Part shown: positions 1 to 64,000 of the stretch, piece after piece
Position numbering within the stretch: the stretch's first letter is position 1
How the letters are laid out: each line of letters starts with the position of its first letter
NCBI GenBank assembly: GCA_024639455.1
Contig: JAHEIH010000004.1
Coordinates: 161,371 to 225,370 of the forward strand
Length of the DNA stretch: 64,000 nt
Reading direction: 5' to 3'
From: Cellvibrionales bacterium
Lineage (GTDB): Bacteria; Pseudomonadota; Gammaproteobacteria; Pseudomonadales; JAHEIH01
Program-made: the position numbers and the translations under genes
The notes under the pieces: model-generated
Told to the model about the DNA's origin: nothing
Databases searched by the model: none
What the model saw: the letters and a program-made list of their open reading frames with translations, nothing else

Positions 1-276
1 ACTTTCTTGCCCGACGAGGGGCAGGAAGAAACTTTAGAGGGGCGCGAGCTGGCGCGAGCTAGCGAAATGGAAAAGCAACAGCAGGTAGATATGCTACAGG
101 CCTTCCACGCGCGACATGCTGCTGAAGCGACAGCACAGTTACAGAGGCTTAAGACCGTAGCGCTGAGCAATGGCAATATTTTTGCCGCCTTAATGGAGGC
201 TGTACGTTACTGCTCATTGGGACAAATTAGCGATGCACTATTTGAAGTGGGGGGAACATACCGCCGCAATATGTAG
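1..276 (+). CDS. B12-dependent acyl-CoA mutase (methylmalonyl-CoA mutase family) catalytic subunit, 3' end only, truncated by window edge
   Basis: Frame 1 is open from base 1. The C-terminal GNIFAALMEAVRYCSLGQISDALFEVGGTYRR resembles the conserved end of the substrate-binding barrel of acyl-CoA mutases. The protein stops right after it, so no B12 domain is fused. Confidence 0.55.
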   Translation, partial: TFLPDEGQEETLEGRELARASEMEKQQQVDMLQAFHARHAAEATAQLQRLKTVALSNGNIFAALMEAVRYCSLGQISDALFEVGGTYRRNM

Positions 277-404
277 CGGCGGTGATTGTTTACGTTGTGA
301 GGGGTGTTGCAACCATTAATCCGTTGCTTTAAATCGCATTTGCTACCTTGCAAAGTGTCGGCGCCTCGTTTTAACTAGGTGTTATCTATCTTCTTAATAA
401 AGTC

Positions 405-1301
405 GTGCTATACGCTGCGTACACAAGGACGATTGGTGTGAATAGAGATGTTTCCCCCCTCATCGAAGCCAGTGAACTTTTACCCATGGTTGCCGAGCGG
501 ACCGTTAGGGTGATCGATGCCTCGTGGTATCTACCTAGCGAACAGCGCTATCCCCTTGCCGAATATGAAAATGCCCATATCCCTGGCGCGGTGTTTTTCG
601 ACATCGATGCGGTGTGCGACCGCAGTAGCCCTTTTCCACATATGCTACCCACAACGCCACAGTTTGAAGTGGCGCTTGGGGAGCTAGGCATAGGCAACCA
701 GGATGCAGTTGTGGTCTACGATGGCAGCGGTATGTTCTCGGCCCCTCGGGTGTGGTGGATGTTGCGCATATTTGGGCACGATAATGTCAGGGTTTTGAAT
801 GGTGGTTTACCTGCATGGATCGCCGCCGGGGGCGAAGTGGCAAATGTGCATGTCGATAACCCGGAGACAATAACGGCGACGACCTACCGCTCGACCTTCC
901 GTCCTGCGATGGTGACGGATATCGACACTGTGTGGCAGCAACTGCAGCAAGGAGTTGTGCAAGTACTGGATGCTCGCGCGGCGCCAAGATTTAAGGGAGA
1001 ACAACCGGAGCCGCGCCCCGGTGTGCGCTGCGGCCATATGCCGGGGGCGATCAATGTGCCGTTTAAGCAATTGCTCGATGCCAAAGGGCGCATGATGACG
1101 CCGCGCACTCTGCGAAGCCGCTTCGAAGAGGCTGGGGTGGATCTTGAGAAACCAATTATCACCAGTTGCGGGAGCGGCGTTACCGCCTGTGTTTTGGCGC
1201 TCGGATTGTACTGCTTAGATCGTGAAGATATTGCGGTTTATGACGGCTCGTGGTCAGAGTGGGGCAGTTGTGGTGACTACCCAGTAGAAACGGCGTCATA
1301 A
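405..1301 (+). CDS. sseA: 3-mercaptopyruvate sulfurtransferase (tandem rhodanese domains)
   Basis: Two rhodanese-like halves. The active-site loop CGSGVTAC near the C-terminus is typical of MST-type sulfurtransferases. The start is uncertain (GTG at 405 or GTG at 438). Confidence 0.8.
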   Translation: MLYAAYTRTIGVNRDVSPLIEASELLPMVAERTVRVIDASWYLPSEQRYPLAEYENAHIPGAVFFDIDAVCDRSSPFPHMLPTTPQFEVALGELGIGNQDAVVVYDGSGMFSAPRVWWMLRIFGHDNVRVLNGGLPAWIAAGGEVANVHVDNPETITATTYRSTFRPAMVTDIDTVWQQLQQGVVQVLDARAAPRFKGEQPEPRPGVRCGHMPGAINVPFKQLLDAKGRMMTPRTLRSRFEEAGVDLEKPIITSCGSGVTACVLALGLYCLDREDIAVYDGSWSEWGSCGDYPVETAS

Positions 1302-1351
1302 GTCCGCCTACATAGGTTACAATGCGGCCTTTAAGATAGAGGAGACGTGTT

Positions 1352-2119
1352 GTGAAATTGGTATCGTGGAACGTGAATGGTGTGCGCGCGGCAATGGGTA
1401 AGGATTTTGTGGCCTCATTCCAAGCCTTGCAGCCAGATGTGCTGTGTTTACAGGAGACCAAGGCGCAGGATGATCAGGTCGCCGAGGCCCTTGCGCCACT
1501 TGATGGATACCATATCTACAGCAATTCAGCCGTCAAAAAAGGTTATTCAGGCACCGCTATTATTAGCCGTGAAAAGCCCCTCTCTGTTCAGGCCGATATG
1601 GGTATCGAGGAGCACGATCAGGAGGGACGCTTGCTGTGCGCGGAATTCCAAGAGTTTTACTTGGTGACGGTATACACTCCTAATTCCGCCAACGAATTGA
1701 AACGCTTGCCCTATAGACAACAGTGGGATGTCGACTTTCTCAATTATGTGCAAAAGCTCGAACAAATAAAACCTGTGGTGGTGTGTGGTGATCTCAACGT
1801 AGCCCACCGCGAAATCGATATTGCCCGTCCCAAATCTAACTACAACAAAAGCCCTGGCTACACCCAGGCGGAAATCGATGGCATGGACAATCTGCAACGT
1901 GCGGGTTTTGTCGATACCTTCCGTCACCAGCACCCCGACGAGGTGAAATACTCTTGGTGGAGCTATCGCGCTGGCGCGCGTGGAAAAAACATAGGTTGGC
2001 GGATTGATTACTTTTTGATTTCACCTGCCTTGCTAGGTAAATGCCAAGCAAGCGAGATTCACAACGACATTATGGGGTCAGATCATTGCCCGGTCAGTAT
2101 CGAGCTCAATGCCCAATAG
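1352..2119 (+). CDS. xthA: exodeoxyribonuclease III (AP endonuclease)
   Basis: N-terminus MKLVSWNVNGVRA, and the motifs LCLQETK, VVCGDLNVAH and SDHCPV of the ExoIII/EEP family. GTG start preceded by AGAGGAG. Confidence 0.9.
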   Translation: MKLVSWNVNGVRAAMGKDFVASFQALQPDVLCLQETKAQDDQVAEALAPLDGYHIYSNSAVKKGYSGTAIISREKPLSVQADMGIEEHDQEGRLLCAEFQEFYLVTVYTPNSANELKRLPYRQQWDVDFLNYVQKLEQIKPVVVCGDLNVAHREIDIARPKSNYNKSPGYTQAEIDGMDNLQRAGFVDTFRHQHPDEVKYSWWSYRAGARGKNIGWRIDYFLISPALLGKCQASEIHNDIMGSDHCPVSIELNAQ

Positions 2120-2120
2120 A

Positions 2121-2146
2121 AAACAGCCGCAAGGCTGTTTTTTTTT
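2121..2146 (+). terminator. rho-independent terminator after xthA
   Basis: Stem AACAGCC / GGCTGTT with loop GCAA, followed by a run of T to 2146. Confidence 0.85.
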
Positions 2147-2303
2147 GCTTGCAGAGCGACGGCCCGGAGTAGCCAAATTGAACGCAACAGTGAAATTTTT
2201 TGTCAGGTTTAAAATTGGCTGGAATACACACCCCATGCGGCTTTCAAGAATATTAGAAAAGTTTGAATAAAAAACGAGCGAAATAAAGTGTTTGCAATCT
2301 ATA

Positions 2304-2321
2304 AATGTAATCGGTTACATT
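2304..2321. promoter_or_regulatory. LacI-family operator-like palindrome AATGTAATCGGTTACATT
   Basis: 16/18 palindromic. The core TGTAATCGGTTACA (2306-2319) fits the motif repeated six more times in this window. It overlaps a plausible TTGCAA-N18-TACATT promoter upstream of the 2428 gene. Confidence 0.6.
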
Positions 2322-2427
2322 CTTATCGCTCAGAAAAATTTCGCAAAAACAATGGGTTTTAGGCGTAGTGTTGTTGCCTGAAGACTCGTCGATAATCATA
2401 AAATGTTAAGCGTTTACGAGGTGTTAT

Positions 2428-3000
2428 ATGGATATCCCAGTCACTATGTTGCTCCCCAAGAAAGTGCCCAAGCAAAGTCGCTCGGCGATTTTGGTCTACT
2501 CGGTTCTTGATACTTGTGAAGCCATGTTGCTGGAGGGCTGGTCTCCACAGTCTTCACTGGCACCTCTTGTTGAACGCGTTGGCATCTTTAACAGTTCGTT
2601 GTATCAGTACTTTCACACCAAGGAAGGTATTATTCTGGCGACTTACGAGTACATGTTTAAAAAAGTCTTGGCCCGCACCGACATTAGCCTGGAAGAGCGC
2701 AACGCTGAAATTGCACGTCGCCATCGCTTACTGCGTCGCCTCGATGAGCCCTTTTACCTGTTTTGGATGAATTTACGCCAGAACGACTCGATTTACCGCG
2801 AGTTCTTTGTTGAAAAAGGTATGCAAAGCAAAATTTCACGTTACTGCCAACTGCTGGGTTTTTGGGGAGATGCTGATCGCGTAACGCCCGAAAGTGTTGT
2901 CTGCACGTTACCCATGGACAGCGAATCCAAAGCTTGTCGTTTGGGCTTTACTAAGCCGCTGCAAATGCAAGCAGGCTACGCCGCCGCTATGGCTGGTTAA
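2428..3000 (+). CDS. TetR-family-like transcriptional regulator
   Basis: The N-terminal segment QSRSAILVYSVLDTCEAMLLEG...SSLYQYFHTKEGI matches the TetR HTH pattern (RTR..IL....LF...G......GS.Y.YF.sKe.l). The C-terminal part is divergent. Confidence 0.6.
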   Translation: MDIPVTMLLPKKVPKQSRSAILVYSVLDTCEAMLLEGWSPQSSLAPLVERVGIFNSSLYQYFHTKEGIILATYEYMFKKVLARTDISLEERNAEIARRHRLLRRLDEPFYLFWMNLRQNDSIYREFFVEKGMQSKISRYCQLLGFWGDADRVTPESVVCTLPMDSESKACRLGFTKPLQMQAGYAAAMAG

Positions 3001-3020
3001 GCGATAGATTTTATAGATAT

Positions 3021-3060
3021 AAAAAGCCCTGTACCTCATGAAGGTACAGGGCTTTTTTTT
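3021..3060. terminator. bidirectional rho-independent terminator between convergent genes
   Basis: Perfect 12-bp stem AGCCCTGTACCT / AGGTACAGGGCT (3025-3053), with an A-run on the left and a T-run on the right. Confidence 0.9.
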
Positions 3061-3134
3061 GGCTAGGGACTGCGACTGCCTTATCTCCCGAAGGCCATGA
3101 ATGGCCTAGAGGGATGCGCGGCAAGGATGTTTTG

Positions 3135-5372
3135 TTACCCTTTCAACGCCTTGATAAAAGGCTGATCGTACAAGCGTTTGCCTGAAGCGCTGTATATCGC
3201 ATTGGCCAGTGCGGGCATCGCCGGTGGCATCGGAGGTTCACCCAAGCCTGTCGGGTCGATTTGGCTTTCCACAAAATGTACATCGATATTGTTGGGAGCT
3301 TCCAACATTCGAATAATGCGGTAGTTATCGAGATTGCGTTTCTGTGGCACGCCTTCGACGAAGGTCAGTTCACCGTACATCGCATTGCCGATACCGTCTA
3401 CGATACCGCCCTCCGCCATGTTGATGGCGCCGTCGCGATTCACCACGATGCCGCAGTCAAGCGCCGAGGTGACGTTGACGACGGTTGGTTCGCCGTTGGC
3501 CATGTCCACTTCGACAATGTTGCAGCAATAGGAGTTATGGCAGAAGTAAGCGGCCACACCCATGGCGCGATCGCCGCGAGCATTCCAATTTACTTTGTCA
3601 CGGGCGAGCTTTAATACACCGGCGTAGCGGTTGGCATCGTAATCATTTTTTTCGCCCACGGGGTTGTTGGCGGCGCGTTCAAGCAGTTGCAAACGGAATT
3701 CGATGGGATCGGCACCGGCGGTTTCAGCGACTTCATCCAAGAAGCACTGTTCTGCGGTGGCCATGAAGTTTGAGTTGGGTGCGCGGAAGGCACCGACAGT
3801 GATATTCGATGCTACCGATCCCTCTTCCCACAAGAAATTATCCACGGCGCCGGCGGGGAAGCGATTTGGAAAGCTGCAAGGCTCCGGTACGCCGGCTGAA
3901 CGGACGTGGTAACCAATAAGTTGGTTGTTAGCGTCTAATGCAGCGCGCAACTTGATCAGGTAGGAGGGGCGATAGACGCCGACAGTCATATCCTCTTCGC
4001 GGTCGTAGGTCAGGTGCACAGGGCGTTGCACGTGTTGAGAGATCAGTGCGACTTCGGTAGCAAAGTGCAAATAGAGTCGGCGACCAAATCCACCTCCCAT
4101 TCGGGTCATGACAATTTCAACCTTGCTGGGATCCATACCTAAATGTGCGGCTACAGTGTTGTGTGCCAATACAGGCCCTTGGTGGGGGCCGATCAGCTTG
4201 GCGCTCTCTTTGCCCACATCGGCGAAAAAGTTTAGAGGCTCCATCGGATTGTGCGCTAAAAAGGGCGCGCTGTAAGTGCGTTCAACCACTTTGGCAGCGT
4301 TGGCAAAGGCCGTGCTGGGATCACCGTCAAGGCGTTTTTGTTCCATATCGCCATCGATCAAGGCTTGCATCGCCTTGTTGTGATCAGTGGTACTTTCCAC
4401 TTGCTTGGGTACAGTGACAGTACTCTTGTTACCGAAGAAGTCCGCTGACTGATAGGAATAAGACTCTTGGAGTTTCCACGTTACCATGATGGCTTTTTTG
4501 GCCTTCAGCACATGCCAGGTAGTGTCGCCGACAATGGCGATCACTTCGCGGAAGGCGGCCACATCGGAGAAACCACGCACAAAATCATCGGGGAATAGCT
4601 TAATAGTAAAGATGTCGTGAATGCCTGGCATCTTTTTGGCGTCGCTCGCATCGTAACTATCGATGGTCATGCCGAAGGCAGGGGCATGCAGCACAGTGGC
4701 GCGTAGCATACCTTCCTGGCGTACGTCGATGCCAAACATGGCGTCGCCTTTAACGATGCTTGGCCCGACTAAGTTTTTGCGTGAAGTGCCAACGATGTTG
4801 AAGTCAGCTTTGTCTTTGAGTGTGGCCTCTTTAGGCAGTGGTAGCATGGCTGCTGCCGCGGCCATCTCGCCATAGCTAGCGCGTTTACCACTGGCGTGGC
4901 TCAGCATTGAATTTTCGGTGTGTATTTCGTCAACAGGCACGCCCCAGGCATTGGCAGCAGCGGTGCGCATCATTTGCCGAGCCGTGGCGCCGGCCATGCG
5001 CAGCCCTCCCCAGTTATTCATCACAGACCAGCTGCCACCGCTGATTTGCATACCGAATTTCTTGGCGTTGTAAGGCGCTTGAACCGCGCGAATATCTTCC
5101 CAGTTCGCATCCATCTCCTCGGCGGCAATCATTGGGAACGAGGTCATTAAGTTCTGGCCGAAGTCGGGGTTAGCGACGTTGACTTCGATATCTCCACTAG
5201 GGTGAATCGACAAAATGGCGTTCAGCTCAAACCATTCGCTTGGCGCTTCTTTGGCGTCGGCGGCGAGAGTATGAGGCGCGGCTAGTAAGTTAAAACCTAG
5301 TGATAAGCCGCCGGCGGTGGCGGTGGCTTTTAAGAAAGAACGGCGTCCAATGGCTGTCTTAAAGATCGTCAT
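3135..5372 (-). CDS. molybdopterin-binding subunit of an IorB/aldehyde-oxidase-type molybdenum hydroxylase, Tat-exported
   Basis: 745 aa. Twin-arginine signal IGRRSFLKATATAGGLSL. Similar over its length to xanthine dehydrogenase-family beta subunits (for example GGGFGRR). It lies next to a 2Fe-2S subunit, XdhC and MocA. Confidence 0.85.
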   Translation of the reverse strand: MTIFKTAIGRRSFLKATATAGGLSLGFNLLAAPHTLAADAKEAPSEWFELNAILSIHPSGDIEVNVANPDFGQNLMTSFPMIAAEEMDANWEDIRAVQAPYNAKKFGMQISGGSWSVMNNWGGLRMAGATARQMMRTAAANAWGVPVDEIHTENSMLSHASGKRASYGEMAAAAAMLPLPKEATLKDKADFNIVGTSRKNLVGPSIVKGDAMFGIDVRQEGMLRATVLHAPAFGMTIDSYDASDAKKMPGIHDIFTIKLFPDDFVRGFSDVAAFREVIAIVGDTTWHVLKAKKAIMVTWKLQESYSYQSADFFGNKSTVTVPKQVESTTDHNKAMQALIDGDMEQKRLDGDPSTAFANAAKVVERTYSAPFLAHNPMEPLNFFADVGKESAKLIGPHQGPVLAHNTVAAHLGMDPSKVEIVMTRMGGGFGRRLYLHFATEVALISQHVQRPVHLTYDREEDMTVGVYRPSYLIKLRAALDANNQLIGYHVRSAGVPEPCSFPNRFPAGAVDNFLWEEGSVASNITVGAFRAPNSNFMATAEQCFLDEVAETAGADPIEFRLQLLERAANNPVGEKNDYDANRYAGVLKLARDKVNWNARGDRAMGVAAYFCHNSYCCNIVEVDMANGEPTVVNVTSALDCGIVVNRDGAINMAEGGIVDGIGNAMYGELTFVEGVPQKRNLDNYRIIRMLEAPNNIDVHFVESQIDPTGLGEPPMPPAMPALANAIYSASGKRLYDQPFIKALKG

Positions 5373-5383
5373 GGTGGGCCTCC

Positions 5384-5848
5384 TTATGCTTTTTGAGCAG
5401 CGGATTTAATCGCTGCACGAATACGTGTGTAGGTACCGCAGCGACAAATGTTGCCACTCATGAATTGGTCGATATCGGCATCGCTAGGGTCGGGGATTTG
5501 TGCCAATAGTGCCGCTGCGGACATCATCTGGCCGGGCTGACAGTAGCCACACTGCGCTACGTCATGCTCAAGCCAGGCTTCTTGAACAGCGTGCATGCGG
5601 CCGGCGTCATAGGCAAGCCCTTCAATGGTGATGACACTAGCCTCTCCAACGGCAGAAACGGGCAGTTGGCAGGAGCGAACCGCGGCGCCATTAATGTGCA
5701 CGGTACACGCACCGCACGCGCCGGCACCGCAGCCAAACTTGGTGCCGACCATGTCGAGTGAATCACGTAATACCCACAGCATAGGAGTGTCTGGATCGAC
5801 GTCGACCGTGACCGCTTGTTGGTTAATGTTAAGGGTGTATTTAGCCAT
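5384..5848 (-). CDS. (2Fe-2S)-binding small subunit of the molybdenum hydroxylase
   Basis: Cluster motifs [12 protein letters not shown] and CGYCQPG...CRCGTY are typical of IorA/CoxS-type subunits. Confidence 0.9.
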
Positions 5849-5853
5849 GAGTA

Positions 5854-6429
5854 CTACCTCGTGTAATTTTTTGCTCGAAAAACGTCGAGCTGTTCCTTGG
5901 TATCAATATCAATCGCCGCGTTAGGCATATCAATTGCCACTATCGTGTCGTTCTGTTGTAACAGTTGTCTAGCCCCTTGGTCGCCTTCAAGTGCGGTCAA
6001 CGCCTTCCAATGCTGAACGGCAAAGATGGCTGGTACGCCTCTTCTATCGGCGTAGTAAGCGCACACACTACGCTGTCCATCAAAGGCCTGTGTCAGGCGT
6101 AATATATCCTCACTGGTCACCGCCACCTGGTCTGCCAGCAGAATGAGAATGCCATCCGCGTGCTCTACTTGTTCTACGCCATAGGCGATGCTGTGGCCAA
6201 GGCCGAGCGGCCAATTCTGACAATAGTGCAGCGTCGCGCCTTGTAAGGATGCATGTTGCATTTTCTCGTGCCATGCACCACTAATAATTCTTATGTCTTC
6301 AATATCCGCCTGGTTTAAGCGCGTGATGGCACTGCCAAGCAGGTGTGTGTCACCAAGCGGTTGCAGTGCCTTACAGTCGCCAAAGCGACGAGCAGCACCC
6401 GCCGCCATTAGCAGTGCGACAAGTCGCAT
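5854..6429 (-). CDS. MobA/MocA-like molybdenum cofactor nucleotidyltransferase
   Basis: N-terminus [12 protein letters not shown] (NTP_transf_3 signature), 191 aa, and its position in the Mo-enzyme maturation context. Confidence 0.75.
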
Positions 6430-7418
6430 AAGTCTAGTACACCACTAATGGAACCGCCCTGTCGACCCGCCATTTTCGCTTGGGCTTCAGCCAAGATCGC
6501 CATGGCAATCGATTCGGGCAATGTGCCGCCGATGCTCAAGCCGGCGGGGCCAGCCAACACCTTAGGTTTGGCAATGCCCGCGGTGGATAACACTTGCTGC
6601 ATGCGGTGATCCGGCCCTAATAAGCCGATATAGCATGCTTCGGTCTTGCTTAGGCATTTCATTGCTAGCGCATCGAGGCTGACGCTATGGCTCATCACAA
6701 CCGCGATATCGACCGGCTGGCTGGCGAGGTAATGCTGCAAATGGGACTCATCGCCATCTAATAAATGGTGGACTTTTTGGAAGTGCTCCTGGCGGCCATG
6801 TGCCGGGCGTGGATCCCATAACGAAATATGCCAACCCAAGGTGTGGGCGATGTCTATCAATGGTCGTGCATCAATACCACCACCGGCCACGAAAAGGTGC
6901 GGTGGCGGTGTATAGGGGACGATCAAGGTATGTTCACGCATTTGCGCGCGGTCGGTATTAGGCGCGTTGCGAGTGACATGGTAGCTGTGTGTCGCGCAAG
7001 GAATACCGCTGCCAATCGCAAGGTCGTGATTGCCGCTAATTCGCTGCCGGAGATTGTTGAGCACCTCGGTGAGGCCAAGGTAGTGATTGTCTGCCTCGAC
7101 CACTTGCAGCATGATATCGACGGTGCCGCCACAGCCGATACCCATTTGAAAGGCCATATCGTCTTCGTCGTTGCCATCGTAGCGCACCAGAGCACTGCGC
7201 TTGTCATGCATCACTCGCCGTGCCTTGCTGTGCAGGTCAGATTCCAAACAGCCGCCACTGAGCATGCCTAGTTGCTGTCCCTCGCTACCAAACAACATCA
7301 ACGCCCCAGCTTTGCGGTAGGCCGAGCCAGCGGTGGAATACACCACGCCTAGCACCCATTGCGAACTATCGCGTTGTGGAGACCACTGGTTGAGAATGTC
7401 GAGTTGTTGATGGCTCAT
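6408..7418 (-). CDS. XdhC/CoxI-family molybdenum hydroxylase maturation factor
   Basis: XdhC-type segments GSAYRKAGALMLF...MLSGGCLE plus a Rossmann-like C-terminal half. The ORF is open to 7478, but the ATG at 7418 (MSHQQLD...) gives the usual N-terminal length. Confidence 0.75.
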   Translation of the reverse strand: MSHQQLDILNQWSPQRDSSQWVLGVVYSTAGSAYRKAGALMLFGSEGQQLGMLSGGCLESDLHSKARRVMHDKRSALVRYDGNDEDDMAFQMGIGCGGTVDIMLQVVEADNHYLGLTEVLNNLRQRISGNHDLAIGSGIPCATHSYHVTRNAPNTDRAQMREHTLIVPYTPPPHLFVAGGGIDARPLIDIAHTLGWHISLWDPRPAHGRQEHFQKVHHLLDGDESHLQHYLASQPVDIAVVMSHSVSLDALAMKCLSKTEACYIGLLGPDHRMQQVLSTAGIAKPKVLAGPAGLSIGGTLPESIAMAILAEAQAKMAGRQGGSISGVLDLCDLSHC

Positions 7419-7490
7419 GCACAATTCCAAAGTAAGAAACCCTATTGAAGGTGGTTCAATAGGGTCCCGCAATATCAAATGGCGACAAGC

Positions 7491-9839
7491 CTACCATTTG
7501 TCCTTTTGGTAGCGTTGGTTGCGGGCGTCTTTGATGACGCCAGACCAGTTCAAACCGAAGCCGAAGTCATAGTCGTTGCCCTTGCTGTCGACATAGGTCT
7601 CCATGTCCATCGGCATGTCTTCCTGTTGTTTTTCTACCGTGGCCATATCGATGGGCATCTGCATGGGCAGAAGACCGCTAGGCTCGGCGCGGCCGGTCAA
7701 CATGTCTTGGATGGCGCTGACTTGCACGCCAAATTCCAGCAATATGCCATCGACTAATGGCTCAACGTCGCCGAACACCATCGGGTTAGTCGCGCTGACC
7801 ACCATGATCACAGGCTTGTCGCCCATAGTTTTACGCAATGCCTGCAGCATCGGTAGGTCGGGGCGGCTATTAGATTTTGCCGTTTTCCCTTTGTAAGAGC
7901 GGTTGGTAATTTTGGGGTCAACGACGGGGTCGCCAGCGGCAATACTCTGTTCGCGTGCTTCGGTGGCGACGTAGTCGGCATGTTGCAAGCTGATGGGTAA
8001 GTAACCGTTGCCACCAGCGGCGCGGTCGCTACGCGAGTAAGGGTCGCTCACGGGGCTCTTCACGAAGGCCAGCGCAAAGTCAGCTTGAGTGGGATCATCG
8101 GTGACCACAAAATCCTTCGCCAACAAGTTGCGATCGATGGGATACATCTCGTGCGCAGGATCGGGGTAGCCGAAGAAGTTGAGCTTCTCGGGCACCGAAA
8201 TCTTGGGTACATACACCACTTTTTTGTCGGCGGGGAGCGGTAACACAGCATCGTTTTTCAACATTACGATCGATTTCAATTGCGCGTCGTAGCCTGCTGC
8301 CATGTACTCGGGTTTGCCGACCACTGCGGTGGTGGTTTCAGGATTCAAGTAGGGGTTTTCAAACAGGCCAACGCGGAAGATGTTTTTCAGCAAGCGCACC
8401 GCTGAGCGCTCGATGCGTGCGCGCGCGGCTTTTGTGCCATACTTTTCGCTCAGCACGTTGAAGGCGCCCAGCACAGGCCCCGCTTCATTGTTACCACCGA
8501 ATTGATCGAGGCCTGCTTCCAGTACTTTGACATGGCGCTCTACCACGTCCAGTGTTTCAACCCCCCAGTTTTTACCCGCAAAGACAGCGGGGTCTTTGCC
8601 TTCATCCCAGGTAATACCCCAGTCGGTGCATACTACACCGTCGTAGCCAAAGCGCTCGCGCAGCAGATCGGTAATGATGTACTTGCTGAAGCCGTTGCCG
8701 ACGTTTTCGCCGTACACGGTGTCTTGCTCATAGGAAATGGTGTAATAGGGCATTACCGCTGAGGCACTGCCCGTTTTGCCCTTCAATTTGAAGGCGCCTT
8801 CGACGAAGGGTTTCATGTGGGTTTCGAACTGACCGCCGGGATAGACGGCGAACTTACCGTACGCAAAGTGACCGTCGCGGCCGCCTTCTTCGGGACCACC
8901 GCTGGGCCAGTGTTTGACCATGGTGTTAACACTCTGCCAACCCCAACCATCGGCCAGCTCCTGTGATGCTGGGCTAGTTTGGAAACCGTCCACATACGCG
9001 CGCGCTAAATCGGTTGCCAGTGCAGGGTGGCCGCCAAAGGTGCCGTACAGACGGTTCCAACGCGGTTCTGTGGCCAAATCAATTTGTGGTGACAGCGCGG
9101 TAGTAATACCGAGGGCGCGGTATTCAATCGATGCGATGCGGCCAAATTCTTCGGTGATACTTGGATCAAAGGTGGCAGCCAAGCCAATTTGTTCGGGCCA
9201 CTGCGAAATGGTGCCGCCTGATCCCGCATTGTATTCCGCCTCTTTGCGCGCACCGTGACGAGGGTCGGAAGAATTGTTAGCGGGAATGCCAAAGCCAATG
9301 CTTTCGGCGAGGGCTTGCAGGTTGTTATTCCAGAGCGCGGCGACTTCGGGGCTTTCAACGTTGGTCAGTAGCACGTGGCGCAGGTGGTCTTCAGTAATGA
9401 ACTGCTTCTGGGCATCACTCAATGTGTGCGAAGGCAGTCCCGATTCGCTAAATGGCTTGCCGTTGTAGGTCGCGGCGAAATAGCCGCTGTCGGCCGCGGG
9501 TATCGCTTGGTGTTTGCTGTATAGCATCAACCCGGCAATCTCGGCTTCGCTGAGCATGCTAGCAAGATTCTTGGCGCGTGTGTCTGCGTCGAGGCGCCAG
9601 TCTTCGTATGGGTCGAGTTGGCCATTTTTGTTTAGATCTTTAAAGGGCAGCCCGTCGACTTCCAAAATACTCACGCCCGAGGTCTTCGAATAGGTCAGGA
9701 AGGGCTTGCCAGCGATAGACACTTGCATCACATCGCCGTGCATGGCGGTTTCGGTCCACGTGGGTGGCTTGTCGGCGCAGCCAACCAACGCACTACTGGC
9801 GACGGCGGCGGCAATCAGGGATTGCTTAAAGGTTTGCAT
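7491..9839 (-). CDS. glycoside hydrolase family 3 (beta-glucosidase-like) lipoprotein
   Basis: 782 aa. Lipobox ALVGC at the N-terminus. GH3-type segments (KHWPSGGPEEGGRDGH, VCTDWG). Confidence 0.85.
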   Translation of the reverse strand: MQTFKQSLIAAAVASSALVGCADKPPTWTETAMHGDVMQVSIAGKPFLTYSKTSGVSILEVDGLPFKDLNKNGQLDPYEDWRLDADTRAKNLASMLSEAEIAGLMLYSKHQAIPAADSGYFAATYNGKPFSESGLPSHTLSDAQKQFITEDHLRHVLLTNVESPEVAALWNNNLQALAESIGFGIPANNSSDPRHGARKEAEYNAGSGGTISQWPEQIGLAATFDPSITEEFGRIASIEYRALGITTALSPQIDLATEPRWNRLYGTFGGHPALATDLARAYVDGFQTSPASQELADGWGWQSVNTMVKHWPSGGPEEGGRDGHFAYGKFAVYPGGQFETHMKPFVEGAFKLKGKTGSASAVMPYYTISYEQDTVYGENVGNGFSKYIITDLLRERFGYDGVVCTDWGITWDEGKDPAVFAGKNWGVETLDVVERHVKVLEAGLDQFGGNNEAGPVLGAFNVLSEKYGTKAARARIERSAVRLLKNIFRVGLFENPYLNPETTTAVVGKPEYMAAGYDAQLKSIVMLKNDAVLPLPADKKVVYVPKISVPEKLNFFGYPDPAHEMYPIDRNLLAKDFVVTDDPTQADFALAFVKSPVSDPYSRSDRAAGGNGYLPISLQHADYVATEAREQSIAAGDPVVDPKITNRSYKGKTAKSNSRPDLPMLQALRKTMGDKPVIMVVSATNPMVFGDVEPLVDGILLEFGVQVSAIQDMLTGRAEPSGLLPMQMPIDMATVEKQQEDMPMDMETYVDSKGNDYDFGFGLNWSGVIKDARNQRYQKDKW

Positions 9840-10184
9840 GTGGTGCCTCTCGTTGCTGGGGTGACATCACCCCGTCAGGTTTTATCAGTGCATCATGTTA
9901 CCCCAAGCATGCAGCGGTGTAGGGTGAATTTTGTAAGGTTGTTCGGGGTATTTAGAAAAAATTATTGGCCGATGAATAACGGCTGGGATACCTTGTTCAA
10001 AACAACAGGATAGGAACCGTGCCATGAGGAACTTTCTCGCCGTTTTTACGGGGCGCCAAGATGGCGCGAATGCCTAGCGTTGGCAGGTATTGAACGAGGA
10101 TGAGCGGCAGCGATGTTTATCGCTCATCCGCATTTTCGCTGTTTCCCAGGTGATGGGGTGGAAGTGATAGAATATATGCCCATG

Positions 10185-10207
10185 CCGGATGGTCAATAGA
10201 CCACCGG
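10185..10207 (-). terminator. weak hairpin downstream of the small-subunit gene
   Basis: CCGG(A)TGGTC / GACCACCGG stem with loop AATA. The U-tract on the minus strand is poor. Confidence 0.3.
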
Positions 10208-10225
10208 CAGGGTAAGTCGGCTAAC

Positions 10226-10831
10226 TTAGGTCGGCCAAACGGTAGCCCAGTCGCGGTCACCCTCTTTGTAGGGGATGTCCTTGTAGGTGCCGGGGATTTC
10301 TACGTGCCGCAGGACCTCGGTGCCACCTTCTTTACTGGTGAAAAATCCAAAGATGATCAACTGCTTAAACAGCGTGAAATAGTGCGGCAGATCACCAAAA
10401 CCTTCACCTTCCCACACCACTTTCTCGCCCTTGTTATAGGCCAGTGCTTCGCTATCGATAGCGGTTAACAGTTCATTGCGTTCAGCGTCGCTGGCGTCGG
10501 TAAAGCTTTTGCCGAAGTTCAGTTGCGAACGCGTTTCTACATTGGCCATGCCCGCTTCAAAAAGGGCTTGCTGGGTGGGGGTGTAGCAATCGCGGATCAT
10601 GCCAATAACAAAGGCGGGTAGGCCGGCATCCTTGGCTCCGGGGGTGTCGGTGCGTGGAATGACGGTTTCACAAATCTCTTCGATCAGTGCCACTTGCTGT
10701 GCGTTGAAGCCCGAATCTGCCACGCTGGTCGCCGCCGCGGGTGGCTTCCAAATGGCGTAGGCGGGGTTGTAAACAAACGCGGCGCCAGTGGCTACCGCGA
10801 TGGCTTGGAGTAATTCACGACGGTTCATCAT
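10226..10831 (-). CDS. Tat-signal small subunit (gluconate 2-dehydrogenase subunit 3-like) of a GMC dehydrogenase
   Basis: Twin-arginine N-terminus MMNRRELLQAIAVATGAAF, about 200 aa. Its start overlaps the stop of the GMC gene (TAATG). Confidence 0.75.
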   Translation of the reverse strand: MMNRRELLQAIAVATGAAFVYNPAYAIWKPPAAATSVADSGFNAQQVALIEEICETVIPRTDTPGAKDAGLPAFVIGMIRDCYTPTQQALFEAGMANVETRSQLNFGKSFTDASDAERNELLTAIDSEALAYNKGEKVVWEGEGFGDLPHYFTLFKQLIIFGFFTSKEGGTEVLRHVEIPGTYKDIPYKEGDRDWATVWPT

Positions 10832-12522
10832 TACAGGTTACCTCGCTTCAGTTCTTCTACCGCGAACTCTGCGGCGCGGGCGGTTAATGCCATGTAGGTC
10901 AAGGAGGGGTTCACACACGACGCTGAGGTCATGCACGCGCCGTCGGTGACGAATACATTGGGGGCATCCCACACTTGGTTGTGCTGGTTCAATACCGATG
11001 AATTGGGATCTCGACCCATGCGTGCGGTGCCCATTTCGTGGATGCCCTTACCCATGTGGTAGGTGGTTTCCCATGACTTAGCATTTTTCAGGCCGATGCT
11101 GTCGAACATCTCAACGATGTCTTCTTTCATAGCCTTGCGCATTTTGATTTCGTTATCGCGAATCTTAGCGTCCATTTCTAGCACTGGCAGGCCCCAGGCA
11201 TCGCGGGTCTCAAAGTTGAGCGACACCTTGTTGCGGTGATCGGGCAGGATTTCGCCGAAGCCTGTGGCGTTAATGGTCCACTTGCCGGGCTCGGCCAAGC
11301 TCGCTTTGAGGCCGGCGCCAATGCCGAGTTCGCTGCTGTCGCGCATGAAGCCTTCACGGCCCGCACGACCCTGGAAGCCGAAGCCGCGCAGGAAGTCGCG
11401 CTTGTCGCTGCCCCAGTTGGCAAAGCGTGGGATATAGAAACCGTTGGGGCGACGACCGTAGGTGTGCTGATCCAGGAAACCATCCACTTCCGCCGAACCG
11501 CCTAGCATGTAGTGGTGGTCCATGACGTTATGGCCGAGTTCACCGGAGCTCGAGCCCAAACCATTGTCCCAAACGTCACGCGCTGAGTTCATTAGAATCC
11601 AGGTTGAGTTGAGGGTCGAGGCGTTCAAGAACACGATCTTGCTATTAAAGGTGATTGTTTCGTGCGTTTCTGCATCAATCACTTCTACGCCTGTTACGCG
11701 TTGGGTGTTCTTATCGTAGATTAGCTCTTTAACGATAGACATGGGGCGAACTGTGAGGTTGCCGGTCTTCATTGCCGCAGGCAGGGTGGTTGATTGCGTA
11801 CTGAAATAGCCACCAAAGGGACAGCCGGTCCAGCATTTGTCGCGGTGCTGACACTTGCCGCGGCCCTGATCGGGACGGTTTTCGGTGGCATGTGCGCAAC
11901 GACCAATAATCAGGTGGCGCTCCCCTTTGTATTGTTTCTTGATGCGAGCGGCCACGTCACGCTCTACCACATTCAAGTTCATGGGGGGCAAAAAGTCGCT
12001 GTCGGGCAATACATCTAGGCCATCGTTGTTACCCGAAATGCCGGCAAAGCGCTCCACGTAGCCGTACCACTTCTCGAGATCTTCGTAGCGAATGGGCCAG
12101 TCGACGGCGATACCTTCTTTACCATTGGCCATGAAGTCTTCGCGGTTCAAACGGTAGGTTTGACGACCCCACAGCAGTGAACGACCCCCCATTTGGTAGG
12201 CGCGAAACCATTGAAAAGGCTCTTTTTCAACGTAGGGTGCCGTTTGATGGCTTGCCCAAGCGCCCATGGTGGGCTCATTGAAGGGGTAGCCTGTGCCGCG
12301 TGCCATATTTGGCTCAGTCGCTTTGGCTTCGAGGCTGGGGCGCCCGTGGTGTGGGTAGTCCCACAGGTTTTTTTGCATGTTGACATAGTCTTTCAGGTGC
12401 TGGACGTCGCCACCGCGCTCCAGCATCAACACTTTAAGGCCTTTTTCGGTCAGTTCTTTGGCTGCCCAGCCGCCGCTGATGCCAGAGCCGACGACGATTG
12501 CGTCATAGGTATTGTTTGCCAT
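10831..12522 (-). CDS. GMC-family FAD-dependent oxidoreductase (sugar/glycoside dehydrogenase candidate), no own signal peptide
   Basis: FAD fold YDAIVVGSGISGGWAAKELTEKGLKVLMLERG, 563 aa, GMC C-terminal domain. Confidence 0.85.
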   Translation of the reverse strand: MANNTYDAIVVGSGISGGWAAKELTEKGLKVLMLERGGDVQHLKDYVNMQKNLWDYPHHGRPSLEAKATEPNMARGTGYPFNEPTMGAWASHQTAPYVEKEPFQWFRAYQMGGRSLLWGRQTYRLNREDFMANGKEGIAVDWPIRYEDLEKWYGYVERFAGISGNNDGLDVLPDSDFLPPMNLNVVERDVAARIKKQYKGERHLIIGRCAHATENRPDQGRGKCQHRDKCWTGCPFGGYFSTQSTTLPAAMKTGNLTVRPMSIVKELIYDKNTQRVTGVEVIDAETHETITFNSKIVFLNASTLNSTWILMNSARDVWDNGLGSSSGELGHNVMDHHYMLGGSAEVDGFLDQHTYGRRPNGFYIPRFANWGSDKRDFLRGFGFQGRAGREGFMRDSSELGIGAGLKASLAEPGKWTINATGFGEILPDHRNKVSLNFETRDAWGLPVLEMDAKIRDNEIKMRKAMKEDIVEMFDSIGLKNAKSWETTYHMGKGIHEMGTARMGRDPNSSVLNQHNQVWDAPNVFVTDGACMTSASCVNPSLTYMALTARAAEFAVEELKRGNL

Positions 12523-12614
12523 GGTAGTCCTTCTTGCTTAGCAGGATACTGCTTTGCTCGTTATTCTGTTGGGGTTCAAAACCACGGATGTAATATGGAT
12601 TTGAGACGATAAAA

Positions 12615-12628
12615 TGTAACCGGTTTCA
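12615..12628. promoter_or_regulatory. LacI-type operator TGTAACCGGTTTCA
   Basis: One mismatch to TGTAAnCGnTTACA. It lies 93 bp upstream of the GMC start, in the region divergent from the lacI-like gene. Confidence 0.6.
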
Positions 12629-12735
12629 TGTTGGTCGTCAATCAACCGCCCGGTATATCTGACAAGGCGGGTCGTTTGTCAGTCAAAAAGCGAGGGATGT
12701 GCATAGGATAAAAGTGTGACATGCTATAGACTTGC

Positions 12736-12764
12736 AAAAAAAAGCAGCCCCCAGTAGGGGCTGC
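12736..12764 (-). terminator. minus-strand-oriented rho-independent terminator upstream of the lacI-like gene
   Basis: Perfect 8-bp stem GCAGCCCC / GGGGCTGC (12744-12764), preceded on the plus strand by eight A (a U-run on the minus strand). Confidence 0.7.
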
Positions 12765-12808
12765 CAATAATCACTAACAGGGAGATCAAAAATGAGTACG
12801 CTCTCTCT

Positions 12809-12822
12809 TGAAAACGTTTACA
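12809..12822. promoter_or_regulatory. LacI-type operator TGAAAACGTTTACA (possible autoregulation)
   Basis: One mismatch to the consensus. It lies about 100 bp upstream of the LacI start at 12924. Confidence 0.55.
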
Positions 12823-12923
12823 GATACTACCAAGCGAATAAGACGCTGGCAACGCCAATATCAAAAATGCTTACAAAAGCGTATAAGGCTCGGTAAAACA
12901 ACTAACGGGATGAAGGAAAGCTT

Positions 12924-13928
12924 ATGGCTACCATCAAAGACGTTGCAAAACTCGCCGGTGTCTCGGTAGCTACCGTGTCTCGCTACTTGAGTGGCGCTTC
13001 TAAATTAACCACCTCTACTGAAGCCAAGGTTAAGGGAGCGATCGAAACACTTAGCTATCGGCCCAACATCATGGCGCGAAGTCTCAGTCAATCACGCTCA
13101 GATATGTTGATGGTGCTGGTGTCCGGTGTGAGCAGCCCATTTATTAGTAATTTGTTGAGTGCTTTTAGTAAACCTGCTTCTGCCCGTGGTTATAAAGTAT
13201 TGCTCGCCGAAACTTCGATGGACCAAAAGATTGAAGCCACCTATATCGAGGCGCTGCGCTCGCGGTTAGCTGATGGTTTCGTGCAGTTGAGTGCCCACTT
13301 GCACCCCGAGATGCTGGATAAAAAGCACACTATTCCATTCGTGAACGTGTGTGAGTGCCTCCCCGAAGCGACCTACCCGACGGTGCAGATCGACGATAAA
13401 CGTGCAGCTAAACAAATCACCGAATTTCTTATCTCATTGGGTCACCGAGAAATCGCCTGTCTGGTTGGTCTATACAACGATCAGTACCGCAGCCCGGTCA
13501 CTGTGAAACGATTAGATGGTTTTCGTGACGCGCTCGATGGCAACGATATCGAGTTTCACGCAGAGTGGATGTTGCAGGGGGACTACACCACGGATTCTGG
13601 CGTACAGGCGGCGCAGACTATCGCCGAGATGAAGCAGCGCCCAACCGCTGTATTCTGTGCCAGTGATACCATGGCGATTGGTTTAATTCGTGGACTGGCT
13701 AATTTGGGTATTAACGTGCCCGACGACATTTCGGTCACGGGCTTTGACGATATCGAGATGGCGAAGTACACCGTACCTTCGCTGACGACGATCAGGCAGC
13801 CGGTGGAAAAGATTGCTAATGCCGCTATTAACAATCTCATCGATATTATCGAGGAGAAGGCCCATGTGCGGCAGCATGTCACGATTGAGCATGAGCTCAT
13901 TCTTCGAGGCAGCACCCGCCGCCTCTAG
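12924..13928 (+). CDS. LacI-family transcriptional regulator (paralogue 1)
   Basis: HTH MATIKDVAKLAGVSVATVSRYLSG plus a periplasmic-binding-protein-like sugar-binding core. Confidence 0.9.
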   Translation: MATIKDVAKLAGVSVATVSRYLSGASKLTTSTEAKVKGAIETLSYRPNIMARSLSQSRSDMLMVLVSGVSSPFISNLLSAFSKPASARGYKVLLAETSMDQKIEATYIEALRSRLADGFVQLSAHLHPEMLDKKHTIPFVNVCECLPEATYPTVQIDDKRAAKQITEFLISLGHREIACLVGLYNDQYRSPVTVKRLDGFRDALDGNDIEFHAEWMLQGDYTTDSGVQAAQTIAEMKQRPTAVFCASDTMAIGLIRGLANLGINVPDDISVTGFDDIEMAKYTVPSLTTIRQPVEKIANAAINNLIDIIEEKAHVRQHVTIEHELILRGSTRRL

Positions 13929-13930
13929 CA

Positions 13931-15412
13931 TTACATTGGCGCGGGGCAGTATTGAGCGAGGAAGTCGGCATGGCTTGGCATTGCCGCTAAATTCCCTTTT
14001 ACCTTGTCGCGGATAGCGTGCATTTGTTGCAGTAACTGCTGAGGTGGCAGCAGTGCGGCACCACTGTGGTGGTGTCCGGGCACAATACCTTGGCCCATCA
14101 TTACCTGTAACCACGAATCCACTCGGAACAGGTTTACGTTGTCGGCGGTGACATAACCATTCGCCGCAAATATATCCATGCGGTGACGCAAGCTATCAGG
14201 GGCATCCATTTCACGATAGAAATCCCACATGGGGCTATCGTTACGGGCGGTTTGTTTATAGTGCAGGATAATGAAGTCGCGGATCGCCTCTAACTCTACT
14301 TTGGTATCCATATTGTAGCGTTCAGCGGCCAATGCCATGTTGCCGTCAAATGGCATCAAACGCATCAGGCGCATGATGCTGGTGGTGATCAAGTGGATGG
14401 AGGTAGATTCCAAGGGTTCTAGGAAGCCACTTGAGAGACCAATAGCCACACAGTTCTTGTGCCAGCATTCGCGGCGTTTGCCGGTGGTGAAACGAATTTG
14501 TCTCGGCTCTGTGATCATGGGTCCCTGCAGGTGATCCACGAGGGTTTGACGCGCTTCATCATCGCTTGCGAACTGGCTGCTGTAAACAATGCCGTTGCCG
14601 GTTCGGGTTTGCAGCGGAATACGCCACTGCCAACCAATAGGGTGGGCAATGGCGCGAGTGAAGGGCGGTGGCGCAACGGTGCTTTCAGTTTGAACGGCCT
14701 GGGCGCTGTTGGCGGCCAGCCAATGGCTCCAATCGTCGTAAGCAACGCCAAGGGTTTCGCCGATTAATAGCCCTCTAAATCCGGTGCAGTCGACAAATAT
14801 ATCACCTTCTATTACCTGGCCGCTGTCGAGGTGAATTGCACGGATGTGGCCGTTGTCGGGATCAAGCGCAACCTGTTGGATGATACCTTCGCAACGAGTG
14901 GCGCCCAATGCTTCCGATTTTTGTCTCAAGTAGCCCGCATAGGCGGTGGCGTTGAGGTGGTAGGCATAGTTGACTGGGGTGTTGTTGGCCATCAAAGAGA
15001 ATTTGCCAGCTTCAGCTGCGCGTAACTCTAAACAAAAGTCGCCTAAATCCCCTTTATAACCCTGTTTCACAGCCTCCATCCAGTAGGTGTGGAACTCCGT
15101 CATCCATGTGCCTTGGCCGATCACGCCAAAGGAGTGGATGTAGCTGTCGTCTACCTTTCCCCAGTTGTCAAAGTAAATGCCCAGCTTGAAGGTGGCCTGG
15201 GTGGCCTGCATGAACTCGCGCTCATCGATTTCTAGCATTTTATGGAAGGTTTTCATGGTCGGTATGGTGGCTTCGCCCACACCGACTGTGCCGATCTGGT
15301 CAGATTCGACCAGCGTGACATCCACCACTTTTCCAAGGCGTTTAATAATGGCGTAGGCGGCCAGCCATCCGGCAGTGCCACCGCCAGCGATGACGAGACG
15401 AGTTTTGTTCAT
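13931..15412 (-). CDS. flavin-dependent halogenase family protein (tryptophan-halogenase-like)
   Basis: GGGTAGW (GxGxxG), GVGEATIPTMK, WQWRIP (WxWxIP) and FLEPLESTS are all present. Confidence 0.85.
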   Translation of the reverse strand: MNKTRLVIAGGGTAGWLAAYAIIKRLGKVVDVTLVESDQIGTVGVGEATIPTMKTFHKMLEIDEREFMQATQATFKLGIYFDNWGKVDDSYIHSFGVIGQGTWMTEFHTYWMEAVKQGYKGDLGDFCLELRAAEAGKFSLMANNTPVNYAYHLNATAYAGYLRQKSEALGATRCEGIIQQVALDPDNGHIRAIHLDSGQVIEGDIFVDCTGFRGLLIGETLGVAYDDWSHWLAANSAQAVQTESTVAPPPFTRAIAHPIGWQWRIPLQTRTGNGIVYSSQFASDDEARQTLVDHLQGPMITEPRQIRFTTGKRRECWHKNCVAIGLSSGFLEPLESTSIHLITTSIMRLMRLMPFDGNMALAAERYNMDTKVELEAIRDFIILHYKQTARNDSPMWDFYREMDAPDSLRHRMDIFAANGYVTADNVNLFRVDSWLQVMMGQGIVPGHHHSGAALLPPQQLLQQMHAIRDKVKGNLAAMPSHADFLAQYCPAPM

Positions 15413-15413
15413 G

Positions 15414-16436
15414 CTAAATATTTAAACCTTGTTTAACCATGTTGCGGAGACGGCGAGATTTTTGATCATCCATAGGCGCAAGAACCCCGTGTACAACTTC
15501 TGGTAGGTGTTGGCGCGGATGTTCGGCATCGCCAAACACGTAGTATTCAAAGAATTCTCGCCAAGCCTGTTTTTCAGCAGGTGAACGATCGCGCAGCGAG
15601 AGAATACCGTGCATCAGTAAGTCGGTAGGGTTACCCATGAAGCGGGGCGCGTTGACCCACCAGTAATTGACCATCACGTTGAAGGTACTCAGTGCATCGA
15701 CTTCGTGCCACCAAAGGCTAGGATAATACACCGCATCACCGGGTTCCATGTCAACTACCACGGCGTTGGCAAGTGCTTCTTCAAGCCCCGGAAAGCGCTC
15801 ATGGTCAGGATTTTTAATATCCGCCATGGTTACCGGCTGGCCGCCTGGGGTCATGCCCCAAGGGCCAGGGTAAATATTCTTGATTTGATTCGGTGGGAAC
15901 AACGTAAAACGACGCTTGCCCATCACACAGCAGGCCAGATTTTGCGGGATGTCGTAGTGGGCCAGCGCGCGTGATTCAGTGCCAATCCAGATTTTTGCCA
16001 CAAATGGCGAGGTTTCGAATACTGGGTGGTTGAACACGAGATCGTTCTCGTCGCGCATGCCGGGAAACGACTGGTCGACCACCAGCGAGTTCATGTAGAA
16101 ATAGTCGTGCTCTTCCTGCCCCTGGCACGCCTCAATCAAATCGAGCACGTTGGTCAGCTTGTCATTGACGCCATCGTAGTTAAAGCCTGACATATCTTCG
16201 TTGTAACTAAAGCAACCGCCCATGTTTGGGCCGCCGCGAAAGTATAGGATAGGTTTTTGGTCGTAAAAGCGTGTCAGTTCCGCCTTCATTGCTTGAAACG
16301 ATTGTCGGCCTTTATTAACCAGCGGCCAATCTTTCACCAGGCCCTTTAAAAGGATGGGCTCGGGGCTAGCGAACAGTGTTTCCCAGGGAATGCTGTCCGG
16401 GGTGACGTTCTCAAAAATTTTGGGCGTGCCTGACAT
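15414..16436 (-). CDS. cupin-like / JmjC-type (Cupin_8) protein
   Basis: 340 aa. Candidate HxD...H facial triad (ALAHYD ... WWHEV). It occupies the usual position between SapC and the halogenase. Confidence 0.7.
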   Translation of the reverse strand: MSGTPKIFENVTPDSIPWETLFASPEPILLKGLVKDWPLVNKGRQSFQAMKAELTRFYDQKPILYFRGGPNMGGCFSYNEDMSGFNYDGVNDKLTNVLDLIEACQGQEEHDYFYMNSLVVDQSFPGMRDENDLVFNHPVFETSPFVAKIWIGTESRALAHYDIPQNLACCVMGKRRFTLFPPNQIKNIYPGPWGMTPGGQPVTMADIKNPDHERFPGLEEALANAVVVDMEPGDAVYYPSLWWHEVDALSTFNVMVNYWWVNAPRFMGNPTDLLMHGILSLRDRSPAEKQAWREFFEYYVFGDAEHPRQHLPEVVHGVLAPMDDQKSRRLRNMVKQGLNI

Positions 16437-16443
16437 ATCTGCT

Positions 16444-17169
16444 CTAATGCGCGTTTTGTAGTGCGTTCTTTTTGTCGATCAAACGCTGGAAATTACCTAG
16501 CGATGATAACAAGAAATACACCTGAGCCAAGATACCCATGTCGCGCAATTTGACCAATTGTTCACCGCTCAGTTGCGACAATTTCTCTTGATTGATACTC
16601 ATGTAGTCTTTAAAGCCGAAGTGTTGCTGTTCGCTCAGCGACAGATTGATATCAACGGGCTCAAGCAATTCCATTTCTTCAAGAGTGGCATAGAACACTT
16701 CATCGTTTCTATGACCAGAATCAATCACTGACAAGACTTTCTTTACAAATTGTAAGTAGGGGGATTCACCGCCGAATTCGAGGAAAATTTCAGTGCCGCT
16801 ATCAGAGATGCGGGGGTCTTTTTCGTCGACCATGATCATGGGGTTTTGGGTTTTTACGCCATCGACTTCTTGTTCTTGATAGCCGATAGAAAACGGACCG
16901 CGAGCCAATGTGGCTGGCACGGTAGTACAAGTCCAACGACCGTTCTCTAAAAATAAGTTTTCATCTTTTTGCAGCCCCATAATGGCGTGCGCGCACAATT
17001 TCCCGTTTTCGGGGTTCTTGGCGATAAGAATGGGGAATTCTTTGTGCAAATCCGCAATTTCTGTGCTGTAGGCCAGTGCGCGGTTGATGTTGTCGCCGTA
17101 TTCTGTGCCAGGCTTTGTGTCCACTTTCAAATGTTGGTGGGTTTCGTTATGGAGAATGACTAAAGACAT
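16444..17169 (-). CDS. SapC-family protein
   Basis: 241 aa immediately downstream of the TonB-dependent receptor. The N-terminus ...LNxxxHxxLKV... is the pattern I associate with SapC-family proteins of receptor loci. Confidence 0.65.
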   Translation of the reverse strand: MSLVILHNETHQHLKVDTKPGTEYGDNINRALAYSTEIADLHKEFPILIAKNPENGKLCAHAIMGLQKDENLFLENGRWTCTTVPATLARGPFSIGYQEQEVDGVKTQNPMIMVDEKDPRISDSGTEIFLEFGGESPYLQFVKKVLSVIDSGHRNDEVFYATLEEMELLEPVDINLSLSEQQHFGFKDYMSINQEKLSQLSGEQLVKLRDMGILAQVYFLLSSLGNFQRLIDKKNALQNAH

Positions 17170-17184
17170 AAAATTTCAAACCTT

Positions 17185-17225
17185 AAAAAATAAAAAAGGG
17201 CTTTCACCGCGAGATGAAAGCCCTT
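17185..17225 (-). terminator. rho-independent terminator between the receptor and SapC genes
   Basis: Perfect 11-bp stem AAGGGCTTTCA / TGAAAGCCCTT (17196-17225), with an A-rich run at 17185-17195 (a U-run on the minus strand). Confidence 0.85.
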
Positions 17226-17240
17226 GTCTCTAACTAGCTA

Positions 17241-20200
17241 TTAGAAGCTGTAACGAGCTGACAACATGTAACGTGGATCAGCTTCGCCGTTCCAGTACTG
17301 CATACCTTCAGTACGGCCGTAGATCTTCTGGCCTTCGCCAGTCACGTTAATGCCATCCAGGCTTACGACGATGTCATCAGTTACGTTGTAAGTGATGTTC
17401 AAGTCGATCTGGCTGAACTCTTTAACGAATACGGGTGAACCAGCTTGGCCAGCGTATGCGGTTGAGTTCAGGAAGGTGTCACGCCAGTTGTATGCAACAC
17501 GTGCAGACAGCGCGTCATCTTCGTACATCAGCACCAAGTTAGCAGAATCAGACAGGCCTAACAAGGCGAACTGAGAAATGCTTGGGTCAGCCGATACATC
17601 GTAACCGATGTCGCCGTCAACCATGGTAGCGTTAGCGCTAACACCGAAGCCAGTGTCACCGAAGAAGTGCTGTACAGCGAATTCCCAACCGTCAATAGTC
17701 GCAGCTTGGTTGTTTACAGGCTGTGAAGTATTGAAGGTGTACAAAGGATCGCTCGCTCCGGGAGTGATGTCGTAATCAGCTTCTACCTGAGTAGTGTTGA
17801 TCGCTGAGAACTGAGTTGCAGTCAGAGCGTCGACTGAACCTACACCTGCCCAGTTAGCGTTGCCGTCACCGAAGTTCTGGATCAGCGCTGACATGGTGAA
17901 CATGTTGTCTTCGTTGACGTTCAGACCCAGTGCTTGCAGTTTAGCCAGAGCTTGACCAGACAAGCTGCCAGCTGTTGCCGCACCCGCGTCACGCAGGCCG
18001 AACAGAGACTGAGGAACTACTGCAGTACCCACGAAGTTTTCTACTTTCTTGTAGAAGTAGCCCGCCGACACGTAGCTAGCTTCGCCGTAGTAGTATTCCA
18101 ACGACAGGTCGAAGTTGTCAGACTCGAGAGGATCCAGTTTAGCGGTACCTTTGCTTGCAGTGGGGTAGCCACCCAAGTAAGTCAGAGTACCACCGGTAGA
18201 ACCGATACCCGTCTTAACGAACATGTCGCTGTAGCCTGGACGTGCGATTGACTTGCCGTAAGAAGCGCGCAGCTTCATTTCGTCAGTCAGGTCAACAGAA
18301 ACGTCCAAGTTTGGCAGGATGTTGCTGTAAGAGTAGTCTTCATCCAGTACTGCAGGAGACGCGCCAGCGTAGCTCTGTGCGAAGTCGTTGTTTGATTCCC
18401 AAATAATTGCAGTGGGAGACACTTGGACAGTCGCGGAGTTTACGTCGGTTTCTTCGTAGCGTACGCCGAAGTTCACTTGAACTGGCTTGCCAGAGAACTC
18501 AGTTTCCCACTTACCGTTCACGTAGACTGACGTAATGTCTTCGCTGATCAGGTTGTCGTTGCCGCCTGATGAGGTCAGATTATTCAACGAGAAGTTGGGG
18601 TAGATGTCGTTCTGCGCATCCATGTATTGAATGAACGAGTACGCGTCAACGGTGAAGGCTTGTTGACCCAAGATGGTCATGACGTAGCCATCAGGTGCAA
18701 TGCCAGTAGCGTTGGGGAAACCGTTGAACTGCAGATCGCCAAATGCACAAGTACCACAGATTTCAGTGATTTGATTGTCGTCAGGGATGTCGCCGTTACC
18801 CACGCCCCAACCACCGAGGTAGTCCGTAGTGCCTGAGTTTACTTGCGCCATTTCAGTTGACAGGAAGCCTGCACCGAAATCAACAGTCAGGCTGTCATCT
18901 ACTTCATAAGTACCGTCCAGGTTGAACTGGTCGATAGAAGATTTCTGCATTGAGCTGTTGGTGATGAAGGTTTGGGTGTTGATGTCGCCACGGTCGTAAA
19001 CGCCGTTGCCGTTACCCCAAGCGCCGTGTGAACCGTCAGCATCTACGTAGCCTTCGCTTTCCAGTACACCTACTGATGCAGTGGGAACACCGTCGCCGTA
19101 GTAAGCGGCCTGCCAGCCAGAACCTGAAGAAGCGATGTTGATGCGAGTACCTGCCCAGCCGTTAGGACCGTTACCACCAGACTCTGCTTCAGATGAAGCG
19201 GCATCTAAGCTGACGGTCAGTCGATCGCTGAACTCGTGACGGATGTTGATACCGAAAGACTGCATGGTGTCTTTTGACGCATCGTAGCGGTTGGCGTAGA
19301 AGTAGTCTTTACCTTCGTTAGGCACGCCGTCAGTGGTAGGCAGACGGTGCAATTCAACCAGTGCCAAAGGTGTGGCTACAATGGGGTTGCCGTCGAACTC
19401 AACGTATGAGTAGTTGCGGTTGAACCAAATACCAGGAACAACACCCGTTTGCTCTTGAGTGGTTTGGGTGTACAGCACGTCAGCAGTAATGGTAGTGCGG
19501 TCGCTTGGTGCGAACTGCATAGTGACCATGGCATTTGAACGCTCACGGTTCAGATCCATGATGTTCATGCCTATGTTCCAAGGAATCGCTACCAACGAAC
19601 CAGCAGCTGGCTCGTTAACGCGCTCAGCGTTTGCCCAAGGGCCCAGAGTAGGATCGTAGTCCAGGTACTGGTAACCAGAAACGTTTACACCGGCTGCGCC
19701 AGAGCTACGCTCTTGGTATGAACCAAACACGCTGATACCGAAAGTGTTGTCTTCGTTAGCCATGCTGAACAAGCCGCTGACTTCAGGCGTGATGTCCTTG
19801 TTGCCAGACTGGTCGTTAACCAATTTAACGCCAACAGACGCTTGGTCACCCGCTTCCAGAGGACGGTTGGTTTGAACGTTGATAGTCGCGCCCATACCAC
19901 CGCTAACAACTTTAGCGTTAGCTGTTTTGTAAACTTGAATACCTTGTACGCCTTCAGACGCCAGGTTTGAGAAGTCAAACGAACGAGAAGTACCCAGTGC
20001 GCCAGCTTCGTCAGAGTTACCAGTGACGTTGGCAACGTTTGCAGAGGGCATTTGACGACCGTTCAAGGTCACCATGTTGTAGCCGCCACCGAAACCACGA
20101 ACGGTTACTTGTGAGCCTTCGCCGTTTACACGGTCAATCGAAACACCGGTAATACGCTGCAGAGATTCTGCCAAGTTGGTGTCAGGGAATTTACCCATGT

Positions 20201-20387
20201 CTTCTGCAGAAATTGCATCAACAACACCTGATGAATCGCGTTTTACGTCCATTGCACGCATCAATGAACCGCGAATACCTGTAACTACAACTTCTTCAAC
20301 AGTGTTTTCTTGTGCAACAGCTTGGCCAGCAGCCAAAGTTGAAGTCACGCCAGCAATGACGAGAGAAAGTTTTGTTCTTCGAAACAT
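17241..20387 (-). CDS. TonB-dependent outer-membrane receptor (glycan-type, 1048 aa)
   Basis: Signal peptide, TonB box/plug EEVVVTGIRGSL...DAISAEDMGKFPDTNLAESLQRITGV, C-terminal ...RYSF. Confidence 0.9.
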   Translation of the reverse strand: MFRRTKLSLVIAGVTSTLAAGQAVAQENTVEEVVVTGIRGSLMRAMDVKRDSSGVVDAISAEDMGKFPDTNLAESLQRITGVSIDRVNGEGSQVTVRGFGGGYNMVTLNGRQMPSANVANVTGNSDEAGALGTSRSFDFSNLASEGVQGIQVYKTANAKVVSGGMGATINVQTNRPLEAGDQASVGVKLVNDQSGNKDITPEVSGLFSMANEDNTFGISVFGSYQERSSGAAGVNVSGYQYLDYDPTLGPWANAERVNEPAAGSLVAIPWNIGMNIMDLNRERSNAMVTMQFAPSDRTTITADVLYTQTTQEQTGVVPGIWFNRNYSYVEFDGNPIVATPLALVELHRLPTTDGVPNEGKDYFYANRYDASKDTMQSFGINIRHEFSDRLTVSLDAASSEAESGGNGPNGWAGTRINIASSGSGWQAAYYGDGVPTASVGVLESEGYVDADGSHGAWGNGNGVYDRGDINTQTFITNSSMQKSSIDQFNLDGTYEVDDSLTVDFGAGFLSTEMAQVNSGTTDYLGGWGVGNGDIPDDNQITEICGTCAFGDLQFNGFPNATGIAPDGYVMTILGQQAFTVDAYSFIQYMDAQNDIYPNFSLNNLTSSGGNDNLISEDITSVYVNGKWETEFSGKPVQVNFGVRYEETDVNSATVQVSPTAIIWESNNDFAQSYAGASPAVLDEDYSYSNILPNLDVSVDLTDEMKLRASYGKSIARPGYSDMFVKTGIGSTGGTLTYLGGYPTASKGTAKLDPLESDNFDLSLEYYYGEASYVSAGYFYKKVENFVGTAVVPQSLFGLRDAGAATAGSLSGQALAKLQALGLNVNEDNMFTMSALIQNFGDGNANWAGVGSVDALTATQFSAINTTQVEADYDITPGASDPLYTFNTSQPVNNQAATIDGWEFAVQHFFGDTGFGVSANATMVDGDIGYDVSADPSISQFALLGLSDSANLVLMYEDDALSARVAYNWRDTFLNSTAYAGQAGSPVFVKEFSQIDLNITYNVTDDIVVSLDGINVTGEGQKIYGRTEGMQYWNGEADPRYMLSARYSF

Positions 20388-20513
20388 AATGTTATCTCCG
20401 AATGGTTTTATTTAGAGTTATATGCATGCCTAAGACATGGCTGATTTATTCGCCGCAGCGAAATGCTCTGAATGCACTGAGTCCAATTTGGCCATAATGC
20501 ATCAGCGCACAAA

Positions 20514-20527
20514 TGTAATCGTTTCCA
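20514..20527. promoter_or_regulatory. LacI-type operator TGTAATCGTTTCCA
   Basis: One mismatch. It lies 127 bp upstream of the receptor start. Confidence 0.55.
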
Positions 20528-20634
20528 TGATGGCTGTAAAGATATTGTTGCAGTGTTTTGTATGGTTAGGTGATGGGTTTTTTAAATGTCTTTAAAAACA
20601 ATTGCTTAAAGGTTTTTTGCGAGAGAGGTTTAAT

Positions 20635-20648
20635 TGAAAACGATTACT
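20635..20648. promoter_or_regulatory. LacI-type operator-like site TGAAAACGATTACT
   Basis: Two mismatches. It lies in the same intergenic region, about 250 bp upstream of the receptor start. Confidence 0.4.
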
Positions 20649-20703
20649 CATGAAGGGTTAGATACGGACGAAATGCGAATTTTCGTCCGATATTAGGGAA
20701 CTT

Positions 20704-21942
20704 TTACGAGCGATAGGGTTCTCGGCCAAATCCTTGTACTGGAATGCCCAGCTCAGGGAGCAGTTTTTGTTGGATTGCATACATCGCCGCCGCTGACTCA
20801 TCGATGGCGCGACAGAAGTCGATCGATGCTTGAAGCAATGGGCCAAGTTGAGCCTTGTCTTGAATGCGCGCCGGCGGGTATTCGTGCTCGACAACCAGGT
20901 AGGTGTTAGCCACGTCGATATCCAGCAGTTCGCGTGCCGCCAGTTGGTGATCTAGCCAGTCAACGGTACGGTTTTGCAGGTAGGCCAGTGGGTCGTGTTT
21001 GGCGGTGCCCGGCAGTTCGTGCTCGCAGGTCGCCACTTGCTTCTTCCATGCGTTCAAGTGGTCAGCAGGGTTGTTCGAGGGTTGGCCGTTGATCCAGTCG
21101 CCGCGTTCCATGCTTTGCCCGCCCCAGCCCCAGGCTGAAATACCCTTAGCGTCGGTGACTTGACCTTTAACGTGAAATCCGGCGATCAAGAAGTTGTAGC
21201 CTTCATCCTTTAGGTATTGGAACATCGAGCGAGTATCCTGACCCATTAACACGGCGTGTGACGGGTCGTAGTGAATACGGAATTGGTCGCCAACACCATG
21301 CTTTTCACAGATGCGGTGCAAGGCAATCCAAGGTCCTGGTGCGTAAGCGATGTTGTTGTGCCATAGGTCAGTGGTGTTCCAGCCGGGCATGGGGCATTGC
21401 TCGACGCGATAGGTAAGACCGCGAGCTTTGGCTTCTTTCAATAATGGAATGAATTCCGCTTCAAACATCTCGAGGTTTTGGTCCATTGACAGGTCGGGGT
21501 TGCGGCCGACAAAGCCACACACCGCGTCGGTGCCCATCATGACGGCGGCGTCAAACACGCGAAGCATGAACTCTTTTTTCTTCTCGCGGTTACCGCGGTC
21601 AGCTACCAGCATGTTGTCGAAGTATGCCAGGTCAGACAGGCCGACACCGGTGCTGTGCATGGCGGCCTGAACGCGCTTGGCGCGTTCTGCATTAAAGGGT
21701 TGTCGCAGATCCAAGGTGTTGGCCACAGGATCCAACATCGCCTCGGCGGGGATATCAGATTCGCTGGGGTGTAGTGCAGCTGCCAATTGAATGTAAGGAC
21801 AGTTCATGTCCGCTGAAAACTGCAGCCACTCCTCAATCGCTAAATCGGGATCTGGGTCGCGCTTTTCGCGCGGAGTGAGTTCTTGTAGCGCCGCTGTCAG
21901 GACGCTCAACTTCATGTGCTGTGGATCGTATGAAATACTCAT
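20704..21942 (-). CDS. xylose-isomerase-like TIM-barrel protein (sugar phosphate isomerase/epimerase superfamily), cytoplasmic, 412 aa
   Basis: Segments such as [14 protein letters not shown] and GFHVKG resemble AP_endonuc_2/TIM-barrel metal sites. No signal peptide. Confidence 0.6.
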
Positions 21943-21951
21943 GCTGCTCTC

Positions 21952-23178
21952 CTATTTTGCGTCGCTGCCAAGGGTTTCGTTTTTAAATACCAGTGCGAAC
22001 AGAACGAATACAGCCGCCGCGAAACCAGCGGGAATCAGCCAAATAGTCTGCCAGTCGTGGCTGCCGCCAACAGTGGTGTAGGCGTCGACGATTTTGCCCG
22101 AAGCGGCAAAGCCGATAAGCATACCGATGCCGTAGGTCGCCAGGGTGATCATGCCTTGAGCGGCACTCTTAATTTTTTCGCCGGCTTTATTGTCAGTGTA
22201 GATTTGGCCGCTGACAAAGAAGAAGTCGTAGCAAATGCCGTGCAGAGCGATACCCATCAACAACAGGAACATGCTGTTGTTGGGGTCGCCGTAGGCGAAG
22301 CTGACATAGCGAACAACCCACGCCAGCATGCCGAATAATAAGGTGGCTTTAATGCCGAAGCGCTTTAAAAAGACAGGCAGCAGCAGCATGAACAGTACTT
22401 CTGACACCTGGCCAATGGTCATTTTGCCAGTGGCATTTTCCACCCCAATTTCAGTTAGGAAGGGGTTAGCGTAGGAATAGTAGAACGCTAGCGGGATGCA
22501 GATCAGTACCGAGGCCAGGAAAAATACCGCGTAGTTACGGTCTTTCAGTAAGGCCAGTGCTTCCAGGCCTAGGATGTCGCTGATGCTCACCGCTTGGCCG
22601 CGCGCTGCAGGTGGCGTGGCAGGCAGGGTGAAGCTGTAGAAGCCAAGTACCACAGACACAATCGCGGTCATGGCGAAGGTGTTGCGCAGCATGCCGTTGG
22701 CAATGCTGCCTTGAGAGTCCCAAGAGAATACATAGCTGATCACCAAGCCGGCAACGATCCAGCCGATGGTGCCCCACAAGCGAATCTTACCGAACTCGCT
22801 GGCGGGGTCTTTCAATTGGTTGAACGATACCGAGTTCACAAGTGCCAGTGTCGGCATGTAGCACAGCATGTAGACGAACAGGTAGGGATAGAAGCTGTTG
22901 AAGTCTGACGAGGTGAAGAGCAGGTACATCAGACCTGCACCGACTAGGTGTAGCACACCTAAAATGCGCTCGGCGTTGAAGTAGCGGTCAGCAATCAGGC
23001 CGATAATAAAGGGCGCGATAATCGCACCCCAGGACTGTGTGCCGTAGGCCATGCCGATTTCGCCGCCGTTGGCTTGCAGGGTGCTGCCCATGAAGGTGCC
23101 CAGGGTAACGAACCACGCGCCCCAAACAAAAAATTGCATAAACATCATTGCGCACAAGCGCACAGTAATCGCGTTCAT
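21952..23178 (-). CDS. MFS transporter, nucleoside:H+ symporter (NHS)-like
   Basis: 12-TM profile. The N-terminus VRLCAMMFMQFFVWGAWFVTLGTFM is typical of NupG/XapB/YegT-like permeases. Confidence 0.7.
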   Translation of the reverse strand: MNAITVRLCAMMFMQFFVWGAWFVTLGTFMGSTLQANGGEIGMAYGTQSWGAIIAPFIIGLIADRYFNAERILGVLHLVGAGLMYLLFTSSDFNSFYPYLFVYMLCYMPTLALVNSVSFNQLKDPASEFGKIRLWGTIGWIVAGLVISYVFSWDSQGSIANGMLRNTFAMTAIVSVVLGFYSFTLPATPPAARGQAVSISDILGLEALALLKDRNYAVFFLASVLICIPLAFYYSYANPFLTEIGVENATGKMTIGQVSEVLFMLLLPVFLKRFGIKATLLFGMLAWVVRYVSFAYGDPNNSMFLLLMGIALHGICYDFFFVSGQIYTDNKAGEKIKSAAQGMITLATYGIGMLIGFAASGKIVDAYTTVGGSHDWQTIWLIPAGFAAAVFVLFALVFKNETLGSDAK

Positions 23179-23204
23179 AGTGTTGTCTCTGTTATTGCTC
23201 TTGT

Positions 23205-24344
<1,140 letters not shown>

Positions 24345-24399
24345 TAGTATTTACCAACTGGTTTTTTGTTTATATTTAGGTCAGTATTTAAACCCAAAA

Positions 24400-24413
24400 T
24401 GTAAACGTTTGCA
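24400..24413. promoter_or_regulatory. LacI-type operator TGTAAACGTTTGCA in a 79-bp divergent intergenic region
   Basis: One mismatch to the consensus. It lies between the Gfo/Idh/MocA start (24344) and the Tat TIM-barrel start (24424). Confidence 0.6.
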
Positions 24414-24423
24414 TAGGTGCAAT

Positions 24424-25263
24424 ATGATAAATATTACAACTTCCCGCCGAGGTCTTTTGAAATCCGCCGCTGCATTTGCAGCTCTCGCTTCCGTTCCCAG
24501 CGTGTTTGCGCACGGCGATCACGCCCGTGTCGGTTTACAGCTATACACGGTGCGCGACCTCGCCAAAGAGGATTTTTTAGGTGCGCTAGAACAAGTGGCG
24601 GCGATTGGCTACAAGGACATGGAATTCGCCGGTTACTTCGGTCACTCGGTGCAAACTCTGCGTCGTCACCTCGATGCGTTGGGTATGGCCGCTCCCTCGG
24701 CACACATTCCTTTGAACGCGTTTCAAGATAATACAGACAAAGTCATTGAAGACGCCCTGGTGATGGGCCATCACTACTTGGTCATGCCCTACCTGACCCA
24801 AGAGCAACGCACAGGCGGTATTGAAACCTATAAACGTCTGGCTGAATTTCTCAACGGCGTGGGTGAAAAATGCCGCGCTAGCGGCATCATGTTGGCCTAC
24901 CACAACCACGACTTTGAATTCCAAGCCGAAGATGGCCAGTTGCCCTACGACGTATTGTTAGAGGTGCCTGCCGACAATATGCTGATGGAGATGGATCTTT
25001 ATTGGACCATTAAGGCAGGCTACGATCCCGTGGCATACTTCGCTAAACACCCTGGTCGCTTCCCGCTGTGGCACGTGAAAGACATGGACGCTGAGGGTAA
25101 CTTTGCTGATGTCGGTACCGGCACCATCGATTTTGAGCGTATCTTTGCACAGCGACAATTAGCGGGTTTGCAGCACGGCTTTGTCGAGCGTGATCGCACC
25201 GACAACTTAGCGCGCACATTGACCCGCAGCTTTGAGGGTGCCAAGCGCTTCATTGAAGGTTAA
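24424..25263 (+). CDS. Tat-exported xylose-isomerase-like TIM-barrel protein (paralogue 1)
   Basis: Twin-arginine signal MINITTSRRGLLKSAAAFAALASVPSVFA. Core segments LQLYTVRD, YHNHDFEF, EMDLYW and WHVKD. The ORF-track start at 24292 was rejected because it overlaps the neighbouring gene and the operator. Confidence 0.8.
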   Translation: MINITTSRRGLLKSAAAFAALASVPSVFAHGDHARVGLQLYTVRDLAKEDFLGALEQVAAIGYKDMEFAGYFGHSVQTLRRHLDALGMAAPSAHIPLNAFQDNTDKVIEDALVMGHHYLVMPYLTQEQRTGGIETYKRLAEFLNGVGEKCRASGIMLAYHNHDFEFQAEDGQLPYDVLLEVPADNMLMEMDLYWTIKAGYDPVAYFAKHPGRFPLWHVKDMDAEGNFADVGTGTIDFERIFAQRQLAGLQHGFVERDRTDNLARTLTRSFEGAKRFIEG

Positions 25264-25274
25264 GCAGAGAACAA

Positions 25275-25297
25275 CGCCGGCACGCCGGCGTTTTTTT
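25275..25297 (+). terminator. rho-independent terminator 25 nt before the GH78 start
   Basis: Stem CGCCGG / CCGGCG with loop CACG, followed by seven T. Confidence 0.8.
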
Positions 25298-25322
25298 ACA
25301 ATAAAAAGAAGAGACAATAGCC

Positions 25323-28300
25323 ATGCTTAAATCCTTTGTTACCGCCCTTGGTGTAACGCTTTTATCCGCACTTATACTGGGATGTGGTGCTAAACCCTCT
25401 CCAACAAAGCTGCAGGTTGTGAATCTTGGTGTCGAAGGACGTGCGGCGCCGTTGGCGGTGGATGTTGCCACGCCGCGCTTTTCTTGGCAGTTGACCAGTA
25501 ATCAGCCCAGCGTGCAGCAGAAGAGCTACCACATCGTTGTCACGCAAGGCAAAAGCGTGGTGTGGGACAGCGGCAATATAGCCTCGAATGCGTCCGTCCA
25601 TGTGCCCTATGCCGGGACGAGTCTTCAGCCTGAACAGGACTACCAGTGGCGCGTGTCGGTGAGTACCAATGTCGGTGATGCCTCGGCGCAGGGGCGTTTT
25701 GTTACGGGGATGATGATGGCGCCGGGCGAGGTCGAGGGTTGGGCTGGCGCGCAGTGGGTCGGTGGTGGAGATAGTGATCTGCCGTTTTATTCGCACGCGT
25801 TGCCAGTGTTCCAGGTGGAGTACAGCGTGCAGCTGCACAATAGCCAACGGGCCTCTTTTGTTTTCGGGGCCAACGATGCCCGGCTACAGGATGCTAGTCA
25901 AAATATTTACCGTATTGCCAGTGGCCATAACGAAAGCTATTTGTCTCTGGCCTTGGATATCGCCCCTTTGCAGCAAGGCAAACTGGCGCAACTACTTGTG
26001 TATCGAGTGGGTTATCACCCGGATGACAGTTCAGATAAACCACTGGCGGTACTCGATGTTCCCTCCGCGGCCATCAATATAGGCAACGCCTATCAGCCCC
26101 ATCACTTTGTCGTGCGTAGCAATGTTTCGCGCTTAGATATTGCCATTACTAACGATGAACAACAGTGGTGGCTGGCTAAGCAGTTGGTGGTGAACCCGGT
26201 GGGGAACAGTCATGACTTTATTGCTTTTCCCCAGTTAGCGGATATCGGTTTTCAGATGTCGCAGGGGCAGGCCGCCACCTTTTCCAACCTGCGTATTAAG
26301 CACTATCGCGCGCCGCAAAGTACCCTTTTTGAAGAGCGCGGTGTCGACAGTATATTTAGCGATGTCGAAGGCGTGTCCTATGCTGCGGGTAAATACCACC
26401 TAGACGGTGAACGCACGGTGATGGCCACCGCCGACCCTAGCCGCAACGCCATGCCGATGTTGCGCCACGCCTTTGCCAGCAAGACTGGTGAGCTGATCAG
26501 TGCACGCCTATTTGCGACCGCGCGAGGTGCGTACGAGATCTACCTCAACGGTGAGCGTTTGGGCGAACAGATGTTTATGCCGGGCTTAACCCAATATAAC
26601 GCCACCCATGAATACCAAACCTTCGATGTGACGTCATTAATAATTGCAGGTGGCGAAAACGTGTTGGCGGCGCAGCTCGCTGAGGGTTGGTGGAGTGGGG
26701 CAATCACCTTCCACACCAATCTGTGGAATTTCTTCGGTGATCGACAATCGCTCATCGCTAAGCTTGTATTGCGCTTTAGTGATGGCAGTGAGCAAGTGAT
26801 AACGACCCAGCCCGATACGTGGCAGTTCTTCAATCAGGGACCGTTGCGCGCCAGTAGTATTTTCCAAGGGGAAGTCTACGACGCGCCAATCGCGGCGGCG
26901 ATGGCCGGGTGGAATGATGTGGGCTTCGACGCTTCAGCTTGGCAGCCAGCTCAGATCGTAGCGGCGCAGGATATCGCGCCATATGTTGAGCCCTTCCCTT
27001 GGTCTGGGCGCACCTTTGCCTTTAATTTTGAAGATTTACATTTCATCGCCCAGCCCGACGAAGGCGTGGATGTCGCCGCTGAACTGACCGCTCAGTCGGT
27101 GGTAAAGGTCGCGCCAGATATATTTATCTACGATTTTGGCCAGAATATGGCGGGCGTACCACAGGTCACCTTGGTTGGCGAGGCGGGCCAACAGATACAA
27201 ATGCGTTTTGCCGAAGTGCTTTACCCTGATCGCCCCGAGCACCCAGGCTTGGCTGGAACCATGATGATGGAAAATATTCGCGCGGCTATGGCGCAGGATA
27301 CCTTCGTGCTTGCCGGCGGCAATGAAGTGTTGCAGCCGCGCTTCACCTACCACGGGTTCCGCTATATGGAGATTAAGGGACTGGAAGAAGCGTTGCCGTT
27401 GGCGCAGGTTAAAGCGCTTTCGCTCAGTTCGGTGAATCAATTAAACGCGAGTTTTAACTCATCCAACGCCAATGTGAATAAGTTGTGGCAAAACATCAGC
27501 TGGTCGTTGCGTTCCAATTTCTTTTCGATTCCTACCGATACCCCTGCCCGCAACGAGCGCATGGGTTGGGGAGGCGACATCAATGTCTTTGCGCGCACGG
27601 CTTTGCATTTAGCGGATGCTGGACCCTTCTTGGCGCGCCATATGACAGCGCTTCGCGATACCCAGCAAGCCGATGGCCGCTTCCCCGATGTAGCACCTGT
27701 GGTGGGGGGCTTTGGTGGGACATTGTGGGGGACTGCTGGTACTGTCATCCCTTGGGAGGTCTACCAACAGACGGGCGATAGCAAGATCCTGCGCGATAAT
27801 TTCGCGGCCATGGCGCGCTACGTCGACTACCTCACGGGTCGCATCGATCCAGCGACCAACATCCTCGACGAAGGTCCATTGGGGGATTGGTTGAGCCCGG
27901 AGGGGTCCAAAAACGATGACACGCTATTCTGGGAAGCCTACTACCTGCATTCACTGCGCATTCTGGCTGATAGCGCGGCTGTTTTGCAGGATGCGGTTAA
28001 TGAGCAGAAGTATCGCGACCTTTTTAGTGCGCGCCTCGCCCATTACCAACGTGTGTATTTTAATGATAAAGGCAAAAGTCGCTCGTCGGGTTTTGCTGGC
28101 ATCATGTTTGGTCAAAAGGACCCAGCTTTGAAGCAGGTCGGCACCCCTATTGATTCACAGGCCTCCTACGCTGTGCCACTGGCCATGTCCCTGTTGCAAG
28201 GTGATATGCAGCGCAAAGCACAGCAGAATCTCCTGGCGGCAGTGAGCAGAAGTAATACCGACGACCTTGGCAAGCAACGTCCTCCTTATTCGCTCATGAC

Positions 28301-28886
28301 CGGCTTCATTGGTACCGCGGTATTACTGCCGTCCTTGTCGGAGGCGGGTTTCGATGAGGCAGCCTATCGATTGTTGCAGCAGGAAGCCTACCCATCGTGG
28401 ATCTACCCTGTGAAAAACGGCGCGACAACGATATGGGAGCGTCTGAACTCATACACCCACGAAGAGGGTTTTGGTGGCAATAATAGTATGAACTCCTTCA
28501 ATCACTACGCTTTTGGTTCGGTAGGGGAGTGGTTGTATCGCTACAGCTTGGGTATCCGTCCATTGACGCCAGGCTATCAGCGCTTCGCCTTGCGGCCTAC
28601 GCCCGACCCCACAGGGCAGATGTCATTTGCTGAAGGGCATGTCGATTCGCCCTATGGGCGTATCGCCTCGCGTTGGGAGGTCTCAGCTAGCGATACGCGC
28701 TACACATTTAACGTGCCAGCGAATACCTCTGCTGAGGTGGCGTTATTAGCAAACCCTGAGCTCACACGAATCAATGGTGAGCGCTTGGTTGAGGCAGGTC
28801 GAGCTTTCGACGCCGAAGCAGGCCGAATCCAATTGACGCTAGGAAGTGGCGAATACTTGATCGAGGTGGCAGAGGCGACCGACTAA
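25323..28886 (+). CDS. glycoside hydrolase family 78 alpha-L-rhamnosidase lipoprotein (1187 aa)
   Basis: Lipobox LILGC. Rhamnosidase N-domain pattern ARGAYEIYLNGERLGEQMFMPGLTQY...AEGWWSG. Catalytic six-hairpin segment IPTDTPARNERMGWGGD, and GFRYMEI. Confidence 0.85.
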   Translation: MLKSFVTALGVTLLSALILGCGAKPSPTKLQVVNLGVEGRAAPLAVDVATPRFSWQLTSNQPSVQQKSYHIVVTQGKSVVWDSGNIASNASVHVPYAGTSLQPEQDYQWRVSVSTNVGDASAQGRFVTGMMMAPGEVEGWAGAQWVGGGDSDLPFYSHALPVFQVEYSVQLHNSQRASFVFGANDARLQDASQNIYRIASGHNESYLSLALDIAPLQQGKLAQLLVYRVGYHPDDSSDKPLAVLDVPSAAINIGNAYQPHHFVVRSNVSRLDIAITNDEQQWWLAKQLVVNPVGNSHDFIAFPQLADIGFQMSQGQAATFSNLRIKHYRAPQSTLFEERGVDSIFSDVEGVSYAAGKYHLDGERTVMATADPSRNAMPMLRHAFASKTGELISARLFATARGAYEIYLNGERLGEQMFMPGLTQYNATHEYQTFDVTSLIIAGGENVLAAQLAEGWWSGAITFHTNLWNFFGDRQSLIAKLVLRFSDGSEQVITTQPDTWQFFNQGPLRASSIFQGEVYDAPIAAAMAGWNDVGFDASAWQPAQIVAAQDIAPYVEPFPWSGRTFAFNFEDLHFIAQPDEGVDVAAELTAQSVVKVAPDIFIYDFGQNMAGVPQVTLVGEAGQQIQMRFAEVLYPDRPEHPGLAGTMMMENIRAAMAQDTFVLAGGNEVLQPRFTYHGFRYMEIKGLEEALPLAQVKALSLSSVNQLNASFNSSNANVNKLWQNISWSLRSNFFSIPTDTPARNERMGWGGDINVFARTALHLADAGPFLARHMTALRDTQQADGRFPDVAPVVGGFGGTLWGTAGTVIPWEVYQQTGDSKILRDNFAAMARYVDYLTGRIDPATNILDEGPLGDWLSPEGSKNDDTLFWEAYYLHSLRILADSAAVLQDAVNEQKYRDLFSARLAHYQRVYFNDKGKSRSSGFAGIMFGQKDPALKQVGTPIDSQASYAVPLAMSLLQGDMQRKAQQNLLAAVSRSNTDDLGKQRPPYSLMTGFIGTAVLLPSLSEAGFDEAAYRLLQQEAYPSWIYPVKNGATTIWERLNSYTHEEGFGGNNSMNSFNHYAFGSVGEWLYRYSLGIRPLTPGYQRFALRPTPDPTGQMSFAEGHVDSPYGRIASRWEVSASDTRYTFNVPANTSAEVALLANPELTRINGERLVEAGRAFDAEAGRIQLTLGSGEYLIEVAEATD

Positions 28887-28905
28887 TCTTACTTGCGATT
28901 AGAGG

Positions 28906-28921
28906 TGTAACCGATTACATT
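28906..28921. promoter_or_regulatory. LacI-type operator TGTAACCGATTACATT
   Basis: Perfect match to the consensus core. It is the exact reverse complement of 2304-2319 and lies 64 bp upstream of the 28985 start. Confidence 0.65.
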
Positions 28922-28984
28922 CGAGGCCAATTAAAATAATGAATGTTCAGCATCTCTAATCACTGGTTAGCTAAGGATCTCGCT

Positions 28985-29935
28985 ATGAATCGTCGTCAAT
29001 TTCTTCAATCGACTGCTGTGATGGCAGCGGCCACAACTGCGCCCACGATGGCTATGCACCACGCTAAAGGCTGTGGCACGGCCAAAAACACCTATGGCGT
29101 GCAAGCTTGGATGGTGCGTGACGCATTGGCTAAAAGTGTACCCGACACCCTGGCGGCGCTGGAAAGCGTCGGCATTACCGAGATGGAATTGTTTGGTTTT
29201 GGCGCGCAAGGATTTGAATCAGACAAGCCGCTGTTCAATATGAGTGTTGACGATCTGGTCGCGGCGCGCGATGCCAGCAAGGTGCGCTTCCCTGTTGGTC
29301 ACCTCAATGGCCCTGTCGCCGATCTGGCGCGTGCGGCTAGCATTGCCAAACGCTTGGGGTGCCACACCCTGATCGAGTCGATGGCGCAGGAATTATTGAG
29401 CTTTGAAAACGGCGTGCCCCGTTTGACGACGCCCAAAACACTGGCTGAGGTGGATGCCATTGCCGACCGTTTAAATGGTTTGGGTAAGCAGTACGCCGAG
29501 CACGGTCTGCAGTTTGCATACCACAATCACCATATGGAGTTTGCTGAGGTGGAAGGCCAAGTGATGTACCACTATTTAATGTCTAAAACCGATCCCGAGT
29601 TGGTGAAGGTGGAGCTCGACTTAGGTTGGGCGGCGGCGGCCGGCCAAGATCCTGTGGCGTTAATTGTGCAATATGGCGACCGCTTGGTTTCGACCCATAT
29701 GAAGGACTACGATCCCTCAATCCCCATGCCTGAAAACCCCAGTGCGCAAATTTTAATTCCTGAAATGGTGCGTTTGAAACCACCCGGTGAGGGCAAGTCT
29801 GACTTTGTCGGTATCGTGCGCGAACTCAACCGTTTAGGCGTTAAGCACCGTTTTATCGAAGTCGATTACACTGAAGCGCCGATCAAAGATTTGGCGACGG
29901 GCTACTGCAACCTTAGCCACATCGATCGCGCCTAA
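28985..29935 (+). CDS. Tat-exported xylose-isomerase-like TIM-barrel protein (paralogue 2)
   Basis: Twin-arginine signal MNRRQFLQSTAVMAAATTAPTMA preceded by AAGGA. Core segments VQAWMVRD, YHNHHMEF, ELDLGW and THMKD parallel those of paralogue 1. Confidence 0.8.
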   Translation: MNRRQFLQSTAVMAAATTAPTMAMHHAKGCGTAKNTYGVQAWMVRDALAKSVPDTLAALESVGITEMELFGFGAQGFESDKPLFNMSVDDLVAARDASKVRFPVGHLNGPVADLARAASIAKRLGCHTLIESMAQELLSFENGVPRLTTPKTLAEVDAIADRLNGLGKQYAEHGLQFAYHNHHMEFAEVEGQVMYHYLMSKTDPELVKVELDLGWAAAAGQDPVALIVQYGDRLVSTHMKDYDPSIPMPENPSAQILIPEMVRLKPPGEGKSDFVGIVRELNRLGVKHRFIEVDYTEAPIKDLATGYCNLSHIDRA

Positions 29936-29938
29936 ATC

Positions 29939-31420
29939 ATGTTACGTTTGCTTGTTGCAACCCTATTGTTAAGCGTCGCTGGGTGGGCTTCAGCCGGTCC
30001 AGCGGATGCCGAATGGGTGGACCAAGCGCATAAACCTCGGGTCATAATCCTGACCGATATCGGTAACGAGCCCGACGACCAAATGTCGCTGGTACGCTTT
30101 TTGTTGTATAGCAACCAGTACGACATAGAAGCCATGGTGGCGGTGACCTCTACCTGGCAGCGCGACAAGACCCAAGTGTCGACCATCAAAGAGATCGTTA
30201 AGACCTTTGGTGAGGTGCTGCCCAATCTACAATTACACGCCGAGGGCTGGCCAAGTGAGGCCTACCTCGCCGAGCATATTTTTGTCGGGCAGCCCGGTTA
30301 TGGTATGTCCGATGTTGGCACTAAAACATCTGCTGGTGCGCAAGCGATTATCGATGCCGCCTTTGCCGATGATGAGCGCCCGCTGTGGATCAACAACTGG
30401 GGCGGCGCCAATACCCTGGCACAGGCCCTGTGGCAAGTGCGGGAAAGTCGCACGGCGGATGAGTTGGTGCATTTTGTGAGTAAACTGCGCGTGTATTCTA
30501 TCTCCGACCAAGACGACAGCGGTGCTTGGATACGCCGAGAGTTCCCCGACCTACACTATGTTAATTTTCCTTCCAATGACAACGGCGAGGAATACGGCTT
30601 TGCCACCTGGACCGGTATCAGTGGCGACGGTTACTACCGCAATGGCGACGGGGCCGATACCCATTTGGTTAGCAACGCGTGGCTCGATGAGCACATTCGC
30701 AGCATTCAACCGCTGGGCAACCACTATCCACAATATTGGTTCATCATGGAGGGCGATACCCCAGCCTTCCTCGGCTTAATCGATAACGGTTTGGAAACCT
30801 ATCGCAGCCCCGCTTGGGGTGGCTGGAGTGGCCGCTACGTGCACCGCACGCCACGCGCCGAACAGAGCCCTTACTGGACACAAGGTGGCGACATGTTCTT
30901 GCGGGTCACCTCGCAGGACGAAGTGGTGGGTGTCGATGGCGGTACCTATTGGAGCGATCAAGCGACCATTTGGCGTTGGCGGGATGCCTATCAGCACGAC
31001 TTTGCGGCGCGCATGCAATGGACGGTAAAAAGTGTGCAAGACGCCAACCATAATCCTGTCATTTCCCTGGCCGGTTACCGGGAGGGCGAAACGCTGTTCA
31101 TCGATATGGCGGTAGGCGATCAGCTCATACTGGACGCGAGTGGTAGTCGCGACCCCGATGGCGACACACTGAACTATGCATGGATGCATTACAAGGAAGC
31201 GGGTTTTATTGGCAAAGCAAACATGGCCGATATGCAGCTCGACCCGCACGGCGCCGCCGTGACAATAACAGCCAAGGCGACCTGTCGCGCCCCTTGGTTG
31301 CCCAACTTTGTACAGTGCGAAAAGCAGGGTTTGGCACACATTATTCTGGCAGTAACAGATAACGGTGAACCCCACATGACGAGCTATCGACGTATCGTCA
31401 TTGACGTTCACGCTAAATAA
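29939..31420 (+). CDS. DUF1593 protein (Sde_0182-type nucleoside-hydrolase-like domain plus C-terminal beta domain), secreted
   Basis: Signal peptide. The hallmark KPRVIILTDIGNEPDDQMSLVRFLLYSNQYDIEAMVAVTS of the nucleoside-hydrolase-like DUF1593 domain. Confidence 0.7.
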   Translation: MLRLLVATLLLSVAGWASAGPADAEWVDQAHKPRVIILTDIGNEPDDQMSLVRFLLYSNQYDIEAMVAVTSTWQRDKTQVSTIKEIVKTFGEVLPNLQLHAEGWPSEAYLAEHIFVGQPGYGMSDVGTKTSAGAQAIIDAAFADDERPLWINNWGGANTLAQALWQVRESRTADELVHFVSKLRVYSISDQDDSGAWIRREFPDLHYVNFPSNDNGEEYGFATWTGISGDGYYRNGDGADTHLVSNAWLDEHIRSIQPLGNHYPQYWFIMEGDTPAFLGLIDNGLETYRSPAWGGWSGRYVHRTPRAEQSPYWTQGGDMFLRVTSQDEVVGVDGGTYWSDQATIWRWRDAYQHDFAARMQWTVKSVQDANHNPVISLAGYREGETLFIDMAVGDQLILDASGSRDPDGDTLNYAWMHYKEAGFIGKANMADMQLDPHGAAVTITAKATCRAPWLPNFVQCEKQGLAHIILAVTDNGEPHMTSYRRIVIDVHAK

Positions 31421-31464
31421 GAAATAGCGAAAGCTATCCATCACAGTGCATACGAGGAGTGATT

Positions 31465-33096
31465 ATGCAGCAGTTAAAATCGAAATGGCAGCGCTCGCTG
31501 CTGGTGGCCGGTGCGGTTAGCGCCATGTGGTTGGCCGGTTGTGGCCAGCCGCCCGCGGAAGCCCCAAACGCCGCGGCTGATATTACCATCGCCAACACCA
31601 CCAGTGGTCAGGTTAAGGGTGTGTTGGAAGGCGATATTTTGGCATTTAAAGGCATTCCGTATGCGGCGCCCCCAGTGGGTGATTTGCGTTGGGCACCCAC
31701 CCAAGCCATGCCCGCTTGGGACGGTGTACGCGATGCTAGTGAGTATGGTGCTGACTGCATGCAAGAGCCCTTCCCCAGCGATGCGGCGCCACTGGGCACG
31801 CAACCCGATGAGGATTGCTTGGTTGTTAACATCTGGCGTAAAGCGAAGCCTGCTAGTGAGTCGCTGCCGGTAGTGTTCTGGATCCACGGCGGTGGTTTCG
31901 TTAACGGCGGCTCATCGCCCGACGTGTATGACGGCAGCCCCTTTGCCGAGCAAGACACGCTATTCGTTAGCTTGAACTACCGCCTAGGGCGCTTTGGTTT
32001 CTTTGCTCACCCTGCGGTGACCGCTGAGGCTAAAGGCATGCTGGGTAACTACGGCTATATGGATCAGGTCGCTGCGCTGGAATGGGTGCGCGATAATATC
32101 GCTAATTTTGGCGGTAACCCCAATGATGTGACCATTATGGGTGAATCAGCCGGTGGGTTCTCGGTGATCAATCTGATGACCGCCAAGCAGTCACAAGGTC
32201 TGTTCCACAAGGCCATTGTCATGTCGGGCGGCGGCCGCGCGCGCATGGGTGGTATGCGCGGCATCAATGAAGCGCCAGAGGGTCAATTGTCTGGTGAACA
32301 AATCGGTCTGAACTTCGCCGCGTTCCACGGCATTGAAGGAGAGGGGGCTGAAGCCCTGGCGGCGATGCGTGCCCTGAGCCAAGAAGCCGTGACTAACAAA
32401 CTCAGCATGATCCAATTGTTCCGCCCTGATCCCGGTCCACAAACCTACGTGGGTGGCCCTTTGATGGATGGCGAGATGATCGCTGGCCAACAAAGTGCGG
32501 TGATTGCTGCGGGTGGCGCTGCCAAGGTGCCCGTATTGATTGGTACCACCAGCATGGATATCGGGTTCTTAGGTGGTGCGACCAAAGACGAAGTGTTTGC
32601 GCAGTTTGGCGATATGGCGGATGAGATGCGTGCGACCTACGATCCAAGTGGTGAGCTGCCTCTTGACGTCTTACGTGCGACCATCGGTGCTGACCAATCG
32701 ATGAATGAACCTGCCCATTTTGTGGCGCGCGAAATGACCAAGCACGGTCAAGACGCTTGGGTTTACCGCTTCTCCTACGTGGCCGAATCGATGCGCGCTG
32801 AGTGGCCAGGAGCCCCTCACGCGACAGATATTCCCTTCTTCTTTGACACGGTGAAAGCCAAGTATGGCGACGCACTCACCGCACAAGACGCCCGTGCTGC
32901 CGATAATGCATTGCAGGCATTTGCCAACTTTGTTAAAACCGGCAATCCAAATCCTGCTGGCAGCGATGCGTGGCCTACCTACCAAGGTGCCCACGGTCCG
33001 ATCATGGATTTTGATACGAACGGCGACGCCACGGTGAAAGATGATCCTTGGCAAGCGCGCTTGTCGGTACTGACAAAGTTCCTCGACGCGCAATAA
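31465..33096 (+). CDS. type-B carboxylesterase lipoprotein
   Basis: Lipobox WLAGC, oxyanion HGGGF, nucleophile elbow GESAGG. The ATG at 31465 follows GAGGAG. The ORF-track GTG at 31459 overlaps that RBS. Confidence 0.85.
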   Translation: MQQLKSKWQRSLLVAGAVSAMWLAGCGQPPAEAPNAAADITIANTTSGQVKGVLEGDILAFKGIPYAAPPVGDLRWAPTQAMPAWDGVRDASEYGADCMQEPFPSDAAPLGTQPDEDCLVVNIWRKAKPASESLPVVFWIHGGGFVNGGSSPDVYDGSPFAEQDTLFVSLNYRLGRFGFFAHPAVTAEAKGMLGNYGYMDQVAALEWVRDNIANFGGNPNDVTIMGESAGGFSVINLMTAKQSQGLFHKAIVMSGGGRARMGGMRGINEAPEGQLSGEQIGLNFAAFHGIEGEGAEALAAMRALSQEAVTNKLSMIQLFRPDPGPQTYVGGPLMDGEMIAGQQSAVIAAGGAAKVPVLIGTTSMDIGFLGGATKDEVFAQFGDMADEMRATYDPSGELPLDVLRATIGADQSMNEPAHFVAREMTKHGQDAWVYRFSYVAESMRAEWPGAPHATDIPFFFDTVKAKYGDALTAQDARAADNALQAFANFVKTGNPNPAGSDAWPTYQGAHGPIMDFDTNGDATVKDDPWQARLSVLTKFLDAQ

Positions 33097-33105
33097 TAAT
33101 GACTA

Positions 33106-33123
33106 GGGGAGGGTGACCTCCCC
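33106..33123 (+). repeat. GGGGAGG-GTGA-CCTCCCC hairpin after the esterase gene
   Basis: Perfect 7-bp stem with no clear U-tract. A near-copy lies at 35635-35650. Confidence 0.5.
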
Positions 33124-33144
33124 GTACGTTTCTTGGAGTAAATA

Positions 33145-34395
33145 ATGGAGACGGCATCTAGCAACAACGTAACTAACAGTTACGACCCTAGCGCAAATTA
33201 CACATTGCCCCTGGCGGGCTTAACCGCACTGTTTTTTATGTGGGGTTTTATTACCTGCTTGAACGATATTTTGATTCCCCACTTGAAAAACTTGTTCTCG
33301 CTGAGTTACACCCAGGCGATGTTGATTCAGTTCTGCTTCTTTGGGGCTTACTTTATTGTATCTATCCCGGCCGGTAAGTTGGTGCGCCGTCTTGGCTACC
33401 AGCGCGGTATCGTGGTGGGCTTGCTCGGCGCCGCTTTGGGTTGTGGCATGTTCCTTCCCGCCGCGAGTTTGCACTCATACGCCCTGTTCCTGGCAGGTCT
33501 GTTTGTCATGGCGTCGGGTATTACCATTCTTCAGGTATCGGCCAACCCTTACGTGGCGGCCCTCGGCAAGCCAGAAACCGCTTCTAGTCGTTTGACCCTG
33601 ACCCAAGCCTTTAACTCGTTGGGCACCACGGTGGCACCTTTCTTCGGCGCGATGTTGATTCTGGCGGCAGCAGAACCCGCGTTGGAAGGTATGAGCGAAA
33701 CAGCGATGCGTGCACAGGAAGCCGACGCCGTGAAAATGCCCTACTTGATGTTGGCATCGGCTTTTGTGGTATTGGCGATCATCTTCTACAACCTGCGTTT
33801 GCCCGTGGTACACGAAGAAGGCGATAGCGCTGAAAAATTGAAATACAGCGATTACCCTCACTTGGTACTGGGCGCTGTAGGTATTTTCATGTACGTAGGT
33901 GCGGAAGTCGCTATTGGTAGCTTCCTGGTGAACTTCATGGGTCTGGCAAACATCGCCGGCATGGATGAAGCAACCGCGGCGCCTTACATTGCCTACTACT
34001 GGGGCGGTGCCATGGTGGGGCGCTTTATCGGTGCTTGGGTGATGCAAAAAGTCCCCGCGGGTAAGGTGTTGGCCTTCAATGGCGGCATGGTCATCCTGCT
34101 GGTGGCGATCGCTATTGTCACCGAGGGAAGCATCGCGATGTGGTCACTGCTGGCTGTGGGCCTGTTTAACTCGATCATGTTCCCCACCATCTTTACCTTG
34201 GGTATTGCGGGTCTGGGTAACGGCACTAGCCAAGGTTCAGGTCTGATGTGCTTGGCCATCGTTGGCGGTGCGATCGTACCTCTGTTTATGGGCATGTTGG
34301 CCGATGTCAGCGGCATTCAGTTGGCGCTTATCCTGCCTGCGCTTTGCTACCTGTTCATTGTTTACTACGGTTTGGTGGGTCACAAGCCACGTTAA
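33145..34395 (+). CDS. MFS sugar permease, FucP/GluP (fucose or glucose/galactose:H+ symporter) type
   Basis: 12-TM protein with [19 protein letters not shown], characteristic of the FHS family. Confidence 0.8.
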
Positions 34396-34405
34396 TCGAT
34401 AGATG

Positions 34406-34438
34406 AAAAATCCAAGGGCGCCACTGGCGCCCTTTTTT
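34406..34438. terminator. rho-independent terminator between the convergent permease and LacI genes
   Basis: Stem AAGGGCGCC / GGCGCCCTT followed by a T-run. There is a partial A-run on the left. Confidence 0.8.
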
Positions 34439-34450
34439 ATCGATTACTGT

Positions 34451-35461
34451 TTAGGCCTTGGGAGGCATGGCGCTTTCACGCACCACAATGTCGTGGGTGA
34501 TTTTGATTTGGGTCTTGTGAAGGGGTTTCCCCTCGATAAGATCCAATAGCAAGCCCATGGCGACCTCGCCCATTTTCTTGGCTGGCTGCGCCACCGTTGT
34601 TAGGGCTGGCTCGCTGAAGCGCGCCATAGGGATATCGTCGAAACCGGTGACCGAGACATCTTCGGGAACGCGAATGCCTTTGCTCTTTAAGCCGCGAATG
34701 AAACCGCTAGCCATTTCGTCGGAACCCACCACAAACGCGGTGGGTCTATTTTGCATCGCGCACACTTGTTCAGCCGCATCGAACCCCGACTCGAAACTGT
34801 AGTCACCGTTCAGGTGCCACTCGGGGTGATACTTAATGCCTTTGCGCTGCAGTGCTTGCTGAAACCCTTTCAGGCGATCCACGGTGACGGGGCTGGGGTA
34901 CTTGTCGTTAAAAATACCCATCAAGCAACCAATTTTTTGGTGCCCAAGGTTGATCAGAAGTTCTGTGATTTCACGGCTCGCTGCCACGTTGTCGATGTGC
35001 ACTGTGGGATAGTGTGCGTTCGACGGACATTCACACAAATTGACAAAGGGAATGGTGTTGTTGGGGTCCAACATGATGTCGTGCACGTTTGAACTGACCT
35101 GGATGAAACCGTCCACCACGCGCGATTGAATACGCGAGATATAGTTCGCTTCGATGTCTTGCGAAAAGTGCGAGTTACCTAGCAATACCGAATAGCCACG
35201 GTCGATGGCAACCTTGTCGGCACTGGCGACCACGCGTGCCAAGAAGGGGTTGGTAATGTCATTGAGCAGGATCATTACCGCATTGGCGCGCGAGCGGTTG
35301 AGGTTGCGAGCCAAGGCGTTAGGGGTGTATTTAAGATTATTTACCGCCTCGCCTACGCGTAGCGCGGTTTTCTTTGACAACTTGTCGGGGGCACTAAAAA
35401 AACGCGACACGGTAGCGACCGAGACGTTAGCGTGGATGGCGACATCGACAATAGTTGTCAT
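34451..35461 (-). CDS. LacI-family transcriptional regulator (paralogue 2)
   Basis: HTH MTTIVDVAIHANVSVATVSRFF. Colinear similarity to the 12924 regulator throughout. The ORF is open to the GTG at 35470. Confidence 0.9.
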   Translation of the reverse strand: MTTIVDVAIHANVSVATVSRFFSAPDKLSKKTALRVGEAVNNLKYTPNALARNLNRSRANAVMILLNDITNPFLARVVASADKVAIDRGYSVLLGNSHFSQDIEANYISRIQSRVVDGFIQVSSNVHDIMLDPNNTIPFVNLCECPSNAHYPTVHIDNVAASREITELLINLGHQKIGCLMGIFNDKYPSPVTVDRLKGFQQALQRKGIKYHPEWHLNGDYSFESGFDAAEQVCAMQNRPTAFVVGSDEMASGFIRGLKSKGIRVPEDVSVTGFDDIPMARFSEPALTTVAQPAKKMGEVAMGLLLDLIEGKPLHKTQIKITHDIVVRESAMPPKA

Positions 35462-35634
35462 GGAATTCACTTATCATTCTTCTTAAACGTTCGATTCTAG
35501 AGAATACCCAGTGCCAGTACTATGGCGAATAGTAAGGTTATAACAAACCTGACAAAACCAACGCTATTTCTAGGGTTAGTGAGCTTACGAGACAGTGTCC
35601 TTAAGGTTGATTGAATTTACCAAAGAGGCATAGG

Positions 35635-35650
35635 GGGAGGTTGCCCTCCC
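35635..35650 (-). repeat. GGGAGG-N4-CCTCCC hairpin after the phosphotransferase gene
   Basis: 6-bp stem. Read in the direction of the upstream gene it has the same arm sequence as 33106-33123. Confidence 0.45.
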
Positions 35651-35655
35651 ACTTG

Positions 35656-36675
35656 TTAAATCAGTGCAGCGCCCATCTTGGCCAGCGGCAGCACCATTTC
35701 GCCCATCGCGACGGCTTTCTCGCTGGACGCATTGCCATCGAGACCGCGCTTTTTCACACCTTGTAAAATGGCAGCGAAACGGAACACACTGAACACCAAA
35801 TAAAAGTTCCAGTGGTCGATCTTGTCGATACCCATGTGGCGGCAGTACATGGCGACGTACTCTTCCTCGCTAGGAATGCCCATTGCTGTGCGATCCATGT
35901 CGCCGAGCCCTGCGATCAAACTTTCGCGAGGCATGCGCCATTGCATGCACTGGTAGGCTAGGTCGGCAAAGGGGTGGCCCAGGGTCGACAGTTCCCAATC
36001 GACCAGTGCCACCACGTTATTCGATTGCGTGTCGAACATCATGTTGTCGAGGCGGAAATCACCGTGCACTAACGACACGCGGCCGTCATCGGCTGGCATG
36101 TTGGCCGGCAGCCACTCGATCAGCGTTTCCATCTCGGGTATGGACTCGGTTTCGGTCGCGCGATACTGCTTGGTCCAGCGCGATACTTGGCGCTCGAAGT
36201 AACTGCCGGGACGGCCGTAATCGCCCAAACCCACCGCGTCGACATCTACCAAGTGCATGGCACCCAACACGCGGTTCATCTCGGCGTAAATTTCGGTGCG
36301 ACTCTCGGGGGTTTCTTCTGGGAGGGCGGGATCCCACATGACGCGGCCCTGTACGAACTCCATCAAGTAGAACATGCTGCCGATCACTGACGCGTCTTCG
36401 CACAGGTGGTAGGCCTTGGCGACTGGCACATCAGTGTTGGCTAAAGCTGAAATTACCTTGAACTCACGGTCTACCGCGTGGGCTGATTTGAGTAGCTCGC
36501 CGGGTGGCTTGCGGCGCAAAACATAATCACCACTGGCGGCTTTAATATGATAAGTCGGGTTCGATTGGCCGCCGGCAAACTTGTGGGCGGTCAAAGGGCC
36601 GCGAAAGCCCTCGACATGTTCGCTTAAATAGGCCGCTAAACGGGCTTCGTCGAAACTGTGTTCACTGTTTGACAT
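35656..36675 (-). CDS. APH-like phosphotransferase (ACAD10/11 N-terminal kinase-domain / LvaA-like)
   Basis: Kinase motifs LVHGDFRLDNMMF and DWELS. The ATG at 36675 is preceded by AGGAG. The ORF-track start at 36699 is less likely. Confidence 0.8.
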   Translation of the reverse strand: MSNSEHSFDEARLAAYLSEHVEGFRGPLTAHKFAGGQSNPTYHIKAASGDYVLRRKPPGELLKSAHAVDREFKVISALANTDVPVAKAYHLCEDASVIGSMFYLMEFVQGRVMWDPALPEETPESRTEIYAEMNRVLGAMHLVDVDAVGLGDYGRPGSYFERQVSRWTKQYRATETESIPEMETLIEWLPANMPADDGRVSLVHGDFRLDNMMFDTQSNNVVALVDWELSTLGHPFADLAYQCMQWRMPRESLIAGLGDMDRTAMGIPSEEEYVAMYCRHMGIDKIDHWNFYLVFSVFRFAAILQGVKKRGLDGNASSEKAVAMGEMVLPLAKMGAALI

Positions 36676-36698
36676 GTTGTCTCCTAGCTTCAAAATCA

Positions 36699-37919
36699 TT
36701 ACGCACTGTAACGGTCAATGATTTTTTTGCCTAGTGCCATTTGGTGCACTTGATCTGGGCCATCAGCCTGACGGCACCAGCGTGCGTAGTTAAAGGCCTC
36801 GGCCATGAAGTAGTCTTCGGTCAAGCCGCCGGCGCCGTGAATCTGCATGCAGCGGTCGATGACGTTCTGTACCAACAGCGGGATGGTGGTCTTGGTGGCG
36901 GCGATCATATCGATCGAATGCTCAACGCCTTCGTCGTCGATTTTCTTACAGGTCTTTTGTACCAGTAGGCGCGCCATCTCGATTTCAGAAAAGCTCTTAG
37001 AGATTTCTTCACGCACCGATTGGTGCTTGCTTAGCAGGCGACCAAAGGTGGTACGAGTGCTAGCGCGAACGCAAGCCAGTTCCAGCGAGCGCTGCGCAGC
37101 GCCAATCAAACGCATACAGTGGTGCATACGGCCGGGCCCAAGGCGACCCTGGGCGATTTCGAAGCCGCGGCCCTCGCCCAACAGGACGTTTTCTAAGGGA
37201 ACGCGCACGTTGTCGAAGACGATTTCAGCATGGCCGATGGGAGCATCGTCGTAGCCCAGGGTGGTCAATGGGCGTATCAATGTCACCCCAGGGGTGTCCT
37301 TGGGCACCAGTACCTGCGTCTGTTGCAGGTGGCGGCTTGGGTTGTTGGGGTCTGATTTGCCCATCACAATGAATATCTTAGTGGCTTCGTTCATCGCGCC
37401 AGTGATGAACCACTTGCGGCCATTCAGCACCCACTCGTCGCCTTCCTTGCGAATTTCCAGCTGGATGTTGGTCGCGTCGCTCGATGCCACTTGTGGCTCG
37501 GTCATGGCGTAAGAGGAGCGTATGTCGCCGTTCAACAGGGGTTTGAGCCACTTGTCCTGTTGCGCTTTGGTAGCGTAGTTCATAAAGACTTCCATGTTAC
37601 CGGTGTCGGGCGCGTTACAGTTAAACACCTCGGGGCACCAAACAACACGGCCCATTTCTTCAGCGAGGGGGGCGTAGTCTAGGAACGATAAACCACCGTG
37701 ATCGCAGTACTCGGCGTGCTCTTCCGGGACGAACAAATTCCACAGGCCAGCGGCTTTCGCCTTGGCTTTCAACTCTTGCATCAAAGGCAGGGTTTGGAAG
37801 CGGTTGGTGGCGTTGTGCAATTGCTCGGCGTAAGCCTTCTCGTTGGGGTAGATGTTCTCTTCCATGAACTGCTTCAGTTTTAACAGCAGTTGCTGAGATT
37901 TTTCGCTGTGTAGGTACAT
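36699..37919 (-). CDS. acyl-CoA dehydrogenase (ACAD10/11 C-terminal-domain / FadE2-like)
   Basis: 406 aa, ACAD fold. The N-terminus KLKQFMEENIYPNE is typical of this ACAD subgroup, which pairs with the APH-like kinase. Confidence 0.85.
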   Translation of the reverse strand: MYLHSEKSQQLLLKLKQFMEENIYPNEKAYAEQLHNATNRFQTLPLMQELKAKAKAAGLWNLFVPEEHAEYCDHGGLSFLDYAPLAEEMGRVVWCPEVFNCNAPDTGNMEVFMNYATKAQQDKWLKPLLNGDIRSSYAMTEPQVASSDATNIQLEIRKEGDEWVLNGRKWFITGAMNEATKIFIVMGKSDPNNPSRHLQQTQVLVPKDTPGVTLIRPLTTLGYDDAPIGHAEIVFDNVRVPLENVLLGEGRGFEIAQGRLGPGRMHHCMRLIGAAQRSLELACVRASTRTTFGRLLSKHQSVREEISKSFSEIEMARLLVQKTCKKIDDEGVEHSIDMIAATKTTIPLLVQNVIDRCMQIHGAGGLTEDYFMAEAFNYARWCRQADGPDQVHQMALGKKIIDRYSA

Positions 37920-38030
37920 GTCGTCGCTCCGGTTAAGATTAGATGAATAGCGCCATTATAGTGGGGTGATGTAATAATCCTAATTTATTTGTATGATGTA
38001 CCTTTATTGATTTTATTAATGTGGGTGGCC

Positions 38031-38942
38031 GTGCGATTAGAAAAAATTGACCTCAACCTATTCATCGTTTTTGAAGCCCTCTACCAGGAACAGAGCGTAA
38101 CGAGGGTGGCGGCCTTGCTCAACTTGACCCAACCGGCGGTCAGCAATGCCCTCAGTCGACTGCGGGCAATGTTTGACGACCCGCTATTTGTGCGCTCGCC
38201 CAATGGTATGCTGCCGACCCCTGTCGCCGATAACATGATCGTGGATGTGCGCGAAGCGCTCAATTTATTGGGAAGAAGTGTCTCGGCTAACGCCCAGTTT
38301 GACCCGGCGGTCTCTGAAAAGGTGTTTAGCTTGGGGATGAACGACCTGGCGGAATCGTTGGTGTTGCCGGCGTTGCGGCGCGAAATTCAGCGCGAGGCGC
38401 CACACATTACTGTGCAGAGTTACTACGTTGATCGATCACGCGCTACCGATGAACTCAAGGCGGGGGTGATCGATTTACTGCTCGATAACGAGGCGGTCAT
38501 GGCCAAGGAGTTTACCCACCGCTTTTTGGGCAAGCTGCCCTACGTGGTGGCCATGCGCCCCGATCACCCGCTGGCGACTTCGCCACTGGATCTTCAGAGC
38601 TACCTGGCGCATGATCACTTGCACGTGTCGAGTCGACGCAAGGGGCGGGGACAAATGGATATTGCACTGCACACCCTGGGCCATCGCCGAAACATCAAAA
38701 TGCGTGTACAAAGCTATCTGGTGGCCGAGCAAATTGTTTCGCAGACCGATCTGCTGTGGACCGCACCGCAGGAGTTTCTAAAATCCACGCAGTTGCACAT
38801 CGTTGAGCCGCCGTTTAGTCTTGAGCCGCTGACCTGGAACCTGTTTTGGCATAAGCAAGCCGATTTGGATCCGGCATCGATTTGGATGCGGCAAAAGATC
38901 ATCCAAATTGCCGATACCCTGCAGTATTTACAGCGCACTTAG
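38031..38942 (+). CDS. LysR-family transcriptional regulator
   Basis: HTH DLNLFIVFEALYQEQSVTRVAALLNLTQPAVSNALSRLR. The start is the GTG at 38031 or the ATG at 38019. It is divergent from the ACAD gene. Confidence 0.85.
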   Translation: MRLEKIDLNLFIVFEALYQEQSVTRVAALLNLTQPAVSNALSRLRAMFDDPLFVRSPNGMLPTPVADNMIVDVREALNLLGRSVSANAQFDPAVSEKVFSLGMNDLAESLVLPALRREIQREAPHITVQSYYVDRSRATDELKAGVIDLLLDNEAVMAKEFTHRFLGKLPYVVAMRPDHPLATSPLDLQSYLAHDHLHVSSRRKGRGQMDIALHTLGHRRNIKMRVQSYLVAEQIVSQTDLLWTAPQEFLKSTQLHIVEPPFSLEPLTWNLFWHKQADLDPASIWMRQKIIQIADTLQYLQRT

Positions 38943-39120
38943 TGTTCGTAAAATTAGTGGACGCCCCCGTTAAATCTTCTTCACGTCCATCCCCAGTAAT
39001 GGTTAAATGGCGATCAACTGAGAAATGTCGGAAAGCTTTTCTCATATTGCGACAAAATGCTTTGAAATTGGCACAAACGGAATACACTGTACCCCTTTTG
39101 AATACTGAAGGAATGCCACC

Positions 39121-40758
39121 ATGACGGGTTCTTCATCTCGCGCCAACGCTAACGAAGCGTCGTTGCTGAGAGTATTTACGATTCCCGAATCTGATGAATC
39201 GACGCTGTCTCGTATTGAGAAGCAGATGTCTGAGGACCTGAATGGGTTCTTGGAACAGCAGATCGTGGCCGTACAGAAGCCCCTGAGCGAAATCGAACAA
39301 GATTTTGCCGATAGTTGTATTCCTGAAGAGCCCATGTGGGTTAGCGATTACAGCGACAAGATTCTCGATACCTTAATCGCCCACTCGGTCCACACCTCGT
39401 CGCCGCGTTTTATAGGTCACATGACCTCGGCTCTGCCTTACTTCTTACTACCACTCTCAAAGATGATGGTTGGTCTCAATCAGAACTTGGTGAAGGTGGA
39501 GACCTCCAAGGCGTTTACTCCGATGGAACGCCAAGTGGTCGGCATGTTGCACAACTTGGTGTACCAGCGCGACGCCGCTTTTTACGACCAGTGGATGCAC
39601 AACGTAGACGGCACAGTAGGGGCGTTTTGTTCGGGCGGTACCGTGGCCAACATGACCGCGTTGTGGGCCGCACGCAATGCTCGCTTCAGCGCCGAAGGTG
39701 ACTTCGCTGGCATCGATCAAGAAGGTATATTTGCCGCCCTCAAGCACTACCAATACGACGGTATCGCAGTAGTCACCTCAACACGTGGCCACTATTCACT
39801 TAGCAAGGCTGCTGACTTGTTGGGCATTGGCCGCCGCTCGTTTGTGGCGGTCGATGTCGATGAAAACAACCGCATACGGGTAGATGAATTGGCACGCACA
39901 TGCCGCGAATTGGCAGATAACAATATTTGTATTCTGGCGATTATGGGGGTGGCGGGCACTACCGAAACCGGTAATGTCGACCCCTTGGACGAGATAGCCA
40001 CGATCGCCGAACAATATGGCGCACACTTCCATGTTGATGCGGCTTGGGGTGGAGCAACACTATTGTCGAGCCAGTATCGCGGTTTGATGCGCGGTATCGA
40101 GCGCGCGGATTCAGTGACCATTGACGCGCATAAACAGCTGTATGTGCCCATTGGTGCCGGTATGGTGTTGTTCAAGGATCCGCAAATCAGTACCGCTATT
40201 GAGCACCACGCCAAGTACATCCTGCGAGAGGGATCCAAGGATATCGGTGTCCACACCCTGGAGGGTAGCCGACCCGGTATGGCGATGTTGGTTCACTCCT
40301 GTTTGAGCATTATCGGTCGCCAAGGCTACGAGCTATTGATCGATAAGTCGCTAGCCAACGCGCGCTATTTTGCCGAGTTGATACGCCAGGATGAGGACTT
40401 TGAATTGATCAGTGAGCCGGAGCTTTGCTTGTTGACTTATCGTTATGTACCTTCGCATATAAAGCGCTTTTTAGAGGGCGCTAGCGAGGAAGTAAGGGCT
40501 CACATCAATGGCCTGCTGAACGTCTTGACGCGGATGATTCAGAAGACCCAACGTGAGCAAGGTAAGTCGTTTGTATCGCGCACCATGCTCACGCCAGCGG
40601 CCTACAATGGTGCCGATATCGTCGTCTTCCGCGTGGTATTAGCTAATCCGCTGACTACCCCGGAAATTCTGCGCGATGTGTTGATTGAGCAGAAGGCCAT
40701 TGCCCGTCAACAATTGGAAAGTTTGGCACCCATTGAAGCGTTGGTGAATGGTGGCTAA
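39121..40758 (+). CDS. group II PLP-dependent decarboxylase, PanP-like (putative aspartate 1-decarboxylase)
   Basis: PLP-lysine motif TIDAHKQLYVP. The N-terminal segment HSVHTSSPRFIGHMTSALPYFLLPLSKMMVGLNQNLVKVETSKAFTPMERQV resembles what I recall of the roughly 545-aa vibrio-type PanP family. Confidence 0.6.
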   Translation: MTGSSSRANANEASLLRVFTIPESDESTLSRIEKQMSEDLNGFLEQQIVAVQKPLSEIEQDFADSCIPEEPMWVSDYSDKILDTLIAHSVHTSSPRFIGHMTSALPYFLLPLSKMMVGLNQNLVKVETSKAFTPMERQVVGMLHNLVYQRDAAFYDQWMHNVDGTVGAFCSGGTVANMTALWAARNARFSAEGDFAGIDQEGIFAALKHYQYDGIAVVTSTRGHYSLSKAADLLGIGRRSFVAVDVDENNRIRVDELARTCRELADNNICILAIMGVAGTTETGNVDPLDEIATIAEQYGAHFHVDAAWGGATLLSSQYRGLMRGIERADSVTIDAHKQLYVPIGAGMVLFKDPQISTAIEHHAKYILREGSKDIGVHTLEGSRPGMAMLVHSCLSIIGRQGYELLIDKSLANARYFAELIRQDEDFELISEPELCLLTYRYVPSHIKRFLEGASEEVRAHINGLLNVLTRMIQKTQREQGKSFVSRTMLTPAAYNGADIVVFRVVLANPLTTPEILRDVLIEQKAIARQQLESLAPIEALVNGG

Positions 40759-40770
40759 GCCACCCTTCAC

Positions 40771-41709
40771 TTAGTCAGTAAACGTTAACACGATGCGGCC
40801 ACGCATGCCGCCTAGTTCAGTGAGGCGGTGGCCTTCTTCAGCGTCGCGGAAGTTCAAGGATTGCGCCACGCGCGGTACCAAACCGCCGCTGCTAATCAAG
40901 TCAGCGATGCGTTGCATCGTAGCGGTGTCCAACATGCCTTTCATCACAGAGACATTCAACACGCGCAGGCGTTCGTCTTCGATTTTGTAATTGCCGCGTA
41001 GCGACACGATACCGCCGCCATCTTTTACTAGGTGAGAGATTTGTTGCCCGATCAGCGCGCCGTCGATGACGCCGTCGACGCCCTCGGGGTAGGCATTGCG
41101 CAGCGCTTCTTCTAATCCAGCATCACGTGGCAATATAACGTCGGCACCGAGGCCTTCTACTAATGTGCGATCCTTGTCAGCGACGTTAGCGAGCACGGTC
41201 AATCCGGCAGCTTTTGCCAATTGGATGGCAGAGCCTCCTAGCATACCCGCGCCGCCGGTCACCATAAGAGTTTGGCCTGGCTGTAATGCCAAAAAGTCGA
41301 GCGACAGTGCGGCAGTCAAGGCATTCATGGGCACAGTAGCAGCACCGGCGAGATCGGTATCGGTCGACACGGTAGCAACCGAGGCCGCCGGGACTTTAAT
41401 GATTTGTGCGTACGAACCACCACTGGGAGTGCGCGGGTTGATCACACCGATGACGGGTTGTCCAATCTGTAACGACGAAGTGCCGGGGTCGAGAATGGTG
41501 CCCGAAAACTCCATGCCGGCGATGTAGGGGGGTGTCAGGTCGGTCATCAACGGGGCTTGGGTGCCGTTGCGCATCATCACGTCGGTGGGGTTGACGGTGG
41601 AGGCGGTCACTTTTACCAATACCTCGTCTGGGCCTGCCACGGGGGTGGGCATATCGGTAATGGTGAGAACCTCGGGGCCGCCGAATTCGTTGAAGGTCAC
41701 TGCTTGCAT
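40771..41709 (-). CDS. MDR-superfamily NAD(P)H quinone oxidoreductase / enoyl reductase-like
   Basis: MQAVTFNEFGGPEVL..., the NPTD motif and GQTLMVTGGAGMLGGSAIQLAK. The start at 41709 avoids overlap with the upstream gene. Confidence 0.8.
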   Translation of the reverse strand: MQAVTFNEFGGPEVLTITDMPTPVAGPDEVLVKVTASTVNPTDVMMRNGTQAPLMTDLTPPYIAGMEFSGTILDPGTSSLQIGQPVIGVINPRTPSGGSYAQIIKVPAASVATVSTDTDLAGAATVPMNALTAALSLDFLALQPGQTLMVTGGAGMLGGSAIQLAKAAGLTVLANVADKDRTLVEGLGADVILPRDAGLEEALRNAYPEGVDGVIDGALIGQQISHLVKDGGGIVSLRGNYKIEDERLRVLNVSVMKGMLDTATMQRIADLISSGGLVPRVAQSLNFRDAEEGHRLTELGGMRGRIVLTFTD

Positions 41710-41722
41710 GTTGGGTATCCTT

Positions 41723-42337
41723 TTAAGGGTTGTTACTGCCAAAAAACGCGAGGTATTTTTCGCGCCGGGCGCTGTCGACCAGGAGCGGTCTGTCGTAGGA
41801 AGGGTCGTTGCGATCGCGCGATGGGCCACGCCCCTCGTTCATAAATTGTTTTTCAGCTGCGCTCAGCAGGTGGGCGGTAGACGTCATGCTGCTGAGATCG
41901 TCAATGTTGGGGATGTGGTCTAGGTTAGACCAGTCACGCAGGGTGACTCGCGCAGCAATGCGCCACTCGCCGTCGCGTTTTTCGAGTCGGTCGATGTAGC
42001 GACCGCCGCCAATGGTCAATGGTTTGCCGCGTCGGTTCATGGCGGTAAACATGAAGTAGGTTTCACAGTGGGCGGTGTCACCCTCTAGTTCACAGCTGTG
42101 GTTAAGCAGGCAGTGCTGATGAGATTGCTGCGCATGACTGTGCATGTCTAGTGCCCAGTCGACAAACTCCTTGGCATTGCCGACAAACTTGCCGTGTTCA
42201 TCGATACAGTCTGGGTGGAAGGCTGACAAAATCAGTTCACGGTCGAATCGATCGACACCGCGAGCATAGCGGTGCAAGCACTGACGTATCTTTTCGCGAT
42301 CCCACAATTCCTGGATCATTTCTTCACTACTAGGCAT
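41723..42337 (-). CDS. NTF2-like (SnoaL_4-type) protein, paralogue A
   Basis: Shares RYARGVDR.D..L....FH.D..D.H, ETYF and GRYIDRLEKRDGEWRI with two other ORFs in this window. Confidence 0.75.
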   Translation of the reverse strand: MPSSEEMIQELWDREKIRQCLHRYARGVDRFDRELILSAFHPDCIDEHGKFVGNAKEFVDWALDMHSHAQQSHQHCLLNHSCELEGDTAHCETYFMFTAMNRRGKPLTIGGGRYIDRLEKRDGEWRIAARVTLRDWSNLDHIPNIDDLSSMTSTAHLLSAAEKQFMNEGRGPSRDRNDPSYDRPLLVDSARREKYLAFFGSNNP

Positions 42338-42348
42338 GGCGCTGTACT

Positions 42349-43527
42349 CTAAATTATCGCGCTGCTTTTCAGCGCTTCGATCTCATCTGGGCTAAAGCCG
42401 TAATCAGCGAGGATTTCCTCGCTGTGCTCGCCTAATAATGGCGGGCGCGACAACGCTACCGAACCCTGTGATAGTCGCGCTGGCGGCGGCACGATGGGGA
42501 CAGGGTAGGAGTCAGGGAAGGGAACGTCAGACATAAATGTGTCGCGCAGGCCGAGTGAGTTACCCATGACTTCTTGGGGTGACAGCACAGGGCCACAACC
42601 GATGTTGGCATCACTCAGAATCTGGATACACTCATCGCGATGTTTGTCGGCACACCAGGCTTGCATGATGGCACTGAGCTCTTCGCCGTGCTCGCCGCGC
42701 GTGTCGTCGCTGGCGAAGCGAGGGTCTTCTAATAAATCGGGGCGACCGATGAGCTTGCACCAACGCACAAAGACTTTCTGTCCGATCACTTGCATGATGA
42801 ACCAGCCATCGCGCGCGCGGAAGATATCCGACGGGCTCGACATCGGGCTACGGTTGCCGGTGGGCTCACGGTGACGGAAGCCAGTGGCTTCCTCCATCAG
42901 AATTTGGTTGGTGATGTTGAGGGAGGTGCCCACCAATGACGCCTGCACATGGCTGCCTTCACCGTTGCGCATTTTGCCAATGATGGCGGCCAGGGTGCCG
43001 TAGGCGAGTGATAATGAAGTGGAAAAGTCGATCGGTGCGGTGGCAGCACGGGTCGGTTTGCCCGGTTCACCGGTGAGATAAATCGCCCCGCTGACCGCCT
43101 GGCCAACGCCGTCGAAGCCAATCTTTTCCGACATAGGACCCTCGGTCCCATAGGCGGTTGCGGTGGTCAAGATAATATCGGGTTTGATGGCCTTTAATGT
43201 GTCGTAATCCAAACCAAAGTGTTTAAGTGCGCTGGGGGAATAGTTGGCGATCACGACATCGGCTTGGGCGATCATACGGCGCATCACCTCACGGCCCTCT
43301 GCTGAGGTCATGGCCAGTGATAGGCAACGCTTGCCACCGTTGCACTGCAGGTACTGGGCACCTTCGCCGTGTGCCGTTACCGGCATCAAAAAACGATCGT
43401 CTTCGCCCTTAGGGCGTTCCACTCGAATCACGTCAGCGCCAAAACTGGCCAGAATATGCGCGCAGTAGGGACCAGCTATCCAGCGTCCGAAATCAAGTAC
43501 CTTGATACCTTCTAAAATGCCGTTCAT
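42349..43527 (-). CDS. family III (CaiB/BaiF) CoA-transferase, paralogue A
   Basis: N-terminus LEGIKVLDFGRWIAGPYCAHILASFGADVIRVE. Start at the ATG at 43527 (a GTG at 43533 is also open). Confidence 0.85.
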   Translation of the reverse strand: MNGILEGIKVLDFGRWIAGPYCAHILASFGADVIRVERPKGEDDRFLMPVTAHGEGAQYLQCNGGKRCLSLAMTSAEGREVMRRMIAQADVVIANYSPSALKHFGLDYDTLKAIKPDIILTTATAYGTEGPMSEKIGFDGVGQAVSGAIYLTGEPGKPTRAATAPIDFSTSLSLAYGTLAAIIGKMRNGEGSHVQASLVGTSLNITNQILMEEATGFRHREPTGNRSPMSSPSDIFRARDGWFIMQVIGQKVFVRWCKLIGRPDLLEDPRFASDDTRGEHGEELSAIMQAWCADKHRDECIQILSDANIGCGPVLSPQEVMGNSLGLRDTFMSDVPFPDSYPVPIVPPPARLSQGSVALSRPPLLGEHSEEILADYGFSPDEIEALKSSAII

Positions 43528-43536
43528 GGTCACGCC

Positions 43537-44916
43537 TTAGTTACTGGGTATTAACAGACGGGTGATGTCCCTTACCGCGCTATCGGGCTGCATTTTATCG
43601 ACTAAACCAAATAGACGCTCGGACTGCTCGCGGCCGATGACGCCCTCGGTTAGTTCAAACAGCTTCAGCTCGTGTTCGCCCTCTTTGTAGGGTTTCAATG
43701 GTGAGCCCTTGGCACGTTCTTCAAAGCAATGCGCGTGGCTGCCATCTTTGAAGTGCAGTGTTACATCGGCGACAAAGTAGGGGTATTTGTCCAGTTCAGG
43801 ATCGACAGTCAGCTTCATGCGTTTAGTCATAGCCAAGGCTTCGCTGCCTTCCGACAGGTCGAGAATGCCGTCCATGAAGTCTTTGTGCGATCGATAGCCG
43901 TTGCCAAGCCCCATCACGGCGAGCGCCATTTGCGCAGGCAGAGAGTACTGCAGTTCTTCAATGTTACGCGGCTGATAGATCTGGGTGTTGCGAGTGCCGA
44001 CGATGCTGTCAGCCATGGTTTGCAGCTTCACGTCGACCCACTCGATGTCGTCGGCTCTGTCACGGTATTTTTCCATCGCTTCGATGAAAGGGAAGGTGCC
44101 GGCGCAGCAGCAGTAAGGCTTGAATGACAAGCCGGGCATGAAGTTAGGTGCGCTGGGCGCAAAAGCAGCGAGTGCTTCTTCATCGACGGTTTTACCGGCG
44201 AACTGCTTGTAAAGGCCGCGGTCGCCCGTCAACCACTTGCGGGGGCCGGTGATACCGGCCTTGGCCAATTGAGCCGCTTCGATACCGTTGCGGACACAAA
44301 TACCGGCATGGATGCGTTTAATTGAGCCGCCGGTCGAGGCGTACTCAGTAGGGCCGCTAAGGTGACTTAAGGCAATCGCCAGGGCATTGAACGTTTGCTC
44401 TTCATCCAATTTAAGTAATTTGGCGGCAATCGCGGCGCTGCCAAAGTTGCCAAACAGCGCGTGTGGTTGCCAACCGCGGTTTAACACTTCGGGTGAGGCG
44501 AAACGACCGATACGCACGTAGGTTTCATAGCCAACGACAAGGGCTACCATGGTTTCCTCAAGAGTCGCACCCGTCTCTTCACCTAACGCGAAGGCGGCGG
44601 GAACCACGGCACAGCCGGGGTGGGCATTGTCGAAAAAATCATCGTATTCAAAACCATGGCCATAGCTAGCGTTTAGATAGGCCGCTTCCACTGCGGTGGC
44701 TTTGGTGTGCTCGCCTACAATGGTGGCGACGCCGGGGTGGGGGTTTCTAAATTCACGCGTTTTGACCGACCAAGGGAGTGATTGTGCCCCTATCATGATG
44801 GCAAACTGGTCTTTAATCAGCGACTTGAGTGAGGCGCGAGTGGCGTTGTCGATATCAGACGACTGGTAGTCAACGACAAAGCGTGCGACGGCGCGTTCGA
44901 GGCTGTTATTTTCCAT
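43537..44916 (-). CDS. MmgE/PrpD-family protein (2-methylcitrate dehydratase / cis-aconitate decarboxylase superfamily)
   Basis: 459 aa. Family-typical N-terminal regions ...FVVDYQSSDIDNATRASLKSLIKDQFAIMIGA... and ...ASYGHGFEYDD.... Confidence 0.75.
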   Translation of the reverse strand: MENNSLERAVARFVVDYQSSDIDNATRASLKSLIKDQFAIMIGAQSLPWSVKTREFRNPHPGVATIVGEHTKATAVEAAYLNASYGHGFEYDDFFDNAHPGCAVVPAAFALGEETGATLEETMVALVVGYETYVRIGRFASPEVLNRGWQPHALFGNFGSAAIAAKLLKLDEEQTFNALAIALSHLSGPTEYASTGGSIKRIHAGICVRNGIEAAQLAKAGITGPRKWLTGDRGLYKQFAGKTVDEEALAAFAPSAPNFMPGLSFKPYCCCAGTFPFIEAMEKYRDRADDIEWVDVKLQTMADSIVGTRNTQIYQPRNIEELQYSLPAQMALAVMGLGNGYRSHKDFMDGILDLSEGSEALAMTKRMKLTVDPELDKYPYFVADVTLHFKDGSHAHCFEERAKGSPLKPYKEGEHELKLFELTEGVIGREQSERLFGLVDKMQPDSAVRDITRLLIPSN

Positions 44917-45032
44917 AGTAAGGTTGTCTCGTTTTTATTAAAAATTATTAGTTAATCTCACTATATTAGAATATGTTATGCAAGTCAGAATAGTAATATT
45001 GCTGCGAAAAAGTCGCATAAGAGGGAGAGCGC

Positions 45033-45833
45033 ATGGCGAAATTGGCGGGTAAAACAGCCCTGGTGATCGGCGCCGGATCGGCAGATGAAGGCTGGGGCAA
45101 CGGCAAGGCATGCGCGGTGCAGTTCGCACGCGAGGGTGCGCGCGTGGTCTGTGTCGATCTCGATTTGGCGCTGGCGGAAGACACGGCGCAAATGATCCGC
45201 AGCGAAGGCGGCGAGGCAATCGCTTTAGCGGGCAATGCCGCCCAAGCGGAAGATATGCACGCTGTCATCGAACAGACTGTCGCCCACTTCGGTGGCATCG
45301 ATACCTTGTTGAATAATGTCGGTATCGTGGTGGCGGGCGGCGTGGTGGACCTGCCAGAGGAGCAGTGGGATCGCGTCTTCGACATTAACCTCAAAAGTGC
45401 TTTTTTGACGATGAAGTACGCGATTCCCCATATGATCGCGGGAGGTGGTGGCTCGATTATTAATATTTCCTCTATCTCTGGTATTCGCTACCTCGGCAAG
45501 AACTATGTCGCCTACTACAGTTCTAAGGCGGCGATGAATCACATGACCACAGTCACCGCGGCGGAATACGCTAGCCAACAGGTTCGAGTCAATGCCATTT
45601 TGCCTGGTTTGATGGATACGCCGATGGCGCGTACTTCAGCAAAAAACAATTGGGGGGCTTCCCAAGAGCAGCTTGATGACGTCTGGAAAAAACGCGTCGA
45701 GCGCGTCCCCATGGGTTGGTTGGGGGATGCCTTTGATATCGCCAAAGCGGCGGTGTTTTTTGCCAGCGACGATTCACGCTTCGTTACTGGCCAGCACTTG
45801 GTGGTTGACGGTGGCACCACACTTGGTGTGTAG
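45033..45833 (+). CDS. short-chain dehydrogenase/reductase (SDR)
   Basis: Glycine-rich N-terminus, NNVG, and catalytic YYSSKAA (YxxxK). Confidence 0.85.
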   Translation: MAKLAGKTALVIGAGSADEGWGNGKACAVQFAREGARVVCVDLDLALAEDTAQMIRSEGGEAIALAGNAAQAEDMHAVIEQTVAHFGGIDTLLNNVGIVVAGGVVDLPEEQWDRVFDINLKSAFLTMKYAIPHMIAGGGGSIINISSISGIRYLGKNYVAYYSSKAAMNHMTTVTAAEYASQQVRVNAILPGLMDTPMARTSAKNNWGASQEQLDDVWKKRVERVPMGWLGDAFDIAKAAVFFASDDSRFVTGQHLVVDGGTTLGV

Positions 45834-45846
45834 CGCCACGTTCACT

Positions 45847-46629
45847 TTACAAGGTGGTCGCTAGGCCGCCATCGACAGGTATCACCGCTGCCGTGACATA
45901 GGATGATGCCCTCGACGCCAAGTACAGCGCGGCTCCTGCCATATCCGATGGCCCTGTCAAACGTCTCAGAGGAATATGCTCCAGTAGGGCGTCCATCCCT
46001 TTACTTTCTATCGTGCCGGCCATCATTTTGCTAGGGAATTGCCCCGGGGCGATGACGTTGGCGGTGATGTGCGAGCTGGCTAATGACTTCGCCAGGTGGC
46101 GGGTCAGGTGATGAACTGCCGCCTTTGAAGCTGGATAGGCGTAGGTCTCATGGCTGGGCGTGTGGAAGGCGTCGATCGAGCCGACGTTGATGATGCGGGC
46201 TGGATTCTCATGGCTGGCGGCATTCTGTAGCATCGGTAGAAGCGCTTGAATGAAGAAAAAGACACCTTTCACGTTAAGGTCGAACACCTTGTCCCACCCG
46301 TCTTCGGGGTACTCTGCTAGTGGTGCTGCCCACAGCGCCCCGGCATTGTTGATGAGCACGTCCAATTTGTCTTCACGCGCGCTGAAGGCTTCCAAGAACG
46401 CCTGGCGACCCTCGCTGCTCGATAGGTTACAGGCCATCGCTTCGCAAAATCCGAACGCCTGCAGTTCCTTGGCGGAGTCTTCGCAGGTGGCGAGACTGCG
46501 CGAGCAGATGTAGACCCGTGCCCCGGCTTTAACAAACGCTTCGGCGATCGCTTTGCCGATGCCGCGGCCGCCACCAGTGATGAGCACGGTCTTGCCGGCG
46601 ACGCCAAATAGCTCCTCGATAATTGACAT
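45847..46629 (-). CDS. short-chain dehydrogenase/reductase (SDR)
   Basis: TGGGRGIGKA, NNAG, YPASKAA. Confidence 0.85.
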   Translation of the reverse strand: MSIIEELFGVAGKTVLITGGGRGIGKAIAEAFVKAGARVYICSRSLATCEDSAKELQAFGFCEAMACNLSSSEGRQAFLEAFSAREDKLDVLINNAGALWAAPLAEYPEDGWDKVFDLNVKGVFFFIQALLPMLQNAASHENPARIINVGSIDAFHTPSHETYAYPASKAAVHHLTRHLAKSLASSHITANVIAPGQFPSKMMAGTIESKGMDALLEHIPLRRLTGPSDMAGAALYLASRASSYVTAAVIPVDGGLATTL

Positions 46630-46823
46630 GTCTTGCCTTCCTTATTTGTTATTTGGGTGTTTTGTCTTGTTCCTTATCCCGCAGGAAAATGAGACTAGGG
46701 AAAATTCAATAATGATGATATTTTCACTATGTGGGATTTATTAAATGACGAATAACAACAAAGCTCAAGGCCTTTCTTCTAATAATGAGGCCACTGCAAG
46801 CAATCTCTGAAGTGACGAGGGAC

Positions 46824-47384
46824 ATGATGCAAAACCAAGAATCACGACTGCGTGAAATGCTCGACAAGGATGAAATTCTGCAGGTGATGTTGCGCTATGC
46901 ACGCGGCGTGGACCGCGGCGATATGGCGCTTATTCGCGACTGCTACCACCCCGACGCGTTCGACGATCACGTTGAATACAAGGGAGGTGTCGACGGTCTA
47001 ATCGCTTGGTTAAGCGAGCGCTTTTCAAGTGTCGACAACTCCACCCACTTTATCGGTAACTGCTTGGTCGAATTCGCCGGCACCGATACCGCTTTGGTGG
47101 AAACCTATTACAACAGTCGCCGCATCCGCGCCTCTAATGAAGCAGACTGGCGACGCGACGGTACCCAGCCTCACGAGAAGGTGTGTCGTCAGTCGTGGGG
47201 GCGTTATATCGATCGCTTTGAGTGCCGCGAGGGACGGTGGCGGGTCGCCCACCGCGTGGTGGTATTGGAGTCGCGCTTCACCATGACGGTGCGCGATAGC
47301 GAACGTGATGCCGCGTCTACCTGGGGCACGAGAGACCCAATGGATCCGCTTTACGTAGAAAGAAATAAATTAAAAATCCCATAA
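46824..47384 (+). CDS. NTF2-like (SnoaL_4-type) protein, paralogue B
   Basis: LRYARGVDRGD...YHPDAFDDH, ETYY and GRYIDRFECREGRWRV. The ATG at 46824 follows GAGGG. Confidence 0.75.
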   Translation: MMQNQESRLREMLDKDEILQVMLRYARGVDRGDMALIRDCYHPDAFDDHVEYKGGVDGLIAWLSERFSSVDNSTHFIGNCLVEFAGTDTALVETYYNSRRIRASNEADWRRDGTQPHEKVCRQSWGRYIDRFECREGRWRVAHRVVVLESRFTMTVRDSERDAASTWGTRDPMDPLYVERNKLKIP

Positions 47385-47494
47385 TGTGACAATATTTATT
47401 GAAATTATCGCCTCATGCTTTATTGTTGGAGGCTATAAAAACAACATCGCTTTCATCCTGCCGAGCGCGGTCGAGGTGAAATAGGAGAATAATA

Positions 47495-48283
47495 ATGTTA
47501 AAGCAGTACGCGCATTTTCCCATGCGCTTCGAGCGCCACCAAGATGGCGTGCTAGAAATGATTTTTGACGGCCCCAACCTAAATGCCGTCGACGAACACG
47601 TGCACCGTGAGCTGGCTAACGTGTGGCATGTTATCGAAAATGATCCCGAGACCCGCGTGGTGTTAGTACGTGGTGAAGGGCGTGCCTTTTCTGCTGGTGG
47701 CAGCTTTGAATTAATCGAAGACCAGATCCGCGATCACCGCGTGTTGATGCGCGTATTGAAAGAAACGCGCGCGCTGGTTTACAACATGATCAACTTCCCC
47801 AAACCCGTCATTTCCGCCATTCACGGCCCCGCGGTAGGCGCCGGTTTAATAGTGGCAATGCTGTCGGATATCCAGATCGCTGCTAAAAACGCGGTGATTC
47901 TCGATGGCCACACGCGCTTAGGTGTGTGTGCTGGCGACCACGCGGCGATGGTGTGGCCACTGTTGTGCGGTATGTCTAAAGCGAAGTACTACTTGATGAC
48001 CTGCGACAAGTTGAGCGGCGAAGAAGCCGAGCGCATTGGGCTAGTATCTCGCTGCACGGAAGACGACGAGTTACTTTCCACTGCGCGCGATGTGGCTGGT
48101 CGACTGAGCAACGGTGCGCAAGAGGCGCTGCATTACACCAAGCACTCGATGAACAACTGGTATCGCCAAAACATCGGTATCTTTGAGGCATCGCTGGGCT
48201 ACGAATTCCTCAACTTTGGCGGTGACGAAGTAAAAGAGGGGTTGGCGTCGCACCAGGAGCGCCGTCCGCCTAAGTTCGTTTAA
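47495..48283 (+). CDS. enoyl-CoA hydratase/isomerase (crotonase) family
   Basis: Crotonase oxyanion segment [26 protein letters not shown]. Confidence 0.85.
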
Positions 48284-48343
48284 AACATCTACATTGTGGC
48301 GGGCGGCACTTGGGTCCGGTTCGCCATCGACAGGAAAATAACA

Positions 48344-49237
48344 ATGCAATTAATGCGGTCGATTTTATTTGTTCCGGGTCACCGTCGCGGCTGGCCAGAA
48401 AAAGCCGTTGCCAAAGGCGCCGACGGTGTCTTTCTCGATTTGGAAGACTCGGTACCCAACGACATGAAAGTGGCAGCGCGCGATATCGTCGCCGAATCCA
48501 TCGCCACACTCGCTAACAGTGCGCGCAAGGTGGGAATATACGTGCGTCTTAACGCGCTCGAAACCGGCATGACCGGTGATGACATTGAAAAGGTGTTAGT
48601 GCCAGGGCTAAACGGCTTCTTGCTCCCCAAAATTTATAGCCCTCGGGACGTCATTAGCCTTGATGCGCTGGTGACTCACTACGAGCGTCGCAACGGTGTG
48701 GCAGCCGGGACGATTGAGTTCATTATTCCTCTCGAAACGGCGCAAGCCTTCGGATGTTGCGAAGATCTGATCGCTGCTTCACCCCGCGTAGCCACCTTGT
48801 TCGCTGGCACCGCGAAAGACGCGGACGTATCGCGCTCGGTGGGCTTTCAGTTCACCCCGCAAGGTTTGGAAACCCTCTATATGCGCAGCCGCGCCCTGTT
48901 GGCGGTGCGCGCCGCGGGTCTGCAATTCCCGCTAGTAGGCCTGTGGCAAGACCTCAAAGATGAAGCCGGTGCTATCGCCTTTTACCAGCAAAACCGCGAA
49001 CTGGGCTTCCGCGGTCAGGTCATGATTCACCCCGCGCACATCGAATTGGTCAACAAAATCTATTCGCCCTCGGCGGAGGATGTGGCGTTTTACTCAGGTA
49101 TGATCGACGCTTTTGAGGAAGCGGAAGCGCGCGGCATTGCTGCGGTGGAATACGAGGGGCAGCACATCGATTATGCCCACGTGAAAACCGCCCGCGAAGT
49201 GATAGAACTGCACCGTCAATTGACGGCCTCGCACTAA
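48344..49237 (+). CDS. HpcH/CitE-like acyl-CoA lyase (citramalyl/malyl-CoA lyase type), paralogue A
   Basis: RSILFVPGHRRGWPEKAVAKGADGVFLDLEDSV is the CitE N-terminal signature. The ATG at 48344 follows AGGA. Confidence 0.8.
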   Translation: MQLMRSILFVPGHRRGWPEKAVAKGADGVFLDLEDSVPNDMKVAARDIVAESIATLANSARKVGIYVRLNALETGMTGDDIEKVLVPGLNGFLLPKIYSPRDVISLDALVTHYERRNGVAAGTIEFIIPLETAQAFGCCEDLIAASPRVATLFAGTAKDADVSRSVGFQFTPQGLETLYMRSRALLAVRAAGLQFPLVGLWQDLKDEAGAIAFYQQNRELGFRGQVMIHPAHIELVNKIYSPSAEDVAFYSGMIDAFEEAEARGIAAVEYEGQHIDYAHVKTAREVIELHRQLTASH

Positions 49238-49257
49238 CGAATCCATAGGAGAAAAGC

Positions 49258-49731
49258 ATGCCCGGTTTGTACTTTGAAGAATTAGAGCCAGGACTGGTGG
49301 TAGAGCACGCCATCCGCCGCACCGTTACCGAGACCGATAACGTGTTGTTCTGTTCAATGACCCTTAACACCGCCGCGCTGCATATCGACCATGAATACGC
49401 TAAGACCACGCCGTATGGTCAGGTGCTGGTCAACAGCCTGTTTATTCTCGGTTTGGTGACCGGCATTACCGTGCCCGACACCACGCAAGGTACCACGCTC
49501 GCCAACCTAGGGTTTGAGGATGTGAAGTTCCCTAAGCCGGTGTTTGTGGGTGATACGATTCATGTCCGTACCGAAGTTGAGTCTAAACGTGTGTCTAAAA
49601 GCCGCGAAGATGCGGGTATCGTGTTTTTCCGTCACTTCGGTATTAACCAGCGCGACGAGATTATCTGCGATTGTAAACGCGCAGGCTTGATGTTGAAAAA
49701 GTCCTGGGTCGATGCCCAAGCGAAGGCCTAA
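49258..49731 (+). CDS. MaoC-like (R)-specific enoyl-CoA hydratase, single hot-dog
   Basis: 157 aa with a MaoC dehydratase pattern (...LHIDHEYA...GDTIHV...). Confidence 0.8.
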   Translation: MPGLYFEELEPGLVVEHAIRRTVTETDNVLFCSMTLNTAALHIDHEYAKTTPYGQVLVNSLFILGLVTGITVPDTTQGTTLANLGFEDVKFPKPVFVGDTIHVRTEVESKRVSKSREDAGIVFFRHFGINQRDEIICDCKRAGLMLKKSWVDAQAKA

Positions 49732-49746
49732 GCGAGAGAGTGAATC

Positions 49747-51732
49747 ATGCTAGGACAAGCGGTTTTTGGCGACTCTGACAAGGCGGTATGGATTCCAGGT
49801 CCCGAGCACATTGCGCGCAGTCAATTGGCCGCAGCGATGCAGCGCTGGGGCTTTGACAGTCTAGCAGCATTTCACCGCGCCTCGGTGGATCAGCCCGAGT
49901 GGTTTTGGCCGGCGGCGGCAGTCGATTTGGAGGTAATCCTCAAGGGAGAGCGCCACGCAGTATGCGATGAACGCCACGGCCGCTTATTCCCTCAGTGGTT
50001 CAGCGGGCAAACGTTTAACGCCGCTTGGAGTTGTATCGAGCGCCACGCGGCGGATCCCAGTATGGCCGCTAAAGCGGCGGCGATTTATGAAGGCGACGAC
50101 GGCCAGCAGCGTAGCATGAGCTACGCCGAACTCGGTGTCGAAGTGGAACGTTTTGCTTCAACCTTAGTGCGTCTTGGTATCAAGCAGGGCGATCGTGTGT
50201 CGATGTTTATGCCGCCGGTACCTGAAGCCTCGGTCGTGGTATTGGGTTGTGCGAAGATCGGTGCGGTGGTCGTACCGGCGTTTTCGGGCTACGGCAGCGA
50301 GGCGCTAGCGAGTCGTCTGCAGGCGGCTGAAGTCTCTTTATTGGTGACAGTGGATAGTACCACTCGTCGCGGTAAACGCATCGACATGCAAGACATCGCG
50401 GTAGACGCTATGGCACTGTCGCCATCGGTGCATAGTTTGTTGGTATTACAGCACGGTGGCGGTGATATCGAACTAAAGGATAGTCGCGACCACGACTGGC
50501 ACATGGCGCTTTCGCACCCTGACAACACGCCGGTGGCGACCGTCGATCTCGACCCCAATCATCCGCTGTTTATCATTTATACCTCCGGTACCACTGGGGC
50601 GCCCAAGGGCATTGTCCACTCCCACTTTGGTTATCTGTTTAAGGCCGCCATCGATTTTGGTTACGCTTTTGACATCAACCGCGACGATGTCGTCACTTGG
50701 ATCACCGACATGGGCTGGAACCTCGGTCCGCTGATGATCATCGGCGGTTACCACCTTGGTGCCACTATGGTGTTTGTGGAAGGTGTGCCCGACTACCCAA
50801 AGACCGAGCGTCTGTGGCAGATCGTTGAGCGACACGGTTCGACCTTCCTGGGGGTTGCCCCGACCGCTGCGCGTGGCCAGAGGGTAGCGCTGAATGACGG
50901 TTCACCTGCGGCGGATATTTCCACGCTTCGCGCGTTCGCCTCGACCGGCGAAGCGTGGGATGAACCCTCGTGGTGGTGGCTGTTTGACACGGTGGGCCAG
51001 AAGCGCTTGCCGATTATCAACTATACCGGCGGCACCGAAGTCGGCGGTGGTATTTTGTCGTGCTACACCATTGCACCCCAGTCGCCAGCCTCGTTCAGTG
51101 GCCCCTTGCCGGGCATGGATGTGGATGTTTTCGATGCCGACGGCCGTCGTACCAACGACATTGGTGAGCTGGTGTTATTGAATACCTGGCCCGGCATGGC
51201 GCACAGCTTTTGGCGCGACGATCAGCGCTTCTTGGATACCTACTGGGAGCGTTGGGATAACGTCTGGGTGCACGGCGATTTGGCCAGTGTCGATGGCGAC
51301 GGCTTCTGGTACATTCGCGGCCGCTCGGATGACACCTTGAAAATTGGTGGACGACGTGTCGGTCCGGCGGAGATCGAGTCGGCGCTTACTGCTCTCGACG
51401 GTGTGGCTGAAGCAGCGGTGATCGGAGCGCCCGACGACATTCGTGGTATGAAAATCATCGCCTTTGTGGTGGCTCGCCCTGGCGTGACATTGACCGAGCA
51501 GGCAGTTTCCGCCGGCGTGATGGCCAAGCTTGGCAAGGGCATGACGCCGAGCCAAATTAGCGTGGTCGACGCACTACCCAAAACCAAAAATGGCAAGATT
51601 ATGAGGCGCGCGATTCGCGCCCGTTATCTCGGTCAGACGTGCGGCGATATGTCGGCGCTCGACCCTGCGACGCCGTTGGAATGCATCCCAACCATCGCAC
51701 CCGAAACGAATACAGCAATAACAAGTAATTGA
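49747..51732 (+). CDS. AMP-forming acyl-CoA synthetase (acetyl/acetoacetyl-CoA synthetase-like)
   Basis: AMP-binding motif YTSGTTGAPKG. ACS-type N-terminal domain. C-terminal PKTKNGKIMRR. Confidence 0.85.
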   Translation: MLGQAVFGDSDKAVWIPGPEHIARSQLAAAMQRWGFDSLAAFHRASVDQPEWFWPAAAVDLEVILKGERHAVCDERHGRLFPQWFSGQTFNAAWSCIERHAADPSMAAKAAAIYEGDDGQQRSMSYAELGVEVERFASTLVRLGIKQGDRVSMFMPPVPEASVVVLGCAKIGAVVVPAFSGYGSEALASRLQAAEVSLLVTVDSTTRRGKRIDMQDIAVDAMALSPSVHSLLVLQHGGGDIELKDSRDHDWHMALSHPDNTPVATVDLDPNHPLFIIYTSGTTGAPKGIVHSHFGYLFKAAIDFGYAFDINRDDVVTWITDMGWNLGPLMIIGGYHLGATMVFVEGVPDYPKTERLWQIVERHGSTFLGVAPTAARGQRVALNDGSPAADISTLRAFASTGEAWDEPSWWWLFDTVGQKRLPIINYTGGTEVGGGILSCYTIAPQSPASFSGPLPGMDVDVFDADGRRTNDIGELVLLNTWPGMAHSFWRDDQRFLDTYWERWDNVWVHGDLASVDGDGFWYIRGRSDDTLKIGGRRVGPAEIESALTALDGVAEAAVIGAPDDIRGMKIIAFVVARPGVTLTEQAVSAGVMAKLGKGMTPSQISVVDALPKTKNGKIMRRAIRARYLGQTCGDMSALDPATPLECIPTIAPETNTAITSN

Positions 51733-51741
51733 GGATTTCGC

Positions 51742-52902
51742 ATGGCTTCCAATGCCTTTGACTTAGATATGATTCGCACCAACGCGCGCGCCTTGGCCGA
51801 CCAGTTCGGCGACAAATACTGGGCTGACGCCGACAAGCATAAGAAATATCCGTGGGAATTTATTCGTGCTTTTGCCGACAACGGCTGGCTGGGAGTGACC
51901 ATGCCCGAGGAGTACGGCGGTATTGGTCTGGGATTGACCGAGGCGGGCGTGATCTTACACGAGATTGGTGAGTCCGGCGGCGGCCACAGCGGCGCATCGG
52001 CCTTCCAATACTACGTATTTCCGCCGGGGCCAATTATCCACCACGGCTCGGAAGAGATGAAGCGCGAATACCTGCCTAAGCTGGCTAGTGGTGAAATCAT
52101 GATGTGCTTTGGCGTGACCGAGCCAGACTGTGGCGTCGATACCTCGCGTATCAAAACCTTTGCCAAAAAAGTCGGCGATCGCTGGATCATCAACGGCCAG
52201 AAGGTGTGGATCTCCAACGCGCAGAACGCCGACCGCATCCTGCTGCTGACCCGCACCTCGCCGCGCAACGACGAGCGCCCCTTCGACGGTATGACCCTAT
52301 TCTTCTGCGACCTCGACCGGACCCGCGTGAAGGTGAATCGCATCGAAAAATTGGCGCGTAACTGCATCGACTCTAATGAACTGTTTATTGAAAACCTCGA
52401 AGCCCGCGATGAAGACGTCGTGGGCGAAGTCGGGCAGGGCTTTAAGTGTCTCATTGATGGCTTAAACCCAGAGCGCATTGCGGTGGCTTTCGCACAGATT
52501 GGTACCGGTCGTGCCGCCTTGAATAAGGCTGTACAGTACGCCAAAGAGCGCGTGGTATTCGACCGCGCTATTGGTAAAAATCAAGCCATTGCCCACCCCT
52601 TGGCGGACTCCTATATTCGCCTGCGCAGCGCCGAGTTGATGGCGTTTGAAGCGGCGCGCAAATTCGATGCGGGGCTACCTTGTGGGGAGGAGTCCAACGC
52701 GGCAAAATTCTTGGCCACCGAAGCTGCCTTTCAGGCGGCCGACCGTGCCATGCAAACCCTTGGTGGTTATTCCTACGCGCTTGAGTACCACGTTGAACGC
52801 TACTGGCGCGAAACCCGCCTGTTGAAAATCGCGCCGGTATCGCAAGAGATGGTGTTGAACTATGTGTCGCAGCGGATCTTAGATCTGCCGCGCTCTTACT
52901 AG
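51742..52902 (+). CDS. acyl-CoA dehydrogenase
   Basis: 386 aa, canonical ACAD length and motifs (...CFGVTEPDCGVD..., ...GGYSYALEYHVERYWRE...). Confidence 0.9.
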   Translation: MASNAFDLDMIRTNARALADQFGDKYWADADKHKKYPWEFIRAFADNGWLGVTMPEEYGGIGLGLTEAGVILHEIGESGGGHSGASAFQYYVFPPGPIIHHGSEEMKREYLPKLASGEIMMCFGVTEPDCGVDTSRIKTFAKKVGDRWIINGQKVWISNAQNADRILLLTRTSPRNDERPFDGMTLFFCDLDRTRVKVNRIEKLARNCIDSNELFIENLEARDEDVVGEVGQGFKCLIDGLNPERIAVAFAQIGTGRAALNKAVQYAKERVVFDRAIGKNQAIAHPLADSYIRLRSAELMAFEAARKFDAGLPCGEESNAAKFLATEAAFQAADRAMQTLGGYSYALEYHVERYWRETRLLKIAPVSQEMVLNYVSQRILDLPRSY

Positions 52903-52913
52903 GGATAAGTGCC

Positions 52914-54125
52914 ATGAGAGACGCTGTTGTCTGTGAACCCATTCGAACCGCTGTAGGTGGTTACGGCGGTGTATTTAAAGACCTCGCGGCGGTGCAGTTG
53001 GCCGAGACAGTGTTGCGCGCTTTGATTACGCGCACCCAACTGGACCCTGCCCTGATCGACGACGTTATTTTTGGGCAGTGCTATCCCAACGGTGAGGCCC
53101 CTGCCATCGCGCGCGTCGCGGCGCTGGATGCAGAGTTGGGTATTCAGGTACCCGGCCTGCAAATTGACCGTCGTTGTGGCTCGGGTCTGCAGGCAGTGAT
53201 TGATGCTTCGATGCGCGTGCAAACCGGTGTGGCGGATCTCGTGATTGCCGGTGGCGCCGAGAGCATGAGCCAAGCTGAGCACTATATCCTCGGTGGGCGC
53301 TTTGGCATTCGTGGCGACTCGACGCCGATGTGGGATCGCATTGCTCGCGGTCGCATCACCTCGGGCGGGCGCCATCACCCCGTGGCCGGCGGCATGCTTG
53401 AAACCGCTGAAAACCTGCGCCGCGATTACAGTATCAGTCGCGAAGAACAGGACGAGCTCGCTCTGCGGTCGCAGCAACGCGCCGCAGCGGCTATGAATAA
53501 TGGTGTGTTTGCCGAAGAAATCGTGCCGGTAGAGGTCAACACCCGCAAGGGGGCGATAAGCGTCGACAAAGACGAGCATCCGCGCCCTGAGACAAGCATG
53601 GAAACACTGGCGAGTTTGCGCCCAGTGCGACTTAAGGTCGACGCCGAGGCCACGGTAACCGCCGGCAACGCCAGCGGGCAGAACGATGGCGCCGCGGCGT
53701 GTATTGTCACTACCCCAGACGTCGCTGCGAAATACGGTCTGCGTCCCTACGGACGACTCGTCAATTGGGCGGTAGCGGGTGTTGAACCTGGGCGCATGGG
53801 TATTGGCCCTGTGCCGGCGACACAAAAGGTGTTGCAGCGCACTGGTTTGACGTTGGCTGACATGGATTTAATTGAACTAAATGAGGCCTTTGCCGCACAG
53901 GTATTAGCGTGTACTAAGGCGCTCAACTTCCAAGCGGGCGACTACGACCGCATGAACGTTAACGGCTCGGGTATCTCGCTGGGTCACCCGGTAGGTGCCA
54001 CCGGAGTGCGTATTTTGGCGACAATGTTACGCGAATTGGATCGTCGCCAGGGTCGCTATGGCTTAGAAACCATGTGTATCGGTGGCGGGCAGGGTTTGGC
54101 CGCTATCTTTGAACGCATGGCTTAG
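52914..54125 (+). CDS. acetyl-CoA C-acyltransferase (thiolase)
   Basis: Active-site Cys region IDRRCGSGLQAV and C-terminal CIGGGQGLA. Confidence 0.9.
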   Translation: MRDAVVCEPIRTAVGGYGGVFKDLAAVQLAETVLRALITRTQLDPALIDDVIFGQCYPNGEAPAIARVAALDAELGIQVPGLQIDRRCGSGLQAVIDASMRVQTGVADLVIAGGAESMSQAEHYILGGRFGIRGDSTPMWDRIARGRITSGGRHHPVAGGMLETAENLRRDYSISREEQDELALRSQQRAAAAMNNGVFAEEIVPVEVNTRKGAISVDKDEHPRPETSMETLASLRPVRLKVDAEATVTAGNASGQNDGAAACIVTTPDVAAKYGLRPYGRLVNWAVAGVEPGRMGIGPVPATQKVLQRTGLTLADMDLIELNEAFAAQVLACTKALNFQAGDYDRMNVNGSGISLGHPVGATGVRILATMLRELDRRQGRYGLETMCIGGGQGLAAIFERMA

Positions 54126-54134
54126 GAGTTGACG

Positions 54135-55358
54135 ATGTATCCACTACTGAGCGGATTAAAGGTCGTCGAGTGTGCTTCTTTCATCGCCGGCCCCTCCTGT
54201 GCTTTGCATATGCAGCAATTGGGCGCCGAAGTGATTCGTATCGATCCCATTGGCGGAGGGCCAGACTTCAAGCGGTGGCCGATCACCGAGCAGGGTAACA
54301 GCCTCTATTGGGAAGGTCTCAATAAGGGTAAGCAGTCGGTGGCGATCGACCTTTCGTCTCCCGAGGGACGCGAACTGGCGATTCGCTTAATCACGGCCCC
54401 CGATCCCAACGGCGGTATTTTCGTCACCAATTTTCCCGCTAAGGGTTTCTTGTCCCATGATGCTCTGCGCAAACATCGCGAAGACTTGATCACGGTTCGG
54501 GTGATGGGCTGGCGTGATGGTGAGACCGCGGTGGACTATACCGTTAACGCCGCTATTGGTGTGCCCTATATGACGGGATCTAGCGCCAATGGTGATCAGC
54601 CTGTCAATCATGTGCTCCCCGCCTGGGACCTTATGACAGGCGCCTATGCGGCCTTTGCTACACTCGCCGCTGAGCGCCATCGCCGTTTGACAGGGCAGGG
54701 GCAGGAAGTGACGATCCCTCTCTCCGATGTTGCCATTGCCTCGCTTGGTCATATGGGTAATATTGCCGAGGTACTGGCCGAGGGCGATCGCCCCCGTGTT
54801 GGGAACGCACTGTATGGTGCTTTTGGGCGCGACTTTACCACCGCCGATCAGCGCGTGGTGATGATTACTGCCATTACCTCCAGGCAGTGGAACGGATTAT
54901 TGCAATCGCTCGACTTAGTCGATGCGGTGGCCGCCGTGGAAGCCGAGTTGAGTGTTTCTTTTAAGCGAGACGAAGGTCTTCGCTATACCCACCGCGATCG
55001 GCTCTTCCCGCTGGTTGAAGCGGCTGTCGCGCAGGCAACCTTCGACGATCTCAAAAGCCGTTTCGCCAAAAATGGTGTCTGCTGGGCGCCCTATCGAACA
55101 CTTTCCGATGCGCTGTTAAACGAGCCACGTCTCTCGGTGGATGGCCCCATTTTTGATGCCAATGTAAGCCACCCCAGTGGCCGAAGCTATCCTGCACCAG
55201 GTGCCGCGGCAAGTTTCAGTGCTATGGATCGCACTCCCGTGCAGGGTGCGCCCCGCATGGGTGCCCATACCGAGCAAGTATTAGCCGAACAGTTGGGTAT
55301 GTCGTCCTCGGAAATTGCCGCCCTGTTCGATGCTGGCACCGTGGCCAGTGAAAAATAA
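54135..55358 (+). CDS. family III (CaiB/BaiF) CoA-transferase, paralogue B
   Basis: LSGLKVVECASFIAGPSCALHMQQLGAEVIRID. The ATG at 54135 is 6 nt after AGGAG (the ORF-track TTG at 54129 is unlikely). Confidence 0.85.
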   Translation: MYPLLSGLKVVECASFIAGPSCALHMQQLGAEVIRIDPIGGGPDFKRWPITEQGNSLYWEGLNKGKQSVAIDLSSPEGRELAIRLITAPDPNGGIFVTNFPAKGFLSHDALRKHREDLITVRVMGWRDGETAVDYTVNAAIGVPYMTGSSANGDQPVNHVLPAWDLMTGAYAAFATLAAERHRRLTGQGQEVTIPLSDVAIASLGHMGNIAEVLAEGDRPRVGNALYGAFGRDFTTADQRVVMITAITSRQWNGLLQSLDLVDAVAAVEAELSVSFKRDEGLRYTHRDRLFPLVEAAVAQATFDDLKSRFAKNGVCWAPYRTLSDALLNEPRLSVDGPIFDANVSHPSGRSYPAPGAAASFSAMDRTPVQGAPRMGAHTEQVLAEQLGMSSSEIAALFDAGTVASEK

Positions 55359-55374
55359 TGATTAGGAAATAGCT

Positions 55375-57021
55375 ATGTCAGAGCGTGATTTTATTCAGCA
55401 TTTATCCAGTATCCAGTCAGCGGTGCGCGAGGTGGAAAAAGCCACCCGTGATGCTATTCTCAGCCGCTGTAGCCGAGAGGGAAAAATCCAGTCAGGCTTA
55501 TTAAACGAGCACCAACGAGCCCTACATGGCTTGGCGTGGATGACGACCACGGTGGAGGCCATTGTGCGCGCCGCGCAATGGGGTATTAAACTTCACGAGG
55601 TGAACAAACTGACAACGTTAGAGCGCTTGGTGCTCACCGTGGGTATTGGCGAATACCTGCAGCAAATGGCATTCGGGCTGCCAATGTCGCAGAGTGAGGT
55701 GGTGCGTCCACACGAACTGGGCATTCAAGAGGCGATCGCGTCGCTGCAATGCACCCCCTCCTTTATTTGGTTACAAGAGCAGGGTAGCGATATCGCCACC
55801 CGCCGAGAGATCGTGGCGCTGTATCGTGACGGCAACCCGCTGTGCGAGACGGTGTTCGATGAAGAGCTCGACATGGTGCGTGAGCAGTTCCGCCGTTTCA
55901 CTGACAATGAAATTACCCCCTACGCCCACCACTGGCACATGGCCGATGAACTCATCCCCGATGAGGTGGTGGCAAAGCTAGCTGAGCTCGGTGTATTCGG
56001 TATCTGTATTCCCGAGCAGTACGAAGGTCTTGGTATGGGTAAGCGCGCCATGTGTATCGTTACCGAGGAACTCAGTCGCGGTTACATAGGTACCGGTTCG
56101 CTTGGTACCCGTTCGGAAATAGCCGGTGAGCTAATTCTTAGCGCAGGTACCGAACAGCAAAAGGCATATTGGTTGCCCAAAATCGCCAGCGGTGAAGTGC
56201 TGCCTACAGCGGTATTTACCGAGCCAGACACCGGTTCAGACCTCGCCTCGTTGCGCACCCGTGCCAGTCAGCGCGACGATGGTACGTGGCAGATTGACGG
56301 CAATAAAACCTGGATTACCCACGCCGCACGCAGCGATTTAATGACCTTACTGGCGCGCAGCGAGCCCGACGAAAAAGGCCACGACGGATTGAGTATGTTT
56401 CTGGCGCCCAAGCAGCGCGGCAATTGCGAACATCCCTTTCCCAGCGAGGGCATGGACGGTGGCGAAATTCGCGTGCTGGGTTACCGTGGCATGAAGGAGT
56501 ACGAAATATCTTTTGATGCGTTCAATATTCCTGCTGACGCGGTGCTTGGTGGTACACGAGGGCAAGGCTTCCGCCAGTTGATGCAAACCTTTGAGGGGGC
56601 ACGTATTCAAACGGCCGCCCGTGCAGTGGGGGTGGCTTGGCGCGCGTTCGATCTGGCTTGGAAATACGCTAACGATCGCAAGCAATTTGGCAAGCCCATC
56701 GTCGAATTTCCTCGTGTGGCCGACAAGTTGGCGCTGATGCTGGCAGAGATCGTGATGGCGCGCGAGGTGACCTACTACGCCGCCGAGGAAAAAGAGCGTG
56801 GCCATCGCTGCGATATCGAAGCGGGTATGGCGAAATTGATTGCCGCGCGGGTTGCTTGGAGCAACGCCGATCAAGGCTTACAGGTGCATGGTGGCAACGG
56901 CTACGCTGAAGAGTTCGAGATAAGTCGCGTGCTGTGCGATGCTCGCATTTTAAATATTTTTGAAGGGGCGGCAGAGATTCAAGCCCAAGTGATCGGCCGC
57001 GGCCTGCTGTCGCGCGCGTAA
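55375..57021 (+). CDS. acyl-CoA dehydrogenase with an N-terminal extension of about 165 aa (methylsuccinyl-CoA dehydrogenase-like architecture)
   Basis: The canonical ACAD core starts near EELDMVREQFRRFTDNEITPYA. The preceding ~165 residues have no counterpart in the 386-aa ACAD at 51742. Confidence 0.8.
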   Translation: MSERDFIQHLSSIQSAVREVEKATRDAILSRCSREGKIQSGLLNEHQRALHGLAWMTTTVEAIVRAAQWGIKLHEVNKLTTLERLVLTVGIGEYLQQMAFGLPMSQSEVVRPHELGIQEAIASLQCTPSFIWLQEQGSDIATRREIVALYRDGNPLCETVFDEELDMVREQFRRFTDNEITPYAHHWHMADELIPDEVVAKLAELGVFGICIPEQYEGLGMGKRAMCIVTEELSRGYIGTGSLGTRSEIAGELILSAGTEQQKAYWLPKIASGEVLPTAVFTEPDTGSDLASLRTRASQRDDGTWQIDGNKTWITHAARSDLMTLLARSEPDEKGHDGLSMFLAPKQRGNCEHPFPSEGMDGGEIRVLGYRGMKEYEISFDAFNIPADAVLGGTRGQGFRQLMQTFEGARIQTAARAVGVAWRAFDLAWKYANDRKQFGKPIVEFPRVADKLALMLAEIVMAREVTYYAAEEKERGHRCDIEAGMAKLIAARVAWSNADQGLQVHGGNGYAEEFEISRVLCDARILNIFEGAAEIQAQVIGRGLLSRA

Positions 57022-57046
57022 TGGCGATACCCCACAGGAGAAAACA

Positions 57047-57796
57047 ATGGATTTAGGCATTCAGGGCAAAGTCGCCATCATTACCGGTTCAGGCCGAGGC
57101 TTGGGGGCGGCCACCGCCCATAAATTGGCTAGCGAAGGCTGCAGCGTGGTGATTACCGATATCGTTGCGGAACGGGTTGAGCAAACCACCGCAGCGTTAA
57201 AGGCTGAAGGGTTTAGCGCGCACGGCATTGTGGCGGACATTACTAAGGCCGATCAGGTCAAAGCACTGGTCGACGAGACCATCGCCACCTTTGGTTCGAT
57301 CGATATCTTGGTCAACAACGCAGGTTCACCACGCGATAAATTTTTGGTCAAAATGTCGGAAGACGATTGGGATTTCGTCATCGACGTGATGCTAAAAGGG
57401 GCCTTTTTTGCCAGCCGCGAAGTGGTACCGCACATGATGCAACAGGGCTGGGGGCGTATCGTTAATCTCAGTTCGCGCGCCCATTTTGGCAACCCCACCC
57501 AAGCTAACTATTCCACCGCCAAGGCGGGCTTAATCGGGCTGGCCAAGGCGTTGTCGCTGGAAGAGGGCAAGTTTAATATTACCGTCAATTGCGTAGCGCC
57601 CGGTTTCATCGAATCGGAAATGGTCCAGGCTTTAGATACCTACGAAATCATTAAAGAACGTGCATTGAAAGTGCAGCCGGTAAAGCGCCCCGGTACTCCG
57701 GAAGATGTGGCCGATGCCATCGCCTTTTTGGCCAGCGAGCGCGCCGGATTTATTTCCGGTGAAGTGTTACATGTTTCCGGCGGTCGTTTTGGTTGA
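57047..57796 (+). CDS. SDR, FabG/3-hydroxyacyl-CoA dehydrogenase-like
   Basis: TGSGRGLGAATA, NNAG, YSTAKAG. Confidence 0.85.
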   Translation: MDLGIQGKVAIITGSGRGLGAATAHKLASEGCSVVITDIVAERVEQTTAALKAEGFSAHGIVADITKADQVKALVDETIATFGSIDILVNNAGSPRDKFLVKMSEDDWDFVIDVMLKGAFFASREVVPHMMQQGWGRIVNLSSRAHFGNPTQANYSTAKAGLIGLAKALSLEEGKFNITVNCVAPGFIESEMVQALDTYEIIKERALKVQPVKRPGTPEDVADAIAFLASERAGFISGEVLHVSGGRFG

Positions 57797-57806
57797 GGAT
57801 GGTTAA

Positions 57807-58676
57807 ATGACAGACGCCATCACCCCTGAGGTTGTTGAACATCTGCAGCAGTGGCAGGGCAAGACCGAGCAATTCACCGAATTCATGGCCCCACAACCTA
57901 TGCTGCGTCTAGCGGCTACGCTCGAGAGCGCCGAAATTAGCGCAGTGGACGGCAGCGCAATACCGCCTCTATGGCACTGGATCACCTTCACGCCACTGGC
58001 CGCGCAAAGTGAGTTAGGCACGGATGGCCATCCTACATTGGGTGGCTTTATGCCACCGGTACCATTGCCGCGGCGCATGTGGGCGGGCGGGCGCTTGTAT
58101 TGGTATGGGCAGCTGCGACTCGGCGACGTGGTGGAAAAGACCACCACCATCCAGTCAATAAAGCACAAAGCTGGCCGCTCGGGGGATTTGGTATTTGCCT
58201 TATTGCAGCACGAGTACCGCCAGCAGGGCGCTTTAGTGTTACGTGAAGAGCAGGACATCGTTTACCGCGCCCCGGCCAAACCTGGTGACCCCGTACCGGG
58301 GCCAACACCAGCCCCCAACGATCCAACCTGGACAAAGACTGTCACACCGAGTTCCACCCTGTTGTTTCGCTATTCGGCGCTGACCTTTAATTCGCACCGC
58401 ATTCACTACGATCGCCCCTATGCCATGCAGGAAGAGGGCTACGGCGGTTTGGTGGTGCACGGCCCGCTGCTGGCTACGTTTTTGGGTGAACTGTTGCGCG
58501 AGAATATGCCACAGGCGAACATCGCCAGTTTTAGTTTTCGCGCGGTTCGACCTACGTTAGATACTCGCCCTTTTGAGGTGTGTGGGAAATTAGCCGCAGA
58601 TGGGCAATCAGCCACCATATGGAGCCAGGATCACGAGGGCTGGTTAACCATGCAGGCCGAGGTTACCTTCGGATAA
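57807..58676 (+). CDS. double hot-dog MaoC-family hydratase (itaconyl-CoA / mesaconyl-C4-CoA hydratase-like)
   Basis: 289 aa. An N-terminal FAS1-like dehydratase half (PPLWHW..F) plus a C-terminal hot-dog (YSALTFNSHRIHYD...GLVVHGPL). Confidence 0.65.
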   Translation: MTDAITPEVVEHLQQWQGKTEQFTEFMAPQPMLRLAATLESAEISAVDGSAIPPLWHWITFTPLAAQSELGTDGHPTLGGFMPPVPLPRRMWAGGRLYWYGQLRLGDVVEKTTTIQSIKHKAGRSGDLVFALLQHEYRQQGALVLREEQDIVYRAPAKPGDPVPGPTPAPNDPTWTKTVTPSSTLLFRYSALTFNSHRIHYDRPYAMQEEGYGGLVVHGPLLATFLGELLRENMPQANIASFSFRAVRPTLDTRPFEVCGKLAADGQSATIWSQDHEGWLTMQAEVTFG

Positions 58677-58691
58677 TTGAGAGAGATAACT

Positions 58692-59546
58692 ATGGCGATT
58701 GATATCGCAAACGCGCGCAGTTTTTTGTTTGTTCCGGCAACGCGCCCGGAGCGTTTTAGCAAAGCCTTGGAGAGTGGCGCCGATTGGGTGGTGATCGATC
58801 TTGAGGATGCTGTCGCCGCCGCTGACAAAGACCGTGCACGGGAAAATCTCGCTGACGGGTTCTCTGGGCTAAGCGCCGTGCAGCGCGCACGCGTATTAGT
58901 ACGTATCAACCCCACCGATAGCGAGTTTCACGACGCCGATTTAGCGCTGTTGGCGGTGTTGGTGGAAGAGGGTCTGCGCGCGGTGATGGTGCCCAAAGCA
59001 GCGGTGGCGGCGGAAATTCAGCGCATAGCCGATCGTCTTAGCGAAGACATTGAGGTGGTGGCTTTGGTGGAGTCGCTAGCGGGGGTAGATGCCTTGGATT
59101 ATCTAGCCAAACTACCTAGCGTGGTGCGCTTTGCCTTTGGTCATCTCGATTTTCAGGTCGATATGGGCATGAACTGCGATGCCGATGAGGAAGCCTTGAT
59201 CCCGGTTCGTTTTGCCATCGCGGCGGCATCTCGTCGCGCCAATATGGCGCCGCCCATCGATGGCGTAACCGTCGATACCAAAGACCTCAGCCTTATTCAA
59301 CGGCACATCGACCGAGCCTTGGGATTTGGTTTTGCGGGTAAGTTGTGTATTCATCCTGCCCAAGTGGGCACGGTTAATCGCGCCTTTACCCCTAGCCGAT
59401 CCGACATCGAATGGGCGCAACGAGTGGTGGCAGCTGACGCGCACGGCGGTGCGGTATTTAGTCTCGATGGCAAGATGGTCGACATGCCGGTAATCAGCAA
59501 GGCCAGGCACATCTTGGCAAAAGCGCAGAGTTTTGAGGAGGCCTAA
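58692..59546 (+). CDS. HpcH/CitE-like acyl-CoA lyase, paralogue B
   Basis: RSFLFVPATRPERFSKALESGADWVVIDLEDAV. Start at the ATG at 58692. Confidence 0.8.
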   Translation: MAIDIANARSFLFVPATRPERFSKALESGADWVVIDLEDAVAAADKDRARENLADGFSGLSAVQRARVLVRINPTDSEFHDADLALLAVLVEEGLRAVMVPKAAVAAEIQRIADRLSEDIEVVALVESLAGVDALDYLAKLPSVVRFAFGHLDFQVDMGMNCDADEEALIPVRFAIAAASRRANMAPPIDGVTVDTKDLSLIQRHIDRALGFGFAGKLCIHPAQVGTVNRAFTPSRSDIEWAQRVVAADAHGGAVFSLDGKMVDMPVISKARHILAKAQSFEEA

Positions 59547-59547
59547 T

Positions 59548-64000: not shown

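Follow-up and report, generated by a model that had tools for sequence, protein, structure and literature searches.

An overlapping GMC flavoprotein and twin-arginine small-subunit gene pair in a marine gammaproteobacterial LacI regulon: a probable periplasmic glycoside 3-dehydrogenase

The 64 000-nucleotide stretch of Cellvibrionales DNA analyzed here (the window) encodes a GMC flavoprotein and, directly downstream, a small protein with a twin-arginine leader, which raises the question of what this pair oxidizes, in which compartment it does so and where the electrons go. A preliminary description of the locus had proposed a glycoside 3-dehydrogenase that reaches the periplasm on the signal peptide of the small subunit. 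The gene structure behind this proposal is confirmed. As claimed, the two genes overlap; both lie on the minus strand, a detail that the preliminary description does not give, and the raw sequence of that strand reads TAATG, with base 10831 common to the GMC stop codon TAA (10833-10831) and the small-subunit ATG (10831-10829). This layout is not novel: a TAT partner downstream of the oxidoreductase with an ATG/TAA overlap was published for A. tumefaciens and S. maltophilia (Kim et al., 2015; PMC4650693), and the enzyme family and its operon layout were described between 2012 and 2023. No terminator is predicted between the small-subunit gene and the GH3 gene that follows it, and the sole match in an Rfam scan of positions 9500-13200 is a sub-threshold GcvB-like hit. 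The features of the locus are collected in Table 1.

Table 1. Positions of the gene pair, its regulatory sites and the associated genes in the window
Feature	Position	Strand	Basis
GH3 lipoprotein, 386 nt downstream of small subunit	7491-9839	-	
Small subunit, 201 aa, PF13618, presumed Tat hitch-hiker carrier	10226-10831	-	ORF list, Pfam, Tat motif
GMC flavoprotein, catalytic subunit, FAD-GO/GlycDH/G3DH type, 563 aa	10831-12522	-	ORF list, Pfam, homology, tree
Promoter-like site TTGACG-17-TACATT of the GMC operon	12613-12641	-	Consensus match only
LacI-type operator TGTAACCGGTTTCA, palindrome, 93 nt 5' of GMC ATG	12615-12628	.	Site search
Second LacI-type operator TGAAAACGTTTACA, between GMC promoter and lacI	12809-12822	.	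Site search
LacI-family repressor, divergent, likely regulator of the operators	12924-13928	+	Domain search
TonB-dependent receptor, proposed glycoside uptake; operators 20514-20527 and 20635-20648 upstream	17241-20387	-	
TIM-barrel protein, cytoplasmic, 412 aa	20704-21942	-	
NHS-type MFS permease; with Gfo, recurs beside GMC/small-subunit pairs in other genomes	21952-23178	-	
Gfo/Idh/MocA oxidoreductase, cytoplasmic, proposed 3-keto sugar reductase	23205-24344	-	
Xylose-isomerase-like TIM barrel, Tat-exported (predicted); operator 24400-24413	24421-25263	+	Structure-database match, Tat motif
GH78 alpha-L-rhamnosidase lipoprotein, between the two lyase genes	25323-28886	+	
Second TIM-barrel lyase homolog, Tat-exported (predicted); operator 28906-28919	28985-29935	+	Structure-database match, Tat motif

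The flavoprotein, whose translation begins MANNTYDAIVVGSG, matches the Pfam families GMC_oxred_N and GMC_oxred_C (PF00732 and PF05199). Its FAD fold starts at residue 6, with the GxGxxG FAD-binding motif DAIVVGSGISGG at residues 7-18, and this leaves no room for a signal peptide, in agreement with the preliminary description. Over its full length the protein is 63.2% identical to the GMC protein of S. maltophilia, 64.7% to UniProt entry D8VN91 (named `glucoside 3-dehydrogenase') and 63.2% to Halomonas proteins, while identity to Sphingobacterium spp. is 58%. A quick tree with a midpoint root places it within the FAD-GO clade bracketed by the Stenotrophomonas and Sphingobacterium orthologs, in a well supported clade whose sister group comprises Stenotrophomonas, Halomonas and D8VN91, Sphingobacterium branching outside these two. 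Species-level orthologs represent the family in these comparisons, in place of AEX01166.1, WP_003515231.1 and the Halomonas alpha-15 G3DH themselves. Oxidation of the glycoside C3 hydroxyl group has been demonstrated for A. tumefaciens, S. maltophilia and S. multivorum enzymes (PMC4650693), and the identities and clade placement uphold the kinship with glucoside 3-dehydrogenases that had been proposed. NCBIfam gave only matches far below the cutoff for the flavoprotein. A search of a plasmid collection for the Agrobacterium GlycDH returned no Agrobacterium record past E = 1e-100, so that gene is presumably chromosomal.

The residues expected of this family are present. The catalytic His495 lies in the motif GIHEMGTAR and is equivalent to His493 of the S. 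maltophilia and D8VN91 proteins; the stretch around His493 of the Rhizobium sp. GIN611 enzyme, deduced from published mutagenesis primers, has exactly the same motif. Cys224, Cys230 and Cys234 form a C-x5-C-x3-C motif of the 3Fe-4S type, which is found in all of 120 close homologs and all of 119 Stenotrophomonas-like homologs. Among solved structures, the best relatives are the large subunit of Gluconobacter fructose dehydrogenase (FDH; 7W2J) and the alpha subunit of the B. cepacia FAD-glucose dehydrogenase gamma-alpha-beta complex (BcGDH; 6A2U), which are homologous over the full length (E = 1e-31 to 1e-27). In the alignment with the FDH large subunit the three cysteines fall in its Cys-rich region, the equivalent of which in BcGDH binds a 3Fe-4S cluster (PMC6719666). 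As in these heterotrimers, the cluster motif goes together with a PF13618 protein bearing a Tat leader, a putative homolog of the gamma subunit; unlike them, the pair has no tri-haem cytochrome subunit. Further differences are that the pair lacks the alpha-gamma disulfide of BcGDH, because no second cysteine follows the first cluster cysteine, and that the histidine of the FDH motif GGTTWHW lies opposite Leu117 (GGRSLLWG) in the pairwise alignment, the family consensus likewise having no histidine there. Through the FDH alignment only, this histidine would correspond to BcGDH His105, the site of covalent FAD attachment.

The small subunit belongs to the Pfam family Gluconate_2-dh3 (PF13618; E = 7e-35). 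Its N-terminus, MMNRRELLQ, has the character of the Tat signal that had been claimed for it, with an RR-E-L-L motif, then a hydrophobic segment and a cleavage-type site, AYA. Arg4 and Arg5 are invariant in 26 aligned homologs, and the RR motif, the hydrophobic region and a cleavage or lipobox site are kept across phyla. Of 79 related loci, 65 contain a small subunit, and there is one natural fusion of it with the GMC protein (P0151). Searches against solved structures with the single sequence and with a 26-sequence profile produced nothing significant and did not find 6A2U chain A, NCBIfam gave no match and neither did Foldseek with the AlphaFold model (pLDDT 77). Superposition on 6A2U chain A (BcGDH gamma) using VIA-align is weak (Z = 3.5, r.m.s.d. 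4.1 over 74 residues) and ties with unrelated helical proteins. From the leader and its conservation, it is very probable that the flavoenzyme reaches the periplasm together with this partner, which would act as its carrier.

The preliminary description had also placed the pair in a glycoside regulon by virtue of a LacI-type operator in its promoter, and this assignment is strengthened by the distribution of sites. The operator nearest to the GMC start codon overlaps the -10 hexamer of the promoter-like site, seven LacI-type sites are observed in the window against 0.48 expected by chance, and all four exact operator matches in the 2.88-Mb genome fall inside the window. An esterase lipoprotein is also counted in the regulon. 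The two TIM barrels with Tat signals match 8TCD, 8TCS, 8TCT and 8BVK, making them homologs of AL1 and AtOGE, which are of the 3-keto-beta-glucoside lyase type. The presence of two such exported lyase homologs in the same regulon favors the earlier suggestion that the pair opens a route of non-hydrolytic glycoside cleavage. It does not imply the C-glycoside metabolism that had been added to this suggestion: the AtOGE-type and AL1-type lyases are inactive on 3-keto-C-glycosides (PMC10628242; bioRxiv 10.1101/2024.03.25.586180), and C-glycoside cleavage was dropped as a main role for the locus.

Similar surroundings recur elsewhere. Gfo genes occur in 29 of the 79 related loci, NHS-type MFS genes in 20 and lyase genes in 16, and 12 of 17 lyase homologs adjoining related GMC pairs carry Tat motifs; on a Ketogulonicigenium plasmid the gene order is LacI-TIM-Gfo-GMC-small-TIM. 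Solo GMC relatives that lack a signal adjoin ABC importers on Rhizobium plasmids. Within the same genome there are two further GMC/small-subunit pairs, giving three in all. One of these, in the operon designated C15, has the order LacI-GMC-small-DUF1080, the last product being a homolog of 3-keto-disaccharide hydrolases (PF06439; E = 5e-37). The C15 and window GMC copies are 72% identical and are recent paralogs; the window copy has diverged further, with 63-65% identity to the reference clade compared with 70-72% for the C15 copy.

The absence of a cytochrome gene near the pair, which had been reported as a distinguishing feature, holds over a wider range. No class I cytochrome c domain was found across the whole contig containing the window (C12), and no open reading frame with three CXXCH haem motifs was found in the genome, which is 99.5% complete. 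Having no cytochrome gene alongside is, however, typical of the clade and not peculiar to this pair, as 73 of the 79 related loci have no CXXCH open reading frame within 3 kb. A separate mono-haem cytochrome c serves as the acceptor of the Rhizobium radiobacter enzyme (PMC9915066). Soluble cytochromes that are candidate acceptors here are encoded on other contigs of the genome, at C27:65585-66031, C27:185726-186331, C27:186350-186697 and C25:90307-90750.

The closest characterized systems are the FAD-GO/GlycDH enzymes of Rhizobium sp. GIN611, A. tumefaciens C58, S. maltophilia GIN612 and S. multivorum GIN723, with which the pair shares a GMC fold of ∼561-563 residues with the catalytic histidine in GIHEMGTAR (PMC4650693, PMC10628242), the overlapping twin-arginine partner gene and genomic linkage with a Gfo reductase and two TIM-barrel proteins, one of them an OGE-type eliminase. 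In the operons described by Kastner et al. (2023), the GlycDH, beta-eliminase, hydratase and Gfo reductase correspond to oxidation, elimination, hydration and reduction (PMC10628242). The window pair differs from this set in being marine gammaproteobacterial, in its identity of ∼63% rather than 67-93% and in being one of three in its genome. Its lyase and reductase genes also lie outside the operon of the pair, scattered through a LacI regulon that includes TonB-dependent receptor, GH78, GH3 and esterase genes, and both lyases bear Tat signals. The G3DHs of R. radiobacter and Halomonas sp. alpha-15 similarly combine a flavoprotein containing a Cys-rich iron-sulfur motif with a hitch-hiker small subunit and have no fused or membrane tri-haem subunit (PMC9915066); the 63% identity on the Halomonas side refers to orthologs from species of that genus and not to the alpha-15 sequence itself, and the R. 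radiobacter enzyme has an identified mono-haem cytochrome c acceptor, where that of the window pair is a predicted one.

More distant parallels concern the pathway. The LacABC lactose/salicin 3-dehydrogenase of Caulobacter crescentus, likened here by pathway and gene layout, performs periplasmic 3-oxidation followed by cleavage of the 3-keto product (PMC9007349), as is proposed for the window, and transporter, epimerase-like and reductase genes adjoin it as well. LacABC requires three components and is associated with DUF1080 3-keto-glycoside hydrolases, whereas the window pair consists of two genes linked to TIM-barrel lyases; it is the C15 paralog that has exactly the GMC-small-DUF1080 layout. 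The AL/BT cluster of gut Bacteroidales (Nasseri et al., bioRxiv 10.1101/2024.03.25.586180; 8TCD, 8TCS and 8TCT) comprises a periplasmic route of the kind proposed here, with oxidation, elimination, hydration and reduction, and the Tat-exported TIM barrels of the window are homologs of its AL1/BT1 lyases. The oxidase there, however, belongs to the Gfo/Idh/MocA enzymes, is exported by Tat, binds NAD tightly and works in a redox-neutral cycle, in contrast to the putative FAD/iron-sulfur dehydrogenase of the window, which would feed the respiratory chain.

Taken together, we estimate with a probability of about 0.8 that the pair encodes a periplasmic FAD/iron-sulfur glycoside 3-dehydrogenase of the FAD-GO/GlycDH/G3DH subfamily, for which we infer the export, the cluster type and the electron acceptor. 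Each step of the following scheme is likewise one that we infer from gene structure, homology, motifs, regulon sites and conserved context. The flavoprotein would fold and acquire its cofactors in the cytoplasm and then bind the small subunit, the twin-arginine leader of which would direct the whole complex through the Tat pathway. [quoted passage not shown] The cluster held by the cysteines would receive the electrons of FAD and hand them to a soluble cytochrome c of the periplasm, whose gene would lie elsewhere in the genome. Beta-elimination by the two Tat-exported lyases of the TIM-barrel type would split the 3-keto-glycoside, after which the NHS-type MFS permease would import the keto-sugar for reduction by the Gfo/Idh/MocA enzyme in the cytoplasm, with the LacI repressor governing the whole set.

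The likeliest alternative is that the window copy has the same fold and export but has diverged towards another glycone (e.g. rhamnosides, galactosides or uronides) or another ring position, with the C15 paralog keeping the canonical glycoside 3-dehydrogenase role. The greater distance of the window copy from the reference clade, its somewhat longer branch, the association of the two copies with different lyase types and different LacI genes, and the GH78 rhamnosidase within the window regulon would all fit such a divergence. The catalytic and Cys motifs of the window copy are nevertheless unaltered, the characterized FAD-GO enzymes are already broad in both glycone and aglycone (PMC4650693) and the lyase homologs of the regulon belong to the 3-keto-beta-glucoside type, so that this alternative appears unlikely.

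Two other readings, which concern the partners and the location of the flavoprotein, appear far less probable still. The flavoprotein could be the catalytic core of a classical three-subunit dehydrogenase (gluconate 2-dehydrogenase or FAD-glucose, fructose or sorbitol dehydrogenase), the membrane cytochrome c subunit of which is encoded elsewhere or has been lost, as the Pfam name of the small subunit and the identity of the nearest solved structures might suggest. The structural match is remote compared with the full-length identity to the FAD-GO/G3DH clade, however, no open reading frame with three CXXCH motifs was found in the genome and 73 of the 79 related loci have no CXXCH reading frame within 3 kb; the neighboring genes, moreover, encode glycoside and 3-keto-sugar enzymes and not those of ketogluconate metabolism. 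Identity as a gluconate 2-dehydrogenase was dropped, the name coming only from the Pfam label of the small subunit. It is equally improbable that the flavoprotein stays in the cytoplasm and the small protein acts as a folding or solubility chaperone that carries nothing across the membrane. Kim et al. (2015) did observe that the TAT protein raises soluble expression and interpreted it as a chaperone-like solubility factor (PMC4650693), and the signal-less solo relatives beside ABC importers are compatible with a cytoplasmic enzyme. Conservation of a Tat leader across phyla, on the other hand, is not expected for a cytoplasmic chaperone and therefore argues against one, the partner lyases carry Tat motifs of their own and the gamma subunit, to which the small protein may be homologous, is accepted to export its partner by hitch-hiking (PMC6719666).

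The three GMC/small-subunit pairs of this small genome may, tentatively, divide labor. The window copy, tied in by its own LacI regulon, would act with Tat-exported AL1/OGE-type lyases, the TonB-dependent receptor, GH78, GH3 and esterase on natural-product glycosides of the rhamnoglucoside type, the C15 copy with DUF1080 (alpha-glycoside lyase/hydratase-type) on disaccharides and the third copy (C13) with a Rieske oxygenase, while shared soluble cytochromes would take the electrons via the iron-sulfur cluster. If this were true, oxidative deglycosylation would be an energy-yielding, receptor-fed counterpart of a polysaccharide-utilization locus in marine Gammaproteobacteria.

No new mechanism is implied, as the enzyme family, the export partner, the start/stop overlap and the downstream pathway have all been published. 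The locus adds a marine gammaproteobacterial case of oxidative, non-hydrolytic glycoside cleavage, in which a dehydrogenase, two exported lyases, a reductase, a permease, an outer-membrane receptor and classical glycosidases appear under one LacI regulon. It thus provides a compact system for asking which glycosides follow the oxidative and which the hydrolytic route, and which periplasmic cytochrome receives the electrons.

The GMC flavoprotein and its small subunit are encoded by adjoining genes that share a single base, 10831, which in the raw sequence belongs both to the TAA stop of the GMC gene (10833-10831) and to the ATG of the small-subunit gene (10831-10829), as the preliminary description had held. 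The large protein contains GMC_oxred_N and GMC_oxred_C (Pfam) and the small protein is a member of Gluconate_2-dh3 (PF13618; E 7e-35); no NCBIfam model was passed by either. The translated GMC protein begins MANNTYDAIVVGSG, and its FAD-binding fold runs from residue 6, too near the N-terminus for a signal peptide to precede it, in agreement with the earlier reading of this subunit as leaderless. The 386 nt that separate the small-subunit gene from the GH3 gene (9840-10225, minus strand) contain no predicted intrinsic terminator and form a more stable fold than shuffled sequence does (z -3.4); read-through from the pair into the GH3/Tat-exported molybdenum hydroxylase operon is possible.

Coordinates of the gene pair, the putative lyases and the paralogous pairs (window numbering unless a contig of the source genome, G000, is given; L086 and L087 are fetched loci)
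Feature	Coordinates	Strand	Basis
GMC flavoprotein gene, 563 aa	10831-12522	minus	ORF list, raw sequence, translation
Small subunit gene, 201 aa, N-terminus MMNRRELLQ	10226-10831	minus	ORF list, raw sequence, translation
Xylose-isomerase-like TIM barrel, twin-arginine leader	24421-25263		
Xylose-isomerase-like TIM barrel, twin-arginine leader	28985-29935		
Paralogous operon: LacI, GMC, Tat small subunit, secreted DUF1080	G000:C15:235297-239437 (L086:7298-11438)		
Paralogous pair, 48% identical, order small-GMC, then Rieske/VanA_C-type oxygenase	G000:C13:43830-47312 (L087:10831-14313)		

The best matches of the flavoprotein among solved structures are the fructose dehydrogenase large subunit and the FAD-glucose dehydrogenase alpha subunit (full length, E 1e-31 to 1e-27), and C224-x5-C230-x3-C234 aligns with their Cys-rich stretch, which in the Burkholderia cepacia enzyme (BcGDH) holds a 3Fe-4S cluster through which electrons of the FAD reach the acceptor (PMC6719666). 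Judged by full-length identity, much closer relatives than these solved dehydrogenases are a Stenotrophomonas maltophilia GMC protein (63.2%), Halomonas proteins (63.2%), UniProt D8VN91, named glucoside 3-dehydrogenase (64.7%), and Sphingobacterium proteins (58%). [quoted passage not shown] GIN611 enzyme, with His493 as the catalytic base, in a study that also demonstrated C3 oxidation and deglycosylation by enzymes from A. tumefaciens, S. maltophilia and S. multivorum (Kim et al., 2015; PMC4650693). The published H493 primers encode APGMGI-H-EMGTAR (PMC4650693); the window protein reads GIHEMGTAR with His495, and the matching histidine is residue 493 in the S. maltophilia and D8VN91 proteins. 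In a quick maximum-likelihood tree with midpoint rooting, the window protein falls in an Alteromonadales-type clade that is sister to a Stenotrophomonas/Halomonas/D8VN91/Ketogulonicigenium clade, with Sphingobacterium outside both, and so has lineages that include assayed enzymes on both sides of it, species-level orthologues standing in for the assayed sequences. Marine Zobellia homologues (53-58% identity) have previously been termed putative FAD-GOs. A solo GMC gene on Rhizobium leguminosarum plasmid pRlX3 (locus L005; 32% identical, no small subunit) follows genes for a sugar ABC importer, a sugar phosphate isomerase/epimerase and LacI; its product may carry out a variant of this chemistry in the cytoplasm.

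A downstream 'TAT protein' accompanies these oxidoreductases, its ATG overlapping the oxidoreductase TAA stop in A. tumefaciens and S. maltophilia (Kim et al., 2015; PMC4650693), and the fetched Sphingobacterium loci have the same inserted gene as in that account. Glycoside dehydrogenase (GlycDH) was co-expressed with this TAT-pathway signal protein and favoured ferricyanide over O2 as acceptor by a factor of at least 100, so that it is a dehydrogenase and not an oxidase (Kastner et al., 2023; PMC10628242). The small subunit is present in 65 of the 79 related loci, and R4 and R5 are invariant among 26 aligned homologues. A natural fusion (database protein P0151, 717 aa) places a small-subunit-like domain (profile E 3e-11) at the N-terminus of the GMC domain. 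Sequence searches showed no homology of the small subunit to the hitch-hiker gamma subunit of BcGDH, and structural comparison hints at it weakly (Z 3.5). Export of the flavoprotein as a hitch-hiker on the small subunit is suggested by its own lack of a signal, by the conserved leader of its partner and by the role generally accepted for the gamma subunit. Many Bacteroidota small subunits (L008, L011, L019, L028 and other loci) combine an M-x-RR leader with a lipobox cysteine after it (e.g. ...FLSGCK...), which points to lipoproteins exported by Tat that would anchor the dehydrogenase to a membrane. Elsewhere in the window (3135-5848, minus strand), a molybdopterin large subunit with a twin-arginine leader (GRRSFLKA) and a leaderless 2Fe-2S partner look like a second hitch-hiker-type periplasmic dehydrogenase, likewise without a linked cytochrome.

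The reported lack of a nearby cytochrome holds well beyond the operon: no class I cytochrome c domain was found across contig C12, which carries the window, and no ORF with three CXXCH motifs in the 99.5%-complete genome. A CXXCH ORF lies within 3 kb of the pair in just six of the 79 related loci, which span many phyla, so that loci with no linked cytochrome are the rule in the clade. Genes for soluble mono-haem and di-haem cytochromes are present elsewhere in the genome. Hits to the cytochrome c domain PF13442 also occur in several ORFs of ~640-730 aa, near the C-terminus in four (C22:186397-188586, C25:71810-73945, C25:93194-95386 and C25:107919-110000) and near the N-terminus in the fifth (C5:95879-97786). 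Pedobacter and Flavobacterium loci of the order small-GMC-Gfo-MFS-TIM encode, ~2.3 kb downstream, a single-CXXCH ORF of 126-131 aa with a signal-like N-terminus (L047:13980-14375 and L049:13911-14291) that could be a dedicated electron acceptor in these lineages.

The LacI-type operator described for this promoter was recovered as the palindrome TGTAACCGGTTTCA at 12615-12628, 93 nt 5' of the GMC start and overlapping the -10 hexamer of a promoter-like site. Allowing at most one mismatch to the consensus TGWAANCGNTTWCA, the window contains seven sites (0.48 expected); all four exact matches in the 2.88-Mb genome are inside it, and of 46 one-mismatch sites genome-wide seven are no more than 27 kb from the window and one is in the promoter of the paralogous C15 operon. 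Operators stand in front of lacI, the GMC operon, a TonB-dependent receptor gene, the divergent Gfo/TIM-barrel pair and the gene for the second TIM barrel. An ~80-nt transcript from the minus strand of the stretch that separates lacI from the GMC promoter (12736-12852) could be delimited by three elements: a promoter-like site (12852-12824), the operator at 12809-12822 and, at 12765-12743, a strong terminator-like hairpin and its U-run; the sole Rfam match there is GcvB-like and sub-threshold (23 bits, cutoff 42).

The two Tat-leader TIM barrels match PDB entries 8TCD/8TCS/8TCT (E 1.5e-30 and 8e-18) and 8BVK (E 4e-26 and 3e-10), the latter being the 3-keto-glycoside lyase AtOGE (PMC10628242). 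Around and between them are encoded a cytoplasmic Gfo/Idh/MocA enzyme, an NHS-type MFS permease, a 412-aa TIM barrel, GH78, GH3 and esterase lipoproteins and a TonB-dependent receptor. Gfo, permease and lyase homologues occur in 29, 20 and 16 of the 79 related loci, respectively; 12 of 17 linked lyase homologues have Tat motifs, and several of the rest start with Sec-like hydrophobic leaders. A Ketogulonicigenium plasmid (GMC 67% identical) has the order LacI-TIM-Gfo-GMC-small-TIM, without a cytochrome. Such a context has the logic of the A. tumefaciens GlycDH/AtOGE/AtHYD/Gfo system (Kastner et al.; PMC10628242).

The genome holds two further GMC/small pairs. In that on C15 (72% identical), the one-mismatch operator, at C15:238421, lies in the gap that separates lacI from the GMC gene, and the DUF1080 product matches PF06439 '3-keto-disaccharide hydrolase' (E 5e-37), a layout on the theme of Caulobacter LacABC/DUF1080 (PMC9007349) and AL2/BT2 (bioRxiv 10.1101/2024.03.25.586180). 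Flanking genes of the C13 pair encode GH97, an alpha/beta hydrolase, an MFS transporter and a TonB-dependent receptor accompanied by a halogenase.

Identity with the FAD-GO clade, motifs and regulon context bear out in substance the assignment as a glycoside 3-dehydrogenase. The kind is already established, and only this member is new: the subfamily was published in 2012/2015, the TAT partner and start/stop overlap in 2015 (PMC4650693), the iron-sulfur/hitch-hiker architecture in 2016-2019 (PMC6719666), the genetics of the Caulobacter periplasmic 3-dehydrogenase in 2010/2022 (PMC9007349) and the downstream eliminase, hydratase and reductase in 2023-24 (PMC10628242; bioRxiv 10.1101/2024.03.25.586180). 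For the Cellvibrionales organism we propose that the receptor would take in a glycoside, which lipoprotein glycosidases and the esterase would trim in the periplasm and the Tat-exported flavoprotein would oxidize at C3. A soluble cytochrome c would receive the electrons by way of the Cys-bound cluster, as reported for the Rhizobium radiobacter enzyme, the acceptor of which is a mono-haem cytochrome (PMC9915066). The Tat lyases would then catalyze beta-elimination, and the keto-sugar would be imported and reduced in the cytoplasm.

Follow-up and report, generated by a model that had tools for sequence, protein, structure and literature searches.

A gene neighbourhood formed by a TonB receptor, SapC, a JOR/JmjC protein and a tryptophan halogenase was described by Iyer, Abhiman, de Souza and Aravind in 2010 (NAR 38:5261, PMC2938197), who considered the receptor siderophore-like and predicted a halogenated siderophore-like compound. 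As regards function, fitness or proteomic data on this module, the full-text literature yields only that prediction and the in vitro papers on halogenases; the searchable literature offers no function, as had been supposed when a first, sequence-only reading of the present locus called the biochemical role unexplained.

The best characterized relatives of the halogenase are BrvH and Xcc4156, crystallised 'indole' flavin-dependent halogenases which prefer bromide and brominate indole in vitro; given FADH2, O2 and halide, BrvH and the Xcc halogenases have been shown to halogenate an aromatic substrate (PMC5945002, PMC7336383). The active site of BrvH is open and solvent-exposed, free tryptophan is rejected and larger substrates were proposed by the authors (PMC5945002). 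A text search of both papers (PMC5945002, PMC7336383) found no mention of a TonB-receptor gene context.

CUT loci (Blanvillain et al. 2007, PMC1790865) bring together a TonB-dependent receptor, an inner-membrane transporter, glycosidases and a sugar regulator, as does the locus described here, but their definition neither includes nor explains the SapC-oxygenase-halogenase cassette, and the word 'halogenase' has zero occurrences in a text search of that paper (PMC1790865). The pathway of oxidative deglycosylation comprises a glycoside 3-dehydrogenase, an O-/C-glycoside beta-eliminase, a hydratase and a Gfo reductase and is known to attack glycosides of aromatic natural products (PMC10628242). 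Genes on both sides of the module correspond to this set, down to the Tat small subunit and two to three TIM-barrel proteins. The likeness concerns the gene content of the neighbours of the cassette, and the set differs here in being combined with a TonB receptor, GH78 and GH3. In the Aah/AIDA-I and HMW1C/HMW1 pairs, cytoplasmic modifying enzymes are encoded beside the outer-membrane or secreted protein that is modified before export; these enzymes are glycosyltransferases.

The four-gene unit and its control

The window (the whole stretch of DNA analysed, 64,000 nucleotides) contains only one module. The module and its surroundings comprise the following features, the genes being named by their Pfam matches:

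7491-9839, minus strand: GH3 glycosidase
10226-10831, minus strand: Tat-type small subunit
10831-12522, minus strand: GMC flavoprotein
12615 and 12809: further operator-like sites, by the GH3/small-subunit/GMC catabolic genes
12924-13928, plus strand: LacI-family regulator (LacI and Peripla_BP), convergent with the halogenase gene
13931-15412, minus strand: flavin-dependent halogenase of the BrvH/Xcc4156 type, 493 aa (PF04820, 590 bits)
15414-16436, minus strand: JmjC/Cupin_8 Fe(II)/2-oxoglutarate-type oxygenase (the cupin), 340 aa (PF13621, 217 bits)
16444-17169, minus strand: SapC-family protein, 241 aa (PF07277, 198 bits)
17186-17225, minus strand: intrinsic-terminator-like hairpin and T-tract, AAGGGCTTTCA...TGAAAGCCCTT, between the receptor gene and sapC
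17241-20387, minus strand: TonB-dependent receptor, 1048 aa (Plug and TonB_dep_Rec_b-barrel; TIGR01782)
20512-20540, minus strand: putative sigma-70-like promoter TTTACA-17-TACATT (consensus scan match), upstream of the receptor gene
20514-20527: LacI-type operator-like half-palindrome TGTAATCGTTTCCA, overlapping the -10-like hexamer
20635-20648: second LacI-type operator-like half-palindrome TGAAAACGATTACT, upstream of the receptor gene
20704-21942: TIM-barrel 'sugar phosphate isomerase'
21952-23178: NupG-like MFS transporter
23205-24344: Gfo/Idh/MocA reductase
24400 and 28906: further operator-like sites, in the part of the locus at 20704-29935
24424 (probable start) to 25263: Tat-signal TIM barrel
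25323-28886: GH78 rhamnosidase
28943-29935: second Tat-signal TIM barrel

The four reading frames of the unit are intact, closely packed and co-directional, and lie on the minus strand exactly where the sequence-only reading had placed them. The gaps between receptor, SapC, cupin and halogenase genes are 71, 7 and 1 nt, the last two agreeing with the spacing of 1-7 nt previously given for the three enzyme genes, and 2 nt separate the stop codon of the halogenase from that of the convergent LacI gene. Two candidates for a second module in the window were rejected, the 493-aa ORF at 29939-31420 being Sde182 nucleoside-hydrolase-like and the 1187-aa ORF a GH78 and not a receptor. A RiPP-like precursor peptide was also considered and rejected: the 71-nt spacer between receptor and sapC is taken up by the terminator, the gap between the halogenase and LacI stop codons is the 2 nt given above, and the only upstream ORF has 19 codons and no Trp.

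The receptor, the NupG-like MFS transporter, GH3, GH78 and LacI stand together in one locus, as in CUT loci and proteobacterial PULs. The GMC flavoprotein and the Tat small subunit, with GH3 alongside, resemble a glycoside 3-dehydrogenase. The module shares with the neighbourhood of 2010 the same four families, adjacent and co-directional, the same taxa (Alpha- and Gammaproteobacteria), one to three halogenases, an intact halogenase lysine and HxD/E signature and, in some loci, a second 2OG oxygenase of the classical type, which this analysis assigns to DUF6445. It differs in the receptor, which is of the TIGR01782 carbohydrate type, LacI-controlled, without a Fur box and inside a glycoside catabolic locus.

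The receptor matches TIGR01782 ('TonB-Xanth-Caul') at 606 bits (cut-off 310) over model positions 1-868, as well as PF07715 (Plug) and PF00593 (barrel), the barrel being of the 22-strand type. Judged by eye, it has a signal peptide (MFRRTKLSLVIAGVTSTLAAGQAVA/QE), a TonB-box-like EEVVVTG and a C-terminus ...RYSF with terminal Phe. By profile it is a receptor of the carbohydrate-type TIGR01782 class and not of the siderophore type. SapC, the cupin and the halogenase were read as having no signal peptide.

The LacI-type operator motif has 10 matches across the window against 1.5 expected, 7 of the 10 in intergenic DNA (7.5% of the window), and is common to the receptor unit and the neighbouring catabolic genes; the sugar-type LacI control proposed earlier is thereby supported. 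The best match to a Fur box in the window is 11/19, which is background level. The Pfam scan of all larger ORFs of the window identified no NRPS, PKS, scaffold ligase or exporter families, in agreement with the previous remark that NRPS/PKS or tryptophan-pathway context was lacking. The siderophore reading was downgraded for want of a Fur box and of NRPS/PKS and for the carbohydrate class of the receptor. A link to defence or phages was also set aside: none of the three non-receptor proteins hit a PADLOC model of known or candidate defence (E <= 0.01), and PHROGs showed only that homologues of the halogenase, and DUF6445-like proteins, are carried by phages.

The hairpin at 17196-17225 has a perfect stem of 11 bp (13 pairs with its extension) followed by TTTTTTATTTTTT, with a free energy of -21 kcal/mol and z = -3.1 versus shuffles. 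The 11-bp-stem terminator that had been noted after the receptor gene was therefore found, and 58 of 78 related loci have a similar hairpin with a T-run. Since the terminator is real and has counterparts in those loci, an excess of receptor over sub-stoichiometric enzymes is a plausible reading of its placement. The four-gene 'operon' may be two transcription units. The unit is a LacI-repressed outer-membrane import unit where the receptor is transcribed first and the enzymes lie behind a leaky terminator.

Active sites of the enzymes and the SapC fold

The closest structures to the halogenase in the PDB are 6Y1W (Xcc4156; 1.7e-174, 584 bits) and 6FRL (BrvH; 4e-132, 444 bits). The match is full-length and includes the same catalytic Lys and Glu, the GxGxxG and WxWxIP motifs and a short C-terminal region, so the substrate site should be open. 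The protein of the window carries the ATIPxx and HSFG-type motifs that mark the non-tryptophan 'group C' (PMC8269204).

The key residues of the halogenase are G10xG12xxG15, K76, W261xW263xI265P266 and E335. Every motif string listed in the sequence-only reading (GGGTAGW, GVGEATIPTMK, WQWRIP and LEPLES in the halogenase, AHYD and WWHEV in the cupin) was found, but the lysine of the GVGEATIPTMK segment, K54, is not the catalytic one: Xcc4156 has Val there, and the relatives mostly Arg. The catalytic lysine is instead K76 in ATQATFKLGI, aligned with BrvH K83 (PrnA/RebH K79), and the second E of LEPLES, E335, serves as catalytic Glu, aligned with BrvH E349 (PrnA E346). K76, E335, both motif tryptophans and GxGxxG (the latter in complete sequences) are invariant in 122/122 relatives, 73 + 49 halogenases. 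The second, paralogous halogenase of other loci has WxWxI[A/S] instead of WxWxIP. From what is known of the family, the enzyme would obtain FADH2 from a flavin reductase of the host and, with O2 and a halide, probably bromide, form hypohalous acid, which would be passed via K76/E335 to an electron-rich aromatic carbon of a target other than free tryptophan.

The cupin has a metal triad H160-x-D162...H244 which aligns with H199/D201/H279 of FIH and which is invariant, along with R175, in 79/79 relatives. R175 is located at the position of FIH K214, the residue binding the C5 carboxylate of 2-oxoglutarate, and from the alignment is a plausible substitute for it; FIH T196 aligns to a gap. The AF2 model (pLDDT 84.5) matched FIH in Foldseek with E 1e-18 and TM 0.63, followed by TYW5 and JMJD5/7. 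These proteins share the double-stranded beta-helix fold, the C-terminal helical region and the HxD...H triad residue for residue, although identity to FIH is only ~20%, Lys214 is replaced by Arg and the protein is bacterial. The nearest structures are all modifiers of macromolecules: FIH, JMJD5 and JMJD7 act on proteins and TYW5 on tRNA. As a member of this family, the cupin would hydroxylate its substrate with Fe(II), 2-oxoglutarate and O2.

The catalytic residues are 100% conserved in the 73 + 49 halogenases and in the 79 cupins while overall identity goes down to 30-50%. Both enzymes have complete active sites as judged by their aligned residues, and the earlier view of working enzymes and not relics holds.

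SapC matches PF07277 at full length (model positions 1-220 of 220) and its AF2 model has a pLDDT of 93. Relatives of solved structure were found neither by PDB sequence search nor by Foldseek versus the PDB or BFVD; this confidently predicted fold with no solved relative is new from the present analysis. The polar residues H11, E37, E70, N71, D115 and Y138 are invariant in the alignment of relatives, and the His, Glu, Asp and Tyr among them suggest an enzyme. SapC was solitary in 3/80 loci of the second set described below, once within a sugar-acid operon.

Recurrence of the unit in other loci

The four-gene unit is real, very widespread and already known since 2010. SapC alone makes up 3,167 distinct clusters at 50% identity (E <= 1e-10) and the cupin more than 7,500 clusters at 90% identity. 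The recurrent proteobacterial module claimed in the sequence-only reading was recovered in 160 related loci of Alpha-, Beta- and Gammaproteobacteria: SapC is nearly always flanked by receptor, halogenase and oxygenase genes, in three fixed gene orders. The order receptor, SapC, cupin and halogenase was identified in 76/76 loci having sufficient upstream sequence, a recurrence beyond chance. In a more distant second set (type B), scanned with an alignment of type-B SapC only, the mixed type-A/type-B alignment being too divergent, the receptor gene is upstream in 69/74 loci and a halogenase gene adjacent in 74/80. Pairwise identities of the four proteins co-vary (rho 0.80-0.87), although the same is expected from plain vertical inheritance of an operon.

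The composition of the unit varies: one to three halogenases (a second one in 47/80 loci), JmjC, DUF6445 or both, and sometimes a SAM methyltransferase (TPMT-like) inside the unit. The related loci share no inner-membrane transporter, scaffold-building enzyme, exporter or flavin reductase as part of the unit, nor is any regulator gene conserved with it, as LacI, ECF/FecR, ROK and AraC types were all seen. The surroundings are equally diverse: gluconate permease and kinase, and GH3-ExoP; GH16, GH3, a sugar transporter and glucokinase, that is, beta-glucan loci; polysaccharide deacetylase and esterase; and, in Cellvibrio japonicus, no sugar genes around the module. GMC and small-subunit genes were located within 10 kb of the module in 13/80 loci. 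Since the module is present in plain beta-glucan loci and in one locus without sugar genes, the cassette follows the receptor and not the chemistry of the cargo; and the context being variable and mostly non-aromatic, the enzymes cannot act on the sugar cargo as such.

Possible substrates of the cassette

We tentatively regard the cassette as a receptor-centred cytoplasmic modification system with a protein- or peptide-sized substrate, a reading that is possible rather than probable. The cassette would centre on the receptor and not on the cargo, and the trio would act in the cytoplasm on a bulky substrate of that size, the most plausible candidate being the co-encoded receptor precursor before Sec export, or its protein partner. 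SapC would serve as third enzyme or adaptor, and the enzymes would be needed in merely catalytic amounts relative to the receptor. This is consistent with the linkage in gene order (76/76; 69/74 for the receptor and 74/80 for the halogenase in the second set; rho 0.80-0.87), the variable and mostly non-aromatic contexts, the lack of a conserved transporter, scaffold enzyme, exporter or flavin reductase in the unit, the signal peptide confined to the receptor, the invariant catalytic residues, the nearest structures of the cupin being those of macromolecule modifiers, the open active site of BrvH with larger substrates proposed (PMC5945002), and the terminator in 58/78 loci, which would suit a plentiful substrate protein served by enzymes in catalytic quantity. 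The Aah/AIDA-I and HMW1C/HMW1 pairs may serve as precedent by analogy, sharing the logic of an enzyme gene beside the gene of its exported substrate and of cytoplasmic action. The more specific form, in which the co-encoded receptor (or another protein) is both hydroxylated and halogenated by the trio while still in the cytoplasm, ahead of its export, and SapC is an adaptor or an enzyme of new fold, is rather unlikely. To our knowledge no example exists of pre-export modification by an adjacent hydroxylase or halogenase, nor any demonstrated natural case of a flavin halogenase halogenating a full-length protein. The receptor leaves unfolded via Sec, which requires modification before or during export; the variable composition (halogenases, DUF6445, methyltransferase) looks more like small-molecule tailoring; SapC has enzyme-like residues and is solitary in 3/80 loci; and vertical inheritance of the operon would equally give the co-variation. 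Finally, no convincing module-specific target motif containing Trp or Asn emerged when 67 module receptors were aligned with those from outside the module (5) and from variant modules (3), a comparison where the module set is essentially one orthologous group, the controls are too few and many positions differ; W663-x-x-x-N667-D-F is module-specific in type A but not retained in type B.

The trio and its additional enzymes might instead hydroxylate and halogenate an endogenous amino-acid- or indole-derived compound which is released and then re-imported or sensed via the receptor. This is the published prediction for the neighbourhood (PMC2938197) and agrees with the modular enzyme set (second halogenase in 47/80 loci, DUF6445, TPMT-like methyltransferase), with the bromination of free indole derivatives in vitro by BrvH and the Xcc halogenases and with the enzyme-like invariant polar residues of SapC. 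We consider it unlikely: NRPS, PKS, ligase and exporter are absent from the window and not conserved in the module, the receptor is of the carbohydrate and not the siderophore type, the LacI-type operators are common to the glycoside catabolic genes with no Fur box, and the neighbours are glycosidases and sugar transporters. For loci like that of the window, processing of an aglycone is quite improbable but has the surroundings in its favour: GH78, GH3 and a periplasmic 3-dehydrogenase/beta-eliminase would strip the sugars from an imported phenolic rhamnoglucoside, and the electron-rich aglycone would then enter the cytoplasm to be hydroxylated and halogenated for detoxification or catabolism. 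The window has the full set for oxidative deglycosylation (GMC and Tat small subunit, three TIM-barrel 'sugar phosphate isomerases', two of them with Tat signal, and the Gfo reductase), a pathway acting on aromatic natural-product glycosides (PMC10628242), as well as GH78, GH3 and a carboxylesterase, the operator motif being common to the set; GMC and small-subunit genes lie at <=10 kb in 13/80 related loci, and phenols and indoles are the chemical class attacked by flavin halogenases. However, most modules are in non-aromatic glucan loci or in none, and a cassette whose active sites are invariant cannot have this as its general role; the aglycone is freed in the periplasm while the enzymes are cytoplasmic and their genes lie behind a terminator; and halogenating a nutrient is costly and raises its toxicity. 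A role in sensing, where the FIH-like oxygenase, SapC and the halogenase modify a regulator or translation component according to O2, 2-oxoglutarate and halide and so tune receptor production, would be in keeping with FIH, the closest structure, being an O2- and 2OG-dependent regulator of a transcription factor, and with the low enzyme expression predicted from the terminator; it is very improbable, given that no regulator gene is conserved with the module and that one dedicated enzyme set per receptor paralogue ill suits a general sensor. That the enzyme genes are decaying passengers or have a non-catalytic structural role is effectively refuted by active-site residues invariant in 122 halogenases and 79 cupins at 30-60% identity and runs against the intact, tightly spaced reading frames; no evidence favouring it was found in this analysis.

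The window adds no new kind of system but one clean, well-regulated example together with comparative evidence of receptor linkage. The cassette is very common, being located in nutrient-uptake loci of the main marine, soil and plant-associated glycan-degrading Proteobacteria, and its halogenases are usually labelled 'tryptophan halogenase' and counted in metagenome surveys as genes of secondary metabolism or of the organohalogen cycle. If they serve outer-membrane transport, such counts are misread and models of TonB-dependent uptake are missing a step. The native substrate of the BrvH/Xcc4156 class, if known, would explain their poor activity in vitro, a matter of relevance for biocatalysis. 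If receptor halogenation were true, thousands of proteobacterial nutrient receptors would have enzymatic Trp/Tyr halogenation and side-chain hydroxylation, flavin halogenases would for the first time be known to halogenate full-length proteins in nature, and the maturation of outer-membrane proteins would have a new layer.

The four genes and their active sites

The module comprises four co-directional genes on the minus strand of the window, at exactly the coordinates given by a sequence-only reading of this DNA:

17241-20387, minus strand, TonB-dependent receptor of 1048 aa with plug and barrel domains (TIGR01782 'TonB-Xanth-Caul', 606 bits, cut-off 310)
16444-17169, minus strand, SapC-family protein (PF07277)
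15414-16436, minus strand, Cupin_8/JmjC protein (PF13621)
13931-15412, minus strand, Trp_halogenase-family flavoprotein (PF04820, 590 bits)

The spacings between them are 71, 7 and 1 nt. A signal peptide was identified in the receptor only; the other three proteins, called here the cassette, are presumably cytoplasmic since their folded domains begin at the N-terminus without one. The 71-nt spacer between the receptor and sapC genes is nearly all hairpin, with a perfect 11-bp stem, a T-tract and a free energy of -21 kcal/mol (z = -3.1 against shuffles), bearing out the 11-bp-stem terminator proposed earlier. A hairpin and T-run were also identified 3' of the receptor gene in 58 of 78 related loci, and this conservation of the terminator is an addition of the present analysis.

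Enzymes of the halogenase class consume FADH2, O2 and halide and pass hypohalous acid via Lys/Glu to an arene; those of the cupin class hydroxylate using Fe(II), 2OG and O2. The best solved relatives of the window halogenase are Xcc4156 of Xanthomonas campestris B100 (6Y1W, 1.7e-174), 9LUQ and BrvH (6FRL, 4e-132), true tryptophan halogenases matching far more weakly (~1e-77). Bromination by its known homologues, BrvH and the Xanthomonas enzymes, extends to indole derivatives and not to free tryptophan. The active site of BrvH is open and larger substrates were thought possible by its authors (PMC5945002). All the motif strings quoted in the sequence-only reading are present, but the catalytic lysine had been assigned to the wrong segment: the lysine of IPTMK (K54) is Val in Xcc4156, and most relatives have Arg, Cys or Gln there. 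According to the K83A mutagenesis primer, the catalytic lysine of BrvH lies in ATQATC-K-LGIRF (PMC5945002), the segment with which ATQATF-K76-LGIYF of the window halogenase aligns. E335, the second Glu of LEPLES, is the counterpart of BrvH E349.

In the cupin, H160-x-D162...H244 aligns residue-for-residue with H199/D201/H279 of FIH (factor inhibiting HIF), and Arg175 occupies the position of the 2OG-binding Lys214 of FIH. Its AlphaFold model (pLDDT 84.5) is closest in fold to FIH (E 1e-18, TM 0.63), followed by TYW5, JMJD5 and JMJD7, all hydroxylases of macromolecules. In related loci K76, E332, E335, W261 and W263 of the halogenase are invariant over 73 first and 49 second copies, as are H160, D162, H244, R175 and R176 over 79 cupins. 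Such invariance, in sets whose overall identity goes down to 30-50%, amounts to strong purifying selection on catalysis and thus supports the view that these are working enzymes and not relics.

SapC has a confident AlphaFold model (m4d2ab4c5dd66; pLDDT 93, pTM 0.87), which Foldseek matched to nothing significant, the best hits having E 0.25 in the PDB and E 0.013 (TM about 0.1) in BFVD; no sequence relatives were found in the PDB either. This is a widespread family (4,814 clusters at 50% identity, E <= 1e-3) with a predicted fold that has no solved relative. The invariant residues H11, E37, E70, N71, D115 and Y138 resemble a site for catalysis or ligand binding.

Recurrence of the module and its neighbours

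Exactly this receptor/SapC/JmjC/halogenase neighbourhood was described by Iyer et al. in 2010, who noted the intact halogenase lysine and HxD/E signature, predicted an enzymatic role for SapC and suggested that the product is a halogenated, siderophore-like compound (PMC2938197). No functional work on the module after 2010 was found in a full-text literature search, and text search of PMC5945002 and PMC7336383 found no mention of the receptor gene context.

The first scan, with one degenerate SapC pattern against species-representative genomes, gave 412 SapC relatives, the closest 80 loci (L001-L080) being analysed. All 76 of these with enough upstream sequence carry receptor, SapC, cupin and halogenase genes in that order on a single strand, which confirms a recurrent four-gene module. 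The nearest relative of the window, with the same synteny, is L058, from a metagenome-assembled 'uncultured Pseudomonadales' genome. A second, paralogous halogenase gene stands in tandem with the first in 47 of the 80 loci, the window carrying the first type alone; this paralogue has WxWxI[A/S] in place of WxWxIP and keeps the catalytic Lys, Glu and both tryptophans. In six loci (L018, L025, L048, L057, L065 and L068), mostly of Steroidobacteraceae type, a TPMT-like (thiopurine/halide) SAM-dependent methyltransferase was identified within the module span, in L025 between both halogenase genes.

The second scan, seeded with a divergent SapC, comprises 80 more loci from sphingomonads, Caulobacterales, Colwellia, Cellvibrio, Massilia and Aquabacterium. 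Two orders were identified here: receptor, halogenase, SapC and DUF6445 (a 2OG-oxygenase-like family); and receptor, halogenase, SapC, cupin and halogenase. Upstream, a receptor gene occurs in 69 of 74 loci of this set; adjacent genes encode a halogenase in 74 of 80 and an oxygenase in 65 of 80, and SapC is solitary in only three. The three fixed architectures of the cassette are an addition of the present analysis. The cupin family comprises more than 7,585 clusters at 90% identity, and the pairwise identities of the four module proteins co-vary (rho 0.80-0.87). In locus L126 (5934-8735) the SapC gene lies right behind an FG-GAP/ASPIC-UnbV gene, and both belong to an operon of sugar-acid type that also encodes an enolase-superfamily dehydratase, FAA hydrolase, SDR and aldehyde dehydrogenase; receptor and halogenase are absent, so SapC can work outside the cassette.

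The neighbours of the module vary widely from locus to locus. In the closest set they include DUF6445, ECF sigma/FecR, GntP permease, a gluconokinase-like kinase, LacI and GH3-ExoP, with GMC and small subunit genes nearby in 13 of 80 loci. Those of the second set (LacI, GH16, GH3, sugar transporter, glucokinase) are ordinary beta-glucan loci; in Caulobacter the neighbours are a deacetylase and an esterase, and no sugar genes were identified in the Cellvibrio japonicus module locus. The receptor gene is the sole constant partner, and the present analysis adds that it is the receptor, not cargo chemistry, that the cassette follows.

The glycoside locus and the rest of the window

In the window the module is embedded in a glycoside catabolic locus comprising a GH3 glycosidase, a GMC flavoprotein with Tat-type small subunit, a Gfo/Idh/MocA reductase, three xylose-isomerase-like TIM barrels (two bearing Tat signals), a NupG-like MFS transporter, a GH78 rhamnosidase, a Sde182-like protein, a carboxylesterase and two LacI regulators. 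Its dehydrogenase, TIM-barrel and Gfo genes match those of the oxidative deglycosylation pathway for aromatic O-/C-glycosides (PMC10628242). The flanks (7491-12522 and 20704-29935) contain the full periplasmic and cytoplasmic set along with GH78 and GH3, and the locus probably serves rhamnoglucosides with aromatic aglycones. The longest form of ORF 24292-25263 (plus strand) runs 52 nt into the divergent Gfo gene; its true start is likely the ATG at 24424, which would provide a twin-arginine signal (MINITTSRRGLLKSAAAFAALASVPSVFA) and make this TIM-barrel protein periplasmic, as that of 28943-29935.

The sugar-type LacI operator claimed from the sequence alone is upheld by a 14-bp palindrome near TGTAAACGTTTACA, with 10 matches across the window where 1.5 would be expected. 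Intergenic DNA, which makes up 7.5% of the window, holds seven, and six of these are inside the locus: a pair ahead of the receptor gene (one overlapping a -10-like hexamer), two between the GMC and LacI genes, one between the Gfo gene and a TIM-barrel gene and one upstream of a Tat-signal TIM-barrel gene. One LacI-type motif thus appears common to the flanking deglycosylation and GH genes. Another good match, TGTAATCGGTTACA at 2306-2319, is found upstream of ORF 2428-3000, for which Pfam gave no hit, and next to a molybdopterin oxidoreductase/XdhC/MobA group (3135-7478). The regulon may extend past the glycoside locus. No Fur box and no NRPS, PKS, tryptophan-pathway or flavin reductase genes were identified in the window, in agreement with the earlier remark on NRPS/PKS and tryptophan-pathway context.

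A large CoA-dependent catabolic cluster (35656-60123) comprises an acyl-CoA synthetase, four acyl-CoA dehydrogenases, two family-III CoA-transferases, two HpcH/HpaI-type lyases, three SnoaL-like proteins, a MaoC dehydratase, an enoyl-CoA hydratase, a thiolase and an MmgE/PrpD protein. From 60001 to 64000 the G+C falls from ~0.55 to 0.445, Pfam matches neither ORF 61279-62127 nor ORF 62127-63653, and this segment may be foreign DNA.

Candidate substrates of the cassette

Flavin halogenases require an electron-rich aromatic carbon, which sugar cargos lack, and therefore the cassette enzymes are unlikely to act on these. In the locus of the window, chemistry would allow a phenolic aglycone as substrate, which cannot be the general role; aglycone processing limited to loci of this kind is a doubtful explanation. 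Tentatively, we favour a cassette centred on the receptor and acting on a bulky substrate, of protein or peptide size, the most plausible candidate being the receptor precursor ahead of Sec export. In favour of such a role, the cassette is obligatorily linked to the receptor gene, the cupin's relatives modify macromolecules, BrvH has an open active site, and the gene layout would yield much receptor and little enzyme; nor does any scaffold enzyme, exporter or conserved inner-membrane transporter accompany the cassette.

Against it, halogenation of full-length proteins is to our knowledge without precedent, the modification would be needed prior to export, and comparison of the module receptors found no target motif. 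The enzyme complement, moreover, varies as in small-molecule tailoring, and SapC has enzyme-like residues and is sometimes solitary. An endogenous small-molecule product, the proposal of Iyer et al., is judged unlikely. A sensing or regulatory role is very improbable, and relic or non-catalytic genes are scarcely credible beside the invariant active sites; explanations other than those named take the remaining probability. The module itself is real, non-random and catalytically intact, known in the literature since 2010, and its copy in the window, from an uncultured gammaproteobacterium, is an ordinary one.

Follow-up and report, generated by a model that had tools for sequence, protein, structure and literature searches.

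Two genes encoding xylose-isomerase-like TIM-barrel proteins flank an α-L-rhamnosidase gene within the 64-kb window (the whole stretch of DNA that was analyzed), and both products begin with a twin-arginine (RR) motif, raising the question of what reaction such a pair would carry out beyond the cytoplasm. The proteins, here called A (279 aa; 24424–25263, forward strand) and B (316 aa; 28985–29935, forward strand), were both matched by exact-sequence look-up in their short forms, starting MINITTSRRGLLKS and MNRRQFLQS, respectively, while the longer ORF versions were unmatched. As the original prediction had it, both contain PF01261 (xylose-isomerase-like TIM barrel; E 8e-14 for A and 2.6e-14 for B), and a five-domain GH78 lipoprotein gene lies between them (25323–28886, forward strand; E 2.6e-92; lipobox LILGC). 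Alignment of A with B (30% identity over ~275 residues, E 1e-22, the loop that follows strand 7 being longer in B) also places in register all four motif pairs that had been proposed to unite them. The two are homologous to this extent, but A is as distant from B as it is from the Alistipes lyase AL1 (32% identity), and judging from the alignments their kinship appears distant, with "paralogous" applying only in a wide sense.

The nearest solved structures of both proteins are AL1 and BT1, 3-keto-β-glucopyranoside-1,2-lyases of Alistipes sp. and Bacteroides thetaiotaomicron, respectively (8TCD, 8TCR, 8TCT; Nasseri et al., bioRxiv 10.1101/2024.03.25.586180), whose entries were deposited as "3-Keto-beta-glucopyranoside-1,2-Lyase" (8TCD, 8TCT), and AtOGE, an O-glycoside β-eliminase of Agrobacterium tumefaciens (PDB 8BVK; PMC10628242). 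A matched AL1 (8TCD/8TCR) and 8TCS at E 1e-30, AtOGE at 3e-26 (29% identity), and BT1 (8TCT) at 2e-24, and B matched the same entries at E 7e-18 to 2e-10, with identities to the characterized lyases of just 27–32%. A Foldseek search with an AlphaFold model of B (pLDDT 90) ranked BT1 and AL1 at the top (E 3e-18) and returned AtOGE at 6e-12; the three lyases belong to the same TIM-barrel family as A and B. The metal, catalytic, and sugar-contact residues described for AtOGE (PMC10628242) and AL1/BT1 (bioRxiv 10.1101/2024.03.25.586180) are all kept in A (E67, H94, H160, H162, E165, E189, D191, W194, H217, K219, D220, E255) and in B (E68, H106, H180, H182, E185, E210, D212, W215, H238, K240, D241, E292), including His132, His134, Glu161, Asp163, His189, and Glu233 of AtOGE and the metal ligands (His, Asp, His), sugar contacts (His, Trp, His), and Glu over C2 of AL1/BT1. 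The same residues are kept in all or nearly all aligned sequences (8 A-type, 26 B-type, and 16 from the wider family). In a rough neighbor-joining tree, AL1/BT1 and AtOGE bracket the sequences among which A and B fall, and the cytoplasmic TIM barrels are far removed from this group. Because the sugar-binding residues of A and B are identical while their barrel-mouth loops are unlike, the two probably act on the same keto-sugar with different leaving groups.

The surrounding genes would supply the remaining steps of an oxidative pathway. On the reverse strand lie a GH3 glycosidase lipoprotein (7491–9839), a Gluconate_2-dh3 small subunit with the Tat signal MMNRRELLQ (10226–10831), and a GMC flavoprotein dehydrogenase (10831–12522) that, with the small subunit, is a candidate periplasmic glycoside 3-dehydrogenase; among solved structures the GMC protein is closest to fructose and glucose dehydrogenases, and only synteny points to 3-dehydrogenase specificity. 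A first LacI-family regulator (12924–13928, forward strand) precedes an outer-membrane uptake module comprising a TonB-dependent receptor with SapC, Cupin_8, and Trp-halogenase-like genes (13931–20387, reverse strand). Next come three more reverse-strand genes, encoding XI412 (20704–21942), a 412-aa cytoplasmic TIM barrel that is a candidate hydratase or isomerase, a nucleoside-H+-symporter-type MFS protein (21952–23178) that is a candidate importer of the keto-sugar product and is also present in 13 of 80 related loci, and a cytoplasmic GFO/IDH/MocA oxidoreductase (23205–24344), divergent from A, that is a candidate 3-keto-sugar reductase. Downstream of B on the forward strand are a DUF1593/Sde_0182-like secreted protein with a nucleoside-hydrolase-like domain (29939–31420; 3 bp 3′ of B), a type-B carboxylesterase lipoprotein (31459–33096), and an MFS_1 transporter (33145–34395), followed by a second LacI-family regulator on the reverse strand (34451–35470). 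Terminator-like hairpins stand directly 3′ of A (25273–25292, forward strand; 8 pairs, 6 of them G-C, then TTTTTT) and after the MFS_1 gene (34414–34434).

Sequence and fold similarity to three characterized 3-keto-β-glucoside lyases, full active-site conservation, and synteny make it likely that each of A and B is a Tat-exported, metal-dependent (Mn2+/Co2+-type) 3-keto-O-glycoside 1,2-lyase of the AtOGE/BT1-AL1 family, performing the bond-breaking step of a LacI-controlled oxidative, non-hydrolytic route of glycoside utilization. We hypothesize that a glycoside would enter through the TonB-dependent receptor and be trimmed in the periplasm, the esterase stripping acyl groups, GH78 terminal α-L-rhamnose, and GH3 other sugars, after which the GMC flavoprotein, exported by its Tat-signal small subunit, would oxidize the exposed sugar at C3. 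A and/or B would then hold the 3-keto group at the His/Asp/His/Glu metal site and abstract H2, expelling the aglycone and leaving 2-hydroxy-3-keto-glucal. The glucal, or 3-keto-glucose once hydrated, could be imported by the nucleoside-symporter-type MFS, processed by XI412, and reduced to a normal hexose by the GFO oxidoreductase. The original prediction had envisaged parallel periplasmic and cytoplasmic cleavage branches, but in alignment with the lyases XI412 lacks their His-x-His and Trp, and XI412, the MFS, and GFO look instead like keto-sugar salvage (uptake and reduction), a later step in the pathway.

The original prediction allowed for periplasmic β-elimination or hydration. We consider it unlikely, though worth weighing, that only one barrel is a lyase while the other serves mainly as a periplasmic 2-hydroxy-3-keto-glucal hydratase or an α-anomer lyase in place of DUF1080. 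The window contains no DUF1080 hydratase/α-lyase, so one of A and B may have taken over hydration, and elsewhere DUF1080 does accompany GMC (in loci L003, L004, and L007 and in 17 of 80 related loci). AL1 and BT1 themselves slowly hydrate the glucal (bioRxiv 10.1101/2024.03.25.586180), and the Agrobacterium operon pairs the lyase AtOGE with a TIM-barrel hydratase, AtHYD (PMC10628242). AtHYD (8RO4), a 2-hydroxy-3-keto-glucal hydratase, shares superfamily fold and pathway with A and B; however, the catalytic sets of A and B are identical to those of the lyases, 8RO4 gave no sequence match from A, B, or XI412, and its fold matches are weak and non-specific (rank 11 for XI412; rank 36 for B, at E 1.5e-9 against 3e-18 for BT1/AL1). 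In L004 and L007, moreover, a B-type gene adjoins GMC, its small subunit, and DUF1080, and is the sole TIM barrel and hence the sole lyase candidate there. For B in particular, its far better match to lyases than to AtHYD and the occurrence of B-type genes beside DUF1080 weaken the case for hydration, which could instead sit in the cytoplasmic XI412. Elimination is the part of the proposal that lyase similarity, active site, and synteny favor, with hydration possible but weaker.

Database names would suggest another activity, that of periplasmic keto-sugar isomerases, epimerases, or IolE-like dehydratases working on free sugars and not on glycosidic bonds. All sources name the homologs "sugar phosphate isomerase/epimerase", NCBIfam gave a single match, to myo-inosose-2 dehydratase IolE (E 2e-10 and 1.5e-18), and IolE and ketose epimerase structures occur further down the Foldseek list. 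Yet these names are uncurated and were borne by AL1/BT1 and AtOGE before their characterization, the matches to IolE, at 40.7 and 67.4 bits, fall far under the model cut-off of 290, the best sequence and fold matches are characterized lyases, and inositol genes are absent from the locus, leaving this an improbable reading.

The lyase assignment for A and B is accompanied by predicted export, based on motif, inspection, and conservation. The signal of A spans approximately residues 1–29 (24424–24510), with SRRGLLK, a 16-residue hydrophobic stretch, and predicted cleavage after V-F-A, and that of B approximately residues 1–23 (28985–29053), with NRRQFLQ; B narrowly exceeded the Pfam TAT_signal cut-off (23.1 against 22.7 bits). 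The RR motif recurs in 115 of the 119 best homologs of A, in nearly all full-length representatives of the B subfamily, and in 126 of 141 from the wider family. The twin-arginine signals first noted in A and B are thus well conserved, and the accompanying statement that the fold is mostly cytoplasmic does not hold for this family, in which Tat signals, as predicted from these motifs, are the rule. That the RR motifs are non-functional and A and B cytoplasmic is very improbable: A did not match Pfam TAT_signal at E ≤ 0.001, and AtOGE, whose chain aligns from its residue 10, seems to lack a signal peptide, but the RR and hydrophobic stretch persist at these frequencies in N-termini otherwise poorly conserved, AL1 carries a secretion signal (bioRxiv 10.1101/2024.03.25.586180), three of the neighboring proteins are lipoproteins (GH78, GH3, and the esterase), and the small subunit paired with GMC carries a Tat signal.

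The proposal that these genes form one LacI regulon was strengthened by a shared LacI-type operator motif, TGTAAnCGnTTnCA, which occurs seven times in the window against 1.2 expected, with six copies in promoter-side gaps of the locus. One copy (TGTAAACGTTTGCA; 24400–24413) stands 10 bp 5′ of the A start codon, in the gap that A shares with the divergent GFO gene, and is kept in L088, L089, and L090; another, the perfect palindrome TGTAACCGATTACA (28906–28919), lies in the GH78-B gap 66 bp 5′ of the B start codon and is kept in L090 and L001. Two copies each occupy the intergenic region 5′ of the TonB-dependent receptor gene (20514–20527, 20635–20648) and that between the first LacI regulator and the GMC gene (12615–12628, 12809–12822).

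A and B differ in origin. The conserved core XI412-MFS-GFO | A-MFS includes A, while B, from a rare subfamily, was brought in by an inserted GH78-B-DUF1593-esterase cassette, and GH78 is flanked by A and B because this cassette inserted next to A. The order A-GH78-B recurs in relatives whose A is 93–100% identical. In a relative with a 76% identical A, GFO, MFS, and XI412 lie beside A, an MFS_1 gene follows it directly, and GMC is absent from the contig stretch seen, indicating that A is not always encoded beside the GMC dehydrogenase. The GMC protein is 69% identical to that of Alteromonas pelagimontana, where the gene neighbors DUF1080, an A homolog, MFS, and GFO. A 50% identical esterase follows the B-type gene in L006. 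GMC lies within 10 kb in 20 of 80 loci with related genes, and five of nine B-type contexts seen, some on short contigs, have no GMC nearby.

Comparison with known systems places the locus among several variants of one strategy. AL1 and BT1 are likewise secreted to the periplasm and act after a 3-dehydrogenase, although AL1 has a general secretion signal in place of the Tat signals of A and B. AL1 and BT1 work with a Tat-exported NAD-bound GFO oxidase and have DUF1080 as helper, in contrast to GMC with its small subunit and the lack of DUF1080 here, and they belong to Bacteroidota gut loci, whereas the present locus is gammaproteobacterial and combines a TonB receptor with GH78, esterase, and DUF1593. 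In its pathway AtOGE follows a GMC-type glycoside 3-dehydrogenase that is exported alongside a Tat-signal partner (PMC10628242), and the AtOGE operon also encodes a GFO reductase and one further TIM barrel; however, that operon has no glycoside hydrolases or esterase, and the apparent lack of a signal peptide implies that elimination would be cytoplasmic in Agrobacterium. In the alphaproteobacterium Caulobacter crescentus, whose GMC-dehydrogenase version was characterized genetically and whose LacABC is also required on the phenolic β-glucoside salicin, cleavage was assigned to DUF1080 and no reaction to the "epimerases" (PMC9007349), a system compared here by description. C-glycoside deglycosidases (PuCGE/DgpBC, CarBC) share the TIM barrel, an equivalent metal site, and β-elimination of 3-keto-glycosides, but have Glu in place of the His of AtOGE, A, and B (PMC10628242) and require a second subunit, which is not encoded near A or B; AL1/BT1 do not cleave 3-keto-C-glycosides. 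With periplasmic lyases known in Bacteroides and Alistipes (bioRxiv 10.1101/2024.03.25.586180) and the GMC version in Agrobacterium (PMC10628242) and Caulobacter (PMC9007349), the novelty first claimed for this arrangement was overstated. Cleavage by a lyase after oxidation of the sugar, as an alternative to conventional glycosidases, has been known since its description in 2023–24, and A and B would therefore add new members in a new genomic setting to an existing mechanism.

The two Tat-signal xylose-isomerase-like TIM barrels considered here, A (24424-25263) and B (28985-29935), are genuine open reading frames (ORFs) and lie where the original prediction had placed them. An exact-sequence look-up of public gene calls set the starts, giving A as a protein of 279 aa beginning MINITTSRRGLLKS... 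and B as one of 316 aa beginning MNRRQFLQS..., with internal starts inside the longer frames of the ORF listing (24292-25263 for A and 28943-29935 for B). The longer starts at 24292 and 28943 were rejected because their exact sequences are absent from the protein collection, in which the short forms are present, and the long form of A would also run into the divergent gene for a GFO/IDH/MocA oxidoreductase (GFO). A Shine-Dalgarno-like sequence stands a few bases 5' of both starts. Both proteins match Pfam PF01261 (E = 8e-14 for A and 2.6e-14 for B) and align with each other over about 275 residues at 30% identity (E = 1e-22), with the four motif pairs quoted for their kinship all in register. 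The gene between them encodes, as had been proposed, a GH78 rhamnosidase, which has five domains and a lipobox.

Characterised lyases rank first when either protein is searched against PDB sequences. The matches to A are 8TCD (9e-31), 8TCD/8TCR together with 8TCS (about 1e-30), 8BVK (3e-26), and 8TCT (2e-24), and those to B are 8TCD (7e-18), 8TCT (2e-17), and 8BVK (2e-10). The Foldseek library labels 8TCD/8TCR 'Alistipes sp. 3-Keto-beta-glucopyranoside-1,2-Lyase AL1', and 8TCT is Bacteroides thetaiotaomicron BT1. Both enzymes, formerly 'sugar phosphate isomerases', perform elimination on 3-keto-beta-glucosides, and AL1 carries a secretion signal (Nasseri et al., bioRxiv 10.1101/2024.03.25.586180). 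8BVK is AtOGE, a Mn2+-dependent O-glycoside beta-eliminase of Agrobacterium tumefaciens that turns 3-keto-phlorizin into phloretin and 2-hydroxy-3-keto-glucal (PMC10628242). Sequence identity is modest, at 32% between A and AL1, 27% between A and BT1, 29% between A and AtOGE, and 28% between B and AL1. The fold search covered a model of B, A being compared by sequence; the AlphaFold model (input alignment of 38 sequences) is an eight-stranded barrel with a pLDDT of 90, and its best Foldseek matches are 8TCT (2.9e-18) and 8TCD (5e-18), with AtOGE at 6e-12. In a rough neighbor-joining tree A falls among Alteromonadaceae homologues close to AL1/BT1, B forms a separate clade, AtOGE lies outside both groups, and cytoplasmic barrels lie far outside, so that A and B are bracketed by experimentally characterised lyases.

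Published active-site residues were mapped onto an alignment of A, B, the three references, and 50 family members. The residues taken from AtOGE were the metal site (His132, Asp163, His189, and Glu233), the base His134, and Glu39, His66, and Glu161; those from AL1/BT1 were the His, Asp, and His of the Co2+ site, the sugar contacts His, Trp, and His, and a Glu above C2. The metal site corresponds to H160, D191, H217, and E255 in A and to H180, D212, H238, and E292 in B, and is invariant in 50 of the 50 aligned family sequences. The base is found as H162 in A and H182 in B, the Glu above C2 as E255 and E292, and the His and Trp sugar contacts as H94 and W194 in A and H106 and W215 in B. E67 and E189 in A, and E68 and E210 in B, complete the sets, and every residue in them is fully or almost fully conserved in the family alignment. 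By every sequence-level feature of the AtOGE and AL1/BT1 lyases that can be tested here, A and B thus qualify as predicted members of the family, and the activity first proposed for them, periplasmic beta-elimination on 3-keto-glycosides, is the best-supported account of their probable function.

The main rival to this account concerns hydration. The A. tumefaciens operon, a precedent for the later steps of the pathway, includes the hydratase AtHYD together with a reductase of the GFO type (PMC10628242). When all ORFs of 200 aa or longer in the 64-kb window were annotated with Pfam, no DUF1080 gene (the hydratase/alpha-lyase family) was found, so hydration would be a slow side-activity of the lyases, a cytoplasmic step, or the specialty of A or B. 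The last of these draws its appeal from the missing DUF1080; against an AtHYD-type hydratase stand the PDB search, in which neither A nor B has a sequence match to AtHYD (8RO4), and the fold search, in which 8RO4 is only the 36th match to B (E = 1.5e-9, TM 0.55), and such an identity is disfavored. An IolE-type myo-inosose-2 dehydratase is rejected, with A and B scoring 40.7 and 67.4 bits against TIGR04379, far under its curated cut-off of 290 bits. A C-glycoside deglycosidase (CGE/CGD), which would have Glu in place of AtOGE His132 and require a beta subunit (PMC10628242), is not supported either, since both proteins have His at that position and no partner beta subunit is found among the neighbouring genes.

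The N-termini of both proteins carry predicted Tat signals, recognized by an S/T-R-R-x-F-L-K motif, a moderately hydrophobic h-region, and a cleavage site of the A-x-A type. A has SRRGLLK, a 16-residue hydrophobic stretch with a mean h-region hydropathy of 1.65, and a V-F-A cleavage site, and B has NRRQFLQ, a weaker hydrophobic stretch (0.91), and a T-M-A cleavage site. B passes the Pfam TAT_signal model (23.1 against a cut-off of 22.7), and A has no match to it at E <= 0.001. The RR motif is retained by 115 of the 119 best A homologues despite great variability in the rest of their N-termini, by almost every B-type representative, and by 126 of the 141 full-length sequences that represent the wider family. 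This retention suggests that Tat export is the norm for the lyase family, and that its prediction for A and B is no oddity of this locus. No tat genes lie within the 64-kb window. Separately, B has a cysteine, C30, and roughly two-thirds of the inspected B-subfamily proteins have such a lone cysteine about 7-10 residues ahead of the first barrel strand, just past the predicted cleavage site; no consistent partner cysteine was seen, and a few members have a true lipobox cysteine further upstream.

The surrounding genes, as annotated with Pfam, include on the minus strand a GH3 lipoprotein (7491-9839), a Gluconate_2-dh3 small subunit with the Tat signal MMNRRELLQ (10226-10831), and a GMC flavoprotein dehydrogenase (10831-12522). 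They are followed by a first LacI (12924-13928), a set comprising a Trp-halogenase-like protein, Cupin_8, SapC, and a TonB-dependent receptor (13931-20387), a 412-aa TIM barrel without a signal peptide (20704-21942, minus strand), a nucleoside-symporter-type MFS transporter (21952-23178), and the GFO oxidoreductase divergent from A (23205-24344). Downstream of B lie DUF1593 (29939-31420), a carboxylesterase lipoprotein (31459-33096), MFS_1 (33145-34395), and a second LacI (34451-35470). The GMC gene and its Tat-signal small subunit are 12-17 kb from A and B and share their operator motif; a glycoside 3-dehydrogenase specificity for this flavoprotein is what we infer.

The 412-aa barrel is an unusually conserved candidate enzyme of the same pathway, with counterparts in Parahaliea, Aestuariicella, Woeseiaceae, and Steroidobacter that are 78-81% identical to it. 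It lacks two residues of the lyase set, the second His and the Trp, and neither sequence nor profile searches found a PDB relative. Its AlphaFold model is moderate (pLDDT 73, with residues 260-325 of low confidence), and Foldseek places ketose 3-epimerases (1e-10) and AtHYD (1.4e-9) about equally without discriminating between them; with no PDB match besides, identification as an AtHYD hydratase was dropped. The DUF1593 gene begins 3 bp past the stop codon of B, a tight coupling that suggests a role in the same pathway. Its product has a close homologue in Saccharophagus Sde_0182 (E = 4e-83; PDB 2YHG, a 'cellulose-binding protein'), which has a nucleoside-hydrolase-like domain; this is its only relative with a structure, and we found no function for it in the literature, in which one review mentions Sde_0182.

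Directly 3' of the GH3 gene, on the minus strand and with gaps of a few bases, is a molybdenum hydroxylase set (3135-7478) consisting of XdhC (6408-7478), a MobA-like transferase (5854-6429), a 2Fe-2S subunit (5384-5848), and a Moco subunit of 745 aa that bears a Tat signal of its own, GRRSFLKA (3135-5372). The enzyme could be a periplasmic aldehyde or heterocycle oxidoreductase acting on released aglycones. At the other end of the window, plus-strand genes for a family III CoA-transferase (54129-55358), a MaoC-type hydratase (57807-58676), and an HpcH/CitE-like lyase (58677-59546) are reminiscent of a set for itaconate or citramalyl-CoA degradation with no evident tie to the glycoside locus, and belong to a larger block (35.6-59.5 kb) with acyl-CoA dehydrogenases, a thiolase, short-chain dehydrogenases, and PrpD. 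From 60001 to 64000 the G+C content falls from about 55% to 44.5%, and this stretch, which holds two ORFs without a Pfam match (61279-62127 and 62127-63653) and one with a weak esterase match (60186-61352), may be horizontally acquired.

A single LacI regulon had been proposed for the locus, and a common LacI-type operator motif argues for it. The palindrome TGTAAnCGnTTnCA, allowing at most one mismatch, occurs at seven sites in the window, or 13 strand-matches against 1.18 expected, and none of 100 shuffles reached 13. Six of the sites fall in gaps on the promoter side of genes in the locus: a pair lies between GMC and LacI (12615 and 12809), another pair precedes the TonB receptor (20514 and 20635), one separates GFO from A (24400), and the gap from GH78 to B has a perfect palindrome (28906). 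The seventh, the perfect palindrome TGTAATCGGTTACA at 2306-2319, is about 110 bp upstream of a 190-aa ORF and may be an extension of the regulon or a chance occurrence. That ORF (2428-3000) has no Pfam match, and its N-terminus resembles a TetR-type helix-turn-helix. The motif recurs upstream of A in two more distant relatives (loci L088 and L089), ahead of the receptor, A, and B in L090, and ahead of the TonB receptor in L007. A and MFS_1 are each followed by a strong terminator-like hairpin (25273-25292 and 34414-34434, respectively); together with the operator sites they make A look like its own transcription unit, with a separate operator for B-DUF1593-esterase-MFS.

Comparison with related loci suggests how two barrels came to flank the rhamnosidase. 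The order A-GH78-B-DUF1593-esterase-MFS-LacI is found again in metagenome contigs in which A is 93-100% identical. The metagenome-assembled genome (MAG) GCA_041163785.1 carries an A homologue that is 76% identical, preceded in order by rhodanese, exonuclease-phosphatase, the 412-aa barrel, MFS, and GFO and followed by MFS_1; genes for GH78, B, DUF1593, the esterase, the TonB receptor, and GMC are all missing from this stretch. The rhodanese and exonuclease-phosphatase genes are the same as those in the window (405-2119), and the 5' ends of the MFS_1 genes are clearly orthologous. This arrangement points to A as part of a conserved core, GH78-B-DUF1593-esterase as a cassette inserted between A and MFS_1, and the block of about 18 kb at roughly 2.1-20.4 kb, which carries the GH3, GMC, first LacI, and TonB-receptor genes, as a second insertion. 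On this history, the position of GH78 between two barrels is a by-product of the cassette's arrival. That B arose as a recent duplicate of A is ruled out by their 30% identity and separate clades, and by the absence of B where the relative's A is 76% identical.

More distant loci link both lyase types to the predicted pathway. In Alteromonas pelagimontana (CP052766), an A homologue (55% identical) adjoins LacI, GFO, a TIM barrel, and the same MFS type, in a cluster that also has a further Tat-signal TIM barrel, a GMC 69% identical to that of the window, a small subunit, and DUF1080. The further barrel, between GMC and MFS (4222-5109 of the extracted locus, L003), is of a third kind, with 295 aa beginning MVNSRRNLLKG..., no His-x-His, and no relation to the A/B lyase family. 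In L004 a B-type gene lies between esterase-DUF1080 and GMC-small subunit, adjoining a TonB receptor/SapC/cupin/halogenase set, and L007 has the order small subunit-GMC-Dabb-B-DUF1080 with LacI and a TonB receptor. In all three of these loci GMC and the small subunit are adjacent to the lyase genes. Since the B-type gene is the sole TIM barrel in L004 and L007, its product would have to fill the beta-lyase role beside DUF1080 there. An esterase 50% identical to that of the window follows the B-type gene in L006, and GMC, MFS, and LacI lie near it in L009; three short contigs with B-type genes (L005, L092, and L094) have no useful neighbourhood. Among the matches listed in the genome scan, 80 loci, mostly of more distant relatives, have GMC within 10 kb in 20 cases, DUF1080 in 17, GFO in 16, the small subunit in 14, and MFS in 13, and none of the 80 has GH78, DUF1593, the window's esterase, or the 412-aa barrel.

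The two families differ greatly in size. Of the candidates scored, 7108 match A at E <= 1e-10. Named matches are often from Alteromonas, Paraglaciecola, Aliiglaciecola, and Microbulbifer, and all are called 'sugar phosphate isomerase/epimerase' or 'TIM barrel protein'. The B subfamily appears rare: an indexed search gave nine clusters of at least 33% identity, all metagenomic, and an exhaustive profile search of 1.84 billion representatives gave about 21 full-length clusters (50% identity) at 295 bits or more, below which, fragments aside, full-length scores fall to about 219 bits. Among the matches listed from species-representative genomes, at least two MAGs, one Pseudohongiellaceae and one Steroidobacteraceae, have a relative 36-38% identical to B, 38% being the best. 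Anything new is most likely to be found in the B subfamily. It is possible, although we think it improbable, that B-type barrels have a specificity new to the pathway, such as for 3-keto-glycosides still acylated or rhamnosylated or for a non-glucose keto-sugar, and make up with the linked DUF1593 and carboxylesterase a new periplasmic module that handles decorated glycosides of natural products; in a weaker form of this reading, B takes the place of DUF1080 as a hydratase or alpha-anomer lyase.

Under the favored assignment of A and B as beta-eliminating lyases, the locus would encode the known oxidise-eliminate-hydrate-reduce pathway divided over two compartments. In the periplasm, acyl groups and rhamnose would be removed and the glycoside trimmed, GMC would oxidise C3, and A and/or B would perform an E1cB elimination; the keto-sugar would then be taken up, processed by the 412-aa barrel, and reduced by GFO. 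The locus shares a GMC-type dehydrogenase with the Agrobacterium and Caulobacter systems and predicted periplasmic lyases with that of Bacteroides, but its own lyases have Tat signals. It further differs from characterised systems in lacking DUF1080 and in being joined to GH78, GH3, an esterase, DUF1593, and a TonB-dependent receptor. The arrangement had been thought uncharacterised in a gammaproteobacterial TonB-receptor locus; we found no description of such a locus in the paper library searched, including work since 2023, but the kind of system is already established, and what is new is the member and its context.

The route itself was elucidated only in 2023-24, in the gut Bacteroides/Alistipes system and in Agrobacterium, and to our knowledge its natural substrates are still largely unknown. 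The gain here is in annotation and ecology, not mechanism. The family of A, with thousands of members in Alteromonadaceae and related groups, is annotated solely as 'sugar phosphate isomerase/epimerase', and re-annotation is therefore warranted. The locus unites two candidate lyases with a rhamnosidase, a GH3, an esterase, a TonB-dependent receptor, and a GMC dehydrogenase under a common LacI-type operator, a candidate regulon open to growth and induction tests. This company points to rhamnosylated, possibly acylated, small-molecule glycosides as real substrates in a marine-type gammaproteobacterium.

Follow-up and report, generated by a model that had tools for sequence, protein, structure and literature searches.

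[quoted passage not shown] The module probably belongs, as its lower part, to a catabolic operon for the disposal of this ester, and its most likely role is the burning of the methyl-branched five-carbon acid left by chain shortening. We hold it slightly better than an even bet that Mcd, a subgroup of Mct with Pro at position 43, Ich and Ccl form an undescribed natural sink for methylsuccinyl-C1-CoA, which is widespread, is joined to several upper pathways (a thiolase, possibly a 2-oxo-acid dehydrogenase, and herbicide plasmids), and is contained here whole in a single operon, together with a conserved feeder for a branched or cyclic acid.

Inspection of the sequence and its open reading frames indicated that all module genes (54135-59546) are encoded on the plus strand and lack internal stops, with ribosome-binding sites and intergenic gaps of 10-25 nt. 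The module does not stand alone: 9 nt before 54135 lies the end of a thiolase gene (PRK06205), and the module genes form the 3' part of a tightly packed, co-directional run of 12 genes (47495-60123), whose NTF2 gene lies just beyond the range quoted in the original prediction. An identical gene order was found on two independent metagenome contigs (L046 and L103), with protein identities of 84-99%. A scan for promoters and terminators gave no excess over shuffled sequence. The features are:

40771..44916, minus strand: divergent MmgE/PrpD, family III CoA-transferase, SnoaL and MDR genes of the same island (orthologues at 47-58% in locus L084)
47495..52902, plus strand: putative feeder genes lying upstream in this run, with gaps of 9-60 nt, assigned by family profiles: crotonase PRK07327, a second CitE-type lyase, a single hot-dog MaoC protein (RipB/Ich-like), an acyl-CoA synthetase and a 386-aa acyl-CoA dehydrogenase (ACAD)
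52914..54125, plus strand: thiolase of the PRK06205 subfamily, the proposed source of methylsuccinyl-CoA (NF004853, 680.6 bits, cut-off 551)
54135..55358, plus strand: Mct-like family III CoA-transferase, 407 aa (PDB 8APQ, E 2e-125)
55375..57021, plus strand: N-terminally extended Mcd-type ACAD, 548 aa (PDB 6ES9, E 8e-193)
57047..57796, plus strand: SDR, probably an NAD-dependent 3-hydroxyacyl-CoA dehydrogenase feeding the thiolase (top PDB matches 2ET6 and 7PCS)
57807..58676, plus strand: Ich/Meh-type double hot-dog hydratase, 289 aa, predicted to convert mesaconyl-C4-CoA to (S)-citramalyl-CoA (PDB 8HUC, 8KHG)
58692..59546, plus strand: Ccl-type (S)-citramalyl-CoA lyase (CitE/HpcH), 284 aa from ATG, or 289 aa from an alternative TTG start at 58677 (PDB 8KHL/9NZB, E 5e-52)
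59548..60123, plus strand: SnoaL_4/NTF2 protein, the last gene of the run (PF13577, E 2e-25)

By its residues and its clade, the long ACAD can be taken as a true Mcd of the Paracoccus type, in agreement with the original prediction, which had pointed to about 165 extra N-terminal residues; the Pfam core begins at residue 163 and leaves an extension of ~162 residues, against about 170 in the Mcd of the ethylmalonyl-CoA pathway. Identity to the Paracoccus denitrificans enzyme is 57% (253/381 residues of the core and 57/147 of the extension), and all Mcd active-site residues are retained (S248, R252, A285, F287, T320, R376, E380, T418, R421, F534, E535 and E117 in P. denitrificans numbering). The carboxylate arginines R252, R376 and R421 correspond to R246, R371 and R416, the methyl pocket A285/F287 to A279 and F281, the base E535 to E530, and Glu117 of the extension hairpin to E108. 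When the protein was placed in a quick tree with characterised Mcd, it fell in a 26-row clade with the P. denitrificans enzyme, apart from other ACADs (SH-aLRT 99). A fatty-acyl-type identity was rejected for this ACAD. The protein thus shares its extension, active site and clade with the Mcd of the ethylmalonyl-CoA pathway (EC 1.3.8.12; PDB 6ES9; PMC5798300), whereas its gene belongs to a catabolic operon and to an Mct-linked subclade. An alternative is that a different substituted succinyl-CoA (ethyl-, dimethyl- or larger) serves as substrate and yields another 2-oxo acid together with acetyl-CoA. In its favour, the island holds MmgE/PrpD as well as several CoA-transferases and two pairs of lyase and hydratase, the SDR resembles BbsD, an enzyme of benzylsuccinate breakdown, and the Mct subgroup deviates at the tunnel mouth. 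This seems quite unlikely, as the methyl pocket and all three carboxylate arginines are the same as in the highly specific Paracoccus enzyme.

By its sequence, the transferase is related to Mct, the enzyme that shifts CoA intramolecularly between C1 and C4 of mesaconyl-CoA, and is not Ict. Its PDB matches are the Mct structures 8APQ (E 2e-125) and 7XKG (E 1.4e-122), against E 1e-25 for the next family III match and at best 28.7% identity over 230 aa to other family III matches. The equivalog TIGR04253 for Mct (2-methylfumaryl-CoA isomerase) gave 428 bits, below its cut-off of 725, yet it was by far the top family. Alignment to characterised Mct indicated that R47, N100, F101, D135, Y136 and D165 are retained, the catalytic-type Asp165, Arg47 and Tyr136 of Mct being D165, R47 and Y135 in the transferase. 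The substitutions relative to Mct are L43P, R75S, R104K and R314G, E133 is also changed, and the differences include three CoA-binding residues. Position 43, at the tunnel mouth, is reported to be Leu or Ile in all intramolecular enzymes (PMC9813914), and the transferases with Pro43 appear to constitute a separate Mct subgroup that differs at this point. Pro43, the altered CoA-binding residues and the missed cut-off count against the route that we favour.

An Ict orthologue was sought in the genome with the transferases of two Ich-linked clusters as stand-ins for PA0882, and only matches of 28-32% were obtained, the Mct-like gene not being among them. The assignment of this gene as Ict was rejected by sequence and tree, so that of the Ict/Ich/Ccl trio originally proposed the hydratase and the lyase stand, on their PDB matches, and the transferase does not. 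Since the enzyme belongs to the Mct family, entry is probably by a pre-formed CoA ester, and not by free methylsuccinate or itaconate as first suggested. If the transferase were instead intermolecular in the manner of Ict, it could use succinyl-CoA to activate a free acid (methylsuccinate, mesaconate or itaconate), and the remaining genes would be an itaconate/methylsuccinate cluster: the change of Leu43 to Pro and of CoA-binding residues could open the site, Ich and Ccl are both present, and succinyl-CoA synthetase or acetyl-CoA hydrolase/transferase elsewhere on the contig could activate itaconate, with itaconate use as a side activity. We regard this as unlikely, because the transferase retains Arg47, which occupies the gating-loop space, because intermolecular transfer by Chloroflexus Mct is slower by a factor of a million, and because Ict forms only the C4 ester, which Paracoccus-type Mcd refuses (PMC12290011).

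The hydratase and the lyase are of the Pseudomonas Ich and Ccl types. The only PDB matches of the hydratase are the itaconyl-CoA hydratases 8HUC and 8KHG (E 5e-71 and 2e-70); the lyase matches 8KHL/9NZB (E 5e-52) and 3QLL (E 6e-40), and malyl-CoA lyases at just E 2e-25. Their genes are adjacent, and the combination is shared with the pseudomonadal itaconate/methylsuccinate cluster, although the lyase scored 177 bits with RipC_Ccl, under the cut-off of 375. Citrate lyase beta was rejected (CitE, 133 bits against a cut-off of 443). The upstream thiolase is part of the module: it bears the catalytic C-H-C motifs, and in seven loci (L001, L023, L024, L047, L048, L102 and L104) its orthologues (76-80%) sit immediately upstream of mct-mcd, or almost so. 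Further upstream, the order citE-maoC-acs-(acad)-thl-mct-mcd is retained at 64-76% in L001, L024 and L104. The second hydratase-lyase pair of the operon (MaoC, CitE) could be the true exit or work upstream, which would weigh against the proposed route.

The route may then be described as follows. The synthetase, the 386-aa ACAD, the hydratases and the second lyase would feed chain shortening by the SDR and the thiolase, leading to an ester of the 4-methyl-3-oxoadipyl-CoA type, which the adjacent thiolase would split into acetyl-CoA and (2S)-methylsuccinyl-C1-CoA. From family function, Mcd would oxidise the latter to mesaconyl-C1-CoA with electrons passing to ETF, the Mct-like enzyme (catalytic residues kept, Leu43 not) would shift CoA from C1 to C4, the hydratase would form (S)-citramalyl-CoA, and Ccl would release pyruvate and acetyl-CoA. 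The chemistry has no gap, since Mcd yields the C1 ester, Ich accepts the C4 ester (PMC12290011) and Mct is the known connector. In the mml pathway for 4-methylcatechol, thiolysis of 4-methyl-3-oxoadipyl-CoA gives methylsuccinyl-CoA, the type of substrate proposed here (PMC6449761); the window has no mml-like ring-cleavage genes, and that source is silent on the fate of the product.

Unlikely, in our view, is that the feeder yields methylsuccinyl-C4-CoA, or both esters, with the same end products. The Pro43 Mct would then also move CoA on the saturated ester, from C4 to C1 before Mcd and from C1 to C4 after it, or else from C1 to C4 with a short C4-type ACAD acting next. Bacteria that degrade phenoxy herbicides carry mct-mcd pairs on the plasmids pCADAB1, pSHV1 and pAKD34, and by our own derivation thiolysis in the MCPA route gives the C4 ester, but the authors of pCADAB1 did not link the pair to MCPA use, and we found no literature passage on it. 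The sphingomonad loci L011, L072 and L073 couple Mct with a short ACAD, a thiolase and Ich, without a long Mcd. Catabolism offers precedents for moving CoA within a saturated diacyl-CoA ester: with ThnP/ThnO (naphthalene) and IaaL (auxin; PMC11659651), CoA is on the wrong carboxyl after the thiolase step, and a transferase relocates it so that breakdown proceeds. These systems differ in that ThnP is of family I, the substrates are cyclohexyl- or phenyl-substituted and the pathways are anaerobic. The C4 entry would, moreover, require two substrates for one enzyme, and entry through the C1 ester remains our preferred reading.

The genome is 99.5% complete. No Ccr exceeded the cut-off, although control genomes gave signals, and no match to Ecm was found, the two mutases being an Mcm-type enzyme (IRQY, TIQND) and a 1204-aa fused form. 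A full-length Mch was not found by a protein query that detected it in controls; the profile PF19315 at E 1e-40 was dropped, since it was silent even in genomes known to hold Mch. Queries for Mcr, Pcs, Mcl and Mch from a full cluster (L030) gave only partial or distant matches (best Mcl 27%). The lack of Ccr, Ecm and Mch led us to reject a role in the ethylmalonyl-CoA pathway, and leaves the glyoxylate and propionyl-CoA exit of the original prediction unsupported, while its other products, pyruvate and acetyl-CoA, are likely. A 3-hydroxypropionate role was rejected for want of Mcr, Pcs, an Mcl orthologue and a full Mch. Carbon assimilation by either pathway (the bi-cycle in part), or a methylmalyl-CoA exit to glyoxylate and propionyl-CoA by way of MaoC (157 aa) together with the second CitE, is thus very improbable. 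MaoC aligns to half of Mch at 26-32%, the top, weak PDB match of the second CitE is a malyl-CoA lyase, and the genome encodes methylmalonyl-CoA mutase and malate synthase; but RipB/Ich is the sole NCBIfam match of MaoC, and a glyoxylate shunt already serves growth on acetate.

The pair of Mct and Paracoccus-type Mcd is widespread, with 21 loci that include related, not independent, ones. Thiolase was present in 10 of these and absent from 11, Ich was found in only 5, Ccl in 3 and Mch in none (0/21); the scarcity of the first three at the same locus counts against the proposed route. Among 27 Mct-bearing genomes, long Mcd occurred in 22, Mch in 4, Ccr in 1 and Ich in 23, the last counted in Mct-bearing genomes only and common in Burkholderiales anyway. 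In Sphingobium herbicidovorans pSHV1, mct-mcd-ich-ccl is a four-gene run, and a Variovorax defluvii contig with thl-mct-mcd (L084) carries orthologues of the 40771..44916 island genes adjoining ich, ccl and the SDR gene.

The original prediction regarded an Mcd-like enzyme linked to Ict/Ich/Ccl as a new combination; a catabolic, C4-specific methylsuccinyl-CoA dehydrogenase beside these genes has already been published, and the C1 ester was termed a dead end for that cluster (Gonner 2025; PMC12290011). The pseudomonadal cluster (P. aeruginosa PA0878-PA0883 and the C. necator operon; PMC12290011, PMC13491972) shares with the present operon the Ich and Ccl types, the catabolic conversion of methylsuccinyl-CoA to mesaconyl-CoA, and the products pyruvate and acetyl-CoA. 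There, however, Ict makes the C4 ester from the free acid, a short (RS)-C4 dehydrogenase acts, and the set includes a methylsuccinate isomerase, whereas the operon described here has no Ict orthologue, a long Mcd of the C1-specific type, an inserted Mct-like enzyme and a thiolase feed. The 3-hydroxypropionate bi-cycle (Chloroflexus 8APQ and Roseiflexus 7XKG; PMC9813914, PMC9196870) offers full-length homology and the same catalytic residues in Mct, and a C4 hydratase followed by citramalyl-CoA cleavage downstream, as proposed here; in the bi-cycle the C1 ester comes from Mch/Mcl and not from Mcd, and its Mct lies outside the Pro43 subgroup. No description of a natural Mcd-Mct-Ich-Ccl route was found in a literature search that mostly did not reach subscription papers, and the link of a C1-specific Mcd with Mct appears to be undescribed, each enzyme type being already known.

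If the route is correct, methylsuccinyl-C1-CoA from thiolysis of methyl-branched diacids gains a sink, and Mcd and Mct, which are used as markers of assimilation pathways, would often be catabolic, with consequences for genome annotation. The four enzymes would be a natural module from C5 to pyruvate that could be used in designing synthetic carbon fixation. The Pro43 subgroup offers a test of the published 'cork-up' rule for Mct.

Ich-linked ACADs share 44-47% identity with the 386-aa ACAD, but it fell in a sister clade in the quick tree. For the NTF2 protein, Atlas and PDB searches found no characterised relative, and its single-sequence fold had a pLDDT of 51, too low to use; two paralogues lie within the island (41-43%). 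The best PDB matches of the SDR are a (3R)-hydroxyacyl-CoA dehydrogenase (2ET6) and BbsD (7PCS), an Asp ends its strand 2 (ITDIV), and orthologues at 70-76% occur in the related clusters L084, L101 and L104.

The span 54135-59546 comprises five intact ORFs on the + strand, directly followed by an equally intact NTF2 gene. Together these form the tail of a 12-gene run with intergenic gaps of 1-60 nt, whose gene order is identical on two metagenome contigs of close relatives (L046 and L103):

47495-60123, + strand: crotonase, CitE-type lyase, 157-aa MaoC, acyl-CoA synthetase, 386-aa ACAD, thiolase, CoA-transferase, long ACAD, SDR, hydratase, lyase, NTF2

Judged by its sequence, the long ACAD is a (2S)-methylsuccinyl-CoA dehydrogenase (Mcd) of the Paracoccus type. 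It matches PDB 6ES9 (E 8e-193) and P. migulae Mcd (8CIW; 1e-85) and, relative to Paracoccus denitrificans Mcd, retains S248, R252, A285, F287, T320, R376, E380, T418, R421, F534, E535 and the hairpin E117 (active-site numbering from PMC5798300). Placed phylogenetically relative to characterised Mcd, it groups with the P. denitrificans enzyme at a support of 99 and, within this clade, belongs to an Mct-linked subgroup of Burkholderiales proteins. The original prediction that the N-terminally extended architecture is characteristic of Mcd holds. The gene is single-copy in the source genome. That the substrate is a different alkylsuccinyl ester is a main rival reading.

The CoA-transferase had been taken for the itaconate-degradation enzyme Ict, which does not hold: its best structural relatives are the Chloroflexus and Roseiflexus mesaconyl-CoA C1-C4 transferases (Mct; E 2e-125 and 1e-122), and the next family III enzyme reaches only 1e-25. 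Aligned to Mct, it retains Asp165, the catalytic residue, and Arg47 and Tyr136, which bind mesaconate (PMC9813914). Position 43, which is reportedly Leu or Ile in every enzyme that works intramolecularly (PMC9813914), is Pro; R75, R104, E133 and R314 are also changed, and TIGR04253 scores 428 bits, below its cut-off of 725. With the three residues kept, yet with Pro43 and this score, the protein closely resembles Mct in sequence while departing from it on two counts. In the tree it lies within a mostly Pro43 clade, separate from the Mct of proteobacterial 3-hydroxypropionate clusters. An intermolecular reaction is another main rival. Mcd of the Ala285 type accompanies Pro/Met43 Mct at 15 of 16 loci, and at 12 of 13 loci Leu/Ile43 Mct is found with Mcd of the Ile (P. 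migulae-like) type; these counts are not independent because they largely represent two lineages.

The Ich/Meh-like hydratase and citramalyl-CoA-lyase-like enzyme stand as predicted. PDB matches of the 289-aa hydratase are limited to itaconyl-CoA hydratase structures, and the lyase is nearest 8KHL/9NZB (E 5e-52), the Ccl of P. aeruginosa, with malyl-CoA lyases far more distant. The SDR is nearest (3R)-hydroxyacyl-CoA dehydrogenase and BbsD and carries the Asp typical of NAD use, and is probably a beta-oxidation dehydrogenase. Atlas and PDB searches found no characterised relative of the NTF2 protein. Three SnoaL_4 paralogues (41-43% identity) occur in the island, at 41723-42337, 46785-47384 and 59548-60123, with relatives also in Variovorax and Pseudorhodoferax clusters. 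A second lyase-hydratase pair lies at 48344-49731 (CitE and the 157-aa MaoC, RipB/Ich-like but below cut-off); in Burkholderiales loci it is linked to thl-mct-mcd more often than Ich/Ccl are. At 35656-37919, an ACAD adjoins an APH-type kinase, an arrangement that resembles the pairs acting on 4-hydroxyacyl-CoA, LvaA/LvaC or ACAD10/11.

Genome context rules out an assimilation role for the Mcd/Mct genes. In the source genome (2.88 Mb, 99.5% complete), no Ccr scored above cut-off, no full-length Mch was found (the same protein query was positive in four other genomes), and Mcl, Mcr and Pcs queries gave distant or partial matches only. Mesaconyl-C1-CoA made by Mcd would therefore have no known exit except through Mct, Ich and Ccl. 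The 717-aa mutase carries the Tyr and Gln characteristic of methylmalonyl-CoA mutase, and the other mutase is a fused protein of 1204 aa. The genome also encodes isocitrate lyase and malate synthase. Further acyl-CoA clusters lie elsewhere: in one (contig C12, 249900-256100), an acetyl-CoA hydrolase/transferase adjoins an ACAD with 45% identity to Ich-linked ACADs, and another (contig C25, 1-28000) contains a thiolase paralogue (67%) near ETF genes.

The most likely reading is that the thiolase frees (2S)-methylsuccinyl-C1-CoA; successive action of Mcd, Mct, Ich and Ccl would then yield pyruvate and acetyl-CoA. In the mml pathway, methylsuccinyl-CoA arises by thiolysis of 4-methyl-3-oxoadipyl-CoA (PMC6449761), and the structure makes the product the C1 ester. 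As a conjecture, the upstream ACAD-MaoC-CitE-synthetase set may perform a hydroxymethylglutaryl-type cleavage to a 3-oxo acid, followed by activation and thiolysis. Intramolecular CoA shifts following thiolysis are known from other pathways (PMC11659651). A further main rival is that Mct shifts CoA on methylsuccinyl-CoA as well.

The operon is real and, at the level of sequence, well supported as a new arrangement of known enzyme types. The "new combination" originally proposed survives in part: catabolic methylsuccinyl-CoA oxidation beside Ict/Ich/Ccl is already published (PMC12290011), while the literature searched contained no description of a natural Mcd-Mct-Ich-Ccl route. The published dehydrogenase is C4-specific and lies beside Ict, whereas here a Paracoccus-type Mcd accompanies an Mct-like transferase; its authors considered the C1 ester a dead end, and the ethylmalonyl-CoA enzyme the sole other such dehydrogenase (PMC12290011).

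Under GTDB taxonomy the host belongs to the Gammaproteobacteria, a class it shares with a Burkholderiales genome. Four congeners gave no match to Mct, Mcd or Ich, the run has 56.5% GC against 51.7% for the genome, and the nearest named relatives are Burkholderiales (66-70%); these features point to lateral gain without proving it. Directly past the NTF2 gene (60186-64000), GC drops from 56% to 44%, and three genes on the minus strand encode probable secreted proteins.

Mct-like genes occur in 18/301 genomes of one Burkholderiales family and 27/401 of the phylum. A selection of 27 genomes with Mct includes 22 that have a long Mcd, 23 with Ich, four with Mch and one with Ccr; at loci with Mct and Paracoccus-type Mcd (n=21), a close thiolase is found in ten, Ich in five, Ccl in three and Mch in none. 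A more extended arrangement, citE-maoC-acs-(acad)-thl-mct-mcd, is shared by Pseudorhodoferax, Variovorax defluvii and one metagenome contig; in V. defluvii, ich, ccl, SDR (76%) and prpD (58%) lie ~25 kb off on the same contig as thl-mct-mcd. Plasmid pSHV1 of S. herbicidovorans carries mct-mcd-ich-ccl alone, with pyruvate carboxylase nearby.

Pairs of mct-mcd are seen on the conjugative plasmids pCADAB1, pAKD34 and pSHV1 (L017, L018, L093); two of these plasmids come from sphingomonads that degrade phenoxy herbicides. Methylsuccinyl-CoA is the expected end point of MCPA breakdown, and its fate is not addressed in the passages of the ERG5 paper that were consulted. On an Azospirillum plasmid (L021, 3454-7911) and a Pseudorhizobium plasmid (L092, 17065-21527), a stand-alone 2-oxoglutarate dehydrogenase E1-like gene adjoins mcd, with mct nearby; a possible second feeder is oxidative decarboxylation of 3-methyl-2-oxoglutarate, which would yield methylsuccinyl-C1-CoA. 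Full-length Mch adjoins Mct, without Mcd, at L022, L038 and L051, possibly for reverse use, from the C4 ester via the C1 ester to methylmalyl-CoA. Four Burkholderiales genomes (L030, L034, L035, L037) carry an apparent 3-hydroxypropionate bi-cycle cluster of Mch, Mcl, Mct, two CoA-transferases and Meh, to which L030 adds Mcr- and Pcs-like genes.
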